A stretch of DNA of 64,000 nt from an uncultured Thermoleophilia bacterium (lineage in GTDB: Bacteria > Actinomycetota > Thermoleophilia > UBA2241), in the NCBI GenBank assembly GCA_963702475.1, contig CAVPCT010000004.1, forward strand, positions 224,001-288,000, given 5' to 3'. Position 1 is the first letter of the stretch. Every line of letters starts with the position of its first letter. Positions 1 through 64,000 of the stretch are shown here, piece after piece. Under the pieces are notes generated by a model. That model was not told the DNA's origin. It searched no databases and saw only the letters and a program-made list of their open reading frames with translations. A program made the position numbers and the translations under genes.

Positions 1-142
1 CGAAACGGTCGCTCACTTCGGGTGGCGTCACCCGCTGACGACCAGTATCGGTCTCGTCCGGGGCGGTCTTGAGTCGTCAGGCCGCGACTCACTGCCCCTC
101 GGAAGGCCACTCAGGCGCCGCGCAGGGGGAGCCGGCGACCGC

Positions 143-1555
143 TCAGCTCCCCGGCCGGTGCGCCTGCACGTCGGCAAGGATGCCGTCGAGGCCGGCCTTG
201 ACCTCCTCGCTCAGCTCGAAGGCGCGCGGCTCGGAGCGGAGCTCCGCGACCCGCGCCTTGAGCCGGTCGAGCAGTGTCGCCGCGCCGGCCGCCTCCCAGG
301 CGTCGTGCCGCGTGGTGTCGAGCAGGTCGCTCTGCCAGATCTGGCGGAAGTGCCTGCGCGTGTAGGGCCGCGCGAGGTGGCTGCCGCCCGGCCCCACGGC
401 CTTGATCTCGTCCAGCGCAAGCGCCTCGTCGTCCACGCGCAGCTCGCCCATGAACGCCTTGCTCCAGCCGATGAGGTGGTCGCCGAGCAGGATCGACTCG
501 TAGCTGGACTGCAGGCCGGCCTCCAGATAGCCGACGTCGTGCAGCAGCGTCGCGCGCGACAGCATCGCCGTAATCGTCGTGAGCGCGCTCTCCACGCCCC
601 ACTGCTCGTCCAGCATCTTGCTGTCGGTGTGGGCGGCGTAGCTGAAGCTCGGCAGGTCGTACCAGCGCGCCAGGTCGGTCTGGGCCTGGTAGCCCTGCAG
701 GCAGCCGGCCGACGAGTACACCTCGTTCATCGTGCGCATGTTCATGGCGCCGACGCCCACGCCCCACACGAAGGGAGCGCCAGGCTTGATCGCCTGGCTG
801 AGCACGAGGCCGGCGAGGGTCTCGGCGTTGGCCACGACGATCACGGAACTGATGCTGGCCGGCGCCGTGGTGCCGGCGTTCGGCGCCGGCGCCCAGATGA
901 GCGGGATGTCGAGCTCGGCGCACGCCATGACCTTGCTGGCGCCGTCCTCGTCGAACAGCAGCGGCGGCACCGGCATGGCGTAGATGCCGAAGCTGTCTAC
1001 CTCTCCGGCCAGCCCCGTCATCTGCTTGAGCCTGCCGAGGATGTGGCCGTCGCGCGGGGCCACCAGCAGCGGCTTGCGCGTGCCGCGGACCATGGCGTCC
1101 ACCTGCACGAGGTCGTCGACGGCGAGCGGCGCGTCCTCGGGCAGGCCCATGCTCATCACGAAGTCGATGTTGGGCAGCTTCTCGGCCAGAGCGGCCATGC
1201 CCTCCACGTCCGCGCGACGAACGCGGCGGCGCTCGCGGGTATCCGGATCGCAGACATACAGGCAGTCGCTGCCGGTACCGCAGTAGCTGTGCCCTGCGTC
1301 GAGCACGAGCGGCTCCGTGTCGCCGCCGCGCGGCTTGATCGTCCAGTCGCGCGGCGCGCTCTTGATGGACGCCTGCACGAGGCCGGCGGGGATCCGCACG
1401 CGAGTGCCGTCTACCTGCGCGCCGGCGCAGGCGAGCGCGTCGACCGCCGGCGCGTACTTGACCTCGACGCCGGTCATCTCGAGCACCTGCAGCGTCGCCT
1501 CGTGCACCCGCCGGCAGGCGGCGTCGTCCCAGATCGTCAGGCGTGCTTCGTTCAT
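143..1555 (-). CDS. Trimethylamine methyltransferase (MttB) family protein, non-pyrrolysine
   Basis: Family-typical segments 'RRVHEATLQVLEMTGVEV', 'GTTAPAS', 'TDSKMLDEQ', 'IKAVGPGGSHL...YTRRHFR'. No in-frame TAG. Start re-set to ATG 1555 (MNEARL) after a GGAGG SD. Confidence 0.9.
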   Translation of the reverse strand: MNEARLTIWDDAACRRVHEATLQVLEMTGVEVKYAPAVDALACAGAQVDGTRVRIPAGLVQASIKSAPRDWTIKPRGGDTEPLVLDAGHSYCGTGSDCLYVCDPDTRERRRVRRADVEGMAALAEKLPNIDFVMSMGLPEDAPLAVDDLVQVDAMVRGTRKPLLVAPRDGHILGRLKQMTGLAGEVDSFGIYAMPVPPLLFDEDGASKVMACAELDIPLIWAPAPNAGTTAPASISSVIVVANAETLAGLVLSQAIKPGAPFVWGVGVGAMNMRTMNEVYSSAGCLQGYQAQTDLARWYDLPSFSYAAHTDSKMLDEQWGVESALTTITAMLSRATLLHDVGYLEAGLQSSYESILLGDHLIGWSKAFMGELRVDDEALALDEIKAVGPGGSHLARPYTRRHFRQIWQSDLLDTTRHDAWEAAGAATLLDRLKARVAELRSEPRAFELSEEVKAGLDGILADVQAHRPGS

Positions 1556-1931
1556 CCCGCCACCTCCTTCGCTGCCGCCGCCGCAGCGGGACAGACGTGT
1601 GTAGCGTGTCGACCGGTACCGGGCGGCCATTCTGGGCCCGAGGTCCGGTGGGAGTGTGCGCCGCCGCGTCGCCGGCGGCGGCGTGCCGACTGCCGGTGCG
1701 GGAGGTATCCCGACGACGCCGGGAGCCGTCCGCAACCGCGCGGGGCGCCGAGGCCCCTGCCTATCAGTGGCCGAAGGTGAAGTAGATGTGACTGAGTATG
1801 CCGCGCGCGGTCACGGCGGCCACTCTACCACCGGCCTCCGGCACCGGGCCAGACGGCCGCAGCCGGCCGTGTGCCGCCGGCGAGGGCCGCCTCTGGACAA
1901 GCTGCCGTGCGACCCCGCATGCTTCGCACCC

Positions 1932-3152
1932 ATGAACGTGCGGCGCGTCTTCGACGACGGTTTGTGCATGCAGTGCGGCACCTGCGAGGCCGTGTGCCCG
2001 CACGACGCCGTCGAACTGGTCTGGGGCGTGGGCGTGGGCTACCGCGTGACGGTGCGTGAGGACCGGTGCACGCACTGCGGGGTCTGCGTGGACGTCTGCC
2101 CGGGCCCCGGCGTGGACTTCACCCCCGGAGCCTGGTGGCGTGAGCGGAACGAGGGCGCGACAGTCCAGAACTACTTGGGGCCCTGGCGGCAGCTGTGGTT
2201 CGGCTGGGCGGCCGACCCCCGGACAAGGCACGTGGGCGCCTCGGGAGGCGTGGCCTCGGCCATCCTCGCCGGCACCCTGGAGGCGGGAGTGGCCGACGCC
2301 GTCATCGCTGCCGGGGTAGACCCCGCGAACCCCCTCGAAGCAGTCGCCGTTGTCTGCCGCACGCCGGACGAGGTACGGGCCTGCCGCGGCTCCAAGTACA
2401 ACGTGGTCGCGCAGAACCGGCGGCTGCGTGACGTGCTGGACGAGCCCGGCCGCTACGTCGTCGCCGGGCTCCCCTGTCACATCCAGGGCCTGCGCCTGGC
2501 CCAGCGCCGCTCCGGCCGGCTGCGCAAGCGCGTGGTCGCCACGCTGGGCATCTTCTGCGGCTTCACCAACGAGCCGCGCGCCACGGAGTACGCCGCGCGG
2601 CGCGCCGGCCTGGACCCCGCCGCGCTGGCCGGAGTGTCGTACCGCGGCCCCGGCTGGCCGGGTTGCCTGCGCCTCGAGTCGCGCCGCGGCGAGATCCGCT
2701 GGCGCCCGTACCCGGAGTACTTCGAGCCGGCGATGTGGGCGCTCATGCCGCCGCGCTGCCGCATCTGTCCCGACACGCTGGCCGAACTCGCCGACATCTC
2801 CGTGGGTGACGCCTGGCTGCCGCGCTTCGAGGGCTCGGACGGCGTGAACGACATCGTCGTGCGCACGCCAGCCGGCGAGCGGCTGCTCGCCGCGCTCGCC
2901 GGCCGGCTCGTCCTCGAGCAGGCCCAGCCGGTCGAGATGGTCGAGTCGCAGGCGGAGTCGTACCACTCCAAGCGCGAGGTCGGCCGCGGCCGCCTGTGGC
3001 TGCGTGCCCTAGGCGGCCGCCCCGTGCCGTCGTACCCCGGCATCGATCTTACGTCGAGCCCCCGGGAGCGGCTGTGGGGCTTCGCCGACGCCGCCCGAGA
3101 GTGCTACTACAGGGCGCTCGTCGACCTGCGCTACCCGCTCCGCGACCGCTGA
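1932..3152 (+). CDS. Coenzyme F420 hydrogenase/dehydrogenase beta-subunit (FrhB) family protein with N-terminal 2x[4Fe-4S] domain
   Basis: CMQCGTCEAVCP and CTHCGVCVDVCP ferredoxin motifs; GASGGVAS, GSKY, GLPCHI, GIFCG, RCRICPD and ADISVGDAW FrhB motifs. Confidence 0.85.
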   Translation: MNVRRVFDDGLCMQCGTCEAVCPHDAVELVWGVGVGYRVTVREDRCTHCGVCVDVCPGPGVDFTPGAWWRERNEGATVQNYLGPWRQLWFGWAADPRTRHVGASGGVASAILAGTLEAGVADAVIAAGVDPANPLEAVAVVCRTPDEVRACRGSKYNVVAQNRRLRDVLDEPGRYVVAGLPCHIQGLRLAQRRSGRLRKRVVATLGIFCGFTNEPRATEYAARRAGLDPAALAGVSYRGPGWPGCLRLESRRGEIRWRPYPEYFEPAMWALMPPRCRICPDTLAELADISVGDAWLPRFEGSDGVNDIVVRTPAGERLLAALAGRLVLEQAQPVEMVESQAESYHSKREVGRGRLWLRALGGRPVPSYPGIDLTSSPRERLWGFADAARECYYRALVDLRYPLRDR

Positions 3153-3332
3153 CCCGCGCGTTCCGCGCGCCGGGCGCTCCGCACGGGCGCGCGCCTCTCC
3201 GGCCACGATGCCGCCCGTACCGCTGACGCCGCACGGGCGTATAGTAGGTATGCACGTGACGTATGGACGAGAGCCGCGGGGGGACGCCCACGCCGGAGCG
3301 TGGAGCGAACGCGCGGCAGCAAAGGGGGAGCC

Positions 3333-5192
3333 ATGACCACGTCGCATGGGCTGCGCAGAGGGGGCCTGCTCATCGCGCTCGCGCTCGCAGCCGTCCTCAT
3401 CGGCGGGCTGGCGGTCGGGCTGCGAGGAGCGCTCGCCTCGAGCGACGCCCCGTCGCCGGCGGCCGACAAGACGGTGCTGCATCTCGGCTGGACCAACGAT
3501 CCCGACAGCCTGAACCCGTTCATCGGGTACGAGTCGTCCAGCTACGAGGTCTGGGCCATCAACTACGACCTGCTCGTCGGCTTCCGTGCCTCCGACATGG
3601 CCAACGAGCCCGGCATCGGCCTGGCCCAGGCGTGGGAGATCTCGCCCGACGGCAAGGTGTGGACCTTCACCATCACCGACAAGGCCAAATGGCAGGACGG
3701 CGAGCCGCTCACGGCCGCCGACGTGGCCTTCACCTACAACTACGTGCTCGAGAACGAACTGGGCATGTTCATCGACTACCTGAAGTTCATCGAGAAGGTC
3801 GAGGCCACCGACGCCACGCACGTGGTGTTCACCTGCTCCAAGCCCAAGGCCAACATGCTGGGGCTGTGGATCCCCATCCTGCCCGAGCACATCTGGAGCA
3901 GTGTGCCCCTCAAGACCGTGGAGAAGAGCTTCCAGAATCAGCCGCCCATCGTCGGCTCCGGCCCCTTCCAGACCGTGGAGTGGAAGAAGGGCGCGTACGT
4001 GCGCATGGTGGCCAACAAGGACTACTGGAAGGGCGCCCCCAAGATCGACGAGGTCATCTTCCAGACCTACCAGAACTCGGACACCATGGCGCAGGATCTC
4101 AAGACCGGCGCCCTGCAGACGGCCTGGAACATCCCTGGGGCGCAGTTCGAGCCGCTCGGCAAGGAGCCCGGCATCAAGGCCATCACCGGGCAGCTGCCCG
4201 GCTACGACCAGCTGGGCTTCAATTGCGCCGACAAGAAGGTCTATCCCAAATCCACCGGCCACCCTGTTCTGCAGGACCCGGCCTTCCGCAGCGCTCTTCA
4301 GTGGGCGGTCGACAACGACAAGATCGTCGCCGTGGCCTATCAAGGTCACGCGCGTGCGGCGGAGACCATCATCCAGCCCGACTTCTACCCCGAGGAGACC
4401 GACTTCCACTGGCAGCCGCCCGAGGGCGACCCGGACACCTACACGTTCGACCTCGAGCGCGCCGGGCAGGAGCTGGACGCGGCCGGCTACACCGACGCCG
4501 ACGGCAACGGCATCCGCGAGTACGAGGGCGAGGACATCACCTTGCGGCTGTACGCGCGCACCGAGTCGGCGGAGAGCCAGAGCTGCGGCAAGCTCATCAC
4601 GGGCTGGTTCGAGGACGTGGGCATCGACATCGACTACGAGGTCATCGACGACGGCCGTTTGGGCGACCTCCAGTTCGCCTACGACGGCGACGAGTACGCG
4701 CCTGACTTCGACCTGTTCATCTGGGGCTGGGGCGGCGACATCGACCCCAACTTCATCCTGTCGATCATGACCACGAGTTCCATCGAGGCGTGGAGCGACT
4801 GCATCTGGTCCAACGCCGAGTACGACGAGCTCTTCCTGCTCCAGCAAACGCAGGTCGACATCCAACAGCGCGTCGACACGGTGCGCAGGATGCAACAGAT
4901 CATCTACGAGGAGTCCCCGTACATCCTGCTCGTCTACCCGCTCGAGCTGGAGGCCTACAACACCGCCCAGTGGGAAGGATGGGTGCCGCAGAACGGCAAG
5001 GGCCTGGTCTGGTACAACACCCTGCCGGACACGTACCTGGCGGTGCACAAGGTGGCAGCGACGTCGGGTACGGAGTCCGGCGGCTCCAATACGACGCTCA
5101 TCATCGTCGGCGTGGTCGCCGCCGCTATCGTCGTCGGCGTCATCGTCCTGCTGCTCGTGCGCCGCGGGCGGCGGCAGGTCGAGGAAGCCTGA
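3333..5192 (+). CDS. ABC transporter substrate-binding protein, family 5 (peptide/nickel), with C-terminal membrane anchor
   Basis: Signal peptide, 'DPDSLNPF', 'LAQAWEISPDGKVWTFTI', 'KWQDGEPLTAADVAFTY', 'VGSGPF'; C-terminal hydrophobic helix followed by RRGRR. Confidence 0.9.
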   Translation: MTTSHGLRRGGLLIALALAAVLIGGLAVGLRGALASSDAPSPAADKTVLHLGWTNDPDSLNPFIGYESSSYEVWAINYDLLVGFRASDMANEPGIGLAQAWEISPDGKVWTFTITDKAKWQDGEPLTAADVAFTYNYVLENELGMFIDYLKFIEKVEATDATHVVFTCSKPKANMLGLWIPILPEHIWSSVPLKTVEKSFQNQPPIVGSGPFQTVEWKKGAYVRMVANKDYWKGAPKIDEVIFQTYQNSDTMAQDLKTGALQTAWNIPGAQFEPLGKEPGIKAITGQLPGYDQLGFNCADKKVYPKSTGHPVLQDPAFRSALQWAVDNDKIVAVAYQGHARAAETIIQPDFYPEETDFHWQPPEGDPDTYTFDLERAGQELDAAGYTDADGNGIREYEGEDITLRLYARTESAESQSCGKLITGWFEDVGIDIDYEVIDDGRLGDLQFAYDGDEYAPDFDLFIWGWGGDIDPNFILSIMTTSSIEAWSDCIWSNAEYDELFLLQQTQVDIQQRVDTVRRMQQIIYEESPYILLVYPLELEAYNTAQWEGWVPQNGKGLVWYNTLPDTYLAVHKVAATSGTESGGSNTTLIIVGVVAAAIVVGVIVLLLVRRGRRQVEEA

Positions 5193-5234
5193 GCAGGAAC
5201 GCGCGGGCGGCGACCGCGGCCGCGTGAGACCGCA

Positions 5235-5278
5235 ACGGCCGGGGGGCCGGGCGCCTGAGCGCCCGGCCCCCCGGCCGT
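5235..5278. terminator. 20-bp GC-rich hairpin between convergent genes (likely bidirectional terminator)
   Basis: acggccggggggccgggcgc-ctga-gcgcccggccccccggccgt, a perfect inverted repeat. Confidence 0.6.
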
Positions 5279-5314
5279 CTCTCGCTGGGCGCGCGGCTCG
5301 CCGCGCGCCTCCCG

Positions 5315-6328
5315 TCAGAGCTCTTCGTCGCCCGGCGGGAGCGGTACTTCACCGGCCGCGCCGGGCCCCAGCGGGACCTCCGGCAGCGAGACGTCGCGGA
5401 TGTTGTCTTCGGCCAGCGCCGCGCCGGCCGCGTGCTGCAGCGGCTCGGCGGCCGGGGCCTCAGGCTCCTCGCCGACCGCCATGATGCCGAGCTCCTTGGC
5501 GTGCTCCGGCTCCTTCTCGGGAAGCACGTGCCGCAGGAAGCGCTTGGTGCGGTCGTCCTTCGGGTGGAAGAAGACCTCGCTCGGCGGCCCCTCCTCGATG
5601 AAGTAGCCGTCGTCCATGTACACCACCCGGTCGGCCACGTCGCGGCTGAAGCCCATCTCGTGGCTCACGACGATCATGGTCATGCCGGCGGCGGCGAGGT
5701 CCTTCATGACCTTGAGCACCTCGCCGATGAGCTCGGGGTCCAAAGCGCTGGTGGGCTCGTCGAACAGCATCAGCACGGGGTCCATCGCCATGGCGCGAGC
5801 GATGGCTACGCGCTGCTTCTGCCCGCCCGAGAGCTGGCTGGGGAAGAAGTCCATGCGCTCGGCGAGGCCGACCTTGGTGAGCAGTTCGTGCGCCTTCTTC
5901 TCGGCGTCGGCCTTCTTCTCTCTCTTGACCTGGATGGGACCCTCGGTGACGTTCTCCGTGGCGTCCTTGTGCGGGAACAGGTTGAACTCCTGGAAGACCA
6001 TGCCGCACTTCATGCGGATCTCATGCACGGCCTTGTTGAACTGATTGCCGTGGCTGCCACAGACGACGTGGACCCCGCCGATCTCGATCTCGCCGGTGGT
6101 GGGATCCTCGAGGAAGTTGAGGCAGCGCAGGAACGTACTCTTGCCCGAGCCCGAAGGCCCGATCAGCACGATGACCTCGCCCTTGTGCACTTCCAGGTTC
6201 ACGCCTTTGAGGACGTGGTTGCGCCCGAAGTACTTCTCCAGGTTCTTGACCCTGACGATCACTTCGCGGCCCACCACGTGGCGCTCGCCGGCGCCGATGT
6301 GGGTCTCGGGAGTAGGTTCGGCAGCCAT
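5315..6328 (-). CDS. Polar amino acid ABC transporter ATP-binding protein
   Basis: Walker A GPSGSGKS, '[11 protein letters not shown]', signature LSGGQKQR, Walker B '[13 protein letters not shown]'. Confidence 0.95.
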
Positions 6329-7558
6329 CTACTTCACCTTCCCCTTCTCCTTCTCGCGCGCCTTGTCGCGCGCCATGCGGGTCTCGAGCTTAGCCTGCCA
6401 GAAGCTGAAGAAGATCGTCAGCGCCCAGTACCAGGCCGCGGCGACCAGCAGCGTGCTGAAGAAGCTGAAGGTCGCGGCGCCGGCCAGCTGGGAGCGCCGC
6501 AGCAACTCCTCGACCGTGATGACCGACACCAGCGAGGTGTCCTTGATGAGGGCGATGAAGTCGTTGCCGACCGCTGGGGTGACGATCTTCAGGGCCTGCG
6601 GCAGGACGATCCTGCGCTGGGTCTGCCAGCCGCTCAGGCCGATGGCCCAGGCGGCCTCGTTCTGGCCCTTGGGCACCGCCTGGATGCCGGCTCGGAACAC
6701 CTCGGTGAGGTAGGCCCCGTAGTTCAGCGAGAGCGCCGCGACGCCCGACCAGAACGCCGGCGGGTTCATGCTCTGCGGCAGTCCGAGAGCCTTGAGGATC
6801 TCGGGTATGACCTGGTAGATGGCGATGATCTGCAGCAGCAGCGGGGTGCCGCGGAACAGCGACGTGTAGAACGTTGCGACCCAGTACGGGATGCGGCCCA
6901 GGACCATGCGCCACATGTAGCCCCAGCTCTGGTAGCGGTCCCACGCCTGTTTGAAGGTCATCTTCTTCGAGAGCCGGCCGAGGGAGCCGAACAGCGCCAG
7001 GATGCAGGCGAAGATGATGGAGATGACGGTGAGCTCGACGGTGACGATGCCGCCCTTGGCGATGAACCAGAACCAGTCCTGCATCACCTGGAAGCTGATG
7101 AGGCCGCCGCTGCCGGCCGACCCGGTGGAGCCGAAGGCCCACTCGTGCGTGACCGTCACGCCCTCCGTGGTGACGAGGTCAGCCTTGAACGAGTAGTCGC
7201 CCTCCGGGTACGCGTCGTCCCACACGAACTGCAGAGTGGAGGTCGCGCGGGAGACCGCCGGGACGATGCGCGGCGGCCCGCTGAGCGCCTGCTCCTTGTC
7301 GTTGATGAAGAGCTTGCACTGGTCGAGCGCCAGTTCGGCACCATTGGGCTCGAAGTTCACCTGCACCTGGTCGCCGGTCCAGCCCTTGAGGCCTCGGGGA
7401 TCGTCGGGGTTGGGGATGGTCCCCGTGACGACCGGCGTCCCCGTTGCGGGAGACGGCGAGGCCGTTGAGGCTAGGGCGAGCGGCGCGGCCGCGAACAACA
7501 CCACCGCGACGACGACAGCGAGGAGCGCAAGCCTCGTGAGCAGAGACGGTCTTCGCAT
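6329..7558 (-). CDS. Polar amino acid ABC transporter permease with extra N-terminal extracytoplasmic domain
   Basis: HisM/GlnP motifs 'FRGTPLLLQ', 'AYLTEVFRAGIQAVPKGQNEAA', 'IVLPQALK', 'IKDTSL'. Confidence 0.92.
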   Translation of the reverse strand: MRRPSLLTRLALLAVVVAVVLFAAAPLALASTASPSPATGTPVVTGTIPNPDDPRGLKGWTGDQVQVNFEPNGAELALDQCKLFINDKEQALSGPPRIVPAVSRATSTLQFVWDDAYPEGDYSFKADLVTTEGVTVTHEWAFGSTGSAGSGGLISFQVMQDWFWFIAKGGIVTVELTVISIIFACILALFGSLGRLSKKMTFKQAWDRYQSWGYMWRMVLGRIPYWVATFYTSLFRGTPLLLQIIAIYQVIPEILKALGLPQSMNPPAFWSGVAALSLNYGAYLTEVFRAGIQAVPKGQNEAAWAIGLSGWQTQRRIVLPQALKIVTPAVGNDFIALIKDTSLVSVITVEELLRRSQLAGAATFSFFSTLLVAAAWYWALTIFFSFWQAKLETRMARDKAREKEKGKVK

Positions 7559-7581
7559 CCGCTCAACCCCTCCTTTCGTGG

Positions 7582-7620
7582 TCCGCGGCGGGGGACCCTG
7601 GCGGGGTCGCCCGCCGCGGA
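7582..7620 (-). promoter_or_regulatory. Stem-loop between substrate-binding gene and permease (likely mRNA stabiliser/attenuator)
   Basis: tccgcggcggg...cccgccgcgga inverted repeat just downstream of the substrate-binding protein gene. Confidence 0.45.
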
Positions 7621-7661
7621 CGTGCAGGGCGCGTCGCGCCGTCAGCGCGACGCGCCTGCTT

Positions 7662-8573
7662 CTACTCCTTGACCGTCAGATCGAGGCCGTTGTACCACTT
7701 CTTGCTCAGCTCGGTGAGTGTGCCGTCGGTGTGCATCTTCTCGACGGCGTAGTCGAGCATCGCGAGCCAGTCGCCCTCGCCCTGGTTGATGGCGAAGGCC
7801 AGGTCCTCGTAGTAGAGGGGGGCGCCCGAGAAGTCGAATGGCTGGCCCTCCAGGATGGCCTGCTGGCCCGTGGGGCCGGCGGTCATGGCGAAGTCGAGGT
7901 TGCCGTTGCGGAGGTCAGGGAACGCGTCCGCGTCGGTCGGGTAGGTCTTGACGTCGGCTTCGCTCTCGGCCTTGAGGAACTCGTAGTAGGTGGTGGCGGC
8001 GCCCACGCCGACCTTCTTGCCCGCCAGGTCTTCGACACCGGCGATCTGCGGGCCGCCCTTCTTCACGAACACCTGGCCGGACGTGTAGTAGTACGGCACG
8101 GTGAAGTCGACGACCTTGTCGCGCTCGTCCGTGATCGTCATGGAACCGATGGAGACATCCCACTTGGCCGTCTGCAGGCCGGGGATGACCGTCTCCCACT
8201 GCACGGTCTTGAACTCGACCGTGAGGCCGAGTACCTCGGCCATCGCCTTGGCGACGTCGATGTCGAAGCCGACCAGCTCGTTGGTCTCCTGGTCGATGGA
8301 GCTCTGCGGCGCGTAGTTGGCGTCGGTGGACACGAGCACGGTGCCACGCTCGACGATGGTCGCGGCGAGGCCGCTCGGCGCCTTGCCCAGGATCGCCTCG
8401 GCGCGCTCTGCGGCGCTACCTGTGATCTCTCCGCCGCTGGAGGCCGAGGCGCTGGGCTCCGCGGTCTCCCCGCCGCCCTCCTCTTCGCTCCCGCAGCCAG
8501 CAGCCACCGCCAGCATCGCCACCGCGGCGATGAGCAGCAGGACCACCAAGATGTAGGTCTTTCGATTCCTCAT
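7662..8573 (-). CDS. Polar amino acid ABC transporter substrate-binding lipoprotein (family 3)
   Basis: Lipobox 'VAAGC', 'GFDIDVAKAMA', 'SMTITDERDKVVDFTVPYY'; ATG 8573 preceded by GGAGG. Confidence 0.93.
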   Translation of the reverse strand: MRNRKTYILVVLLLIAAVAMLAVAAGCGSEEEGGGETAEPSASASSGGEITGSAAERAEAILGKAPSGLAATIVERGTVLVSTDANYAPQSSIDQETNELVGFDIDVAKAMAEVLGLTVEFKTVQWETVIPGLQTAKWDVSIGSMTITDERDKVVDFTVPYYYTSGQVFVKKGGPQIAGVEDLAGKKVGVGAATTYYEFLKAESEADVKTYPTDADAFPDLRNGNLDFAMTAGPTGQQAILEGQPFDFSGAPLYYEDLAFAINQGEGDWLAMLDYAVEKMHTDGTLTELSKKWYNGLDLTVKE

Positions 8574-8980
8574 GCCTCCGTCCTTTCCGGCTGAGTTACT
8601 CCCGAAGTGCCATGGCGACCCCAGACGGGATCGGTGTGGCTGCGGCCCCCACCGCGATCGAGACGTCCTGCGCCGCCGTCCCCTCAAGCGGCCGCTGATT
8701 CCGTTTTATACAGGACGCGAGCCAAAAGACAAGCGTGCGACGAGCCTGCCGCCCGGCCGCGGGGATGCCCTCGGCAGGCCGCTCGTCGCGGGCCGCGGCG
8801 GGCAGGTCGTCAGATGCAGCGAGCGTCAGTCGCGGAAGGCCGACGACCGCTGCTCGGCACCTCCGGCAAACCGCCCTCGCGAGCGCCACTTCACCCGGCT
8901 CGGGTGAAGACCCTCCCTCGCCGTACCGCCTACGCTTGGAGTGCAGAGAGGTGGAGGCACCCGAGAGCCAGGAGGACGTC

Positions 8981-9379
8981 ATGAGCTCCACAGCAATCCA
9001 TAGACGCCAACCCGTCCACGTGCCGTGGATGACGACCTTCGCGGTCGCCGTGGCCGTCGCCGTGTGCGCCGCGCTGCTGATCCTCGCGAACCGGCCCGCC
9101 ACGCAGACGCCGACCGGGCAGGCCGAGGTCGCGCCCGCGGCCGTCGCCGTCGACACGGCCGCAGTGCCGCTGCCCGAGAACCCGGCCGCGCGCCGGCACC
9201 TGATCGCTCAGGTCAAGGCGCGGGCCGCTCAGACTGAGCAGTCCACGTACCCCCGTAACCACGTGATCGCCGCCACCGCGGGGACGTTCACGGCTCCGGC
9301 CCCCGCGCTGCGGCGCTACGCCGCCGACATCCCCCCCAAGGACCCGCACCCGTTCAACCACTTCCCGAGCGAGCCTTGA
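8981..9379 (+). CDS. Small membrane-anchored/secreted hypothetical protein
   Basis: AGGAGG SD before ATG 8981; one hydrophobic helix 'FAVAVAVAVCAALLILA'. Confidence 0.6.
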   Translation: MSSTAIHRRQPVHVPWMTTFAVAVAVAVCAALLILANRPATQTPTGQAEVAPAAVAVDTAAVPLPENPAARRHLIAQVKARAAQTEQSTYPRNHVIAATAGTFTAPAPALRRYAADIPPKDPHPFNHFPSEP

Positions 9380-9519
9380 GCCGGGCCGATGAGAGCGCAG
9401 TCGCCGGACCATCCTGGCGGGCCGGCGGCACGGGCGAGGGCCGAGCGGCGTGACCGCCCGGCCCTCGCCACGTACGCCGGACCCCGCACGGACCGGCCTG
9501 GCGCCAGGGAGCGGGCCGG

Positions 9520-10905
9520 TCAGGAAATCTTCGCGAGGCGCCGCAGTCGCGCGTCGACGTCGGCATCGAGCGGCGGCGGGCGATGGCTCTCCACGATGCG
9601 GACCACACGCTCGTGAGCGCGGTCGAGGGCCGTCTGGCGACCCCCCGCCGCCCAGTAGCGATGCGGCAGGTCTTCGATCAGGGACGGCGCCGGGGACGGG
9701 GCGGGCGGGTGTGGCTCGGGATTCGACGGCGCCGGCTCGTCGAGGCCGGAGAGGTCGATGCCCTGTGCGATCGCGCGGGCCTGGCTGACCGTGTCCGCCG
9801 CCAGCGACATCTCCTCGTAGCTGAAGATGCGGCCCCCCGAGACCATGCCGACCCCGGTGAGCATGTCGACGCCTGCGGCCAGCGAGAGGAAGGTCGTGGT
9901 GGTGTCATCGAGCGCCGACTGCCAGCCCGGCTCCTTGGCCCCTGACGAGTTGATGCCGCACTGCGTGGGCAGTGAGTAGAAGCGGCCGATGTCGGCGACC
10001 GCGGCGCCCATGACGGTGTCTTCCGGGGCGCCGCCCGTGAAGTCCCCGCTTGTGAGGTCCATGATGCTCGGGATGAAGCAGACGAAGACCGGCGCCCGCG
10101 GGAACGCGGCCTGTACTACGCACACGGCGGCCAGCGCTTCGGCGATGCCCACGACCAGCGAGCCGGCCATGGTGATGGGCGTTGTGGACCCGCCCATGGG
10201 CATGGTCACGAACCCGACCGGCACGCCTGCTTCGGCGAACACCAGGCCGGCCTCCAGGGTACCGGCGTCATTGCCCAGGGGCGTGACGGTGCCCAGCAGG
10301 GCGCTCACGGGCGGCGCGTCACGCAGCGCCTCGGGCGAGCCCGCGACGGCGGCCGCCATGGCGACGGCGGCCTCGGCAAGGTCCGGCTCCACCACGGTGA
10401 CGGTCTGCACGTGCTTGCCTGTGTTGGCGATGGCCAGGTACAGCTCGTGCAGGCCGCGGACCTCCGTCGGCCTGTCCTGAGCGCTGACGGCGGGCCAGCA
10501 GAAGTCCACCTCGGGCATGGCGTCGACCACGCGAGAGATGGTGGCGACGTCGGCGGCGGCGGTCCCGCGCTTCTCGCCGCTGGTCAGGTCGTAGATCTCC
10601 ACGCAGCAGCCGTCAGTGGTGAGGAGCGCGCGGTCGCCGGTCACGAGCGGGCTTGCGGCTCTGGCGCCTAGCGTGAGGGTCGGCGGCGCCAGGGCCACCA
10701 ACCGCCGGACGAGCTCGGGTCGGAATCTCACGATGCCGCCCTGGGCCTCCGCGCCCTGAGCGACCAGGGCATCGACGGCGGCGGCGGAGGGGACAGAGAC
10801 GCCCACGCCGGCGAGCACCTCCATCGCCGCGGCGTCGAGCCGCTCCAGGTCGAGGCGCGAGAGGATCGTCAAGCGGCCGGCGCTGCCCACGCTGTGCTCG
10901 TGCAT
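9520..10905 (-). CDS. Trimethylamine methyltransferase (MttB) family protein, non-pyrrolysine (second paralog)
   Basis: 'LSRLDLERLDAAAMEVLAGVGV', 'GGSTTPITMAGSL', 'GGAPE', 'AHERVVRIVESHRPPPLD'; GGAGG SD before ATG 10905. Confidence 0.88.
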   Translation of the reverse strand: MHEHSVGSAGRLTILSRLDLERLDAAAMEVLAGVGVSVPSAAAVDALVAQGAEAQGGIVRFRPELVRRLVALAPPTLTLGARAASPLVTGDRALLTTDGCCVEIYDLTSGEKRGTAAADVATISRVVDAMPEVDFCWPAVSAQDRPTEVRGLHELYLAIANTGKHVQTVTVVEPDLAEAAVAMAAAVAGSPEALRDAPPVSALLGTVTPLGNDAGTLEAGLVFAEAGVPVGFVTMPMGGSTTPITMAGSLVVGIAEALAAVCVVQAAFPRAPVFVCFIPSIMDLTSGDFTGGAPEDTVMGAAVADIGRFYSLPTQCGINSSGAKEPGWQSALDDTTTTFLSLAAGVDMLTGVGMVSGGRIFSYEEMSLAADTVSQARAIAQGIDLSGLDEPAPSNPEPHPPAPSPAPSLIEDLPHRYWAAGGRQTALDRAHERVVRIVESHRPPPLDADVDARLRRLAKIS

Positions 10906-11069
10906 CTCGTCGTCTCCTCCAGCCTGCCGAGCCGCGCCGAGACCGGCGTGCGTGGCGCGGGAACGGCGGGAGTGTGCGGTGCACCTCGCGGCACACCCCA
11001 CGTTGAGCCCGCTGCGTAGCTCAATCTAGCACGTTTGTGGGCCCCGGGAGCCACGGGTACCATGGCCTC

Positions 11070-11828
11070 ATGGCCGTCAGCGAAGACAGCCCAGAGGCCG
11101 GCGCGCCGCGGCCCCGGCCTCGGCCTCGCCGCCGGCTCCTCCGCCGGCTAGGTGACGTGCTGCTCATCGCCGGCGGACTCGTGCTCGCCTACCCGTTCTG
11201 GTCGGCCGGCTACGCACAGGTGCAGCAGACCCGGCTCGACGCCGCCTACCACGACAGGGCGGCCGCGTTCGCCCCGGTGGCCGTGGCCGCGACCGAGGAG
11301 TCGCGAGCCGAGCACATCCCCAAGGACGAGGTCGTACGCCGCCTCGGCGTGCTGTTCGGCGCCCACCTGCGCGCGGGCGACCCCATCGGGCGGCTCCGCA
11401 TCCCGGCCATCGATCTCGATCGCCTGGTCCAGCAGGGCTCCCGCAGCGGCGGAGGGCTCGACCCGGATGCGGACCGCAGGCTGCTGCGCAACGGCCCCGT
11501 GCACTACGCCGTGACTCCCCTGCCCGGCGTCGGCGAGCCCTTCGCGGTCGCCGGCCACAGGACGACGTACGGTGCGCCGTTCTACCGGCTGGACAAGCTC
11601 AAGCGCGGGGACGCCGTCTTCGTCGAGACGCCTTACGCCCGCTTCCGCTATGCGGTCGCCAAGACCACCGTGGTACTTCCCACGGACGTGGGTGTGCTCT
11701 TCGACCGCGGCTACGGCCTGGTGCTGACCACCTGCACGCCGCCGTACAGCGCCAGCCACCGCCTCATCGTCTGGGCGGTGCTCGAACGGGTCACCCCGCT
11801 CAAGAAAGCGCCGGCGCCGGGCACCTGA
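11070..11828 (+). CDS. Sortase (class D/E-like)
   Basis: N-terminal TM helix, 'IGRLRIPAI', 'AGHRTTYGAPF' (His), 'LTTCTPPYSASHRLIV' (catalytic Cys/Arg). Confidence 0.92.
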   Translation: MAVSEDSPEAGAPRPRPRPRRRLLRRLGDVLLIAGGLVLAYPFWSAGYAQVQQTRLDAAYHDRAAAFAPVAVAATEESRAEHIPKDEVVRRLGVLFGAHLRAGDPIGRLRIPAIDLDRLVQQGSRSGGGLDPDADRRLLRNGPVHYAVTPLPGVGEPFAVAGHRTTYGAPFYRLDKLKRGDAVFVETPYARFRYAVAKTTVVLPTDVGVLFDRGYGLVLTTCTPPYSASHRLIVWAVLERVTPLKKAPAPGT

Positions 11829-11897
11829 CGCGGCCGGGGTCCCGTCGCCAAGCCGCACGGCGGCCGGAGGCCGGCCTCACCGAGGTGGCACCGGCGG

Positions 11898-13142
11898 TCA
11901 GGCGCCGGCTCCTGCCGTGCCGGGGTACGGCGGCCGCTCCTCCGAGGTGCCGTCGAGCAGCATGACCAGGAACTCCTCGCCCGCCTCACACCCGGGGAAC
12001 CCTGGCGGGATGAACGCCAGACTGTCGGCGAGCGCCATGGACCGGAGGATGGCAGAACCCTGGGGTCCGGTGGTGGTGAAACCCCAGCCGCGATCGCGGT
12101 GCACCACGCGGCAACGGCGCGCCTCGGTACGCGAGCGTGTGCCCCTCACCGCCTCTTCGGCAGCCGCGTACACGTGGGGGCGGTACAGGTCGCTGCGGCC
12201 CTGCAGCGCGAGGAGCGCCGGGCGGATGTAGAGCTCGAAGCTGACCATGGAGGCAACCGGGTTACCCGGAACGCCGAACACCAGCGTCTCATCGCGCACA
12301 CCGAAGGCCAGAGGCTTGCCGGGTTTCGTGGCCACGCCCCAGAAGCGCCGCTCTACGCCGAGCTCCTCCTGCACCTGCTTGACGAAGTCGAACTCGCCCA
12401 CCGAGACGCCTCCCGAGGTGATCACGACATCGTTCTTGAGGGCGGCCTCCAGGAGGCGTCGGGTCTCGTCGAGGTCGTCGCGCGCAATGCCGAGCAGGAT
12501 GGGGTCGCCGCCGGCGTTCGCCACCTGGGCGGCGGCGGTGAAGGAGTTCGAATTGCGGATCTGCCCGAGGCCCGGCTGCCTGCCGAGCGGCACCAGCTCG
12601 CTGCCCGTGGCGAGGATGGCGACGCGCGGCCGCGTGGCCACGTGGACGCTGGCGACCCCGATGGAGGCGAGCACGCCGATCTCGGCGGGACCCAACCGTG
12701 CTCCGCGGGGGACGACGACGTCGCCGGGAGCGATGTCTTCTGCGGCACGGCGCACGTTGGCGCCGGTCCTGGGCGCCTCCCGGACCTCCAGGAGATCGCC
12801 ACTCTGCGCCGTGTGCTCGACCTGCACCACGGTGTCGACGCCGGGCGGCAGAGGGGCGCCGGTCATGATCTTGGCGGCCTCGCCGGCCGCGAGCTCGGTG
12901 TCCCACCAGCGGCCGGCGGGGATGTCGACGACCACGCGGAACTCACGGCGCCCGGCCTCCAGCTCCGCGCCGCGCACCGCGTAGCCGTCCATGGCGGAGT
13001 TGTCGAAGGAGGGCACCGCCTCGGGCGAGACGATGTCGGCCGCGGCGGCGCGGCCGAGCGCGTCCTGCAGGGGCACGTCGCAGCCGGGCAGGGGGTGTAC
13101 CGCCGCAAGGACGGCGTCGAGTGCTTCGTGGATACCGATCAC
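11898..13142 (-). CDS. moeA: Molybdopterin molybdotransferase
   Basis: 'PSFDNSAMDGYAV', 'IMTGAPLP', 'ATGSEL', 'IRNSN', 'SGGVSVGEFD', 'KPGKP', 'PGNPVAS'. Confidence 0.95.
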   Translation of the reverse strand: MIGIHEALDAVLAAVHPLPGCDVPLQDALGRAAAADIVSPEAVPSFDNSAMDGYAVRGAELEAGRREFRVVVDIPAGRWWDTELAAGEAAKIMTGAPLPPGVDTVVQVEHTAQSGDLLEVREAPRTGANVRRAAEDIAPGDVVVPRGARLGPAEIGVLASIGVASVHVATRPRVAILATGSELVPLGRQPGLGQIRNSNSFTAAAQVANAGGDPILLGIARDDLDETRRLLEAALKNDVVITSGGVSVGEFDFVKQVQEELGVERRFWGVATKPGKPLAFGVRDETLVFGVPGNPVASMVSFELYIRPALLALQGRSDLYRPHVYAAAEEAVRGTRSRTEARRCRVVHRDRGWGFTTTGPQGSAILRSMALADSLAFIPPGFPGCEAGEEFLVMLLDGTSEERPPYPGTAGAGA

Positions 13143-13196
13143 GGAAGTCTCCAGAGGTCCGGGGGATGTGAAGTCATTTCTGCTTACGCATCTTAG

Positions 13197-13224
13197 TAAA
13201 CCCTGCGCACCTGTGGTCCGATTC
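13197..13224 (+). promoter_or_regulatory. Sigma-28/SigD-like promoter upstream of the FlgM-like ORF
   Basis: TAAA-N16-TCCGATTC against the consensus TAAA-N15/16-GCCGATAA/T. Confidence 0.45.
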
Positions 13225-13259
13225 ATCCACCGGGAAGACAAACGACCGAGGAGTCGATC

Positions 13260-13445
13260 GTGGAACGAGGCGACAGACCGAGCCGCGCCGAGATGGACCT
13301 CACGGGCTCCCGCAAGCGCCGGGTGCTGGCGCTCCGCGACCTGGTGGACAAGCTGGCCTACGAGATCCGGGCAGAGGACGTCGCCGACAGCATCATCAAG
13401 GACGCTCTGGTCGTCGCTCCCCCACAAGAGGAGCCACGACACTGA
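13260..13445 (+). CDS. Small FlgM-like (anti-sigma-28) protein
   Basis: 'RVLALRDLVDKLAYEIRAEDVADSII' resembles the FlgM C-terminal motif (kV..Lk..I..G.Y.vd...iA..ii); GAGGAG SD. Confidence 0.55.
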   Translation: MERGDRPSRAEMDLTGSRKRRVLALRDLVDKLAYEIRAEDVADSIIKDALVVAPPQEEPRH

Positions 13446-13794
13446 GCAGCAGCAGGCCGGCGGCCACGCCGGCCATGTCCACCAGGCCGTCGCTCGCCTG
13501 GAACTCCCGGTAGGGCAGGGGGATCTGCACCACCTCCATCGCCCACCCCAGCGCGACCGCCACCGCCCCCGCGAGCGCGAGGGCACGCGCCGCGATCCTC
13601 CACCCCCCGAACGCCACCGCCAGGGCGAACGCCAGGGCCGCGTACCCGATGAAGTGCCCGAGCGAGGCCACGAGGTTCTCGCGTGCGCCCACCGTCGCTT
13701 CCAGAGTCTCGTGTGTCGGGACGACCCCGAGCACCACGATGACGAGTGCCCAGGACGCAGCGAGCACCCGCCAGCCGCGCGGACCCCGCATCAC
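13396..13794 (-). CDS. VanZ-family membrane protein
   Basis: 'GHFIGYAAL', 'MEVVQIPLPYR...DGLVDMAG'; start overlaps the thiN stop. Confidence 0.8.
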   Translation of the reverse strand: MMRGPRGWRVLAASWALVIVVLGVVPTHETLEATVGARENLVASLGHFIGYAALAFALAVAFGGWRIAARALALAGAVAVALGWAMEVVQIPLPYREFQASDGLVDMAGVAAGLLLLSVVAPLVGERRPERP

Positions 13795-14486
13795 GCCGCG
13801 CGCCAGGGGCGGCAATGGCCGCCGTAGGTCTCGGTCCCGCTCTCGACGAGCACCGCCGCGACCCCTTCGTGCAGAGCGATGGCCGCGCCTTGCCTCGCGA
13901 CGCTGTTGCCGAGGCCGAGACAGGCGTCGACCGGCAGCGCCCCCCGCTCGAGCGGGTAGGCGAGTCCGGTCAGCGTGGCGGTCACGGCGGCGCCCAGCGG
14001 GACGAGCGAGACGCGGACGCCGGGCGGCGCATCCAGCACGACGCGCGCCGGCGCCATCAGGACACGCACCGTGAGTCGCGGTCCGACCAGGCGAGCGGGC
14101 ACGGCGGCCGCCTCAAGGCGCCGCAGCACGGCGAGATGGCCGAGGGTGTGGTCGAGGGCGCCGAGGGCGCCGACGAGGACCACCTCGCCGGCGCCGCGGC
14201 GCCGCGCCTCGTCCACGGCAAGCTCCCCGTCCGTCTCGTCTTTGCAGACCGGGTGACGGACCAGTTCGACGCCGGCCGACTCCAGTTCTGCCACACGGTC
14301 GGCGGGCAACGAGTCGAAGTCGCCGACCACGAGGTCCGGCAGGACCGCGGCGTCCAGCAGAAAGCCCGCGCCGCCGTCCGCCCCGACCACGAGGTCGGCC
14401 GCGGCTGCCCACCCCAGATAGTACGCCGCCTCCTCGTACACGCCGCCGAGGAAGACCACCGCCAGCCGGGCCGCCACGGCGGTCAC
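13791..14486 (-). CDS. thiN: Thiamine diphosphokinase
   Basis: 'VGADGGA', 'LVVGDFDSL', 'KDETDGELAV', 'DHTLGHL', 'GLAYPL', 'LGLGN'; GTGA overlap with thiT. Confidence 0.9.
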   Translation of the reverse strand: MTAVAARLAVVFLGGVYEEAAYYLGWAAAADLVVGADGGAGFLLDAAVLPDLVVGDFDSLPADRVAELESAGVELVRHPVCKDETDGELAVDEARRRGAGEVVLVGALGALDHTLGHLAVLRRLEAAAVPARLVGPRLTVRVLMAPARVVLDAPPGVRVSLVPLGAAVTATLTGLAYPLERGALPVDACLGLGNSVARQGAAIALHEGVAAVLVESGTETYGGHCRPWRAA

Positions 14487-15094
14487 TGCGGCGCTCTCCG
14501 CGACCGCCCCGGAAACGCCGCGTCGTAGGCCTTGAGCGCCGGGTAGAGCAGCAGCGTGGTGAGGATGCCCTCCGGCACCAGATACAGGAGATTGTACGTG
14601 GCGGCGTACAGCCAGGGAGCCTCCCAATCGGGCGCGTACGCGGCGAAGAAGATCAGACCCGAGAGAAAGTGGAAGACGAAGCGCGCGCCCAGCGCCAGGA
14701 GGACCGCGAGAGCCAGCGACTTCAAGCCGCGCACGTACACGAACCCGGCCGCGCACAGGGACATGAAGGCCAGCGGATAGTCCAGCGCCGCCTGTGCGGG
14801 GTGGTAGACGAACGCCCCCGGCAGGCCGAGTTGGAGCAGGCCGTACAGCAGGCCGGTGACTGCGGCAGGTACCACGCCGCGCCGCACCGCGATGAAGATG
14901 ATCGGCAGGAGCTCGAGGCTCACCGAACCGCCCTGGGGCATCACGAAGAGGCGCACCTGGCCAAGAACGGCGGCGAGCGCGATGGCGACTCCGATCTCGG
15001 CCAGGGCCCGGACTCCCCAACGGGCCGGATTGAGATTGAGGCGGTCCCCCATACCCATGGCGGGCGTGGGGGACGAGACGATCGGCGTGCTCAC
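14483..15094 (-). CDS. thiT: ECF-type thiamine transporter S component
   Basis: 'MPQGGSVSL', 'HPAQAALDYPLAF', 'RFVFHFLSGLIFFAAYAP', 'YAATYN'; preceded by a TPP riboswitch. Confidence 0.92.
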   Translation of the reverse strand: MSTPIVSSPTPAMGMGDRLNLNPARWGVRALAEIGVAIALAAVLGQVRLFVMPQGGSVSLELLPIIFIAVRRGVVPAAVTGLLYGLLQLGLPGAFVYHPAQAALDYPLAFMSLCAAGFVYVRGLKSLALAVLLALGARFVFHFLSGLIFFAAYAPDWEAPWLYAATYNLLYLVPEGILTTLLLYPALKAYDAAFPGRSRRAPQ

Positions 15095-15097
15095 GGC

Positions 15098-15226
15098 TGC
15101 TCTCCCTTCGCTGGCATTACCCAGCAGCGTCGACTGGACGCTGCCACCCCGAGGGGTGGTCAGGTACTACGCGTCGGCGCCAGGAAGCGCCTTCTCAGCT
15201 CCTCACGCGGGAGCTCCGCAGGACAT
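15098..15226 (-). ncRNA. TPP riboswitch (variant with two extra hairpins)
   Basis: Minus strand reads ...GGAGCUGAGA...ACCUGA[35-nt insert]CUGGGUAAUGCCAGCGAAGGGA, directly upstream of thiT. Confidence 0.9.
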
Positions 15227-15289
15227 CCATAGTCTACCTCAGGTGTTGGCTCGGTGGGCGACGTTTCATCAGGTGGTCCCACCGTTCAC

Positions 15290-15625
15290 AGTGACCTGTG
15301 GAGAATGTGGATAACTCCCTTTTACCACGCTTTCAGGCTCACAATCTCGGTGGACAACCCGTTCACGCACTCGACTTCCCTTGACAGCCGCGAGGCCGCC
15401 ACTTGACCGGGACGAATCTCCGTTTTGCAGGACTTTTTGGTGGACCCACAGATGCTGCGAGCCTGACACCCGACAGCCCTGCGGGAGCCCTGCTTCGGAC
15501 TATCCGATTCGTTGGGTCCGAGCTTGTGTGAAACCGCGCTTTCCACAACGTCCGCAAATTGGGCACGTTGCCCGGACGTGGATGGAGTGCTTTCCACAGT
15601 TACTGAACAGGCTGTGGACAACTCA
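15290..15625. other. DnaA-box cluster (oriC / dnaA operon promoter region)
   Basis: TGTGGATAA 15306-15314 (perfect), TGTGGAGAA 15297, GGTGGACAA 15349, CTTTCCACA 15539 and 15590, TGTGGACAA 15613; lower GC and non-coding. Confidence 0.8.
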
Positions 15626-15680
15626 CCCGTTCTCGCTGCAAATCCGCTTTTCATGGGGGTCCACGGAACGGAGCCGGCTC

Positions 15681-15689
15681 TGCTATACT
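15681..15689 (+). promoter_or_regulatory. Extended -10 promoter element for the ATPase-dnaA transcript
   Basis: TGcTATACT 10 nt upstream of ATG 15700 with no SD, so probably (near-)leaderless. Confidence 0.5.
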
Positions 15690-15699
15690 CTGCGCCCCC

Positions 15700-16557
15700 A
15701 TGGAGTCGTTCCTCGACAGGTTGCTGGCCGACCACGAGGCAGCCCGCCGGCAGCCCCGCGACGACCCCGGGACACGAGCCTCCGCCACCCTTGAGGAAGA
15801 GCCCGAGCCCCGCCCCGAACGCCCCGGGTCCCGGGTTCCCGAGGCGCCATTCGGGTCTGCCGCACCGCGCATCGCTATCTACGACACCCTCACGTCACCC
15901 CCGCGCGTCGTCAGCGTGGAAGAGGGGGATGTACCTGCTCTCATCGCCTCGTTGGCCGAGAAGACCTACCACTTCTGCCGTCAGCAGGGCGGACAGGTGC
16001 CGTACTCCGTGATCAACGAGCTCGTGGAGAATCTGCTGCACGCCTGCTTCCGGGATGTCGTCATCACGATCCTGGATGACGGCCAGACCATCCGCATCTC
16101 CGACCACGGCCCGGGCGTGGACGACAAAGAGCGCGCCTTTCTGCCGGGCTTCACGACCGCGACCGCCGAGCAGCGGCTCATCATCCGTGGTGTGGGCTCC
16201 GGCCTGCCTCTGGCGCGTGACTCGCTGCAGCTCCTGCGGGGGGTGCTCACCGTGGAGGACAACCTCGGCGGCGGTGCCGTGTTCACCATCAAGATGCCCG
16301 GTGCCGAGCCACCGGCGCCGGTGCCTGCGACCGCCCCGGCGGTGAAGGTCACCAACCGCCAGACCAAGGTCCTCGTGCTCCTCATGGAGCTCGGAGAGGC
16401 CGGCCCCACGGCGATCTCCAGGGAGTTGAACATGTCCTCGGCGACCGCGTTTCGCGAGTTCGTTGAACTGGAGAAGATCGGGTTGATACACTCGCGCGGC
16501 GAGGGCAAAAGGGCCTTGACCGAGGCGGGCGTCACCCTCCTCGAGAGCATCCTCTGA
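15700..16557 (+). CDS. GHKL (HATPase_c) ATP-binding protein with C-terminal winged helix-turn-helix
   Basis: N box 'ELVENLLHA', G1 'ISDHGPG', G2 'GVGSGLP', 'GGGAVFTI'; C-terminal 'GPTAISRELNMSSATAFREFVELEKIGLI'; no His phosphoacceptor domain. Confidence 0.85.
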   Translation: MESFLDRLLADHEAARRQPRDDPGTRASATLEEEPEPRPERPGSRVPEAPFGSAAPRIAIYDTLTSPPRVVSVEEGDVPALIASLAEKTYHFCRQQGGQVPYSVINELVENLLHACFRDVVITILDDGQTIRISDHGPGVDDKERAFLPGFTTATAEQRLIIRGVGSGLPLARDSLQLLRGVLTVEDNLGGGAVFTIKMPGAEPPAPVPATAPAVKVTNRQTKVLVLLMELGEAGPTAISRELNMSSATAFREFVELEKIGLIHSRGEGKRALTEAGVTLLESIL

Positions 16558-16617
16558 CCGACGACTCAACGCACCCGGGCGTGCCGCCGCATCCCGGAGT
16601 AGGGGGACGGGGCGCAA

Positions 16618-18057
16618 ACGGACGACCAGCTCACACTCATCTGGGACGAGGCGAAGAAGCTCCTCGCCGCGCGCATGCCCGAAGCCGCGTACCGCCTGTG
16701 GGTGGAGCGCATGCTGCCGCTCGGCTTCGACGACGGCAAGTTCGTCATCGCTGTGCCCAACGACTTCACCCGGGAGTGGATCGCCGACCGGCTGCTCCAT
16801 CCCATCACTGAATCGCTGGCCGCGGTGCTCGGCGACACCGTCGACGTCCGCGTGGTCGTCGACGCTCGCGCCGAGCTGGCCAAGGTGAGTGAAGAGGCGG
16901 CGGAGGGTCCGTCGGTGGGCGGCGGCGACAGTCCGGAGCCGGAAGAGGCCGCTCTCGCGCGCCCATCCCGGCCGCGCGGACGCAGGCGCGGGCTCAAGGA
17001 GGGCCGGCCCCGGGTCCTGGGCGACCTCAACCCGCGCTATGTCTTTGACCGCTTCGTCGTGGGGCCGGCCAACCAGTACGCAGCCGCCGTGGCGCAGAGC
17101 GTGGCCGAGGCGCCGGCCACGGCGTACAACCCCGTGTTCATCTACGCCGACACAGGTCTCGGCAAGACACATCTCATCCAGGCCATCGGCCACGCGGCCA
17201 TCGAGGCCCATCCCGACCTCACCATCCGCTACGTCACCGTGGAGCGGTTCACCGACGATTTCATCAATGCGGTGACCGACAAGGCCCGCATCGAAGGCTT
17301 CAAACAGACGTACCGCGAGAACGACGTGCTGCTCATCGACGACGTGCAGTTCCTGGCCGAGAAACAGCAGACCCAGGTGGAGTTCTTCCACACGTTCAAC
17401 GCGCTGTACGAGGCCGGCAAGCAGATCGTCATCACCAGCGACCGGCAACCGCGCGAGCTGGAGGCGCTCGAGGAGCGCCTGCGCTCGCGCTTCGGCCAAG
17501 GCGTCGTCGTCGACATCGGGCGTCCGGACCTCGAGACGCGCATCGCCATCCTCCGCACCCAGGTGAAGCGGGAGGGGTTCAAGATCGCCGAGCCCGAGGT
17601 GCTGGACTGGATCGCCTCGAAGGTGACCACCAACATCCGCGAGCTGCACGGGGCCCTCACGCGGGTGGTCAGCTACGCCTCGATCCACGGGCAGGACGTG
17701 ACCAGGGAGGTCGCGCGCGAGGCTCTCAAGGAGATCCTCCCCAAGGTGTACCAGCACCAGGTGACGGTGGAGATGGTGCAGGGCGAGGTCGCACGCCAGT
17801 TCGGCCTGCACGTGAACGACCTCCGTGGCAACCGCCGCACCCAGGACGTGGCGTACGCGCGGCACATCGCCATGTACCTCTCGCGCGACCTCACCGAGGC
17901 TTCCACGCCGGAGATCGGCCGGCGCTTCGGCGGCCGCGACCACAGCACGGTGCTGCACGGCGTGCGCAAGGTCGAGCGCCAACTCAAGGACGGCCACGAC
18001 CCACAGCTGCAGGATCTCGTCGAGCTCATCTCGGCTCGCCTCAAGTCGCCTCGCTGA
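16618..18057 (+). CDS. dnaA: Chromosomal replication initiator DnaA (probable ACG start)
   Basis: 'YNPVFIYADTGLGKTHL', 'LLIDDVQFL', 'EFFHTFN', 'NIRELHGAL', 'GGRDHSTVLH'; domain I continues upstream of ATG 16675 to ACG 16618. Confidence 0.97.
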   Translation, partial: TDDQLTLIWDEAKKLLAARMPEAAYRLWVERMLPLGFDDGKFVIAVPNDFTREWIADRLLHPITESLAAVLGDTVDVRVVVDARAELAKVSEEAAEGPSVGGGDSPEPEEAALARPSRPRGRRRGLKEGRPRVLGDLNPRYVFDRFVVGPANQYAAAVAQSVAEAPATAYNPVFIYADTGLGKTHLIQAIGHAAIEAHPDLTIRYVTVERFTDDFINAVTDKARIEGFKQTYRENDVLLIDDVQFLAEKQQTQVEFFHTFNALYEAGKQIVITSDRQPRELEALEERLRSRFGQGVVVDIGRPDLETRIAILRTQVKREGFKIAEPEVLDWIASKVTTNIRELHGALTRVVSYASIHGQDVTREVAREALKEILPKVYQHQVTVEMVQGEVARQFGLHVNDLRGNRRTQDVAYARHIAMYLSRDLTEASTPEIGRRFGGRDHSTVLHGVRKVERQLKDGHDPQLQDLVELISARLKSPR

Positions 18058-18129
18058 GACCCGTGGGCGCGACCCGTGTTCGGCAGGCGGTCGTGGCAGT
18101 CGCCTTCTGACGACCCTCGCGCGGCGCTT

Positions 18130-18380
18130 GCACGCTCGTCCTGTGGGCTACCCGGGGACAACAGGTTGACGTTCTCCCGAAGGACGCCCAAATCGGGTAA
18201 GCTTCCTCCCGATAGGAGGGCCGCGGCCGGCGACGTGCGGCGTTCTGCACACCACGTCCACAGTTCTGTACGGAGCACCGCCGTTCGCGTCGAGCAGGGA
18301 GATCAGCACCTTTCCACATCGTCAACATGGGCTGTGACGATGGCGAGTGGAGAAGTATCTTCTCTTTATTGTCATAAGGA
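18130..18380. other. dnaA-dnaN intergenic region with degenerate DnaA boxes (possible oriC unwinding part)
   Basis: CGTCCACA ~18255, CTTTCCACA 18310-18318 followed by TCGTCAACA, and an AT-rich patch at 18351-18376. Confidence 0.5.
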
Positions 18381-18386
18381 GTCGGG

Positions 18387-19499
18387 ATGAAGCTCACGTG
18401 TGACCGGTCGGCACTGGTCGACAAACTCGCCATCCTCTCCCGTGGCGTGTCCACGCGTCTCGTGCTGCCTGTGCTTTCGGGCATCCTGGTCCAAGCCTCC
18501 GAGGGGCGCATCGAACTCTTCTCCACCGACATGGAGATCTCGATCAAGGCCTCTCTCGGTGCCGAGATCGAGCAGGAGGGTGAGATCGTCGTTCCTGCTC
18601 GGCTCTTCAGCGACATCGTGCGCAACCTCCCAGGCGACGCGGTCACCCTTGAGGCCGGTGAGACCACCGTGAACATCTCCGGCGGTCACGCCCGCTTCAC
18701 GCTGAACGCCTGGTCGGCCAGCGACTTCCCGCAGACCTCCACCTTCGACATGACGGGCTCGTTCGTCGTCGGTCGCGAGCCGTTCGTCGAGACGCTGAGC
18801 AAGGTGGGCCGCGCCGCTTCGCGCGACGAGACGCGGCCCATCCTCACCGGCGTGCTCATGACCATCGCCGGCGACGAGCTACGCATGGTCGCCACCGACA
18901 GCTACCGGCTCGCCGTCAAGAAGACCCGGCTCGAGACCGCACTGCCGTCCGAGGTCGAGGCCATCGTCCCGGTCAAGGCATTGGGCGAGGTCGCGCGGCT
19001 CGCCGGTTCCATGGGAGAGGGGCAGCTCGAGGTCGCGATCGGCGAGAACCAGGCGCTCTTCAAAGTCGGCGACGACGCCAGCCAGGTGCTCATAGCCTCA
19101 CGCCTCGTGGAGGGACAGTTCCCAAGCTACCGTCAGCTCATCCCCGACTCGTTCGACCACGAGGTCACGCTCGCCAAGGACGACTTCGTGGCGGCGGCGC
19201 GGCGCGTCAGCTTGCTGGCGCAGAAGAACGCGCCCCTGCGCCTCACCTTCGCGGCACACAGCCTCACGATGAGGGCCCTCACGCAGGACGTCGGGCAGGC
19301 CGAAGAGTCGCTGGACATCGAGTTCGACGGCGAATCCTTCGAGATCGGTTTCAACCCTGCCTACCTCATCGAGGGCATCGATGCGTTGGACGACGCCTCC
19401 GTGACGCTGCAGTTCACGAACCCGCTCAGGCCCGGCCTCATCACCGACGCCGAGCGCACCTTCACGTACCTCATCATGCCGATCCGCCTGAGTAGCTGA
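18387..19499 (+). CDS. dnaN: DNA polymerase III beta sliding clamp
   Basis: 'LPVLSGIL', 'TDMEISI', 'RPILTGV', 'VATDSYRLA', 'IGFNPAYL', 'YLIMPIRL'. Confidence 0.97.
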   Translation: MKLTCDRSALVDKLAILSRGVSTRLVLPVLSGILVQASEGRIELFSTDMEISIKASLGAEIEQEGEIVVPARLFSDIVRNLPGDAVTLEAGETTVNISGGHARFTLNAWSASDFPQTSTFDMTGSFVVGREPFVETLSKVGRAASRDETRPILTGVLMTIAGDELRMVATDSYRLAVKKTRLETALPSEVEAIVPVKALGEVARLAGSMGEGQLEVAIGENQALFKVGDDASQVLIASRLVEGQFPSYRQLIPDSFDHEVTLAKDDFVAAARRVSLLAQKNAPLRLTFAAHSLTMRALTQDVGQAEESLDIEFDGESFEIGFNPAYLIEGIDALDDASVTLQFTNPLRPGLITDAERTFTYLIMPIRLSS

Positions 19500-19711
19500 A
19501 CGAAGTCACCGTCAGCGGCCCCCTGCCGCTGGGGGCGTTCCTCAAGGTGGCCGGGGCGGCGTCCACCGGCGGTCACGCGAAGTTGCTCGTCCAGGAGGGC
19601 CAGGTCACGGTGAACGGCGAGATCGAGACCCGCCGCGGACGAAGCCTCAGACCGGGCGATATCGTGGGCGTCGGCGGTGAGGAGTACCGCGTGTGTTCGT
19701 CTCCCGCCTGA
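19496..19711 (+). CDS. yaaA: S4-domain RNA-binding protein YaaA (71 aa, probable CTG start; absent from ORF track)
   Basis: Translation (L/M)NEVTVSGPLPLGAFLKVAGAASTGGHAKLLVQEGQVTVNGEIETRRGRSLRPGDIV...; conserved position between dnaN and recF. Confidence 0.88.
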   Translation: MNEVTVSGPLPLGAFLKVAGAASTGGHAKLLVQEGQVTVNGEIETRRGRSLRPGDIVGVGGEEYRVCSSPA

Positions 19712-20979
19712 GGCTCGTCAACTTCCGCTCCTACTGCGACGCCTCGGTGCGCTTCGGCGACGGGCTCAACGTCGTCGTCGGCCAGAACGCCACAGGCAAG
19801 ACCAACCTGCTCGAGGGCGCCTGGTTCGCGCTGCGTGGGGCCTCGCCACGCACGCGCCGTGAGGAGAAGCTCATCACCTGGGGTCAGCGGTACACGCGGG
19901 TCGAGCTCGAGCTCGAGGGGGTGGCGGCAGGCGTGCAGCGCGCCGACGTCGCCTACGCGATCGGCCAAGGGAAGCGCGCACGCTGGAACGGCGTGGATGT
20001 ACCCTCGCAAGAGGACCTGCGCTCCCGCAGTCAGGTGTTCATCTTCGTACCCGAGAGCCTGTTGCTGGTGAAGGGCAGCCCGGCGCGGCGACGCGCGCAC
20101 CTCGACGCCTTCGCCGCCGTGCTGGACCCGCAGTACTCGGCCGCCGCGCGCGACCTGCAGACCGCGCTGCGCCAGCGTAATGCGCAACTGCTGGCCATGA
20201 AGCACGGCGCAAGCGCCGCCGCCCTGGACCCGTGGGACGTGCAGTTCTCGCGGGCGGCCGTGGAGCTGGGGCGCCGACGCCGCGCCCTGGTCGACGAGCT
20301 TGGCGTGCTCTTCGCCGAGATCGCCGCCGCGCTGGCGCCGGCCGGCGGCGTGTTCGGCCTGCAGCTCGTCGCCCAGCTCGCGACAGTCGGGTACGACGAC
20401 GAGGCCCTGATTGACGAGCTGCGCGCGCGCCGGCCGGGCGAGACGAGTCGCGGCCTCTCGCTGTTCGGACCTCACCGCGATGATCTGCGCTTCGTCGAGC
20501 TCGCGGCTGCAGATGCGGAGGGCAGCGGCGCGGCGGCGGCCGATCCGGACGGCGCGGCGGCGGCGGGACCGTTGCAGGACGTCTGCGCCACCGGCCCTGT
20601 CTGCGGCCCCGTGCAGCTGCCGCGCGGAGGGCGCGATCTGCGGCTGTTCGGCTCGCAGGGCGAGCAGCGCGCCGCGGTGCTGGCGCTGCTCCTCGCGGAG
20701 CAGCGCCTGGCCGCGGCTCGTTCCGGCGTGCGCGGCACGCTCTTCCTGGACGACGTCATGAGCGAGCTCGACGACGCCCGGCGGCGGCTTCTGGTGGCCA
20801 TGCTGGCCGCCGCCGGTCAGGCCATCATCACCACCACCAACCGGCAGTATTTCACCGCGGAGGAGCTCGAGCGGGCGGCGGTCATCGAGCTGCCGCTCGA
20901 CGGTTCTGTGGTGCCGGGCGCCGTCACGCCGCCGGCCGATGGACCCGGCCCCGCCCCGCCGGACCCGGCGGCACAGTAG
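19693..20979 (+). CDS. recF: DNA replication/repair protein RecF
   Basis: 'NFRSY', 'GQNATGKTNLLE', 'GPHRDDL', 'GSQGEQR', 'LDDVMSELD'. Confidence 0.95.
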   Translation: MFVSRLRLVNFRSYCDASVRFGDGLNVVVGQNATGKTNLLEGAWFALRGASPRTRREEKLITWGQRYTRVELELEGVAAGVQRADVAYAIGQGKRARWNGVDVPSQEDLRSRSQVFIFVPESLLLVKGSPARRRAHLDAFAAVLDPQYSAAARDLQTALRQRNAQLLAMKHGASAAALDPWDVQFSRAAVELGRRRRALVDELGVLFAEIAAALAPAGGVFGLQLVAQLATVGYDDEALIDELRARRPGETSRGLSLFGPHRDDLRFVELAAADAEGSGAAAADPDGAAAAGPLQDVCATGPVCGPVQLPRGGRDLRLFGSQGEQRAAVLALLLAEQRLAAARSGVRGTLFLDDVMSELDDARRRLLVAMLAAAGQAIITTTNRQYFTAEELERAAVIELPLDGSVVPGAVTPPADGPGPAPPDPAAQ

Positions 20980-21153
20980 GAGCGACCGACCCGGGCCTCC
21001 CCCCGGCCACCTGGCGCTCTCCCGTCCGGCCCGTGTCTCCCCAGCACGCCGGCACCCGCGGCCGCGGCGAACACTGTGGCCGCCAGGGAGTCGGCTACAA
21101 TCGAAAGGTGGCGGCTACGAGATGCGCGGCCGCTGAGAGGGAGGGAGGTCGTC

Positions 21154-22167
21154 ATGGCGGCTCAGGTCTCGCGTGGTCGCGCGCGCTCCACACAGGTCAT
21201 CCTGGTGCTCGCTCTGCTCGCGGCGGCCGCGCTCACCGTCGTGGGCGTCGCGGCCGCGTCCGGCGGCACACGGCCTCTCGCGGACACGTCTGCGGGGGCT
21301 GCTGAGTCGCCGTCCGCCGCTGTGGCCGGCGCCGCGGGGCCGCCCGTCAACGTCATCCTCTTCGGCTGGGACGGCGCCCAGCGCGCCCACGTCAAGGAGT
21401 GCCTCTCAAGGGGCGAGCTCCCGACTCTCATGAGCATCGCGGACAAGGGTCGTCTCGTGGCCGTCGACGTCGTACGTACCACGGACACCAAGTCCGGGTG
21501 GGCACAGATCCTCACCGGCTACCAGCCCGAGAAGACGGGCGTCTTCAGCAACAGCCGGTACCAGCCCATCCCAGAGGGCTACACCATCTTCGAGCGCCTG
21601 GAGAAGTCGTACGGGGAGAAGTTCGTCACGGTGGCGGTCATCGCCAAGAAGGACCACGTGGGCAACGGCGAGGGCCTGCCCTACGCCAACGCGAGCGCAC
21701 ACATGGACCATTTCGACGGCGGCCTGCTGCAGAACGAGGTGGTGGCCGAACGAGCGATGCTCTACCTCGAGCGGTACAGGGACAGGCCGTTCTTCTTCTT
21801 CGTTCACTTCGCGCAGCCCGACACCTCTGGTCACGCCCAGGGCGAGAACTCGCAGGAGTACACGGACGGGCTCATCTCGGACGACTACTGGACGGGCCGG
21901 GTCCTCGCCAGGCTCAAGGCGCTGGGGCTCAGCGGCAAGACGGCGATCTACATCACGGCCGACCACGGATTCGACGAGGGGCTGAAGAGCCACAACGACG
22001 CGCCGTATGTGTTCCTCGCGACCACCGACAAGGCCGTTGAGCGGAGGGGGCTGCGCGAGGATATCGCGCCGACGATATACGACCGCCTCGGGATCAAGAG
22101 GAGTGCCGTCTCGCCCGAGCTGGACGGGCGTTCGTTGCGCAGCGCCTACAGAGCGCCGCTGTGGTGA
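21154..22167 (+). CDS. Secreted alkaline phosphatase superfamily protein (phosphodiesterase/sulfatase-like)
   Basis: Signal/TM helix, 'NVILFGWDG', 'FVHFAQPDTSGH', 'ITADHG', 'DIAPTI'. Confidence 0.8.
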   Translation: MAAQVSRGRARSTQVILVLALLAAAALTVVGVAAASGGTRPLADTSAGAAESPSAAVAGAAGPPVNVILFGWDGAQRAHVKECLSRGELPTLMSIADKGRLVAVDVVRTTDTKSGWAQILTGYQPEKTGVFSNSRYQPIPEGYTIFERLEKSYGEKFVTVAVIAKKDHVGNGEGLPYANASAHMDHFDGGLLQNEVVAERAMLYLERYRDRPFFFFVHFAQPDTSGHAQGENSQEYTDGLISDDYWTGRVLARLKALGLSGKTAIYITADHGFDEGLKSHNDAPYVFLATTDKAVERRGLREDIAPTIYDRLGIKRSAVSPELDGRSLRSAYRAPLW

Positions 22168-22694
22168 GCGGCGGGGCTCCGCGGGGCCGCGCCGGTCGGG
22201 CGAGCCGGTCGGGCGAGCCCCGTCGCGTCGGCGACATCCTGGCCCCGGCGCTGGGTCAGCTCGCCGGGTCTGCCCAGGCGCGCGCGTACGGCGCCTGGGC
22301 GCGCGCCGCAGGTGACCAGGTGTCCGGCGGCGCGCGTCCGCGCAACTTCGCGCGCGGTACCCTTACGGTGGAGTGCTCATCGTCCGTCTGGGCCAACGAG
22401 CTCACGTATCTGAGCGCCGAGATCCTGCGGCGCATGGACGCGGTGGCGCCCGGCCACCCCGTCACGAAGCTTCGCTTCCTGGTCGCTTCGGCCCCGGCCG
22501 TGCAGGAGCCTGAGGCCCCAGCGGCGAAGGATGAGCAGAGACACGCGAGGCCCGGGCCGCCGGACTACGGCGACGCCCGGGCGCAGGCGGAAGGGGTGCG
22601 CGATGAGCGGCTCCGGGCGGCCATCGAGGCCGTCCTCAGGCCTGCCGGGAAGGGGTCTGGTCGGACCCCCGATCGACCCCCCCGACGCAGTTGA
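22164..22694 (+). CDS. dciA: DUF721/DciA family helicase-loading protein
   Basis: 'GTLTVECSSSVWANELTY...ILRRM...VTKLRF'; usual location upstream of gyrB. Confidence 0.8.
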   Translation: MSGGAPRGRAGRASRSGEPRRVGDILAPALGQLAGSAQARAYGAWARAAGDQVSGGARPRNFARGTLTVECSSSVWANELTYLSAEILRRMDAVAPGHPVTKLRFLVASAPAVQEPEAPAAKDEQRHARPGPPDYGDARAQAEGVRDERLRAAIEAVLRPAGKGSGRTPDRPPRRS

Positions 22695-22830
22695 CAAAAA
22701 CACGGGATTTGCGGCGGTTTTTGTCGTATCTCAGGCTCGCCCCGAGGCTCACCGTCTGATATACTCACAAAGGCAGGACGAGCCTGCCTGCGCCCCTCCG
22801 CGTATCCCCCTCGGCACAGAGCGAGGTTGA

Positions 22831-27700
<4,870 letters not shown>

Positions 27701-27796
27701 CCGCTGGAGGCGGCGAAGCCGCCGGACGGGGGTCAACGTGCGGTGCGCCGTCGGGCACACCGCACGAGCCCGCGACGGCATCGGTGGAGGCGCGGG

Positions 27797-29362
27797 TCAT
27801 GGATGCCGTCGGCCGCCGCATACGAACGGCCGGCGGCCGAGGCGTTCAACGCCTCTCGACGCTACCTGCCGGCTGAGTCCATCCTGGGCTGACCTGCCCT
27901 TCTCGCCGTCGCAGTCGCCCCCGGCCGAGGGGCGGGCGAGCGGATGCGCCGCCCGACGTCCCCTCAGGGCTCGCGGCACGAAGTGCTCGCCGGCGACGAA
28001 GTCCTCGACGGTCCGCCGCTTGGCGATCTGCCGCAGGCCGGCCTCGGTGACCATGTAGGCGCCGGCCTGGTCGCGGCCGTTGTAGGCGCTCATGCACTCC
28101 AGCGAGTAGGCGCCCACGTCGAGGAACGCGATCACGTCGCCGGGCTCGCTGTCGACCGGGAGGTGGCGGAAGGCGGAGCCGGGGTCGCCGGTGTAGACGT
28201 CCCCTCCATCACAGAGCGGTCCGCCGAGTCTGAATGGTCGCACCGGTGGCTTGTTGCAGCGGTTGGCGACCACGGCGCGGAAGTACCAGTGGTAGCTGGA
28301 GTGCTCGAGGATGGTGTTGAAGCCGGCGTCCACCATGAGCCAGTCCTCACGCTGGATGCGGCCCGGGGCGGCCTCGATCATCTTGCTCTTCTCGGCTTCA
28401 ACGCGCGTGACGAGGATGGCCGTGTTGCCGGCGATGGCCCGGCCCGGCTCCAGGAAGAGCTGCGTGCCGGGCCGGGCCGCGTGAAAGGACTCTGCGATCG
28501 CCCGGCCGTAGCCCTCCAGGGTGTGTGGGGCCTCGAAGTAGGTGTCGGGTTCGTCGCCGCTGCGGTCGTAGTAGGGGATGGCCAGACCGCCGCCGATGTC
28601 GAGGTGCTCCAGGCGTAGCTCGTGGGCCCTTTCCACGCGATCGAGGAGCGCGAGGCCTCTCCCGAGGGCCTCGAGGAAGGGGGCTATGTGCGTGATCTGA
28701 GACCCGATGTGGTAGTGCATGCCGACGAGCTGCACGCCCGGCAGCCGGACCGCGAGGCCGAATGCCCCGATGGCCTCGTTCACGTCGATGCCGGCCTTGG
28801 CGCCGGCGCTGGTGCGCAGGCCCGGGTGGGTCTCCGTGGCGACGTTGAGGTCCACGCGGAGTGAGACCCGGGCCTGCACGCCCAGGTCGGCGGCCACATC
28901 GGCCACCATGCGAAGCTCGAAGACGGAGTCGACCACGATGGCCTCGATGGGCGGCTGTAGCGCGGCCGCGATCTCATCGCGAGTCTTGGCATTGCCGTTG
29001 AAGATGATCTGCCGCGACTCGAAGCCGGCGCGGCGAGCCTTCCACAGCTCACCGCCCGAGTTCACCTCCACGTCGATACCGGCGCGCCGCACACGGTCCA
29101 GGAACCAGAGGTTGGAGCAGGCCTTGCTGGCGTAGAAGACACGTGTGCCGGTGTGGTAGGGCCGGAAGGCGTCGCGGACGGCGTTCACGTTGCGGTCGAT
29201 CTGCGCCGCGCTGAAAAGGAAGAACGGCGTGGGGGTGGTGTCCGCCATCGAGGCCACGTCCAGCCCGTCGAAGCGCATGCGGCCGCGCTCGCAGGTGATG
29301 ACGTCCTTCATCGGGTCGGCGATGCGCGCGAACTCCACGTCGCACTGCGGGGCGTCGTCCAT
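27797..29362 (-). CDS. Group IV PLP-dependent decarboxylase (diaminopimelate decarboxylase-like)
   Basis: 'FYASKAC' (PLP Lys), 'HYHIGSQ', 'LDIGGG', 'LEPGR', 'GPLCDGGD', 'GAY...MSAYNGR'. Confidence 0.85.
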   Translation of the reverse strand: MDDAPQCDVEFARIADPMKDVITCERGRMRFDGLDVASMADTTPTPFFLFSAAQIDRNVNAVRDAFRPYHTGTRVFYASKACSNLWFLDRVRRAGIDVEVNSGGELWKARRAGFESRQIIFNGNAKTRDEIAAALQPPIEAIVVDSVFELRMVADVAADLGVQARVSLRVDLNVATETHPGLRTSAGAKAGIDVNEAIGAFGLAVRLPGVQLVGMHYHIGSQITHIAPFLEALGRGLALLDRVERAHELRLEHLDIGGGLAIPYYDRSGDEPDTYFEAPHTLEGYGRAIAESFHAARPGTQLFLEPGRAIAGNTAILVTRVEAEKSKMIEAAPGRIQREDWLMVDAGFNTILEHSSYHWYFRAVVANRCNKPPVRPFRLGGPLCDGGDVYTGDPGSAFRHLPVDSEPGDVIAFLDVGAYSLECMSAYNGRDQAGAYMVTEAGLRQIAKRRTVEDFVAGEHFVPRALRGRRAAHPLARPSAGGDCDGEKGRSAQDGLSRQVASRGVERLGRRPFVCGGRRHP

Positions 29363-29407
29363 AGGTGGCCTCTCCTCGCTCGTGGTGGGTCGCGGGGCGC
29401 GGCGTGC

Positions 29408-30184
29408 TCAGGTCGGCCCGGCGCCGGCCCGGCGGGCGCGCACGAGCACACCGCCGAGGGATCCGTCGCGCACGCGGCCGAGGACGGCGTCGTACTCGGC
29501 CGCGACGAAGTCGTACCAGTCGCCGTCGAAGGTGCGGGTGATCTCGTCGCGCTTGCCGGCGATGCGCCGGCACAGGTCCTCGTACCAGACGAGGAACCTG
29601 GGGCTGAGGTCGCGGAGTTCCGTGAGGCGCCAGCCGGCGGCCGCAAGCCGGCGCGGCAGGTCGCCGGGCCGGAGCGGCCGCCACCACGCGAAGCTCTTGC
29701 GCGACGGCGCCGCCTCGGCGAAGCGTCCGGCAGGGTCGGAGTACTCGAACAGGCGCAGCTCGCCGCCGGGAGCAGCCAGCGCGGCGAGTTGCGAGAAGAC
29801 CGCATCCTTGTCCGGGACCGCGTAGAGCGCGGTCATGGAGTACGCAAGGACGAACGGGCCGGTCAGGGTCTCGGCGGCCCGTTGCAGGTCACCTTCGACG
29901 ATGGTCACGGCGGGATGCCGCTCGCGGGCGAGGCGCACCGTCTCGGCGTCGACCTCGAGGCCCGTCACGACGCCGAAGCCCTGCGCCTGCACCCAGGCGG
30001 CCGTACCGCCGGCGCCGCACCCCGCGTCCAGGATGCGGCGGTCCGGATCGGGCGCGAGCCCGGCGAAGAGGAGGCGGTTCGCCTCCTCTTCGCCGGGATG
30101 TGCGTAGTCGGCGTCGCGGATGAGCGCGAGCAGGCGTTTGCCCGTCGCGCTGTTCATGGCGAGCTGATCCACCAGCTTCTTCAT
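29408..30184 (-). CDS. Class I SAM-dependent methyltransferase (PEAMT/SDMT-like)
   Basis: 'HPGEEEA...RILDAGCGAGG' motif I; 'LAAPGGELRL'. Confidence 0.85.
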   Translation of the reverse strand: MKKLVDQLAMNSATGKRLLALIRDADYAHPGEEEANRLLFAGLAPDPDRRILDAGCGAGGTAAWVQAQGFGVVTGLEVDAETVRLARERHPAVTIVEGDLQRAAETLTGPFVLAYSMTALYAVPDKDAVFSQLAALAAPGGELRLFEYSDPAGRFAEAAPSRKSFAWWRPLRPGDLPRRLAAAGWRLTELRDLSPRFLVWYEDLCRRIAGKRDEITRTFDGDWYDFVAAEYDAVLGRVRDGSLGGVLVRARRAGAGPT

Positions 30185-30202
30185 GTCCGCGCGCGGCGAG
30201 CC

Positions 30203-32899
30203 TCAGATGAGCCCGTGCAGCTGCTGCACGAGCGGCTCGAAGTCCGGCCCCTTGAAGCAGTACTGCAGCTCGGTGAACCGGCTGCGAAGGTCTGCGACCG
30301 CTTCACTCACACGGGCGCCGTCGTTGACGGCGGCGGCCATCAGCTCGGCCACGGCGACGAAGTCCGCCGGCCCCATGCCGAAGCGTGTCATCTCCGAGAC
30401 GCCGAGTCGCAGGGCGCCCGAGGCGGTGAAGCCCTCTTCGTCGGGCGCCGCCTGGTAGTTGCAGACGATGTTGTTGGCCTCGAGGCGGCCGGCGACCTCG
30501 GGGCCGCGCCCGTAGCCGACGCGCACGATGACCTGGTGCGTCTCGGTGTAGTCGACGGCGGGATCGCCGGCCACGTCCAGCCCGGCCTCCTTGAGCGCCA
30601 CGGCGAAGGCCTTCGCGTTGCGGAGCACGGCCCGCTGATACTCGTCGCGGAAGTGGTTCATCTCGTAGGCCGCCATGAGCAGGCCCAGCAGCGTACCGAG
30701 GTGGTGGTTGCTCACCGACCCGGGGAACGCGCGCCGTTCGATCGCCTCCCAGAGGTCGTACTTCTCCTCCGTCTCCTCCCAACGGGCGCCGATGATGCCG
30801 CGCTGCGTGCCGAAGAACGTCTTGTGGGTCGATCCCGTGACGAGGTCTGCGCCCTCCCTGAACGGCTCCTGGAAGTGCGGGCCGACGAGGCCGAGCACGT
30901 GGGCCATGTCGTACATCAGCACGCAAGGGATGTCGGTCTCGTCGAGGAAGGTGCGCACCTCGTAGACCGGTTCCGGGTGCAGCACCATGCTCTTGCCGAG
31001 GATGATGAGCTCCGGGCGCTCCTGCTCGATGAGGTCGAGGAGCGCCGCAACGTCCGGTTTGTACGGATTGTCGGGCAGCACGGGGATGTCGACCACGGCT
31101 GGCAGCTCGGTTCGCGGATCGCGGGCCACATAGTCGCGCAGGGCGCCCATGGGCTGGGCGCTCAGGTGGCCGCCGCGGGCGATGTGGTTGTTGACCACCT
31201 TGGCGATGCGGCGCGGCTCGGCCTTGCGGTCGGCGCGGTTCAGGTAGTCGACCATGGCGCTGAACACAGCCGTGTTGGCCATCTGGCCGCTGATGACGCG
31301 AGTCTCCACCTCGAGGCAGCCGAGAAACGCACGCAGCTCGCTTCTGAGGAGCCGCTCCACCTCGTGGATGAAGCCTGTGCCCTGATAGTAGAAGACCTCC
31401 AGGTCGTAGAACGCCTCGGTCTTCTTGTGCTCGGCGTAGCGGAAGGACGGGTCCATCACGGAGAGCAGGCGCACCATCGGCGAGGCCGTCATCTCCGAGG
31501 GGATGAGGTCGATGCACTCAGACTGCCGCCACTCGTGGTTGGCGGCGGCGCCGCGCAACAGACGCAGCGCCTTCTCGCCGGCCTCGCCGCCCTCCAGCTC
31601 CGTGAGCTGGGGCGTGTAGTCCCAGACGATGGCGCGAGCGCACGGCGGCGCGTCGCTGCGCAGGTGGTACGGGACCACCAGCCCCGGCACACGGCGGCCG
31701 CGCACGTCGAGCTCGACCTCGTCGTCCTCGACCACGCGGCTGTCGATATACGCCAGGGCGATGGACCGCAGGTCGTGCTCGTCGGTGCGCGTGGAGCACA
31801 GGCCCTCGCCCTCGACGCCCCAGTACGGCACTGCCGTCCCGCTGGTCACCCAGCCGAGCGGCTCGCCGTCCTGGCTCAGGACGGTGGAGCCCTCGCGGGC
31901 GATGCCGCGCCCGGTCACGGCCACCGGCCGTGTGAGGCGCGGCAGGGCGCGGATGTCCGAATAGTCACGCGCCAGGATGCGGGCGTACGCCTCGTGCTGC
32001 GCCTTGAGGGACTCTCGCCCGACGTACTCGCCCTTGCGCGGCGAGAAGCTGACCGCGAACGTGGCCAAGGGGCAGCTCATGATGGGGATCTCGTTGCCCT
32101 CCGGGTCGAGCCCGAGCTCGTGGCCGTACAGCGGCAGGCCGGCCTCGAGACGCAGGGTATCGCGGGCGCCCAGCCCTACGGGGGTGGCGCCGCTCGCCAC
32201 CAGGGCGTCCCACACGGCTGGTCCGTCTTCGGAGGGCGTGAAGAGCTCGAAGCACAGGGGCTCGCCTGTGTACCCCGTGCGCGCGAGCCTGACGCGTACG
32301 TGCCGGTCGCCTGCACCTGCAGGGTCGGGGACCTTCATCGTCGCGACGCTCAGTTCGTTGCGGAACGGGTCGGGCAGCGAGCCGTGCTCGATCAGGCCGG
32401 CCAGCACATCGCGCGACGCCTGCCCTTGCAGTGCCAGCATGGCGATCTCGCCGGTCTCGTCCGTCAGGTCGACGTCCGGGAACCCCTCGAGATGCCGCTC
32501 GAGGTGCTCCCAGTCCTTCACGCGGTTGGCCGCGTTCACGACGAGCAGGAACTCGCCGTCCACGAAGCGGTACAGGTAGGCATCGTCGACCGCGCCGCCG
32601 GTGGGAGTGGGCACGATCGTGTACTGAGCCTGGAGCAGGTCGAGCGCCTCGGCGTTGTTGGTCAGGACGTGCTGCAGGAAGGCCGCCGAGCCGGGCCCGC
32701 GCAACACGAAGCGGCCCATGTGTGAGACGTCGAACAGGCCGGCGCTGCTGCGCGTGGCCAGGTGCTCGGCCAAGATGCCGCTCGGGTACTGCACCGGCAT
32801 CTCCCAGCCGCCGAAATCCACGAGCCGGGCGCCGGCCTCCACGTGCCGTTCGAAGAACGGAGTGCGGAGAAGGCTCCCGCCGGGCGCCGAGCCGCTCAT
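30203..32899 (-). CDS. Fusion of GcvT-like aminomethyltransferase and serine hydroxymethyltransferase-like domain
   Basis: N-terminal 'FGGWEMPVQY', 'FDVSHMG', 'RTGYTGE', 'GLGARDTLRLEAG'; C-terminal 'IDLIPSE', 'YDMAHVLGL', 'GSTHKTFFG', 'LRLGVSEMTRFG'; ATGA overlap with the upstream gene. Confidence 0.9.
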   Translation of the reverse strand: MSGSAPGGSLLRTPFFERHVEAGARLVDFGGWEMPVQYPSGILAEHLATRSSAGLFDVSHMGRFVLRGPGSAAFLQHVLTNNAEALDLLQAQYTIVPTPTGGAVDDAYLYRFVDGEFLLVVNAANRVKDWEHLERHLEGFPDVDLTDETGEIAMLALQGQASRDVLAGLIEHGSLPDPFRNELSVATMKVPDPAGAGDRHVRVRLARTGYTGEPLCFELFTPSEDGPAVWDALVASGATPVGLGARDTLRLEAGLPLYGHELGLDPEGNEIPIMSCPLATFAVSFSPRKGEYVGRESLKAQHEAYARILARDYSDIRALPRLTRPVAVTGRGIAREGSTVLSQDGEPLGWVTSGTAVPYWGVEGEGLCSTRTDEHDLRSIALAYIDSRVVEDDEVELDVRGRRVPGLVVPYHLRSDAPPCARAIVWDYTPQLTELEGGEAGEKALRLLRGAAANHEWRQSECIDLIPSEMTASPMVRLLSVMDPSFRYAEHKKTEAFYDLEVFYYQGTGFIHEVERLLRSELRAFLGCLEVETRVISGQMANTAVFSAMVDYLNRADRKAEPRRIAKVVNNHIARGGHLSAQPMGALRDYVARDPRTELPAVVDIPVLPDNPYKPDVAALLDLIEQERPELIILGKSMVLHPEPVYEVRTFLDETDIPCVLMYDMAHVLGLVGPHFQEPFREGADLVTGSTHKTFFGTQRGIIGARWEETEEKYDLWEAIERRAFPGSVSNHHLGTLLGLLMAAYEMNHFRDEYQRAVLRNAKAFAVALKEAGLDVAGDPAVDYTETHQVIVRVGYGRGPEVAGRLEANNIVCNYQAAPDEEGFTASGALRLGVSEMTRFGMGPADFVAVAELMAAAVNDGARVSEAVADLRSRFTELQYCFKGPDFEPLVQQLHGLI

Positions 32900-34107
32900 G
32901 CCTCTGCCCACGCCTTCAGCAGACCGAGCCCCTCGCGGATGAGGTCGCTGTTGATCCCTGAGTAGGCGAAGCGCACGTAGCGGCGCTCTTCGCCGGGCAG
33001 CTCGCGGCCGAAGTGCAGACGGGTGCAGAAACTGACGCCCGTCTCCTCCAGAGCCGCGCGTCTCAGCTGGTCGTAGGTCGTGAGACCCTTCTTCTCCATC
33101 AACCCCGTGACCTCGGGATACAGGTAGAAGGTGGCCTCTGGGCGGTAGCAGGTCACGCCGGGGATGGTGTTCAGGATGTCGACGGCGGTGTCACGGCGCT
33201 CCCTGAGGATCCGCACGATCTCCCGCGGGCCCGACTGGTCGCCGGAGAGGCCTTCCAGGGCGCCGTACTGCACGAAGTGGTTCGAGCAGCTCTCATCGTT
33301 CACGTTGAGCTTGGCGATGACGTCGACGATCGGGGCCGGCCCGACGGCGGCGCCCAGGCGCCAGCCGGTCATCGCGAACTTCTTGCTGAACGTGTACAGC
33401 ATGACGCAGCGTTCGGACATGCCGGGGAGCGAAGCCAGTGACCGGCTGCTCCCGGAGTAGCGGATGTCCCAGTAGGCTTCGTCGCAGAGCACGAGCAGAT
33501 CGTTCGCGAGGACGAACTCCGCGAGGCGCTCGACCTCGGCCGGCGAGCTCTCGGCGCCGGTGGGGTTCTGCAGGTTGTTGAAGACCAGGAGCTTGGTCTT
33601 CGGGCCGACCTGCGCCTCGAGCGAGTCCCAGTCGAGCTCGAAGTCCGCGGCGCCGGGCACGTAGCCGTACGGCTTGGCGACTCCGCCGTGGAACTCGATC
33701 TGGCTCTCGTAGATCGGGTAGCCGGGATTGGGGTAGAGGACCTCGTCTCCCGGGTCCATGAGGGCGAGGATGAATTTGCCGATCACGGGCTTGCCGCCGG
33801 GCTCGATGGCCACGTTGTCCGGCCCGAGCTCGAGGTCGTGCGAAGCCCCCACGTCCGCGGCCAGCGCCTCGCGCAGCGGCATGATGCCGGCGTTGGGGCA
33901 GTAACCCGTCTTGCCGTCGCGGATGGCCTTCGCGGCGGCGTCGACGATGTTCTGCGGCGTCGGCAGGTCCATGTCGCCGAGGTGGAATGGGTAGACGGTG
34001 TGGCCGAGCGCCTTCCACTCGTTGGCCTCGGCAGAGACGGCGAAGGCCGTCTCGGTCCCGAGGCGGCTTATGCGGCCGGCGAGACGGAGGTCGGGTGCGG
34101 TGCCCAT
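32896..34107 (-). CDS. Class I/II PLP-dependent aminotransferase
   Basis: 'NNLQNPTG', 'CDEAYWDI', 'TFSKKFAMTGWRLG', 'YVRFAYS'. Confidence 0.92.
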   Translation of the reverse strand: MGTAPDLRLAGRISRLGTETAFAVSAEANEWKALGHTVYPFHLGDMDLPTPQNIVDAAAKAIRDGKTGYCPNAGIMPLREALAADVGASHDLELGPDNVAIEPGGKPVIGKFILALMDPGDEVLYPNPGYPIYESQIEFHGGVAKPYGYVPGAADFELDWDSLEAQVGPKTKLLVFNNLQNPTGAESSPAEVERLAEFVLANDLLVLCDEAYWDIRYSGSSRSLASLPGMSERCVMLYTFSKKFAMTGWRLGAAVGPAPIVDVIAKLNVNDESCSNHFVQYGALEGLSGDQSGPREIVRILRERRDTAVDILNTIPGVTCYRPEATFYLYPEVTGLMEKKGLTTYDQLRRAALEETGVSFCTRLHFGRELPGEERRYVRFAYSGINSDLIREGLGLLKAWAEA

Positions 34108-34128
34108 GGCGTTCTCCCCCTGACGTCT

Positions 34129-34162
34129 GAGGACAGGGTGATGGTCCCATCACCCTGTCCTC
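34129..34162. promoter_or_regulatory. Perfect 16-bp hairpin in the riboswitch leader
   Basis: gaggacagggtgatgg-tc-ccatcaccctgtcctc, between the aptamer and the SD (GGGGGAG) of the aminotransferase. Confidence 0.6.
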
Positions 34163-34198
34163 GTGCGGCCGCTCGGCCGCCCGTTCCAGGGGCCCGTC

Positions 34199-34302
34199 CA
34201 GTCGCGCTCCGTTGGCCTGAGAGTTTCGGTGACGCATCCGGCGCCATCCTTGCCCCTTCGGCGCCCGTTTCCTCTTGTGAGCAGCGGGCTCTCGCGCGAC
34301 CA
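34199..34302 (-). ncRNA. Glycine riboswitch (singlet aptamer)
   Basis: Minus strand reads GUCGCGC-GAGAG...CGCCGAAGGGGCAA...AAACUCUCAGGCCAACGGA-GCGCGAC, with P1 closure; upstream of a GcvT-containing operon. Confidence 0.88.
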
Positions 34303-34469
34303 TCCGCCGGGCATCCTCGGTCAGCCAGAGGGTAGCACCGCTTGGGCGGCGAGGGCAACGCCGGGCCGTTCGTCCTGCCCCTGGCCCGCCGGTTCTCTGG
34401 GCGGCCGCCTACACAGTCTCCCGCCGGGTCGGCGCCTGACCCCTCGACCCCTCTGGCCGGCAGGTCGAC

Positions 34470-34725
34470 TTCCTTGAGGAACGGCCGCGAGCGCCACTCC
34501 AGGCAGCGATGCGCGCCGTCGGCGCTGCGGTACCGGTTCACAGACTCGGTCTCTGGGTGGTTGTGCCCGAGGCTGTCGACGGCCGCCAGAGTGGCGTCCA
34601 CATCGTCGGGGTGCACCGGGTCCAGGAAGCGCCGTCCCTCGAGCTCCTCCACCGGTGGCCGCGCTTCTGGGGAAGCGGCGGAGCGACACCGTGTACAGCC
34701 CTCCCTGGATACGCTCCAAGCGGCC
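34470..34725 (-). pseudogene. Degraded PAS-domain fragment
   Basis: 'VEELEGRRFLDPVHPDDVDATLAAV...VNRYRSADG..RCLEWRSRP' (PAS_3-like), with the preceding 'AWERI..YTV' in a different frame; no intact host gene. Confidence 0.65.
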
Positions 34726-34831
34726 GTTGGCATAGCAGGCGAGGTCCTCGGGTGATGCGTCGCTCCTCTGTCAACTCGCCATCGGGCCGTCCGGTGGCCT
34801 GCCCGCGCTCGCTCCGATAGACTCCCGTCCC

Positions 34832-35875
<1,044 letters not shown>

Positions 35876-35984
35876 CGCTCGCGCCGGTCCCGTCGCGTCC
35901 CGGCTGCCGATCGGAGTGGCCGCGAGCCGCAGCCACGCGATACACTAGCTGGCCCAGACCCAGCGTTCCTTGCCTGGAGGCACG

Positions 35985-36464
35985 ATGATCCCGGACGAAC
36001 TGATGAAGCGGCGCGGCGCCGCCGCGGTGATCGACGAGATGGTGGCGGAGCAGATGCGTCTCGAGGGCATGCAGCAGCAGAGCGCGGCGATGGTGGGCCG
36101 CGAGTTCCCCCTCGTGATGTGGAGCGGCACCGGGCGCATCGTCGCCGCCGGCGACAACGGCGTCGCGCTTCTGGTGCGCGGCATGCGCGCCGACTTCACG
36201 TGGGAGCGTCTCGCCCGAACGTGGACGCGTCTGCGCGACAACCAGGTCCTGGGCATCGATGAGCTGGGCGGCGCGTACGACGCCGTCGGCATCGTGAGCC
36301 TGTTCGCGTTCCTCGAGCCGGACAGCCTCGACGTCCTCGGCGACCAGGGGCTACTCAGGTTCCGTCGCACCACGAAGCGTCGCGAGAACCCCATCCACCA
36401 GTACGCCGACATGGGCACGCCCACGGCTTGGCCGCAATGGCGCAGCCACATCCACGGGGACTGA
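35985..36464 (+). CDS. Hypothetical protein
   Basis: GGAGG SD before ATG 35985; GC3-biased codon usage; no recognised motif. Confidence 0.6.
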   Translation: MIPDELMKRRGAAAVIDEMVAEQMRLEGMQQQSAAMVGREFPLVMWSGTGRIVAAGDNGVALLVRGMRADFTWERLARTWTRLRDNQVLGIDELGGAYDAVGIVSLFAFLEPDSLDVLGDQGLLRFRRTTKRRENPIHQYADMGTPTAWPQWRSHIHGD

Positions 36465-36489
36465 CCCGCTCCGCGTCGTCACCCCCGGT

Positions 36490-37392
36490 GTGGTGATCAC
36501 CGTCACCGCCGATCGCCGCGTCTTCAGTCTCTGCGGCGACGCCAGACCCGTCGCCCGCGTGCGCCCCGGTGACGCCGTTGTGCTCGAGACGGCCGACTGC
36601 TTTGCCGGCCAGGTGGTGTCGTCCGGTGACACTCCGGACGGCGTCGACTGGAGCACCATCAATCCGGCGACGGGCCCGGTGTACGTCGATGGAGCAGAGC
36701 CGGGAGACGTCCTGGCCGTCGCCGTCGAGCAGGTCCGGGTCGCCGGCCACGGGGTGATGGCCGTGAGCGACGGGTTCGGAGTGCTGCGCGAACGCTTCTC
36801 TGGGACCTCGTTCCGGATGGTCACGATCGAGGGAGATGAGGCGGAGTTGCCGGGCGGCGTGCGCGTACCGTTGCGGCCCATGATCGGCGTGATCGGCGTG
36901 GCCCCGGCGGGTGAGGCCGTGCCCTGCGGCTCCCCCGGACCGCACGGTGGCAACATGGACACGCGGCTGATCGGCGAAGGCGCCACGGTGTACCTGCCGG
37001 TGGCCGTGTCCGGTGCCCTGCTTGCAGCCGGCGACCTGCACGCGGCGATGGGCGACGGCGAGATCTGTGGCACCGGCGTCGAGGTCGCCGGACAGGTCAC
37101 TCTGCGGGTGGATGTGCGGCGCGACCTCGCGCTCGTCAATCCCGTCGTCGAGACGGCCGAGGTGGTCGCCACCATCGCCTCGGCCGTCACGCTGGACGAC
37201 GCGGCCGACCTCGCGACGCGCGACATGGCCGACCTGCTCTGCGAACGCATCGGCCTCTCCGCCGGCGACGCGACCATGCTCATGAGCGTCGCCGGTGAGC
37301 TGCAGGTCTCGCAGGTCGTGGACCCGCTCAAGACGGCGCGCTTCGCGCTTCCCAAGCCTGTCCTGGCGGGCCTCGGCGCCGCGCTCGTGTGA
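36490..37392 (+). CDS. Acetamidase/formamidase family protein
   Basis: 'NPATGPVYV', 'PMIGVIGVAP', 'HGGNMD', 'GDLHAAMGDGEICGTG'. Confidence 0.92.
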   Translation: MVITVTADRRVFSLCGDARPVARVRPGDAVVLETADCFAGQVVSSGDTPDGVDWSTINPATGPVYVDGAEPGDVLAVAVEQVRVAGHGVMAVSDGFGVLRERFSGTSFRMVTIEGDEAELPGGVRVPLRPMIGVIGVAPAGEAVPCGSPGPHGGNMDTRLIGEGATVYLPVAVSGALLAAGDLHAAMGDGEICGTGVEVAGQVTLRVDVRRDLALVNPVVETAEVVATIASAVTLDDAADLATRDMADLLCERIGLSAGDATMLMSVAGELQVSQVVDPLKTARFALPKPVLAGLGAALV

Positions 37393-37483
37393 GCGGTGCG
37401 CCTTCGGACCACCGCTCCACGCCTCCCCTGCGGCGGGAAGCGAGCGCGGCGGGCACGGGCCCGCTCTACCCCGGAGGGATGAG

Positions 37484-38359
37484 ATGACCGACGGCTACGG
37501 CGCCCAGAGCATGACGGCCCCGCTGAAACGTGTGGTGATGCGGCGGCCCGGCGACGAGCTGGCCGCCGCCGACCCCTTCGCCTGGCACTACACGTCCGCC
37601 ATCGACCTGGAGGCGGCTCGCAGCGCGCACGACGCGTTCGCCGACGCGCTGCGCGCCTGGGACGTCGAGGTGCTCTACCACGAGGAGCCCCTGCCGGGCT
37701 TCGCCGACAGCGTCTTCGTGTTCGACCCCGCGTTGGTCACCGATCGCGGCACGCTGGTGTTGAGCATGGGCAAGGAGAAACGGCGCGGCGAGGAGGAGCC
37801 GCTGGCCCGCACGCTGCAGGCGTGCGGCGTCCCGGTGTACGGGCGTCTGACGGGCGCGGCGCGCGCCGAGGGCGGCGACACGATGTGGCTCGACCACGAC
37901 ACCCTGGCCGTGGGCCGCGGCTTCCGCACCAATGCAGAGGGTGTGCGCCAGCTGCGCGGCCTGCTCGAGCCTCTCGGCGTCGTGGTGCTCGACTACGACC
38001 TGCCCTTCTTCACCGGTCCGGAGGCGTGCCTGCACCTGCTGAGCGTGATCAGCCCCGTCGACGTGGACCTGGCGGTCGCCTACCCGCCGCTCATGCCGAC
38101 CGGCTTCTGGGCTGAGCTCCGGCGGCGCGGCGTGCGCCTGCTCGAGGTGCCGGAGGAGGAGTTCCTGCACAAGCAGGCGACGAACGTCCTGTGCGTGGCC
38201 CCGCGCCGCTGCATCATGCTGGACGGCAGTCCGGTCACCCGGGGGCTTCTCGAGGAGGCGGACTGCGAGGTCGTCACCTTCCCGGGCGAGCCGCTGTCGT
38301 TCAAGTGCGAGGGCGGGCCGACCTGTCTCACGCGGCCCGTCTGGCGCGACGGCGTGTGA
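37484..38359 (+). CDS. Amidinotransferase / dimethylarginine dimethylaminohydrolase (pentein) family protein
   Basis: 'RRGEE', 'EGGD', 'GFRTN', 'CLHL', C-terminal catalytic Cys in 'GGPTCLT'. Confidence 0.88.
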   Translation: MTDGYGAQSMTAPLKRVVMRRPGDELAAADPFAWHYTSAIDLEAARSAHDAFADALRAWDVEVLYHEEPLPGFADSVFVFDPALVTDRGTLVLSMGKEKRRGEEEPLARTLQACGVPVYGRLTGAARAEGGDTMWLDHDTLAVGRGFRTNAEGVRQLRGLLEPLGVVVLDYDLPFFTGPEACLHLLSVISPVDVDLAVAYPPLMPTGFWAELRRRGVRLLEVPEEEFLHKQATNVLCVAPRRCIMLDGSPVTRGLLEEADCEVVTFPGEPLSFKCEGGPTCLTRPVWRDGV

Positions 38360-38397
38360 CTCGAGGAAGGACGGCGCGGGCGACCGGCGGGGTCGAG

Positions 38398-39804
38398 GTG
38401 AGCCAGGACAGCCGCCGCCCGCACCGACGCCGCGCCCGTCGGCGTCAGCGCCGCCGAGCGGCGCGCCCTCGACGCGCTTGACCTCGACGGGCTCGTCAGG
38501 CTGCTCGAGCGGCTCATCGCCGTCCCCAGTCTCGACGGCGATGAGAGCTCCCGCGCAGCGGTTGGTGGCGGCCTGGATGCGCGACGCGGGCCTCCGCGTC
38601 GACGTGTGGGACATCGACCTCGCGGCCCTGTCCACGCACCCCGACTGGTGTCATGAGGTGGAACGCGAAGAGGCGGTCGGCGTGGTCGGCTGGACAGGCG
38701 AGTCGCGCGGCGGCCGCGACCTCATGCTGAACGGCCACGTTGACGTGGTCCCAGCCGGCGACGAGGCGATGTGGACGGTGCCGCCGTTCACCCCGTCAGG
38801 TGCGGGACGGGCGGGTGTACGGCCGCGGCGCCGTGGACATGAAAGGCGGCCTGTGCTGCGCGCTGGCCGCCCTGCGCGCCGTTCACGACGCCGGCGTACG
38901 GCTGCGCGGTCGCCTCAGCGTCGCCAGCGTGGTGGGCGAGGAAGACGGCGGCACCGGCACGCTGGCCACGCTGCTGCGCGGCCACACGGCGCACGGCGCC
39001 GTGATCACCGAGCCGACCCGGCTGCGTCTCATCACGGCGCAGGCCGGTTCACTGATGTTCCGCCTCACCGTCCCCGGTCTCTCCGCCCACGCCTGCGCCC
39101 GCGAGGAGGGCGTGAGCGCCATCGAGAAGTTCGTGCCGCTGCTCGTTGCCCTGCGGCGTCTCGAGGCGGAGCGCTGCGACGCGGATGCGGGCGGCGCCAT
39201 CGGCACGGGCGGCGTGCTCTCGGGCGTCGCAGTCCTGCCAGCCGGCCGCGCACCTGTCGCCGGCGATCCGCGCGGGCCGCTCTTTGCCGCCTACCGCCTC
39301 CCGTGGCCCATCGAGGTCGGTACGGTGAGGGCCGGGGATTGGGCCTCCAGCGTTCCCGACACGCTGGTCGCGGAGGGACGCTACGGTGTGGCGGTGGGTG
39401 AGGATCTGGCAGAGGCTCGGCGCGCGCTGGAAGACGCCGTCGCGCGCGCCGCCGCGGCCGACCCCTGGCTGGCCGGACACCCTCCGCGGGTGGAGTGGTG
39501 GGGCGGGCGCTTCGACCCGGCCGAGACCGCGCCGGACGATCCGATCGCCGCCGCCGTCTCGTCCGCGGCCTCCTCGGTCCTGGGCCATGCCGCGCACGTG
39601 GAGGGCGTCACGTACGGCGCGGATATGCGTCTGCTGGTCAACGTCGGACGCATCCCGACGGTGATGTTCGGCCCCGGAGACGTACGCGTCGCCCACATGC
39701 CGGACGAACACGTCCCACTCGACGATCTCGAGGCTGCCGCCAGGACCCTCGTCGTGGCGGCCCTGCGTTTCTGCGGTGTGGAAGATCGGGACGCCGGGGA
39801 GTAG
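38398..39804 (+). pseudogene. ArgE/DapE-family M20 peptidase/deacylase interrupted by three +1 frameshifts (pseudogene or sequencing errors)
   Basis: One protein spread over frames: '...LLERLIAVPSLDGDE' / 'AQRLVAAWM...NGHVDVVP..W..PPF' / 'GRVYGRGAVDMKGG...GEEDGG...EPT...AHMPDE'; shifts at ~38404, ~38548 and ~38796. Confidence 0.8.
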
Positions 39805-39818
39805 CCTGCCAAGGCATC

Positions 39819-40763
39819 ATGGCCGCCAGCATGCCAACCATCCCCGGCCGACCGCTGAAGGCCTCCGGCGGCGACGTCGACCGTCGCCTGTACCGCATCA
39901 TGCTCTGGTGCTACGTCACCGTCTTCCCGCTCGTCGTCATGTTCGTCGTGGTCGGCGTGGTCTCCAACTCGTCGGCCGTGGTGGTCGTGACGGTGGAGCG
40001 CGTCATCTCCATGGCCGTGCAGACCTTCTCGCTGTATGCCATCCACCAGGTGCTGAGAGACGACATCCATGAGTTCCCCTACGGGCCCGGCAAGCTCGAG
40101 GACTTCGCGGCCTTCCTGTGCGGGGTGCTCTACGTGCCGTCGGGTGTGTATCTGGCCTACGACGCGGCGACGCGGCTAGCGTCGCCTCAGGATGTGGCGT
40201 ATGCGCTCAGCATGATCCCGGTCGCCGTGTCGGCCGTCCGCATGGTGCTGCTGTACGGCGCGGTGCGGCGTCTCGCGCGTCAGGCCCACTTGTCGTCGCC
40301 GTTGCTCCGCGCGTATGTCCTCGACTTTCGTATCGGCCTGCTCGGCGACATCGGTGTTCTGTGCGCCTTCGCCCTGGGGTGGCTGCTCGTGCACTATGAC
40401 CTGGCCGGCGGCGGGGAGCGTGTGGATCCCGTGGTGGCGCTCGCTATCTCCGCCTACATGATCTGGTCGGGCGCGTCGCTGGTGCGTCACAGCTTCCGTT
40501 CGCTCATGGACATGCCTCTTCCCGCGGCGCAGCGGCTGCGCGTGATGACGGTGCTCGCCGGGCACCACTGGGACTACCAGACGGTCGGCACGCTGTACTC
40601 GCGGTCGAGCGGCAAGACCCGCATCGTCGAGATCGAGCTCGTCTTTCCCGCAGAGCGCACGTTGGCCGAGATCGAAGGGCTGAGCGCGGCCATGGAGGAG
40701 GCTCTCGGGGAGGAGATCCCGGCGCTGCAGTTTCGGATCATCCCGGTGACCGCGTTGCCGTAG
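39819..40763 (+). CDS. Cation diffusion facilitator (CDF) family transporter, divergent
   Basis: 'FPYGPGKLE', 'SPLLRA', 'RVDPVVALAIS', 'SLMD', C-terminal domain 'RSSGKTRIVEIEL'. Confidence 0.78.
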   Translation: MAASMPTIPGRPLKASGGDVDRRLYRIMLWCYVTVFPLVVMFVVVGVVSNSSAVVVVTVERVISMAVQTFSLYAIHQVLRDDIHEFPYGPGKLEDFAAFLCGVLYVPSGVYLAYDAATRLASPQDVAYALSMIPVAVSAVRMVLLYGAVRRLARQAHLSSPLLRAYVLDFRIGLLGDIGVLCAFALGWLLVHYDLAGGGERVDPVVALAISAYMIWSGASLVRHSFRSLMDMPLPAAQRLRVMTVLAGHHWDYQTVGTLYSRSSGKTRIVEIELVFPAERTLAEIEGLSAAMEEALGEEIPALQFRIIPVTALP

Positions 40764-40881
40764 GGCGCGAGGCCGCACCGGTTGCGTCTCGTCGGGACGT
40801 ACGGCGCGAGAGCCCGGGCGGCTGCGCCGCCCGGGCTCTCGCGTACCGCCCGGCTCGGGCCGGCCGCGGCCGGCGCTCCCC

Positions 40882-42126
40882 TTAGTTGACCGTGACGACG
40901 TCCTTGCGCGTCACCGGCAGCCCGCGCACGCCGAGCTCGGCGATGAAGGCGTCGCGCACGCTCCGCGGCAACTCCTCCGGGCAGATCATGCCGGTCTGCT
41001 CGATCCTGTCCTCCACGATGAGCTCGGCGTAGATGCTCGCCGGCGTACTGGTGCCGTAGCTCACACAGGTGGCGCCGGGAATGCGCTCGTTCACCCACTT
41101 GATGTCGGGCGGGAAGATGTTGTAGCCGATGCTCGCCGGCTTGCCGCCCTTCTCGCCTATGCAGTCCACAGTGACGACCCCGTAGTCGACGATCTCGCCG
41201 GCCAGGGCGAGCTTCGCGAGCTCGTCGGCCGGCGGGTTGGGCGGCAGGGTGGCGACGAACACGTCGATCGGCCGCACCTCGGTGCCGTCCTTGAGCTTCA
41301 CGGGGTACTTGCTGGTCATGCCGGAGCCTACCAAGGCAAGGTCGGCGTCGAGGCCCGCACCGTCGGGGTCGCCGCCCATCTTGAAGTCCACGTAGCGCAG
41401 GCCCTTCTCGCCGAGCGCCTTGGGCAGCAGGCGCGGCAGGGTGCTGACCTCCTCGTGGTCGTGGCAGATCACGGTGCCGAGGCCGAACGGCGCCGGGAAC
41501 TCGTACTTCTCCCGGCGCCCGAAGATCTCCACGCGCTTGTACTCGCCGTCCTCGTAGAGCAGCGGCGGCTGCGCGCAGTCGGTGTAGTACGTCTCCTGCG
41601 ACCACACCTGGAGCGGCACCGGTGAGTCGAACAGCGCGTAGTCTTTGATGCGGATCTCGAAGCACCTGTCGAGATCTTCGTACGCAGTGGCGGCGAAGGT
41701 GTTGGTGACGCCGGGATCCATGCCCGTGCTGAGGAGCGCGAGCTGACCCTGCCTGGCGAACTCCGGAGCCAGGGTCATCTGGTCCAGGTAGGCCTCGTCG
41801 ATGGTCTGCGTGCGCGTCTGGCCCTGGGCCATGTCCATGTAGGCGGCGCCGCACTTGAGGCAGGCGGTCATGATCGACTTGTTGAACTCGGGGATGACGG
41901 CGTTGACGACGAGTCTGGCGCCCTCGCCCGCCCGAGCGACCGCGTCCGTGTCCGCGGCATTCAGGAACATGGCCGCGGCCTTGCCGTTGCCCACCTGAGC
42001 GGCGACGAAGGCGGCGCGCTGCTCATCGTAGTCGCCGACGACGATCTGGGTGACGGCGGGGTTGCGGCCCAGGTTCCACGTGAGCACCTGTCCCTGCATG
42101 CCTGCGCCGACGATGAGGACCTTCAT
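40882..42126 (-). CDS. Saccharopine dehydrogenase family oxidoreductase
   Basis: Rossmann 'KVLIVGAGMQG', 'AYMDMA', 'GMDPGVTN', 'HEEV', 'SYGTS', 'GMICPEEL'. Confidence 0.85.
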   Translation of the reverse strand: MKVLIVGAGMQGQVLTWNLGRNPAVTQIVVGDYDEQRAAFVAAQVGNGKAAAMFLNAADTDAVARAGEGARLVVNAVIPEFNKSIMTACLKCGAAYMDMAQGQTRTQTIDEAYLDQMTLAPEFARQGQLALLSTGMDPGVTNTFAATAYEDLDRCFEIRIKDYALFDSPVPLQVWSQETYYTDCAQPPLLYEDGEYKRVEIFGRREKYEFPAPFGLGTVICHDHEEVSTLPRLLPKALGEKGLRYVDFKMGGDPDGAGLDADLALVGSGMTSKYPVKLKDGTEVRPIDVFVATLPPNPPADELAKLALAGEIVDYGVVTVDCIGEKGGKPASIGYNIFPPDIKWVNERIPGATCVSYGTSTPASIYAELIVEDRIEQTGMICPEELPRSVRDAFIAELGVRGLPVTRKDVVTVN

Positions 42127-42337
42127 GGCTTCGCTCCCTCCGAGAAGTGCCGGTTCTTCTGCCCGGTTCTACCAGACCGGAGGAAGTGGTACAAGCTGCG
42201 GGCGACGATTCTCGTCGTGTCGTCTGCCTTGAACAGAGGATATCGTCGTCAGCAATGCGCAGGAATCTCACTTTCGCATCCGAGTGGAGCTTCCACCTGC
42301 GCCCGGTCGCGGCGCCCGCATCTGATGGGCGTGCCGA

Positions 42338-42380
42338 CAGAAACGAGCGAGGGGCCCCGCGGACCCCTCGCTCGTTTCTG
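42338..42380. terminator. Rho-independent terminator after the transhydroxylase operon
   Basis: cagaaacgagcgagggg-N9-cccctcgctcgtttctg, a 17-bp inverted repeat. Confidence 0.75.
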
Positions 42381-42408
42381 CCTCGGCCGTCGTCCCGCGG
42401 GCCTGGGT

Positions 42409-43239
42409 CTACAGCTCGATGAACCCCATGTTCTGCGACTCACCGACGATGGTGACGTGCCTGCTGCACTTCTTGCCGCCGGCGTCGACGTCGAGCGTGT
42501 ACTCGCCGTCGTCGAGCCCGTCGAACTTGAACTCGCCGAAGAAACTGGTGGTCTGCGTCTGCAGCGCGCCGGCGCCCGAGTTCAGCGTCACTGTCGCGCC
42601 TTCGAAGCAGTCGCCGCTCACCAGCACGCCGGCGGTGATGAAGTCCTTTGTGAACCGGTGCAGGTTCTTGTAGAGCGTGTGCGGCTTGGTGCCGTGCTCC
42701 GGCAGGTACTCGTGCAGACCCTCGGCCTCGATGATCTTCTGCATCTCCTCCGGCTCGATGAGGTAGGTCTCCATCGCCACCGTCGGGCACGAGTGGGTAC
42801 AGCGCGTGGTGTGCGGCGTCCACGTCTCGTCGTCGATGAGGTGTGCGCAGAAGATGCACTTCTGCGGCATGTCGAGTTCGTCGTTCCACCAGATGGCGCC
42901 GTAGGGGCAGGAGCCCATGACGTCCTTCGAGATGCCCTTGGCCTTCTCCAGGTCGATCAACACGATGCCGTCGTCACGCTTGTAGAACGAGCCCTCGGAC
43001 GCGTCCACGCATGGCGGGTTCTCGCACTGCTGGCACGGCACCGGCAGGTACGCAACGTCGTTGCGCGCGTAGTGCCCGCGCTCACGCCGCAGGATGTCCA
43101 CCCAGCGATGGCCGTGGCGGGGCTGGGCGTGGGTGTAGCCGGGCCAATCGTTGCCGACGAACTCGTCCTTGTCGGCCATGAAACAGTTGTTGCAGTCGTG
43201 GCACTTGGCCACGTCGATGACTTTGTACCATTGCTTCAC
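42409..43239 (-). CDS. bthL: Pyrogallol hydroxytransferase (transhydroxylase) small Fe-S subunit-like
   Basis: 'VIDVAKCHDCNNCFM', 'HRW..I.RRERG', 'PCQQCENPPC', 'CPYG', C-terminal 'GDCFEGA...FFGEFKFDGL' fibronectin-like domain; AAGGAG SD before GTG 43239. Confidence 0.85.
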   Translation of the reverse strand: MKQWYKVIDVAKCHDCNNCFMADKDEFVGNDWPGYTHAQPRHGHRWVDILRRERGHYARNDVAYLPVPCQQCENPPCVDASEGSFYKRDDGIVLIDLEKAKGISKDVMGSCPYGAIWWNDELDMPQKCIFCAHLIDDETWTPHTTRCTHSCPTVAMETYLIEPEEMQKIIEAEGLHEYLPEHGTKPHTLYKNLHRFTKDFITAGVLVSGDCFEGATVTLNSGAGALQTQTTSFFGEFKFDGLDDGEYTLDVDAGGKKCSRHVTIVGESQNMGFIEL

Positions 43240-43291
43240 TTCACTGACTCCTTGTCGGTCATGCTCAGACGGTAGCTTCGATGGCCCTGAC

Positions 43292-45892
43292 TCATGCGGT
43301 CTCGTAAGTACCGCCGTCCCACTTCTCGACCTCGATCTGAGCCGTGTTGGGAGCCATAGCGCAGGCATACTTGGACATGTAGCGGTCGGGCGTCAGGATG
43401 TTCATGCAGCCGCCGCGGTCGGCCGACTGGCCGGGCGTGCCCAGCGGGTCGTAGACGGCACAGGACTCGTAGGTGTGCACGGTCCCGGGCTGGACGCGCT
43501 CGCCGACCTGGGCGCAGACGATCACGGAGCCGCGGTCGTTGTAGGCCCGCACGAGGTCACCGGCCTTGATGCCGCGGGCCTCCGCGTCGACCTTGTTCAG
43601 GCGGATGATCCAGTAGTACCAGCCGTCCACCAGCACGCGGTGGTCCTTGATGTCGTTCATGAAGCTGTCCTTGCCGTCACCCATGGTGTGGAACGAGAAG
43701 CGCGGGTGCGGCGAGAGCATGCCGAGCGGGTACTTCTTGGCGAGCTCGCAACTCGGGCCTTCCCAGGCCGGCACGTAGGTGTGCATGGCCGGGCGGTACT
43801 CGTCCACGTAGCCCTGGTCCTCGAAGTTCTTGATACTCGAGGCGATGAACTCCACCTTGCCGGTGCGAGTCTGCAGGCCCTTGCGACCGACCTGGTTGTT
43901 GAGGCGCGGACCCCAGTCGGGGGTGTCCCTCTCGCGGTCCTCGGCGAACCACCGCAGGGCGGGCGTCTTCTTGCGGTCCGGGTTGTCCGGGACGACGAAG
44001 TACCCCTTCTCCTTGAACTCGGCGAAGGTCATGTGCTTGGGCATGTCGGTGGCGTTGTAGTACTGCTCCACCCAGGCCAGCTCATCCTTGCCCTCGGTGA
44101 ACATCGGTCCGATGCCGAGCTTCTCGGCGAGCATCGAGTAGATCTGGTAGTCCGACCTGGACTCGCCGACGGGTTCGATGCACTTGGCCTGCAGGGAGAT
44201 CACGCGGTGGTTGCACTGGCCGTACGTGTCCGGGATGTAGCCGGAGCAGTTGGCGAACTCGCTGATGTCCCAGCGCTCGAAGTTGGTGCAGGCCGGCAGG
44301 ATGATGTCGGCGAACGGCACCTCGCCCTCGAACCAGATGGACTGGCTCACGACGAACTCGAGGCTCTCGTGCGTGTACATCTGGGCGTAGCGGTTGGTGG
44401 CCGTCATGGTGCCGATCCACGGGCCGCCGTACTTCCAGAGCATCTTGATCTTCGGGTAGCCGGGCGCCGGGTACTCGTACTGGTGCATCTGGTGCTGGAT
44501 GTCGCCGCCGGCGAACCCCTTGCCCGACCACTTGAACTCGCCGTCCATGATGCACTCCGGCACCTTGAGGCGCGGGATGTGCTGGCCGGCGGCCGTGTTG
44601 ATGTTCGACGGGCTCGGGAACGTCGTCTTGCCGTCGAACATGCGCCAGGCGAACTTGAAGCCGGCGGCCGAGTTCTCTGCGTCGCCGGAGATGCCGCCCT
44701 CGGCGTAGCCCGGGAAGTAGAAGTCGTAGTCGACCGGGGTGCCCTGCGTGGTCGAGTAGATGTTGGAGCCCGGCTTGCCCATGCCCTGCATGGTGGCGAG
44801 GGCGATCATGCCGCGGCTCCACTCGATGCCATGCGAGGCGCGGCAGGCGCCGCCCCAGCCTCCCAGGCCGCCGGCGGCGAGCATGGTCTTGCGCTTGGCC
44901 CACTCACGGGCGAGCGCGCGGATCTCGCAGGCGGGCACGCCGGACTCGGCCTCGGCCCACTCGCAGGTCTTGGGCACGCCGTCGGTCTTGCCGAGCACGT
45001 ACTCCGCCCACTCGTTGAAGCCGTGGGCGCGTGTGTCCACGTACCCCTTGTCGTAGGTGTCCTCGGTGAGCCACGTGTAGGCGATGGCGAAGGACAGCGC
45101 GTGGTCGGTGCCGATCTTGGGCGAGAACCACTTGTCGCCGATCAAGCCGGCGGTGTGGTTGTAGAACGGGTCGATGAAGACCATCTTGATGCCGAGGTCC
45201 TTCATCCACTGACGGCGCACGGTGGACTCGTGGGCCGCGTAGATGCCGGTGTTGGTCTCCGGGTCGGAGGACCAGAAGACGATCATCTCGGTGTTCTCGA
45301 GGCAGTCCTCGAGCAGGTCGTACTGCTCGGGGTTGCCGAGGCGCCAGCTGAAGCCCCACATGTGCATGCCGCCCCAGTGCCAGCCTTCCCAGCTGTCCGG
45401 GTTATGGTCGGCGTAGGTGAAGCCCATCATGTTCATGAAGCGGAAGTACGTGCTGTGGCGGTAGCCCACGTTGCCCCACATGTGGTGGGAGCTCGGGCTG
45501 GAGAGGATCGCCGCCGGGCCTGCCTCGCGCTTCACGCGGTTGATCTCGCCGACCACGATGTCGGTGGCCTCGTCCCAGGAGATCGGCTCATAGCCGGAGA
45601 TGCCGCGATTCTGGATGTTGCGCTCGCCGTCGGTGTCGAAGTCCACGCGCTTGAGCGGCGTCATGATGCGCTTGTCCGAGTAGATCATGGACTTGAAGCC
45701 GGCAGTGTAGACCGAGTACGTGGTCTTGCGCGGCGGCTCGAAGGTCTGGCCGCGAGCCTCGATCCTCCAGGACGACGCATCGACGGCGTCGTCGAAGTCC
45801 ATCGGGGTGATACGGACGATCTTGCCGTCCTGAACGTAGACGAAGACCGGGCCCCCGGTCGACGAGTTGGTCAGTCGCACTACCTCTCCCAT
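43292..45892 (-). CDS. athL: Pyrogallol hydroxytransferase (transhydroxylase) large Mo-bisPGD subunit-like
   Basis: Starts MGEVVRLTNSSTGGPVFVYV; 'SSHHMWGNVGYRHSTYFRF', 'NPDSWEGWHWGG' (Mo-ligand Ser), 'FANCSGY', 'HPRFSFH'; closely matches my recollection of Pelobacter acidigallici AthL; no Tat signal. Confidence 0.88.
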   Translation of the reverse strand: MGEVVRLTNSSTGGPVFVYVQDGKIVRITPMDFDDAVDASSWRIEARGQTFEPPRKTTYSVYTAGFKSMIYSDKRIMTPLKRVDFDTDGERNIQNRGISGYEPISWDEATDIVVGEINRVKREAGPAAILSSPSSHHMWGNVGYRHSTYFRFMNMMGFTYADHNPDSWEGWHWGGMHMWGFSWRLGNPEQYDLLEDCLENTEMIVFWSSDPETNTGIYAAHESTVRRQWMKDLGIKMVFIDPFYNHTAGLIGDKWFSPKIGTDHALSFAIAYTWLTEDTYDKGYVDTRAHGFNEWAEYVLGKTDGVPKTCEWAEAESGVPACEIRALAREWAKRKTMLAAGGLGGWGGACRASHGIEWSRGMIALATMQGMGKPGSNIYSTTQGTPVDYDFYFPGYAEGGISGDAENSAAGFKFAWRMFDGKTTFPSPSNINTAAGQHIPRLKVPECIMDGEFKWSGKGFAGGDIQHQMHQYEYPAPGYPKIKMLWKYGGPWIGTMTATNRYAQMYTHESLEFVVSQSIWFEGEVPFADIILPACTNFERWDISEFANCSGYIPDTYGQCNHRVISLQAKCIEPVGESRSDYQIYSMLAEKLGIGPMFTEGKDELAWVEQYYNATDMPKHMTFAEFKEKGYFVVPDNPDRKKTPALRWFAEDRERDTPDWGPRLNNQVGRKGLQTRTGKVEFIASSIKNFEDQGYVDEYRPAMHTYVPAWEGPSCELAKKYPLGMLSPHPRFSFHTMGDGKDSFMNDIKDHRVLVDGWYYWIIRLNKVDAEARGIKAGDLVRAYNDRGSVIVCAQVGERVQPGTVHTYESCAVYDPLGTPGQSADRGGCMNILTPDRYMSKYACAMAPNTAQIEVEKWDGGTYETA

Positions 45893-46009
45893 CGGGCATC
45901 TCCTTCGTTTCGTACGCGCTGGTTCACCGGCTGCAGGGCGGGCAGGGTCGCCCCGTGCGGCGGCCCGGGGTCGTCGCCGAGGCTGAGATGGGTCCAAGTC
46001 GTCATGTTT

Positions 46010-46075
46010 GCTCACAATGTGGACACCTAGCTCACAATGTGGACGCATCGTATGACGAGCGTGGGGACCGGTCAA
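46010..46075 (-). promoter_or_regulatory. Sigma-70-type promoter of athL with two tandem 15-bp operator repeats
   Basis: TTGACC-N17-TACGAT on the minus strand (46075-46047); GCTCACAATGTGGAC repeated at 46010-46024 and 46030-46044. Confidence 0.7.
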
Positions 46076-46121
46076 GCAACCGCCTGATTCGGGGGGCAGG
46101 AGACAAGGGAGATCGAGGAAG

Positions 46122-46197
46122 TGGTGGAGCATAGCGGAATCGAACCGCTGACCTCCTGGGTGCGATCCAGGCGCTCTCCCAGCTGAGCTAATGCCCC
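46122..46197 (-). tRNA. tRNA-Ala(CGC)
   Basis: GGGGCATTAGCTCAGCTGGGAGAGCGCCTGGATCGCACCCAGGAGGTCAGCGGTTCGATTCCGCTATGCTCCACCA; G3:U70 pair, anticodon CGC, encoded CCA. Confidence 0.97.
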
Positions 46198-46363
46198 ACG
46201 CGGGTCCCCGACGTGTCGGGGCTTCGAAGTATGCGGCATTCCCCGGTGGGCGGCAAGCCGCGCGGCTGGACCACAGCTTGGCTGAGGGTTGATAGCGAGG
46301 TCGTACTGGAGTCCCGTTGGGTGCTGTAGACTGATCGGGCAACGCTGTCGATCGGGGCCTCTT

Positions 46364-47497
46364 GTGAAGATCACCGCCGTGCACGTCGAGACGCTTCAGC
46401 TCGACTACGGGGAGCCGTTCGTCATCGCCTCGTCGGCGCTGGCAGCAGGTCCCTGCGACCTGGTGAGCGTGGAGACCGATGCGGGCCTGATCGGCTACGG
46501 CGAGGCGTGCCCGGCCTACGAGTTCACCGGCGATACCTTGTGGACGGTGCAGGACGTCATCGGCGAGTACCTCGGACCGTCGGTGATCGGCAAGGACCCG
46601 TTCGACATCGAGGCCATCGTCCGCTGCTGGGAGCGCGAGCTGTTCACCGTGGGCAACGAAGCGGCGCGAGCGGGCCTGGAGATGGCCCTTTGGGACCTGC
46701 AGGGCAAGGCAGTCGGACGGCCGCTCCGCGACCTGCTGGGCGGCCGCTCCAGGAACGGGCTCACCGAGGTGATCGCCTGGGGTTGGGGCCTCCCGGACGA
46801 GCTCGCCGCCAAGACCCGCGAGGCGCGCACACTCGGCATCACCGTGTTCAAGGTCAAGGCGGGCGACACGCCGGAGAGCGATGAGCAGCGCGTCGCCGCC
46901 GTCCGCGAGGCGGCCGGCCCGGACGCGCGCATCACCGTGGACGCCAATCAGGGTTGGCGGGACGCGAAGACCGCCGTGGCCGCGATCAGACGACTGGAGC
47001 CCTACCGCATCGAGTTCGCCGAGCAGCCGGTCCGCATGGGCGACCTCGAGGCGTCCCGCTTCGTGCGCGCACGCGTGGACGTCCCCATCGCGCTCGACGA
47101 GAGCGTGCGCGGGCCGAGTGAGGCTCTGGCTGCAGTGAAGGCGGGCGCCTGCGACATCATCGTCGTCAAGCTCATGAAGACGGGCGGCATCCTGAACGCC
47201 CTTAAGGTGAACGCCATCGCCGAAGCGGCGGGGGTCGCGGTCATGGTCGGCAACATGGGCGAGAGCAGCGTGGGCCTGGCGGCTCACCTCCACCTGTACG
47301 AGGCGCTGGCCAACGCGACGCACGGGGATGCCGACCCGCCCTGGCGGTTCGAAGGACTCAGGCGCGACATCGCTCATGGCTTGCGCGCCGAACTGCGGGC
47401 AGGTGTCTCGACCGTGGTGCTGCCGGACGCGCCCGGCTTGGGCGTCAGCCTCGACGTGGAGGCTGTGGCCGCTCAGCGCGTCGAGCGTCCGTGGTGA
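46364..47497 (+). CDS. Enolase superfamily, dipeptide epimerase / muconate-lactonizing subgroup
   Basis: 'EMALWDLQGK', KxK 'FKVKAG', 'DANQG', 'EQP', 'DES', 'VKLMK', DxD 'DAD'. Confidence 0.88.
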   Translation: MKITAVHVETLQLDYGEPFVIASSALAAGPCDLVSVETDAGLIGYGEACPAYEFTGDTLWTVQDVIGEYLGPSVIGKDPFDIEAIVRCWERELFTVGNEAARAGLEMALWDLQGKAVGRPLRDLLGGRSRNGLTEVIAWGWGLPDELAAKTREARTLGITVFKVKAGDTPESDEQRVAAVREAAGPDARITVDANQGWRDAKTAVAAIRRLEPYRIEFAEQPVRMGDLEASRFVRARVDVPIALDESVRGPSEALAAVKAGACDIIVVKLMKTGGILNALKVNAIAEAAGVAVMVGNMGESSVGLAAHLHLYEALANATHGDADPPWRFEGLRRDIAHGLRAELRAGVSTVVLPDAPGLGVSLDVEAVAAQRVERPW

Positions 47498-47643
47498 GCT
47501 GCGATGGCGGATCGGCCGTTCCCGCAAGCACACGGCCCCGCATCTCGGGGCGTCTGGGTACACGACCCTAAACACGCGTTCCATCGAGGCCCCCCGCCTG
47601 GCGGACGACACTGTGCGTAGCCCAACGATCCGGGAGGGGTGTC

Positions 47644-47817
47644 GTGACACGGGAAGAGAAGGAGCAGGCGGTGGACGCCGTGCTCGCGCGGTACGAGCAT
47701 CTCGGGGCGACCATCGCCGCCGACGACCGGGCGTTGGTCCGGCTGCTGCAGACCTTCGAGCTTTCGAGTACCGACCGGGAGGTCGGCGAGTACCTCTGCT
47801 CCTTCCTCGTAGCCTGA
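47644..47817 (+). CDS. Small hypothetical protein (57 aa; absent from ORF track)
   Basis: GGAGGGG SD, then GTG; MTREEKEQAVDAVLARYEHLGATIAADDRALVRLLQTFELSSTDREVGEYLCSFLVA*. Confidence 0.55.
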   Translation: MTREEKEQAVDAVLARYEHLGATIAADDRALVRLLQTFELSSTDREVGEYLCSFLVA

Positions 47818-47885
47818 TGAGGCAGACTGCAGGGCGTTTGTCCGCTCACGACCAGCTCTGCCAACGGCGCGCCTTGTCGCGTCTC

Positions 47886-50690
47886 TCAGCCCTGCGACCC
47901 TCCTGCGACGCCGCCCATGCTCTCGGCCTCGGTCGGTGAGTCCGTTGCCTCCGCAGTCGCCGCGCCCGCCAGTGCCAGCTTGCGTGCCTTGAGCGCGGCC
48001 AGGACCACCCGGGTCGCCACATGTCCGACCGCCGCGAGGTACTCGTGGTGCTCGGCGAAGTCGCGCGGCCGGCCGTCGAACACGTCGATGAGGCCGCATA
48101 CGCGCCCCTCATCGACGAGAGGGACACACACCTCGCTCCTGAAGCCCCACGTGGTCATGTCGGCGCGCTCCTGATTCGAGAGACGAGGGTCGTCGAGGTC
48201 GGGCACCACGACGAATTCTGCGCTGCGCACCGCTTGCGCCGTGGCCGGAAAACGGTCGACGTCCAGCGGTGCCGTGGAGACCGAGTCGTCGCGGCCGCCC
48301 TCGTCCACGCTCATCAGGCAGCGCAGCCCCTCGCCTTCGAGAGCGAAGACGTCGCAGTCGGCGGCGTCGAGATGGAGACGGATCTCCGCGGCGAGGAGCT
48401 CGAGCGCTTCGGCCCCCAGATCCGTCCGAACATCCAGCCCGCCCAGCGACGCCAGGCTCGCGAGGTCGCCCCTCCGGTGGGCGAGCTCGTCCTGGAGCCG
48501 CGCCGTCTCGAGGGCGACGCTCACCATCCCGGCCACGCTGCGCATGAAGTCCGCGTACTCGGCGAAGCCGCGTGCCCGGGAGTCGAGGACGTCGATGAGC
48601 CCGGACAACCGGTCCCCAAGGACGAGGGGTACGCAGATCTCGCTCGCCCACCCGCTGGCCCGATAGGCGGCCTTCTCGGCGGGGGTCAGGCGCTCGTCCT
48701 CGAGAGTCGAGATCACGAGCACGTCCTTCGCGTTCATCGTGCTCACGGCCGTCGGGTACTCGCTGAGGTCGGTGATGAGGCCCACGGCGGCGTCGTCACG
48801 GCCGCTGCGATCGTGGCTGGCGATGCAGAGCACGCCCCGGGGCGTCAGACGGAAGACCTGGCAGCTCGCCGCGTCCAGTGCAGCCTGCAGCCGCTCGGCC
48901 ACGGCTGCCACCAGCTTGCCGGGATCGGTAGCCTCGGCGCAGAGACTCGCGAGCGCCTGCAGCTCCGAGACCATGCGGCTGCGTCGCCGTACCTGCTCGG
49001 AGAGGCGTTCGCTGCTCAGCGTCGCGGTGGCGATACGCGCCAGCCCGCGGGCGAGCTGGACGTCTGGTGAGAAGTCGTGCGGCACATAGTCGTACACATC
49101 CATGAGACCCAGTGTGCGTCCTCCTGTCACGAGCGGCACGGAGAGGTGAGACTGGTATCCCCAGCGCTCCAGGGAGAAGCGGCCCTCCTGGTCGAGCGCG
49201 TCGTCGTTGAGGCCGTTGATAGACACTACCTCGCCGGTCTCGACGGCTCGCAGGCTCGTGGGGTACCTGTCCAGGCGCAAGACCACGTCCTCCCAGGCCG
49301 TGTCCCACCGCCCTCCGTCGTAGCTCACGAGGGCCCTCGCGGTGTCGCCCTCAACCGTGTAGATCTCCACGATCGGGGCCCGCGTCGCGGCGGCCAGGCG
49401 CTCGACGAGGCCGCGAAGCACTGCTTCTGCGCTCAGTCGGGACGTGTCCTGGAGCCAGGCGTCCTCAAGGACTGCCAGGTCTCTTTCGCAGGAACTCAGG
49501 CCGGCGCGCTCCTCTCCCGCCCGGAGCGTCGCGGAGACCAGGGCCGCGACGTCCCTGATAGCCGGCGCCAGTCTCGAGAGCGCCCCCGGATCGACCCCTC
49601 CGGTCTCGATGATGCCCAAGGTGCGGGCCTGATCGCGGATGGGTGCGAGCACCACGCCGGTGATGTCCCGCGCGTCGAAGAACCGCGCCCGGGCGGCCGC
49701 GGCCAGCCGTGTGTCGTCGCGGCGCACGAGCTCCAGGTCGCCGCCGCCTGCGATGGCGGCAGCTGGTGGCAGGTCGTCCAGCTCCCAGGCCTCGACGAAA
49801 GGACCGACCGATGAGGCGAGCGCCCGGGCGCGTCCGTGGTCCAGGACATAGACGGTGCAGCAGTGCACCGCCGCATCCCTCGCGAGCACGGCGGCCGCCG
49901 CTCGGGCCACCTGCTCCAGGCCGTCACCGGCAGGGAGCGGCTGCCTCTCGACCTCCGCGAGTGGCGGTCCGTGGGTTTCGGCTTCGCGTGTCGCGCCGTC
50001 ATCGGTGGACGCAGGCCCCGGCCGTCTCGAAAGGAGGACGCCAGCGTGATGGGCCAAGGACTCGGCGAAGCTCATGGCGTCGAGGTCGAACGCATGAGGT
50101 CCGCGCGAGTCACCGAGGCGCAGCACCCCCATGCGTCCGTCGCGGAGCTCCATGGGCAGGACGAGGAGGCCCTGGAGCCCCTTGCGGCAGTACTCGTCGG
50201 CGACCGCGCGAGCAAGGAGGCGCGTGCGTGCGACGTCGGGGATGTGGAGGCGTCGCCGGCCGTGTACCACCTCGGCCTCGACCGGCAGGGACGAGATCGG
50301 GAGCCGCTCCCCGATGGGCGGCGCCTCGCCGTCGCCGTGGACGGCGGCGATCCGGAGGACGTCGTCGCCCTCCTGCACGGCGATGCAGCAGGACGTCGCG
50401 GCGGTCCCGCGGGCCGCCGCTGCGACGAGCGCGCTCAGGGCCGCCTCCACCGAGGTGTCCCCGGCCTTGACGTCGGCCGCCCGCTCGCTCAGCCTGTGCG
50501 GGGAGGCGGGAGCGCCCAGGAACGCGTCCAGGTCGCTCCGCCTGTAGCGCCGATGGCCTCCAGGACTGCGGTAGCAGCGCACGTGGCCCGCATCGCTCCA
50601 CTGACGGAGAGTGTTGAGGCTGACGCCTAGGACGCTCGCCGCCTCGCCGAGGCGGAGCCAGTCCTGTCCGTTTGCCTTTCCGATCCTCAT
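47886..50690 (-). CDS. MerR/excisionase-type HTH fused to about five GAF domains
   Basis: 'LRLGEAASVLGVSLNTLRQWSD.G....YRSPGGHRRY' then repeated GAF motifs ('S.LSVPLVTGGRTLGLMDVYD', 'SEICVPLVLGDRLSGLIDVLD', 'SEVCVPLVDEGRVCGLIDVFD'). Confidence 0.85.
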   Translation of the reverse strand: MRIGKANGQDWLRLGEAASVLGVSLNTLRQWSDAGHVRCYRSPGGHRRYRRSDLDAFLGAPASPHRLSERAADVKAGDTSVEAALSALVAAAARGTAATSCCIAVQEGDDVLRIAAVHGDGEAPPIGERLPISSLPVEAEVVHGRRRLHIPDVARTRLLARAVADEYCRKGLQGLLVLPMELRDGRMGVLRLGDSRGPHAFDLDAMSFAESLAHHAGVLLSRRPGPASTDDGATREAETHGPPLAEVERQPLPAGDGLEQVARAAAAVLARDAAVHCCTVYVLDHGRARALASSVGPFVEAWELDDLPPAAAIAGGGDLELVRRDDTRLAAAARARFFDARDITGVVLAPIRDQARTLGIIETGGVDPGALSRLAPAIRDVAALVSATLRAGEERAGLSSCERDLAVLEDAWLQDTSRLSAEAVLRGLVERLAAATRAPIVEIYTVEGDTARALVSYDGGRWDTAWEDVVLRLDRYPTSLRAVETGEVVSINGLNDDALDQEGRFSLERWGYQSHLSVPLVTGGRTLGLMDVYDYVPHDFSPDVQLARGLARIATATLSSERLSEQVRRRSRMVSELQALASLCAEATDPGKLVAAVAERLQAALDAASCQVFRLTPRGVLCIASHDRSGRDDAAVGLITDLSEYPTAVSTMNAKDVLVISTLEDERLTPAEKAAYRASGWASEICVPLVLGDRLSGLIDVLDSRARGFAEYADFMRSVAGMVSVALETARLQDELAHRRGDLASLASLGGLDVRTDLGAEALELLAAEIRLHLDAADCDVFALEGEGLRCLMSVDEGGRDDSVSTAPLDVDRFPATAQAVRSAEFVVVPDLDDPRLSNQERADMTTWGFRSEVCVPLVDEGRVCGLIDVFDGRPRDFAEHHEYLAAVGHVATRVVLAALKARKLALAGAATAEATDSPTEAESMGGVAGGSQG

Positions 50691-50830
50691 CGATCCGCGG
50701 AGTCTCCGTGCAACGAATCTACCAGAATCTTCACGCGGAGCGAACGACCTCGTTGCGACTCGCGGCCGCGACGCGGGTGAACGATCTGCGCCGCGGCCGC
50801 GACAGCTCTCAGGAGGCGCCGAGGGCTGCT

Positions 50831-51919
50831 TCAGCACGTATCGCCGGTGCTCCCGCCGCCCTGCCCGCCGTCCGCGATGGCGCGGGCGATATCGGCGAAG
50901 GCGGCGCCGACCGGGGTGGTCGGGTCGAGGGCGGCCGGCGCTCCCGTGTCGCCGCCCTCCCGCGTGGCCTCGTCCAGGGGAATGCGACCGAGCAGTCTGG
51001 TGTCCATGAGCCTCGCAATCTCGTAGGCCCCGCCGCGCCCGAAGATGTAGTGGCGGCTGCCGCAGTCCGGGCAGATGTAGTACGACATGTTCTCCACCAC
51101 GCCCAGCACGTGCTGCTTGGTCATGCGAGCCATCTTGGCCGCCTTGACCGCGGTGCGCGAGGCGGCCTCCTGCGGCGTGGTGACGATGACCAGTTCGGCT
51201 CCGGGGATCAGCTGCGCGACGGTGAGGGCGATGTCGCCGGTCCCCGGCGGGAGGTCGATGAGGAGGAAGTCGGGGCTGCCCCACAGGACGTCGCCGAGGA
51301 ACTGCTCGATTGCCTTGCCGAGCATGGGTCCGCGCCAGATCACCGGCTCGTTGTCGGGCAAGAAGAAGCCCATGGAGACCACCTTCACGCCGTGGGCCTC
51401 CGGGGGAAGCATCTTGCCCTCGTGAGCGGTGGGAGGGACGGAGGCCAGGCCCATCATGAGGGGCATCGTCGGCCCGTAGACATCGGCGTCGATGAGCGCA
51501 ACGGCGTGTCCCTGTTGTGCGAGGGCGACGGCGAGGTTGGCGGTGACTGTGGACTTGCCTACGCCGCCTTTGCCGCTGGCGACGGCGACAGTACGCGTCT
51601 TCGAGCCCGGGCCGAAGAGGCTCTGGACCATCTGGTTGCGGCCTTTCAGCCTGTCGGCGAGCGCGTCGCGCTCTTCGCACGACATGGCGTCGAGCTTGAC
51701 CTCGACGGTGCGGCCGCCGGCGATCTCGGTGAGCGCCCGCTCGGCCTCCGCGCGGATCTGGTTGCGCAGAGGGCAGCCGGCGGTGGTGAGCACGATGGTC
51801 GCACCGATGCGATGGTCGTCCACGACGATGTCGCGCACCATGCCGAGCTCGACCACGCTACGCTGCAGTTCCGGGTCCTGGACGGCAGACAGCGCGCGCC
51901 GGACGTCTTCGTGGGTCAC
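50831..51919 (-). CDS. mrp: Mrp/ApbC Fe-S cluster carrier ATPase
   Basis: 'DPEL..SVVELGMV', 'GCP', 'SGKGGVGKST', 'DLPPGTGD', 'ENMSYYICPDC'. Confidence 0.95.
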   Translation of the reverse strand: MTHEDVRRALSAVQDPELQRSVVELGMVRDIVVDDHRIGATIVLTTAGCPLRNQIRAEAERALTEIAGGRTVEVKLDAMSCEERDALADRLKGRNQMVQSLFGPGSKTRTVAVASGKGGVGKSTVTANLAVALAQQGHAVALIDADVYGPTMPLMMGLASVPPTAHEGKMLPPEAHGVKVVSMGFFLPDNEPVIWRGPMLGKAIEQFLGDVLWGSPDFLLIDLPPGTGDIALTVAQLIPGAELVIVTTPQEAASRTAVKAAKMARMTKQHVLGVVENMSYYICPDCGSRHYIFGRGGAYEIARLMDTRLLGRIPLDEATREGGDTGAPAALDPTTPVGAAFADIARAIADGGQGGGSTGDTC

Positions 51920-52166
51920 GGGATCCTCCGCTCCTCGCTTGCGATGCGTTCCGTTCTGTACCCGTGGGGTGGCCGGCGCAGTCCGGGGGGCGGCAGGGCG
52001 GACTCACTGGTGGACGCTTCGCCGGTGGCGGACGCGCAGTCTTCAACGGTTCTTCACAAGTAGTGTGTACCATGGCACACACAAGGGCGGCTCGGTGTCC
52101 CGGTGGATGGGCGCCTTGCGCCGAAGGGGTGCGACAGGGTCGCGCCTGGATGAAAGGGTGTCCCGC

Positions 52167-52661
52167 GTGAGGAAACACTGGAAGACCATGGTCGTGGCCG
52201 TGGTGGTCGCCGTGCTCGGGTTGTCCGTCGTCGCCGTGGCCTACGGCGCCACGAAATCCGGGTCGGGCAAGAGGCCCAGGAGCTTCGCAGCCGCATGCGC
52301 GCAGCTCTTCAAGGATCCGCAGGCTGTGAAGGACATGCAGGCGCTGCGTGGCGAGCACCAGAAGGAGATGCAGGACTGGTGGGCCAGGTACGGCAGCGAT
52401 CCCAGGAGCGCAGAAGCCCGGGCTGCGCTCAAGGCCCTTCGCACCGAGCACTGGAACGACATGAAAGCGCTCTTCGAGAAGTACGGCGTCAAGCTCCCGG
52501 CGAACGCGGGGCCGAACAGCCTCGGCGGGTTCGGGATGATGAGGGGCGGCGGCTGTGGCGGGGCCGGCTGCAGTGCCGCCGGCGCGGGGTGCGGCGGCTC
52601 CGGCCAAGGCTCCGGCACCGGGGCCGGGTACGGCGGCATGATGGGCGGCGGGACCTACTGA
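52167..52661 (+). CDS. Secreted helical protein with Gly/Cys/Met-rich tail (Spy/CpxP/ZraP-like)
   Basis: Signal peptide; two repeats 'MQALRGEHQKEMQ' and 'LKALRTEHWNDMK'; tail 'GMMRGGGCGGAGC...GGMMGG'. Confidence 0.6.
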   Translation: MRKHWKTMVVAVVVAVLGLSVVAVAYGATKSGSGKRPRSFAAACAQLFKDPQAVKDMQALRGEHQKEMQDWWARYGSDPRSAEARAALKALRTEHWNDMKALFEKYGVKLPANAGPNSLGGFGMMRGGGCGGAGCSAAGAGCGGSGQGSGTGAGYGGMMGGGTY

Positions 52662-52672
52662 GCGCCCGCCGA

Positions 52673-52688
52673 CGTTTCACGTGAAACA
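52673..52688. other. parS centromere-like site
   Basis: CGTTTCACGTGAAACA, a 15/16 match to TGTTTCACGTGAAACA; intergenic, ~37 kb from dnaA. Confidence 0.9.
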
Positions 52689-52714
52689 CCGCGGCTCCAA
52701 GGGTCGCGACACTC

Positions 52715-52750
52715 GACGAGAAGGGGCCCCGGCAGGGGCCCCTTCTCGTC
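52715..52750. terminator. Bidirectional terminator hairpin
   Basis: gacgagaaggggcccc-ggca-ggggccccttctcgtc between convergent genes. Confidence 0.75.
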
Positions 52751-52789
52751 GTCCGGCAGTGGGGCGGACCGCTCGGGCCCGTCGATGCT

Positions 52790-53863
52790 TCAGGCTCTGA
52801 TGTTGACCGCCTCCGGGTTGCCGGCTCCGGTGGCGTAGGTGTCCCTGAAGATCTCCATCAGCACCGGGCTCTCGCGGACGACCTCGAGCGAGATCACGGC
52901 GTGGTCCTTCGTGTAGCCGTTGCCGATGATCATGGTCGTGTCGGCGCCGATGCCCTCGGCGCCGAGGGCGGCCGACGTGAAGCTCGTCGCCATGGAGAAG
53001 AAGTAGACGAGCCCGTCGTCCTTCGTGGCCAGGATCGACGCCATCTCGGTGTTCGGGATGTCGACGCAGTTGATCGTGAGATCGGCCATCTCCCCGTCGG
53101 TGGCCTTCTGGACCTCTTCGTACACGAACAGCTGGTCGGTCGCCGAGCCTTGGATGATGACGTCGGCGAACCCGGCCTTCTCGAGCCGCTTCCTGCCGGC
53201 GTCACCGTGCACCAGGCAGATCACCTTCCCCGTCGGCTTCACGCGCTTTCTCGCTTCGTAGGCGCAGAGCAGGCCGCTCTTGCCGCCGGCGCCGATGATG
53301 AACACGGTCTGCCCGGGCTTGCTGAGCTTCGCGGCCTGCGCCGGGGCGCCCGCCACGTCCAGGATGGCCAGCGCGAGCGCTTCGTCCATGTCGTCCGGGA
53401 TCCTGGCGTAGATGCCGGTCTCGAACAGGATCGCCTGCGCCTTGACCCGCACCTGACAGGTGTCCTTGTTGACCGAGATGACCTCGTCGACCTTGAGAGG
53501 TGTCAGGGAGAGGGACACGAGTGTCGCGATGCGGTCGCCGACCTTCAGGTCGCGGTCGGCCAGCTTGGGGCCAATGGCCGCGACCGTGCCCAGCAACATG
53601 CCGCCCGAACCAGTGTCCGGGTTGTGGTGCTTGCCGCGCTTCGCGATGATCTCCAGGCTGTGGCGGGCCATCCTCCCGACGTCCCCGCCCTCGGCCTCCT
53701 CGATCTGCGTGAAGCTTGCCGCGTCGATGTTCAGCGTGTCGACGTCGATGAGGATCTCGTTGTCGTAGATCTCCATCGTGTTGTCGATCTTCCACGCCGG
53801 CTGCGGCAGGACGCCTTTGGGCTCCAGCACCCGGTGCGCACCGAACTTGTTGCCTTCTTTCAT
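52790..53863 (-). CDS. kdd: L-erythro-3,5-diaminohexanoate dehydrogenase
   Basis: 'GAHRVLEPKGVLPQPAWK', 'LNIDAASF', 'GSGGML', 'LVSLSLTPL', 'DVAGAPAQ', 'FFSMATSF', 'IGNGY'. Confidence 0.95.
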   Translation of the reverse strand: MKEGNKFGAHRVLEPKGVLPQPAWKIDNTMEIYDNEILIDVDTLNIDAASFTQIEEAEGGDVGRMARHSLEIIAKRGKHHNPDTGSGGMLLGTVAAIGPKLADRDLKVGDRIATLVSLSLTPLKVDEVISVNKDTCQVRVKAQAILFETGIYARIPDDMDEALALAILDVAGAPAQAAKLSKPGQTVFIIGAGGKSGLLCAYEARKRVKPTGKVICLVHGDAGRKRLEKAGFADVIIQGSATDQLFVYEEVQKATDGEMADLTINCVDIPNTEMASILATKDDGLVYFFSMATSFTSAALGAEGIGADTTMIIGNGYTKDHAVISLEVVRESPVLMEIFRDTYATGAGNPEAVNIRA

Positions 53864-53936
53864 GCCCCCTCCTTCCGGGTCCGGGGTGGAGCCGGCGCGG
53901 CGATTGCCTCCACCGCGCCGGCGTGACCGCCGGAGC

Positions 53937-55133
53937 TTACGCCTCGATCTTGATGACGGAGCCGGCGCCCTGGCCGCCACCCACACAGGCGCCGGTGAGG
54001 CCGATCTCTTGGCCGCGTTTCTGCAGCTCGTGGATGAGCGTCACGAGCATGCGGGTGCCGGTGTTGCCGAGCGGGTGCCCAAGGGCGACGGCGCCGCCGT
54101 TCACGTTGACGATGTCGGGTTCGAGCCCGAGCTCACGGGTCGCCAGGGCAGCCACGCAGGCGAAGGCCTCGTTGAGCTCGGCGAGCTCGACGTCCTTACT
54201 GGCAAGGCCGGCCTTCTCCAGCGCCTTCTGAGCGGCGACGGTCTCGCCGTAGCCCATGATCGCGGGTTCGACGGCCGCCGTCGCGTAGCTGCACAGCTGC
54301 GCGATGGGCTCGAGGCCGAGCTCGGCGGCCTTCTTGCGCGAGGTCACGACGACCGCGCTGGCCCCGTCGGCGATGGCCGAGGAGTTGCCGGCCGTCACCA
54401 CACCGCCGTCCTTCTTGAAGACCGGCTTGAGGCCGTCGAGCGCCTCCATGGACGTCTCCCGGGGGCACTCATCGGTGTCGATGATCTTCGGGTCGCCCTT
54501 GCGCTGCGGGATCTCTACCGGGACGATCTCGTCCTTGAACCTTCCGGCCTTGATGGCGGCCGTGGCGTTGAGCTGGCTCCTGTAGGCCACCTCGTTCTGC
54601 AGCTCTTTGCTGATGCCGAACCGCTCGCTGAGGTTCTCGGCCGTCAGGCCCATGTGGGTGCCGCCGATCGCGCACCACAGGCCGTCGAGCACCATCGCGT
54701 CGAACATGGGTGCCGAAGGCATGCCCATGCGGTAGCCGCTGCGGCCGTCCTGGAGCAGCCACGGCGCACGGGTCATGTTCTCGGTGCCGCCGACGAGGTA
54801 CAGCTCGCCGTCGCCGGCCTTGATGCTGGACGCTGCCCAGGCGAGCGCCGCCGCGCTCGACACGCAGACGCGGTTCACGGTGACGGCCGGCACGGTCTCC
54901 GGGATGCCGGCTTTGAGCTCGGCCTGGCGGGCGGTGTTCTGCCCCAGGCCGGCCTGGATGACGTTGCCGAACATGACCTCATCCAGTTGCTCGCCCTTGA
55001 CGCCGGCGCGCTCGAGCGCCGCCGTCATGACGATCGCAGCCAGGTCCACCGCGGGGGTACCGGCGAACCCACCCTGGAACTTGCCCTGCGCGGTGCGGAC
55101 CGCAGACAGGATGACGATATCGTTGTCGGACAC
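53937..55133 (-). CDS. Acetyl-CoA acetyltransferase (thiolase)
   Basis: 'VNRVCVSS' catalytic Cys, 'ELNEAFA', '[11 protein letters not shown]', 'CVGGGQG'; GAGGAGG SD before GTG 55133. Confidence 0.93.
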
Positions 55134-55203
55134 TGTGGCCTCCTCAGCCGTCACGTGTGGCTGCAGCCCCCTGTGCGCTCTCTACGCACTGCATCACGCA
55201 CAC

Positions 55204-55221
55204 CTGTGTATGTGTTCACAG
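55204..55221. promoter_or_regulatory. Putative Rex operator upstream of thiolase
   Basis: Minus strand CTGTGAACACATACACAG against the Rex consensus TTGTGAA-N4-TTCACAA. Confidence 0.5.
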
Positions 55222-55235
55222 CCTATGGTACAGGG

Positions 55236-55973
55236 TCACGCATCCTCGTGCCGCCGCACGACCTCCTGGGCCAGGAACGACGCCACCTCGAGCGGCGTGG
55301 TGCGCGGCCCGAAGCCGGCGTCGTACCCCAGTTCCTTGGCGAACGCGTTGTTGATGCGCGGGCCGCCAACGATCAGGACGAACCGCTCTCGCACCCCCTC
55401 CGCCTCCAGCAACTCGATGAGCTGTGTGAGGTGCTGCACGTGGATGTTCTTCTGCGTGACGATCTGGCTGACGAGGATCGCGTCGGCGTCACGCTCCAGC
55501 GCGGTGCGCAGGAGCTGAGCGCAGGGGATCTGCGAGCCCATGTTGAGCGCATCCATCTCCGGGTAACGCTCCAGCCCGTAGTTCCCGGCGAAACCCTTCA
55601 TGTTCATGATCGCGTCGATGCCCACGGTGTGAGCGTCGCTCTCGATGGCCGCGCCGACCACGACGAGCTTGCGCCCGAGCTTCGCCTTGATGAGCGCGTT
55701 GATGGCGTAGTAGTCCATCTCCTCGACCTCGAGGTAGTCGCCCTTCACGTCGTCCGGGTCGATGCCGGTGTCGGTGCGGCCGTACGCCACGTAGAAGGTG
55801 TAGTCGGGGTCGATGGGCTTGCACTCGGCGATCCCCACGGTGTGAAAGCCGAGCGTCTCGAGGAACTGCTTGCCAACGTCGTGGGCCTTGACGGAGTAGG
55901 CGATGGGCAGCGTGAAGGAGAGCTGGATGATGCCGTCGTCACGAGTATCGCCGTACGGCTTTACTAACATCAC
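55236..55973 (-). CDS. kamE: Lysine 5,6-aminomutase beta subunit (B12/PLP)
   Basis: 'VKPYGDT.DDG..QLSFTLP', B12-binding 'DAHTVGID', PLP Lys in 'MNMKG', 'VSQIVTQ', 'GYDAGFGP'. Confidence 0.95.
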   Translation of the reverse strand: MMLVKPYGDTRDDGIIQLSFTLPIAYSVKAHDVGKQFLETLGFHTVGIAECKPIDPDYTFYVAYGRTDTGIDPDDVKGDYLEVEEMDYYAINALIKAKLGRKLVVVGAAIESDAHTVGIDAIMNMKGFAGNYGLERYPEMDALNMGSQIPCAQLLRTALERDADAILVSQIVTQKNIHVQHLTQLIELLEAEGVRERFVLIVGGPRINNAFAKELGYDAGFGPRTTPLEVASFLAQEVVRRHEDA

Positions 55974-57613
55974 CGTCCTCCTTTCGCGGCTCCGGCCGGG
56001 ACGCCGGCGGCCGCGCCCTTCCGGGCTGCGAGGGACGCGCCGGGCGGCGGGCCCTCCGGCGGGCCACTCAGGCGCCCGTCGCGCAACGCCGCGAAGAACG
56101 GGTTGAAGTAGTCCTCGCGGCGCCTGAAGACGCCCTCAAAGCCGCGGCCTCCGCCGCGATCGCGCTTCACGTCGGCGAACTCGCCCAGCTCGAGGGCCTT
56201 GAAGAGGCTGATCTCCTGCACGTGCTCGAGCTGGTCCACGGCCTTCTGGAGCTGGTCGTTCGCACGCTGCTCGATGATGCCGCCGGGCCGGAACGTGACC
56301 TCGCCGGCCAGGTCGCGGCAGCTCTCGAACACGTACTTCGCGTTCTTGATGCTCAGGTAGCGGTCCTGGAGCAGCGGCGTGTGCAGCGCCTCAGTGAGCA
56401 TCCCCAGGAGCATGATCTCCTGGCCCGTGAAGATGCCGGTGAAATTGAACATGCCGTCGATGATGTGCCCCTGGAAGATGTCGCCCGGCATGTACTTGGT
56501 GGGCGGCATGTACTTGAGCGGGTAGCCGGGAAACAGCTCGCGGATGAGCTGCGCGTCGGCGATCTGGTAGACGACCTGATCGGGTTTGGCCGGGTTGATC
56601 TCGAAGGCGTGGCCGAGTCCGATCTGCCAAGGTTCGAGGTCGGCGCGCAGCGCAAAGGCCTCGTTGATGAAGTCCGAGCTGACCACTGTGTAGCCCTTCT
56701 CGACGGCGTCCGCTGTGGTCAGGTAGTTGTCCTCGCCGGTGTTGATGATGATGCCGGCGCGCGCGTTGATCAGGCGGCTGAGGTACTGGTCGACGAACGT
56801 CCGCTCCATGTTGATGTTGCGGAAGATGATCCCGTACATCGAGTCGTTGAGCATCATGTCCAGACGCTCGAGCGCCCCCATCGTGGCGATCTCCGGCATA
56901 CAGAGGCCGCTGGCGTAGTTGCACAGGCGGACGTAGCGGCCGAGCTCTTCACCGACCTCGTCGAGGGCGGCGCGCATGAGGCGGAAGTTCTCCTGGGTGG
57001 CGTAGGTGCCGCCGAAGCCCTCAGTGGTCTCGCCGTAGGGCACGTAGTCCAGCAGGCTCTGCGCGGTGGTGCGGATCACGGCGATCACATCCGCGCCGGC
57101 GCGGGCCGCGGCTTTCGCCTGGGCGGCGTCCTCGTAGATGTTGCCGGTGGCGACGATGACGTACACGTAGGGCTTCACCGGCTCGCCGACCGTGGCGACG
57201 AGTTGGTTGCGGTGCGCGCGGACGGCGTCGATACGCGCGACGCCGGCGGCGGCGAGATTCGCCGCACGGGCCTCTGCGGCCGCACGCCGCTCACCCGGCA
57301 CCTCCGCCAGCGAAAGGTCGCCGGAGGCGACGCCCTCAGCGGCCTGCTGTGCATCGCGTCCTGTCTGAAGCATCAGGTCGACGAACGGGAGCATCACTCC
57401 GCCCGGCAGCAGCTCCCGGGCGTGTTCAACGACCACGTTGACCAGCGGCACGTCGATCTCGTTCACGCCGGCGACACCCAGCAGCCGGAGCGTGGCGCGC
57501 TCAGTGCTGTCGGTGGTATGCGCCTCGATGTGCTCCTGGATGTCGTCGGCAATGGCCTCGGCGGCCGCGCGGGCGCGCGCCACCAGGCCGTCGTCCAGAC
57601 GAAGGGCGTTCAC
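55970..57613 (-). CDS. kamD: Lysine 5,6-aminomutase alpha subunit
   Basis: 'YVIVATGNIYED', 'VIRTTAQSLLDYVPYG', 'GTYATQENF', 'GLCMPEIA', 'NTGEDNY', 'KYMPPTK'. Confidence 0.95.
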   Translation of the reverse strand: MNALRLDDGLVARARAAAEAIADDIQEHIEAHTTDSTERATLRLLGVAGVNEIDVPLVNVVVEHARELLPGGVMLPFVDLMLQTGRDAQQAAEGVASGDLSLAEVPGERRAAAEARAANLAAAGVARIDAVRAHRNQLVATVGEPVKPYVYVIVATGNIYEDAAQAKAAARAGADVIAVIRTTAQSLLDYVPYGETTEGFGGTYATQENFRLMRAALDEVGEELGRYVRLCNYASGLCMPEIATMGALERLDMMLNDSMYGIIFRNINMERTFVDQYLSRLINARAGIIINTGEDNYLTTADAVEKGYTVVSSDFINEAFALRADLEPWQIGLGHAFEINPAKPDQVVYQIADAQLIRELFPGYPLKYMPPTKYMPGDIFQGHIIDGMFNFTGIFTGQEIMLLGMLTEALHTPLLQDRYLSIKNAKYVFESCRDLAGEVTFRPGGIIEQRANDQLQKAVDQLEHVQEISLFKALELGEFADVKRDRGGGRGFEGVFRRREDYFNPFFAALRDGRLSGPPEGPPPGASLAARKGAAAGVPAGAAKGGR

Positions 57614-58752
57614 GGCATCACCTGCTTTCCTCCGAAGGGTTCAGGCGCCGCTGCATCGTCGGTTGCGGCGAGCCCGTTGACGACGTCGAACAGGGGGACG
57701 CGGTCGCCCGTCGCTGCGGCTACCGCGTGGAAGAACTCTTTGGGCCGGTACGGCTGCGGCACGCGAAAGGAGTTCGCTGTCACCGCAAGGAGACGCAGGG
57801 GCGTGAGCACCTCCACGGCCACACCGCGGCGCAGCAGTCGCGCTACGCCCACCGGCGGCAGGACGAGCACGGTCGGGTCGCGGACCACCAGCCTGAGCGC
57901 GCGGCGAGGCGGGAGCACTCTCACCAAGTCATCCACGAACTCCTGCGTGAGGGCGCCGCCCACGTAGAGCAGGCGGGCGCCAAGGCGATCCACCCGGCGC
58001 GCCACGGTCACGCCCTCACCGACGACACTGTGAAGCTCGAGCGGTTCGGCGTGGCCGTGCTCGTCCACACACACGGCACGGCGCCCGTCCGCGATGTACG
58101 GTTGGAGCAGGGCGCGGGTACCGTCGTCCGGCGCCGGCAGCGTGAGCATCTCGACCGCGGCTGCGGTCGTCTCGACGACGTCGTCGAGGGTGTCGCCGAC
58201 CATGCCTCCGGTGGCCAGCACGAGGCCGTCGCTCACGCGAGGCGAGGCGCTGCCGATGCGGTTGATGGCCCCGTCCACCAGGACCTGCGCGGCACCCAGC
58301 GCCTGAAGCCTCGCGACGGTGGAGCTGAGCTCGGCCAGCGTAGTGGGACCGCTGACCTCCACCTCACCGCCCTCGGACCGACCGATGACGACGCGGCCCA
58401 GGGGCGTATGGAAGGGGAGCTCCTCCACGACCTCGAGCTCACAGTGCGAGCGCTGGAGCGAGCCGCGCGTTGTGGCCACCAGTGTGCCCGGCGGCGGCGA
58501 GATCCTCGGCTTGGCCAGTCCGGTGAGGTGGTCGGTGCGCTCGCCGTCAAGGCCGAGCGACGTAAGACCGAGGCAGCGAGCGTCCGCGGCCAGCAGGGCG
58601 TTGACGACCGTGGTCTTGCCGGCGTTCTTGACCAGCCCGATCACGGCCAAGGAGCGGCAGCCCGACCCTGCCACCAGGTCGTGCAGCGCCGTCACCGTAG
58701 CCTCGTCGGGGCGCGCGGCGCCGCGCGCCTTGACGGGGTTCACGGCATCCAT
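57610..58752 (-). CDS. kamB: Lysine 5,6-aminomutase reactivase subunit KamB-like
   Basis: 'IGLVKNAGKTTVVN', 'LTSLGLDGE..D..T...KPRI', 'VDGAINR', 'VLATG'; immediately upstream of kamD. Confidence 0.75.
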   Translation of the reverse strand: MDAVNPVKARGAARPDEATVTALHDLVAGSGCRSLAVIGLVKNAGKTTVVNALLAADARCLGLTSLGLDGERTDHLTGLAKPRISPPPGTLVATTRGSLQRSHCELEVVEELPFHTPLGRVVIGRSEGGEVEVSGPTTLAELSSTVARLQALGAAQVLVDGAINRIGSASPRVSDGLVLATGGMVGDTLDDVVETTAAAVEMLTLPAPDDGTRALLQPYIADGRRAVCVDEHGHAEPLELHSVVGEGVTVARRVDRLGARLLYVGGALTQEFVDDLVRVLPPRRALRLVVRDPTVLVLPPVGVARLLRRGVAVEVLTPLRLLAVTANSFRVPQPYRPKEFFHAVAAATGDRVPLFDVVNGLAATDDAAAPEPFGGKQVMP

Positions 58753-59468
58753 GGCGCGTGCGCCTCCCCTCCAGGGTCCCCCACGGGGCCGGGCTCGCCG
58801 TTCGTCGGGCCGCCGTGGCGGATCTCCTTGAGGTAGCTGAAGATGGTGTAGCGCGAGAGGTCCAGCGCCTCTGCGACCTGCTCCGCCGACCGCTTGACCA
58901 GGAAAGCCCCGCGCTCTTCGAGACGCTTGACGACCTCCATCTTCTCGTCCCGGGACATGGCTTGCGGCGTCTTGCCCATCTCGCCGAGGATGCCCGTGAT
59001 CATGCCGGCCACCACGTCGCGGATGTCGCCGGCGAAGATCTCGTCCTCCGGCGCGCCCTCGGCGCCGGCGCGGCCGGCGGCCGTGAGGCGCGAGAGAGCA
59101 CGCTGCGCCTGCACCAGCGCGGAGACGTCGACGTTGAGGCCGAGCAGACCGTAGGGAGCGCCGCCCTCCTCGCGCAGCGTGACGGCGAGCGACTTGATGA
59201 TCTTGCCGTCGCGCGACGTGAGGTAGAGCCGTACGTCCTGGCCGTCGCCGGCGTTGCGCAGCGTGCGGAGCATCCGGTCGGTGGGCGGGTCGCCGACCTT
59301 GCGGCCGGTGACGGCGCCGTTCTCGATGGCCACGATGGAATGCGGTACGCGAGCGACATCGTGCAGCACGACCTCGCAGTCGGGGCCGAACATCTCTGCG
59401 AGACCCTGCACGACGGGCACCAGCGCCCGGAGGCGCGCATCCAGCGGTCCGGGGGACTCCGGGTCCAT
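58740..59468 (-). CDS. YheO/DauR-family transcriptional regulator (PAS_6 + HTH_22)
   Basis: 'FGPDCEVVLHD', 'NGAVTGRKVG', 'LEERGAFLVKRS...LSRYTIFSYL'. Confidence 0.92.
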   Translation of the reverse strand: MDPESPGPLDARLRALVPVVQGLAEMFGPDCEVVLHDVARVPHSIVAIENGAVTGRKVGDPPTDRMLRTLRNAGDGQDVRLYLTSRDGKIIKSLAVTLREEGGAPYGLLGLNVDVSALVQAQRALSRLTAAGRAGAEGAPEDEIFAGDIRDVVAGMITGILGEMGKTPQAMSRDEKMEVVKRLEERGAFLVKRSAEQVAEALDLSRYTIFSYLKEIRHGGPTNGEPGPVGDPGGEAHAPWMP

Positions 59469-59531
59469 GGCTCTCCGCGAACCCGGCGGTGGCGCCGGGG
59501 CCCCAAGGCGCCGGTGCGTCCTCGGACGTCA

Positions 59532-59561
59532 GGTATACACCGCGACGGCGTTGCGTGTCAA
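59532..59561 (-). promoter_or_regulatory. Sigma-70-type promoter of the regulator-kam operon
   Basis: TTGACA-N18-TATACC on the minus strand. Confidence 0.55.
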
Positions 59562-59669
59562 AAAGAGTGGCGCCCTTATCTGTAAAAGTGGGAGGCGACG
59601 CTGGAAAGCAGCAGACCGATGTGCGGCCCGGAAGCGCTGCGCCACCGGGCCGCCCGCGTGTCTTGCAGC

Positions 59670-60860
59670 TCAGCCGGCCGGTCGCGCGACGAGCGTCGCC
59701 TGCACGGTGCGGGTGCCGTTCTTGTCCACCAGCGTCAGCGTCACGGTGTCGCCCGGCTTCTTGGTGCCGAGAAAGGCGACCAGGCCATCGAAGCTGGCGA
59801 TCTCGGTGTCGTCCGCCTTGACGATGACGTCGCCGCCCACGACGTACGTCTGACCCCCGACGTCGACCTGCTCGCTGCCGCCCTTGATGCCGGCCTTGGC
59901 CGCGGGGCTACCGGTGCTGACCGTCTCGATGAGGGCACCGGACTCCAGGTCGAGACCGGCCGCCTTCGCGACGTCGGGGGTGAGCGCGCTCCCGCCGACG
60001 CCGAGCCACGCGTATTCGACCTTGCCGCCCGACTTCAGCTGGTCCATGGAGCTCACAGCCTGGTTGATGGGCACCGCGAACCCGAGCCCCTGGTTGCCTC
60101 CGGTATCGGTGGCGATCTGCTCGTTGATGCCAATGACCCTGCCGGCGGCGTCGATCAACGGGCCGCCGGAGTTGCCGGGGTTGATGGCCGCGTCGGTCTG
60201 GATTCCGTTCGGGATCCTCTGACCGTTGGGCGCCTGGAGTGTGCGGCCGACCGCGGAGACGATGCCCGAGGTGATGGAGAAGTCGTAGCCCAGGGGGTTG
60301 CCGATCGCGACCACGGGCTCGCCGACGGTGACCTCGTCCGAGTCGCCTATGGGCAGGGGCTTGAGGTCCACGCCGGTCGGCTCGACCTTGATCACGGCCA
60401 CGTCGCCGCCGATGTCGATGCCGACGATGGAGCCCGGGACCTGCTGCGTCTTGCCGCCGCCCTTGTTGAAGAGGACGGTGACGCTGCTGGCGTTCTGGCC
60501 CTCATCCTGCACCACATGGGCATTGGTGAGGATGTAGCCCTCCTCATCCACGACGAAGCCGGTGCCGAGCGCCTGGCCGCTCTGTGACTGGCCGAAGATG
60601 TCGAAGCCGGAGTTGTCGAAGTCCGACTGGATCGCGACTACGCCGCCGGACAGGTTCTGGTAGATCTCCTCCGGCGTGTACCCGTCGCCTCCGCTCGTTC
60701 CGGACGATACTGCCGCGGGAGCGTTCTCCCCAGCCTCTTGGATCACGGTCTGCCTGATCTCCCCGAAGTCGAAGACCAGGACCAGCACAAGGATGACCAG
60801 CGCGGCGCCGACGGCCCCCCCGCCCATCCCCAGGAGGAACCCTCTCATCTTGGTGGCCAT
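59670..60860 (-). CDS. htrA: HtrA/DegP-like serine protease with PDZ domain
   Basis: 'ILTNAHVV', 'DVAVIK', 'TDAAINPGNSGGPL', C-terminal PDZ; N-terminal TM helix. Confidence 0.93.
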   Translation of the reverse strand: MATKMRGFLLGMGGGAVGAALVILVLVLVFDFGEIRQTVIQEAGENAPAAVSSGTSGGDGYTPEEIYQNLSGGVVAIQSDFDNSGFDIFGQSQSGQALGTGFVVDEEGYILTNAHVVQDEGQNASSVTVLFNKGGGKTQQVPGSIVGIDIGGDVAVIKVEPTGVDLKPLPIGDSDEVTVGEPVVAIGNPLGYDFSITSGIVSAVGRTLQAPNGQRIPNGIQTDAAINPGNSGGPLIDAAGRVIGINEQIATDTGGNQGLGFAVPINQAVSSMDQLKSGGKVEYAWLGVGGSALTPDVAKAAGLDLESGALIETVSTGSPAAKAGIKGGSEQVDVGGQTYVVGGDVIVKADDTEIASFDGLVAFLGTKKPGDTVTLTLVDKNGTRTVQATLVARPAG

Positions 60861-60997
60861 CGTCGTCCTTTCCTGCGGTCTGCGTCGTGTGCGCCGCGCA
60901 TGCATGTGGGACCGCTCACGCGCGGCGCGTGTGTTCTTCCCATGTCTTTAACTGCGCCGCCCGGCGCGTTGAGTAACGTGCGGCGCCGCACCGAGCC

Positions 60998-62848
60998 TCA
61001 CGAGGCCGTGCCGGCCGGCTGCTGCGTCTCCGCCCCGGACGGCCCCTCCATCTGCGCCCCAGCCTCGGCGAGCGCATCCGCGAGGCGCCTGCGGCGCTGG
61101 CGCGGCAGGCGCACGAAGAAGCTGGCGCCGTGGCCGTGTCCGGCCTCGGCGCGGATGGTGCCGCCCATCATCTCGGTGAGCTCGCGGGCGATCGAGAGGC
61201 CGAGGCCCGCGCCCGTGGTGGTCGCGCGTTCCTCGCTGCCGCGGTGGAAGCGTTCGAACACGTGCGGCAGCTCGGCCGCAGGGATACCCGGTCCGTCGTC
61301 ACTGACGACCACGGTGGCCCACTTCTCCTCCACCTTGGTGGCCATGCGTACCGTGCTGCCCGGGGGCGAGAACTTCACGGCGTTGTCGATGAGCGCGCGC
61401 AGCACCTGTGCGAGCCGCTGCTCATCGCACCAGGCCGTGACGCGCTCGCCGTCCTCCACGCAGAGCGAGAGCTCTTTCGCCTGCGCCTGGATCTGGAACT
61501 CGTCGAGCACGGAGCGTGCGACCTCCTCCAGGTCGACACTCTCCGGCTCCAGCTGCAGCGACCCGGCTTCGACCTTGGAGAGGTCGAGCATGCTCACGGC
61601 GAGGTTGCGCAGCCGGTCCACCTGCTGTCGCATGAGGGCCAGGAACTCCCGCTGCTCTTCCTCGCTGAGGTTGCCTTCGTCGATCAGCTCGAGAAACCCA
61701 GCCAGGGAGAAGAGCGGCGTCTTGAACTCGTGCGATGCGTTGGCGATGAGGTCGCGTCGGGCGCGCTCGAGACGTGCCTGGGCGGTCACATCGCGCAGCA
61801 CCAGGATCGACGTGAAGTCGGCGTCGCCGGCCACCGGGTAGGTGGTCGCCTCGAGGGTCGTATCGCCGTGGACGAACACGACATCCTGCACGTCGCCTTC
61901 GCGGCGCGACTCGCGCCAGGCCTCGGCGACGTCCGCCGGGAACCTCTCGTCGAGGGTCGCGCCGACGGGCAGGGGCTCGCCGAGCAGGTCGGCCGAGGCA
62001 GGATTGGCGATGGTCACGACGCCCTCGGCCGAGAGCCCGATCACACCCTCGCTCAGGTCGTTGAGGAGCACCTCGACGCGGTCGCGCTCGTACTCCACCT
62101 GAGCGAACGCGCCCCTGAGGCGCTCGGCCATCACGTTGAAGGTGTCGGCCAGCTGGCCGATCTCGTCCTCCACCGTCGCCGGCACGGTCGCCGTGAGGTC
62201 GCCTGCGGCGATCGCCTCGGCGCTCTGCTCGATACGCTTGAGCCGTCGGGCGATGAAGTATGAGGCCAGGTAGCCCAGCAGAAGGCTGATGCCCAGCGCC
62301 AGGACCGTGGCGAACACAAGCTGGCGCTGCACCTGCGCCACGGCCTTGGCGACGTCGGTGAGAGAGGCCGACACGAGCACCGTGCCGTAGACCGTGCCGC
62401 TGGAGAGATCGACAAGCGGCACGGCCGTGGCCGCGTACCTGCCCGAGCTCGTCTGCACCACGCCCTGAGCGGTCCTGCCCGAGGCGAGGGACTCGCCGAT
62501 CATGGGGTAGTCCCCGACGTCGAACACGCCAGGGCCACCGGAGTCGACCCGGGGCACCTGGTTCTTCGTCAGAATGACGATGCGCGCGTTGTTCCGCATG
62601 CCGACGAGCGCGATCGTGTTCTGCAGCGCCGGCGCGTTGGCGATGCCCATCTCTCCGTCCCCGCGGTCGTACACGAAGCTGGGCACGCTCTGGAGGATCA
62701 GGTCCACGTTGAGAGCCTGGTCCTTGAGCTTCTGCTGCTCCAAACGGTTGGTGAGCGGCGGGACGACGTAGATGTACGCCACCAGCATGGCGAGGGCCAC
62801 GAGCAGCAGGATCAGGACGGTGAGCCAGTTCTTGACGGAGCGGAACAT
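60998..62848 (-). CDS. Sensor histidine kinase (HAMP-PAS-HisKA-HATPase)
   Basis: HAMP 'DEIGQLADTFN', H box 'ASHEFKTPL', 'NAVKFS', 'DDGPGI', 'GLGLSI'. Confidence 0.93.
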   Translation of the reverse strand: MFRSVKNWLTVLILLLVALAMLVAYIYVVPPLTNRLEQQKLKDQALNVDLILQSVPSFVYDRGDGEMGIANAPALQNTIALVGMRNNARIVILTKNQVPRVDSGGPGVFDVGDYPMIGESLASGRTAQGVVQTSSGRYAATAVPLVDLSSGTVYGTVLVSASLTDVAKAVAQVQRQLVFATVLALGISLLLGYLASYFIARRLKRIEQSAEAIAAGDLTATVPATVEDEIGQLADTFNVMAERLRGAFAQVEYERDRVEVLLNDLSEGVIGLSAEGVVTIANPASADLLGEPLPVGATLDERFPADVAEAWRESRREGDVQDVVFVHGDTTLEATTYPVAGDADFTSILVLRDVTAQARLERARRDLIANASHEFKTPLFSLAGFLELIDEGNLSEEEQREFLALMRQQVDRLRNLAVSMLDLSKVEAGSLQLEPESVDLEEVARSVLDEFQIQAQAKELSLCVEDGERVTAWCDEQRLAQVLRALIDNAVKFSPPGSTVRMATKVEEKWATVVVSDDGPGIPAAELPHVFERFHRGSEERATTTGAGLGLSIARELTEMMGGTIRAEAGHGHGASFFVRLPRQRRRRLADALAEAGAQMEGPSGAETQQPAGTAS

Positions 62849-62933
62849 GTGCGAGGCGCTCAGGGCGCCCGAGATCCTCCGGTGATGGGCGCGTCCTCCG
62901 CGGCGGAGGACGCTACGGAGCCAGTAAAACAGC

Positions 62934-63644
62934 TCAGAATTCGCGGAACTTGTAGCCGATGTTACGGACGGTGAAGATGAACTCGGGGTCCTTGGGGTCG
63001 CTCTCCAGCTTCTCGCGCAGGTGGCGGATGTGCACATCGACAGTGCGGGCGTCGCGGTAGTCGGAGTCGCCCCACACGAGCTGCAGCAGCAGTTGGCGGC
63101 TGTACACGCGGCCGGGGTGGGAGATGAGCGTCTTGAGGATCTCGAACTCTATGTAGGTGAGGTCGACCTTGGCGCCGCGCAGGATGACGTTGCGCTTGAG
63201 CAGGTCGACCTCGAGGTCCTCGAGGCGGATGACCTCTTTCTTGGACGCCTCGGCGCTGCGACTCATCTCGGCGCGCCGCAGCTGGGCGCGTACGCGGCTG
63301 CGGAACTCGCGCAGGCTGAACTTGTCTTTGGTGATGTAGTCATCGGCGCCGATCTCCAGGCCGAGCACCTTGTCGAACTCCTCCGACTTGGCCGTCAGCA
63401 TGATGATCGGCACGATGCTCTGGGCGCGGATGCGACGGCACACCTCCATGCCGTCCACGTGCGGGAGCATGAGGTCGAGGATCACCAGGTCGAAGCTCTC
63501 GCGGGCGAAGGTCTCGAGGGCCTCCTCTCCGTCGCGCGCGGTGACCACCTGGTAACCCTCCTTCTCCAGCGGGAAGCGCAGCAGCTTGAGGATCGCCTCC
63601 TCGTCGTCCACGAGCAGGATGCGCGCTCCTGTGTCCGCCATCAC
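62934..63644 (-). CDS. OmpR/PhoB-family response regulator
   Basis: 'ILLVDDE', 'ILDLMLP', 'GADDYITK', 'RTVDVHIRHLREKLE', 'TVRNIGYKF'. Confidence 0.95.
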   Translation of the reverse strand: MMADTGARILLVDDEEAILKLLRFPLEKEGYQVVTARDGEEALETFARESFDLVILDLMLPHVDGMEVCRRIRAQSIVPIIMLTAKSEEFDKVLGLEIGADDYITKDKFSLREFRSRVRAQLRRAEMSRSAEASKKEVIRLEDLEVDLLKRNVILRGAKVDLTYIEFEILKTLISHPGRVYSRQLLLQLVWGDSDYRDARTVDVHIRHLREKLESDPKDPEFIFTVRNIGYKFREF

Positions 63645-64000
63645 GTCTCCTCCTCCTCAATGCGTACGCGCCCGCGCGGCGAAGCCAGGCCGCGGGCGCG
63701 GAAGCCCGCCCCCAGAGCACGGGCGATCGCCTCGCACCCGGCCAGATCGGCGCCGGGGAAGTCGACGGCCGTCAGCGTTGTCTCGATGTCGTGTCGCACA
63801 CACTGTTCGGCGAACTGGATGACAGCCCTGTGCGCCTTGGCGAACATGGGCCGGCAGATCTCCTCGTAGGCGCGCGGGTCGGCGGCGTTGAGGCTCACCG
63901 TGACGGCGTTGAGGCCGGCCGCCGCCAGGCCCGCCGGCACGTCCACGTCAGGGTTGAGTAACGGGCCGTGCCCGTTGGTATCCAGACGGGTGCGGATACG
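63641..64000 (-). CDS. TatD-associated radical SAM protein (C-terminal part; truncated by window edge)
   Basis: 'RLDTNGHG', 'VSLNAAD...YEEICRP', 'LTAVD', 'GAGFRAR'. Confidence 0.75.
   Translation of the reverse strand, partial: RIRTRLDTNGHGPLLNPDVDVPAGLAAAGLNAVTVSLNAADPRAYEEICRPMFAKAHRAVIQFAEQCVRHDIETTLTAVDFPGADLAGCEAIARALGAGFRARGLASPRGRVRIEEEET

Follow-up and report, generated by a model that had tools for sequence, protein, structure and literature searches.

Glycine cleavage and serine hydroxymethyltransferase (SHMT) together constitute the hub that joins glycine, serine, and one-carbon units. Known operons under the control of glycine riboswitches include gcvT-gcvPA-gcvPB in B. subtilis, and gcvT-gcvH and gcvP in Streptomyces, which are placed under separate riboswitches. 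The photorespiratory/serine-cycle set comprises five functions: GDC, SHMT, serine:glyoxylate aminotransferase, hydroxypyruvate reductase, and glycerate kinase. Among SHMTs, that of Methanocaldococcus jannaschii has been reported to use tetrahydromethanopterin. According to passages of PMC6944388, glycine riboswitches of Actinobacteria mostly control cleavage genes, and glycine-degradation genes are upregulated. No description of a natural GcvT-SHMT fusion was found in the literature among the matches listed, and passages of PMC10327494 handle GcvT and GlyA as separate genes. Likewise, no paper was found joining the term "glycine riboswitch" with Thermoleophilia, or with hydroxypyruvate and glycerate kinase.

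Here, we analyzed a stretch of 64,000 nucleotides (the window) from an uncultured Thermoleophilia bacterium, which contains an operon built around such a fusion. We consider it likely that this operon and a second unit of the same genome serve the glycine-induced removal or assimilation of glycine, in which the cleavage system and the fused SHMT would make serine and then, probably, hydroxypyruvate.

Organization of the operon and its riboswitch

The operon contains four co-oriented genes, coding for a class I/II aminotransferase (AT), a GcvT-SHMT fusion (TS), a SAM-dependent methyltransferase (MT), and a fold-type III PLP decarboxylase (DC), and it is flanked by trpS and gyrA, both on the opposite strand. 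A preliminary description of the locus had placed these genes behind a singlet glycine riboswitch, with no gcvH, gcvP, or lpd among them, and this layout was borne out: domain models confirmed the four genes, the three cleavage genes were absent from the locus, and the ATGA overlap between AT and TS, the 18-nt gap between TS and MT, and the 45-nt gap between MT and DC were all seen in the sequence. A Shine-Dalgarno-like run, GAGGAGAGG, precedes DC. A promoter and terminator scan of positions 27500-34900, uninformative in a G+C-rich organism like this one, picked up nothing resembling a promoter; a single terminator-like site was reported, on the plus strand, versus 2.1 expected.

The singlet aptamer (34195..34306, minus strand) was located by an Rfam covariance scan, as had been suggested beforehand: RF00504 matched from 34306 to 34195 with 62 bits (gathering score, 32; E = 1.9e-10) over model positions 1-94, which is the full aptamer, and no second aptamer was found at E <= 1 within 33900-34850. 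We compared the operon with its relatives in the same family, 51 loci in all with the window counted; since the related genomes are kin, locus and genome counts are not independent. In 47 of these loci the aptamer precedes the first gene of the operon, and AT lies directly upstream of TS also in 47 of them, both making up the core of the operon. The riboswitch was not detected by the model used here in loci L049, L068, L072, and L094, the last of which ends near AT.

The expression platform (34108..34194, minus strand) consists of a conserved GGGCCCCUGG segment, a variable hairpin, a 13-bp hairpin, and the Shine-Dalgarno sequence AGGGGGAG. Each of the 17 relatives aligned retains all 13 pairs of the 13-bp hairpin; two of the pairs include G-U wobbles, and compensatory changes were not seen among these 17. 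In the minimum-energy fold, CCCCUG was paired with the Shine-Dalgarno sequence (z -4.64). High glycine would turn the operon ON through this riboswitch, a direction taken from glycine riboswitches ahead of cleavage genes.

The GcvT-SHMT fusion

The fusion of about 898 aa proposed in the preliminary description proved to be real. TS (30203..32899, minus strand, 898 aa) reads from an ATG at 32899 and is then identical to database protein P0001, the longest ORF having a GTG start at 32911 and 902 aa. This single protein contains GCV_T (247.6 bits, residues 21-267), GCV_T_C, and SHMT (103.7 bits, residues 459-857) domains. Two GcvT models were above cut-off (NF001567, 303.8 vs. 300; TIGR00528, 246.3 vs. 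235.85); the SHMT half passed that of Pfam PF00464 (27) and was below that of NCBIfam PRK00011 (222.8 vs. 335).

This low score, together with matches to a threonine transaldolase-type enzyme (7k34, 97 bits, the second-best solved relative) and to a fluorothreonine transaldolase model (127 bits), would be consistent with the SHMT-like half being a folate-independent aldolase or transaldolase instead of an SHMT, the fusion then doing something other than serine formation. We give hardly any credence to this interpretation, since the closest solved structure, the true SHMT of M. jannaschii (4uqv/4bhd), is far closer (163.9 bits) and matched over the full length. Both share the motifs STHKTFFG, GGHLS, D-AH, RLG...TRFGM, and FPG-VSNHH, in which we take the key residues to be the PLP-lysine and those binding the substrate. 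The joining to a folate enzyme and the glycine cleavage neighbors of the fusion across phyla also favor a folate-linked reaction. The M. jannaschii enzyme stands alone, whereas the SHMT half of TS is joined to a bacterial-type folate T-protein.

In a second fusion-bearing family, neither a riboswitch nor AT was found in any of 10 loci, which speaks against the reading of a glycine-induced unit. Of 16 loci from other phyla, 6 have the fusion next to gcvH/PA/PB or lpd; the fusion was found in Ca. Formimonas warabiya, preceded there by a tandem glycine riboswitch, and in sulfate-reducer MAGs. The sequence tree comprised 49 rows, 12 others being left out because of frameshifts or a missing motif.

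The remaining glycine cleavage genes

TS carries the sole GCV_T domain of the genome. The genes gcvH, gcvPA, and gcvPB were located on another contig (C3, 126-129 kb), immediately downstream of another RF00504 match (59.8 bits), and are followed by lipB, lpd, and lipA in one unit. This second glycine-riboswitch unit explains why gcvH, gcvP, and lpd are missing from the operon, and the missing gcvH and gcvP were rejected as a sign of an H/P-independent route. The search for glyA elsewhere in the genome, also suggested earlier, revealed a canonical copy (497.5 bits); therefore, the genome has the fused SHMT as an additional copy under glycine control. The earlier idea of a non-canonical glycine/C1 route was supported as far as the arrangement goes: the T-protein is fused to SHMT, the aminotransferase is its fixed partner, and the H-, P-, and L-proteins are encoded elsewhere, in the second unit.

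Within the genus, GDC-P was present in five of five fusion-bearing genomes, and both GDC-P and GCV_T were absent from five of five near-complete genomes without the fusion. The second riboswitch precedes gcvH in four of the six genomes of the genus examined; no riboswitch was detected at the gcvP loci of two small genomes (L107 and L108).

In the mechanism that we propose, the second riboswitch would turn on gcvH-gcvPA-gcvPB-lipB-lpd-lipA, and the P-, H-, and L-proteins of this unit would act with the T-domain of TS to convert glycine into CO2, NH3, and 5,10-methylene-tetrahydrofolate. The fused archaeal-type SHMT would then join the C1 unit to a second glycine, giving serine. With the T-domain and SHMT both on TS, folate would thus be used and regenerated on one polypeptide, and direct channelling between the two halves may take place.

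The same enzymes might instead run in reverse, the cleavage system acting as a glycine synthase (reductive glycine route) with C1 units coming from methylated amines, and the fused SHMT draining glycine and methylene-THF to serine for biosynthesis. This genome has several genes for MttB-family methyltransferases, along with corrinoid proteins; these would suit such a route, as would the occurrence of the fusion in Ca. Formimonas warabiya and sulfate-reducer MAGs. A cleavage system working as glycine synthase, followed by GlyA, is proposed for that bacterial class in passages of PMC10327494. Flux direction is not readable from sequence. A glycine-activated switch suits glycine removal better than synthesis, and we judge the reverse direction unlikely.

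The aminotransferase and the proposed fate of serine

Under glycine removal, the translationally coupled AT would take serine further. AT (32896..34107, minus strand, 403 aa) matched PF00155 with 174 bits. Its best NCBIfam model was aspartate transaminase PRK06107 (225 bits vs. a cut-off of 617, not reached), and none of the best 25 of 65 matched models reached its curated cut-off. The best solved structure was the AspAT 1j32 (205 bits). AT most likely converts serine into hydroxypyruvate, a substrate deduced from the neighboring genes only. Among the 51 loci, 14 contain a transketolase-like gene, 13 a co-oriented 2-hydroxyacid dehydrogenase gene (hydroxypyruvate/glyoxylate reductase), and 11 a glycerate 2-kinase gene, and in these relatives the carbon would reach phosphoglycerate through the reductase and the kinase of the operon. 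One genome (G023) has two such loci, one reading AT-TS-gcvH-PA-PB and the other reductase-TS-kinase. Counting against this route, the operon in the window has neither reductase nor kinase: a reductase ortholog is on another contig of its genome, without a riboswitch, the only DUF4147 kinase match of that genome is split over two frames, and a GlxK-type kinase was not found in it.

AT could also act on glycine/glyoxylate and not on serine/hydroxypyruvate, the reductase of the relatives then being a glyoxylate reductase. The best model for that dehydrogenase was indeed glyoxylate reductase/GhrB (NCBIfam, 216 bits vs. a cut-off of 455), and a class I alanine:glyoxylate transaminase (2zc0, 66.6 bits) is also among the solved relatives of AT. 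However, the glycerate 2-kinase of the relatives' operons suits hydroxypyruvate and glycerate, not glycolate, and AT is translationally coupled to a serine-forming enzyme. We consider glyoxylate rather unlikely, and serine the preferred substrate.

The methyltransferase and the decarboxylase

MT (29408..30184, minus strand, 258 aa) showed Methyltransf_23/25/11 domains, typical of class I SAM methyltransferases; it reached no curated family cut-off among NCBIfam models, and the ESM Atlas gave generic class I methyltransferase clusters only. Its structure model (pLDDT 86.8) was closest to phosphoethanolamine N-methyltransferases (VIA-align Z 26.6-27.4; Foldseek TM ~0.8), the match to 4iv0 (Z 27.4, rmsd 2.5) covering 250 residues with the helical lid included, and another member of that family, 5wp5, was the best sequence match among solved structures (E 3.8e-07). 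AtmM (26.2) and SDMT 2o57 (26.0) were nearly tied, within ~1.4 Z. MT thus resembles the Plasmodium, plant, and nematode phosphoethanolamine N-methyltransferases and the sarcosine/dimethylglycine N-methyltransferase 2o57 in whole-chain fold, lid included, but the rows with Z 26-27.4 (rmsd 2.2-3.4, 241-254 residues aligned) have just 14-19% identity, the likeness being at fold level. We regard MT as a probable N-methyltransferase acting on a small polar amine. Its orthologs were found in 29 of 89 genomes, in this genus only, directly adjoining TS apart from one fragment.

DC (27797..29362, minus strand) is a 521-aa ORF with a conserved part of ~465 aa, its C-terminal ~55 residues forming an Arg-rich tail absent from the three orthologs and the paralog compared. 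It contains an Orn_Arg_deC_N domain (152.9 bits). DC passed the lysA model TIGR01048 (312.2 vs. a cut-off of 297.9), but another gene of the genome scores 478.9 bits, and DC was rejected as the housekeeping lysA. It is therefore not the only lysA, which the preliminary description had named as a refuting condition. Its best solved structure was the D-Orn/D-Lys decarboxylase 6n2h (268.9 bits), and the best chain titled DAP decarboxylase (202.8 bits) was clearly under this DOKDC group. In our reading, a D-ornithine/D-lysine-decarboxylase-like gene was copied and recruited to yield DC. DokD (6n2h, 8d88) is its best solved relative, and a DC paralog of the same genome (48-50% identical) adjoins an Orr-like racemase; unlike DokD, DC is under the DokD cut-off (NF052544, 333.7 vs. 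700) and is in a glycine operon without a racemase. Orthologs of DC (71-84% identity) were found in 11 genomes of the genus, the window's counted, and inside the operon in seven of the seven where assembly contiguity permits a check. The attachment of MT and DC to the operon was therefore upheld.

The preliminary description had also proposed that the operon leads to a decarboxylated, methylated amine: glycine would be converted into serine, DC would decarboxylate serine, for example to ethanolamine, and MT would N-methylate the product. The phosphoethanolamine-type fold of MT, the confinement of both orthologs to the operon, the short gaps, and the Shine-Dalgarno-like run ahead of DC would fit this pathway. 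The synteny comparison did not: MT occurs in 24 of the 51 loci and DC in 6, with MT alone in 22, DC alone in 4, and both together in only 2, so that, by the refuting condition named beforehand, the four genes fail to stay together and a pathway needing both enzymes is unsupported. Furthermore, the family of DC decarboxylates diamino acids (DAP, D-Orn/D-Lys), not serine, the fold of MT, tied with a sarcosine/dimethylglycine methyltransferase and a sugar O-methyltransferase, gives no substrate by itself, and the only GcvT domain is in TS while H/P/L, glyA, and lysA are elsewhere. We consider this pathway very unlikely. MT and DC are recent, genus-specific additions to the operon and not one joint pathway.

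Discussion

With the T-protein and SHMT on one natural chain, glycine could be turned into serine by a compact module that recycles its own folate, which would make it relevant to glycine detoxification as well as to efforts to engineer the reductive glycine pathway. Uncultured bacteria of several phyla commonly carry the fusion; because databases name it "GcvT" only, its SHMT half is missed in metabolic reconstructions. Downstream of TS, the variable genes (MT, DC, and the transketolase-like gene) code for candidate enzymes known so far from a glycine-controlled operon and nowhere else. Speculatively, and with little expectation on our part, MT and DC could be glycine-induced extra outlets for glycine-derived C and N: MT as a glycine/sarcosine-type or phosphoethanolamine-type N-methyltransferase (a second glycine sink or a maker of methylated osmolytes), and DC as a neofunctionalised D-diamino-acid decarboxylase with a new substrate, T-SHMT passing methylene-folate directly between its active sites.

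The operon resembles known glycine-riboswitch cleavage operons in having an aptamer ahead of the T-protein and the P/H genes, in a regulon split over two riboswitch units, and in the expected ON state at high glycine. Unlike in them, the T-protein is fused to SHMT, the operon begins with AT, there is one aptamer and not a pair, and the accessory genes (reductase, kinase, transketolase-like gene, MT, and DC) differ between genomes. With the photorespiratory/serine-cycle set it has in common the chemistry proposed to lead from glycine to phosphoglycerate, and some relatives have all five functions in their operons. It differs from that set in that AT belongs to class I and not to class V, a single protein combines the T-protein with SHMT, an RNA switch exerts control, and the window's operon contains no reductase or kinase.

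Organization of the Operon and Its Riboswitch

The operon is headed by a glycine riboswitch aptamer (34306..34195, minus strand), which scored 62 bits with the Rfam glycine model against a gathering score of 32. Since no second aptamer was detected at E ≤ 1 within 33900-34850, the riboswitch is a singlet. Downstream of it, all in the same orientation, are four genes on the minus strand: AT, coding for a class I/II aminotransferase (34107..32896); TS, for a GcvT-SHMT fusion of 898 aa with GCV_T, GCV_T_C, and SHMT domains (32899..30203); MT, for a class I SAM methyltransferase (30184..29408); and DC, for a fold-type III PLP decarboxylase (29362..27797). The Rfam and domain searches confirmed the preliminary description of a singlet riboswitch preceding four co-oriented genes, and the junctions were also as described: an ATGA overlap between AT and TS, 18 nt between TS and MT, and 45 nt between MT and DC.

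The operon is flanked by trpS and gyrA, both on the opposite strand, and this position is kept across the genus. A run of dnaA, dnaN, recF-like, DciA, gyrB, and gyrA genes (16675-27700) adjoins it, which puts it beside the probable replication origin. The expression platform (34108-34194) contains a 13-bp hairpin, GGACAGGGUGAUGGG..CAUCACCCUGUCC, which lies after the aptamer and before the Shine-Dalgarno sequence. All 13 pairs are kept in 17/17 relatives, with G-U wobbles at two pairs only and no compensatory changes among these relatives. A CCCCUG segment of the platform can pair with the Shine-Dalgarno sequence in the computed fold. Candidate roles for the hairpin are those of a ghost aptamer, a terminator, or a piece of a Shine-Dalgarno-sequestering switch.

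Glycine Cleavage Genes in Two Units

The operon lacks gcvH, gcvP, and lpd, and a non-canonical glycine/C1 route had been one suggestion for it. The source assembly (4.3 Mb, 9 contigs, 93.8% complete) falls in Thermoleophilia by the names of its homologs. In it another contig, C3, carries gcvH, gcvPA, and gcvPB directly behind a second match to the glycine riboswitch model RF00504 (59.8 bits), followed by lipB, lpd, and lipA, so their absence from the operon does not indicate a route without them. The sole GCV_T domain in the genome is that of TS. Canonical glyA (497.5 bits) and lysA (478.9 bits) genes are also present elsewhere in the genome. By gene content, the glycine cleavage system is divided between two predicted glycine-controlled units. 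The fusion and GDC-P go together across the genus: GDC-P was found in 5/5 genomes with the fusion, and neither GDC-P nor GCV_T in 5/5 near-complete genomes without it. The second riboswitch preceded gcvH in 4/6 genomes examined.

Several MttB-family (trimethylamine/quaternary-amine methyltransferase-like) genes are located in the window (143-1735 and 9520-11001, minus strand) and elsewhere in the genome (stretches L059 and L060); their presence suggests catabolism of methylated amines, from which glycine and C1 units would be released. Genes for a D-lysine 5,6-aminomutase-like alpha subunit (789 bits) and for a B12-binding subunit that carries an OAM dimerisation domain adjoin a thiolase gene at 53937-57613 (minus strand); these look like lysine or ornithine fermentation genes.

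Modular Gene Content of Related Loci

Sixty related loci, chosen from full-length matches with preference for long contigs, were compared with the window. Genes were labeled by tblastn (E ≤ 1e-15) against single queries, by which divergent genes may be missed, and aptamers were searched with the Rfam model and our own covariance model. Within the family of the window (51 loci, from kindred genomes, so that counts are not independent events), the riboswitch and an AT directly before TS were each found at 47/51 loci. Around this conserved AT-TS core were MT (24/51), a co-oriented 2-hydroxyacid dehydrogenase with glyoxylate reductase/GhrB as best model (13/51), a glycerate 2-kinase (DUF4147/MOFRL; 11/51), DC (6/51), and gcvH-PA-PB (2/51). 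In genome G023, one locus reads AT-TS-gcvH-PA-PB-transketolase-like and the other reductase-TS-kinase. The TS tree comprised 49 rows after 12 had been left out. In it, genes for the reductase, the kinase, and the transketolase-like protein were spread over several genera; MT occurred in one 16-row clade and two other places, all within the genus, and DC in three places, each close to the window. At 10/51 loci (L040:4262-6099 and nine others), the operon is followed by genes for an AsnC/Lrp regulator and for a 443-aa protein without Pfam match.

Among the genes behind TS, the divergent transketolase-like gene (786-805 aa; L038:4601-6961, L049:780-3186, split in two, and L116:4704-6950) ranks second in frequency (14/51 loci), and in a gammaproteobacterial MAG it directly precedes the fusion. 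The copy of the window's genome lies outside the operon (L058:6322-8739), beside genes for a B12-binding protein, an amino-acid permease, a transaldolase-like protein, and an aminotransferase. One idea is that the enzyme would take hydroxypyruvate as ketol donor.

MT and DC

A single pathway from glycine to a decarboxylated, methylated amine using both MT and DC had been proposed. Only 2/51 family loci carried the two genes together, and the four-gene set was not conserved. MT orthologs (E ≤ 1e-30) were present in 29/89 family genomes, all of the window's genus, and every one was directly beside TS, the sole exception being a fragment in G113 that has a short contig to itself. DC orthologs (71-84% identity) occurred in 11 genomes of the genus, including the window's; they were within the operon in 7/7 genomes whose contig allows the check, the other four being on short separate contigs. 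MT and DC are each tied to the operon and not to each other, which argues against a single pathway needing both.

The predicted MT model (pLDDT 86.8) matched phosphoethanolamine N-methyltransferases over the whole chain (Z 26.6-27.4), with AtmM and sarcosine/dimethylglycine methyltransferase tied within about 1.4 Z. Among solved structures, DC scored best with D-ornithine/D-lysine decarboxylases (268.9 bits, versus 202.8 for 1twi); chain 10li, titled DAP decarboxylase, also reached 267.3 bits, and DC fell below the DokD model cut-off. The last ~55 residues of its ORF (27797-27961) form a non-conserved Arg-rich tail past the end of the orthologs. A DC paralog (46-54% identical) is found in most genomes of the family, and that of the window's genome adjoins an Orr-like racemase.

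Proposed Function

From statements in PMC6944388 that glycine riboswitches of Actinobacteria mostly regulate cleavage genes and that genes for glycine degradation are upregulated, we infer that the riboswitch is ON with glycine. The fusion would then recycle folate while two glycines are converted into one serine; AT would form hydroxypyruvate, whose carbon would reach phosphoglycerate. The reductase and kinase that recur across the family are absent from the window's own operon; a reductase ortholog is on contig C6. The only DUF4147 (glycerate 2-kinase family) match in the genome (C3:1039717-1040438; L103-L105) is divided between two frames and has an internal TGA; either the gene is broken or the assembly is in error here.

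The Fusion and Its Relatives

In the class, 94/401 sampled genomes matched the fusion at E ≤ 1e-90, confined to two families (67/79 and 26/61 genomes). In the second family, no riboswitch, AT, or accessory genes were detected beside TS in 10/10 loci by tblastn and aptamer models, and gcvPA-PB lay just upstream in one of them. Some of its genomes (G171, G238, G190, G080, and G274) carry a 55-63% identical T-protein matching only residues ~11-437, indicating that the fusion either formed or came apart inside this family.

Clustering of representatives at 50% identity gave 11 full-length fusions, the most distant with about 36% identity, and each half was also seen as a free-standing protein; Woesearchaeota MAGs and marine metagenomes are among the named sources. 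Of the 80 best loci in species genomes, 14 encode the fusion at full length; the hosts are Desulfobacterales and other Thermodesulfobacteriota, SAR324, Armatimonadetes, two gammaproteobacterial MAGs, and Ca. Formimonas warabiya. Among such loci, gcvH/PA/PB or lpd lay alongside in 6/16. An Rfam scan of nine such fusion loci detected aptamers in Ca. Formimonas warabiya DCMF only, where a tandem glycine riboswitch (L120:6482-6759; 52.8 and 56.9 bits) stands immediately upstream of a fusion with 57-58% identity.

Among the listings and passages covered by our literature search, we found no publication describing a GcvT-SHMT fusion that occurs in nature, or hydroxypyruvate and glycerate genes under the control of a glycine riboswitch. 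The window adds a split two-riboswitch regulon, a modular operon, and two operon-restricted accessory enzymes, MT and DC. The T half of TS passes two GcvT models. The SHMT half is distant from the genome's own GlyA (about 31% identity) and is nearest to the Methanocaldococcus jannaschii SHMT (163.9 bits; SHMTs of bacteria and eukaryotes score 65-77 bits), with which it shares the PLP-lysine and substrate motifs.
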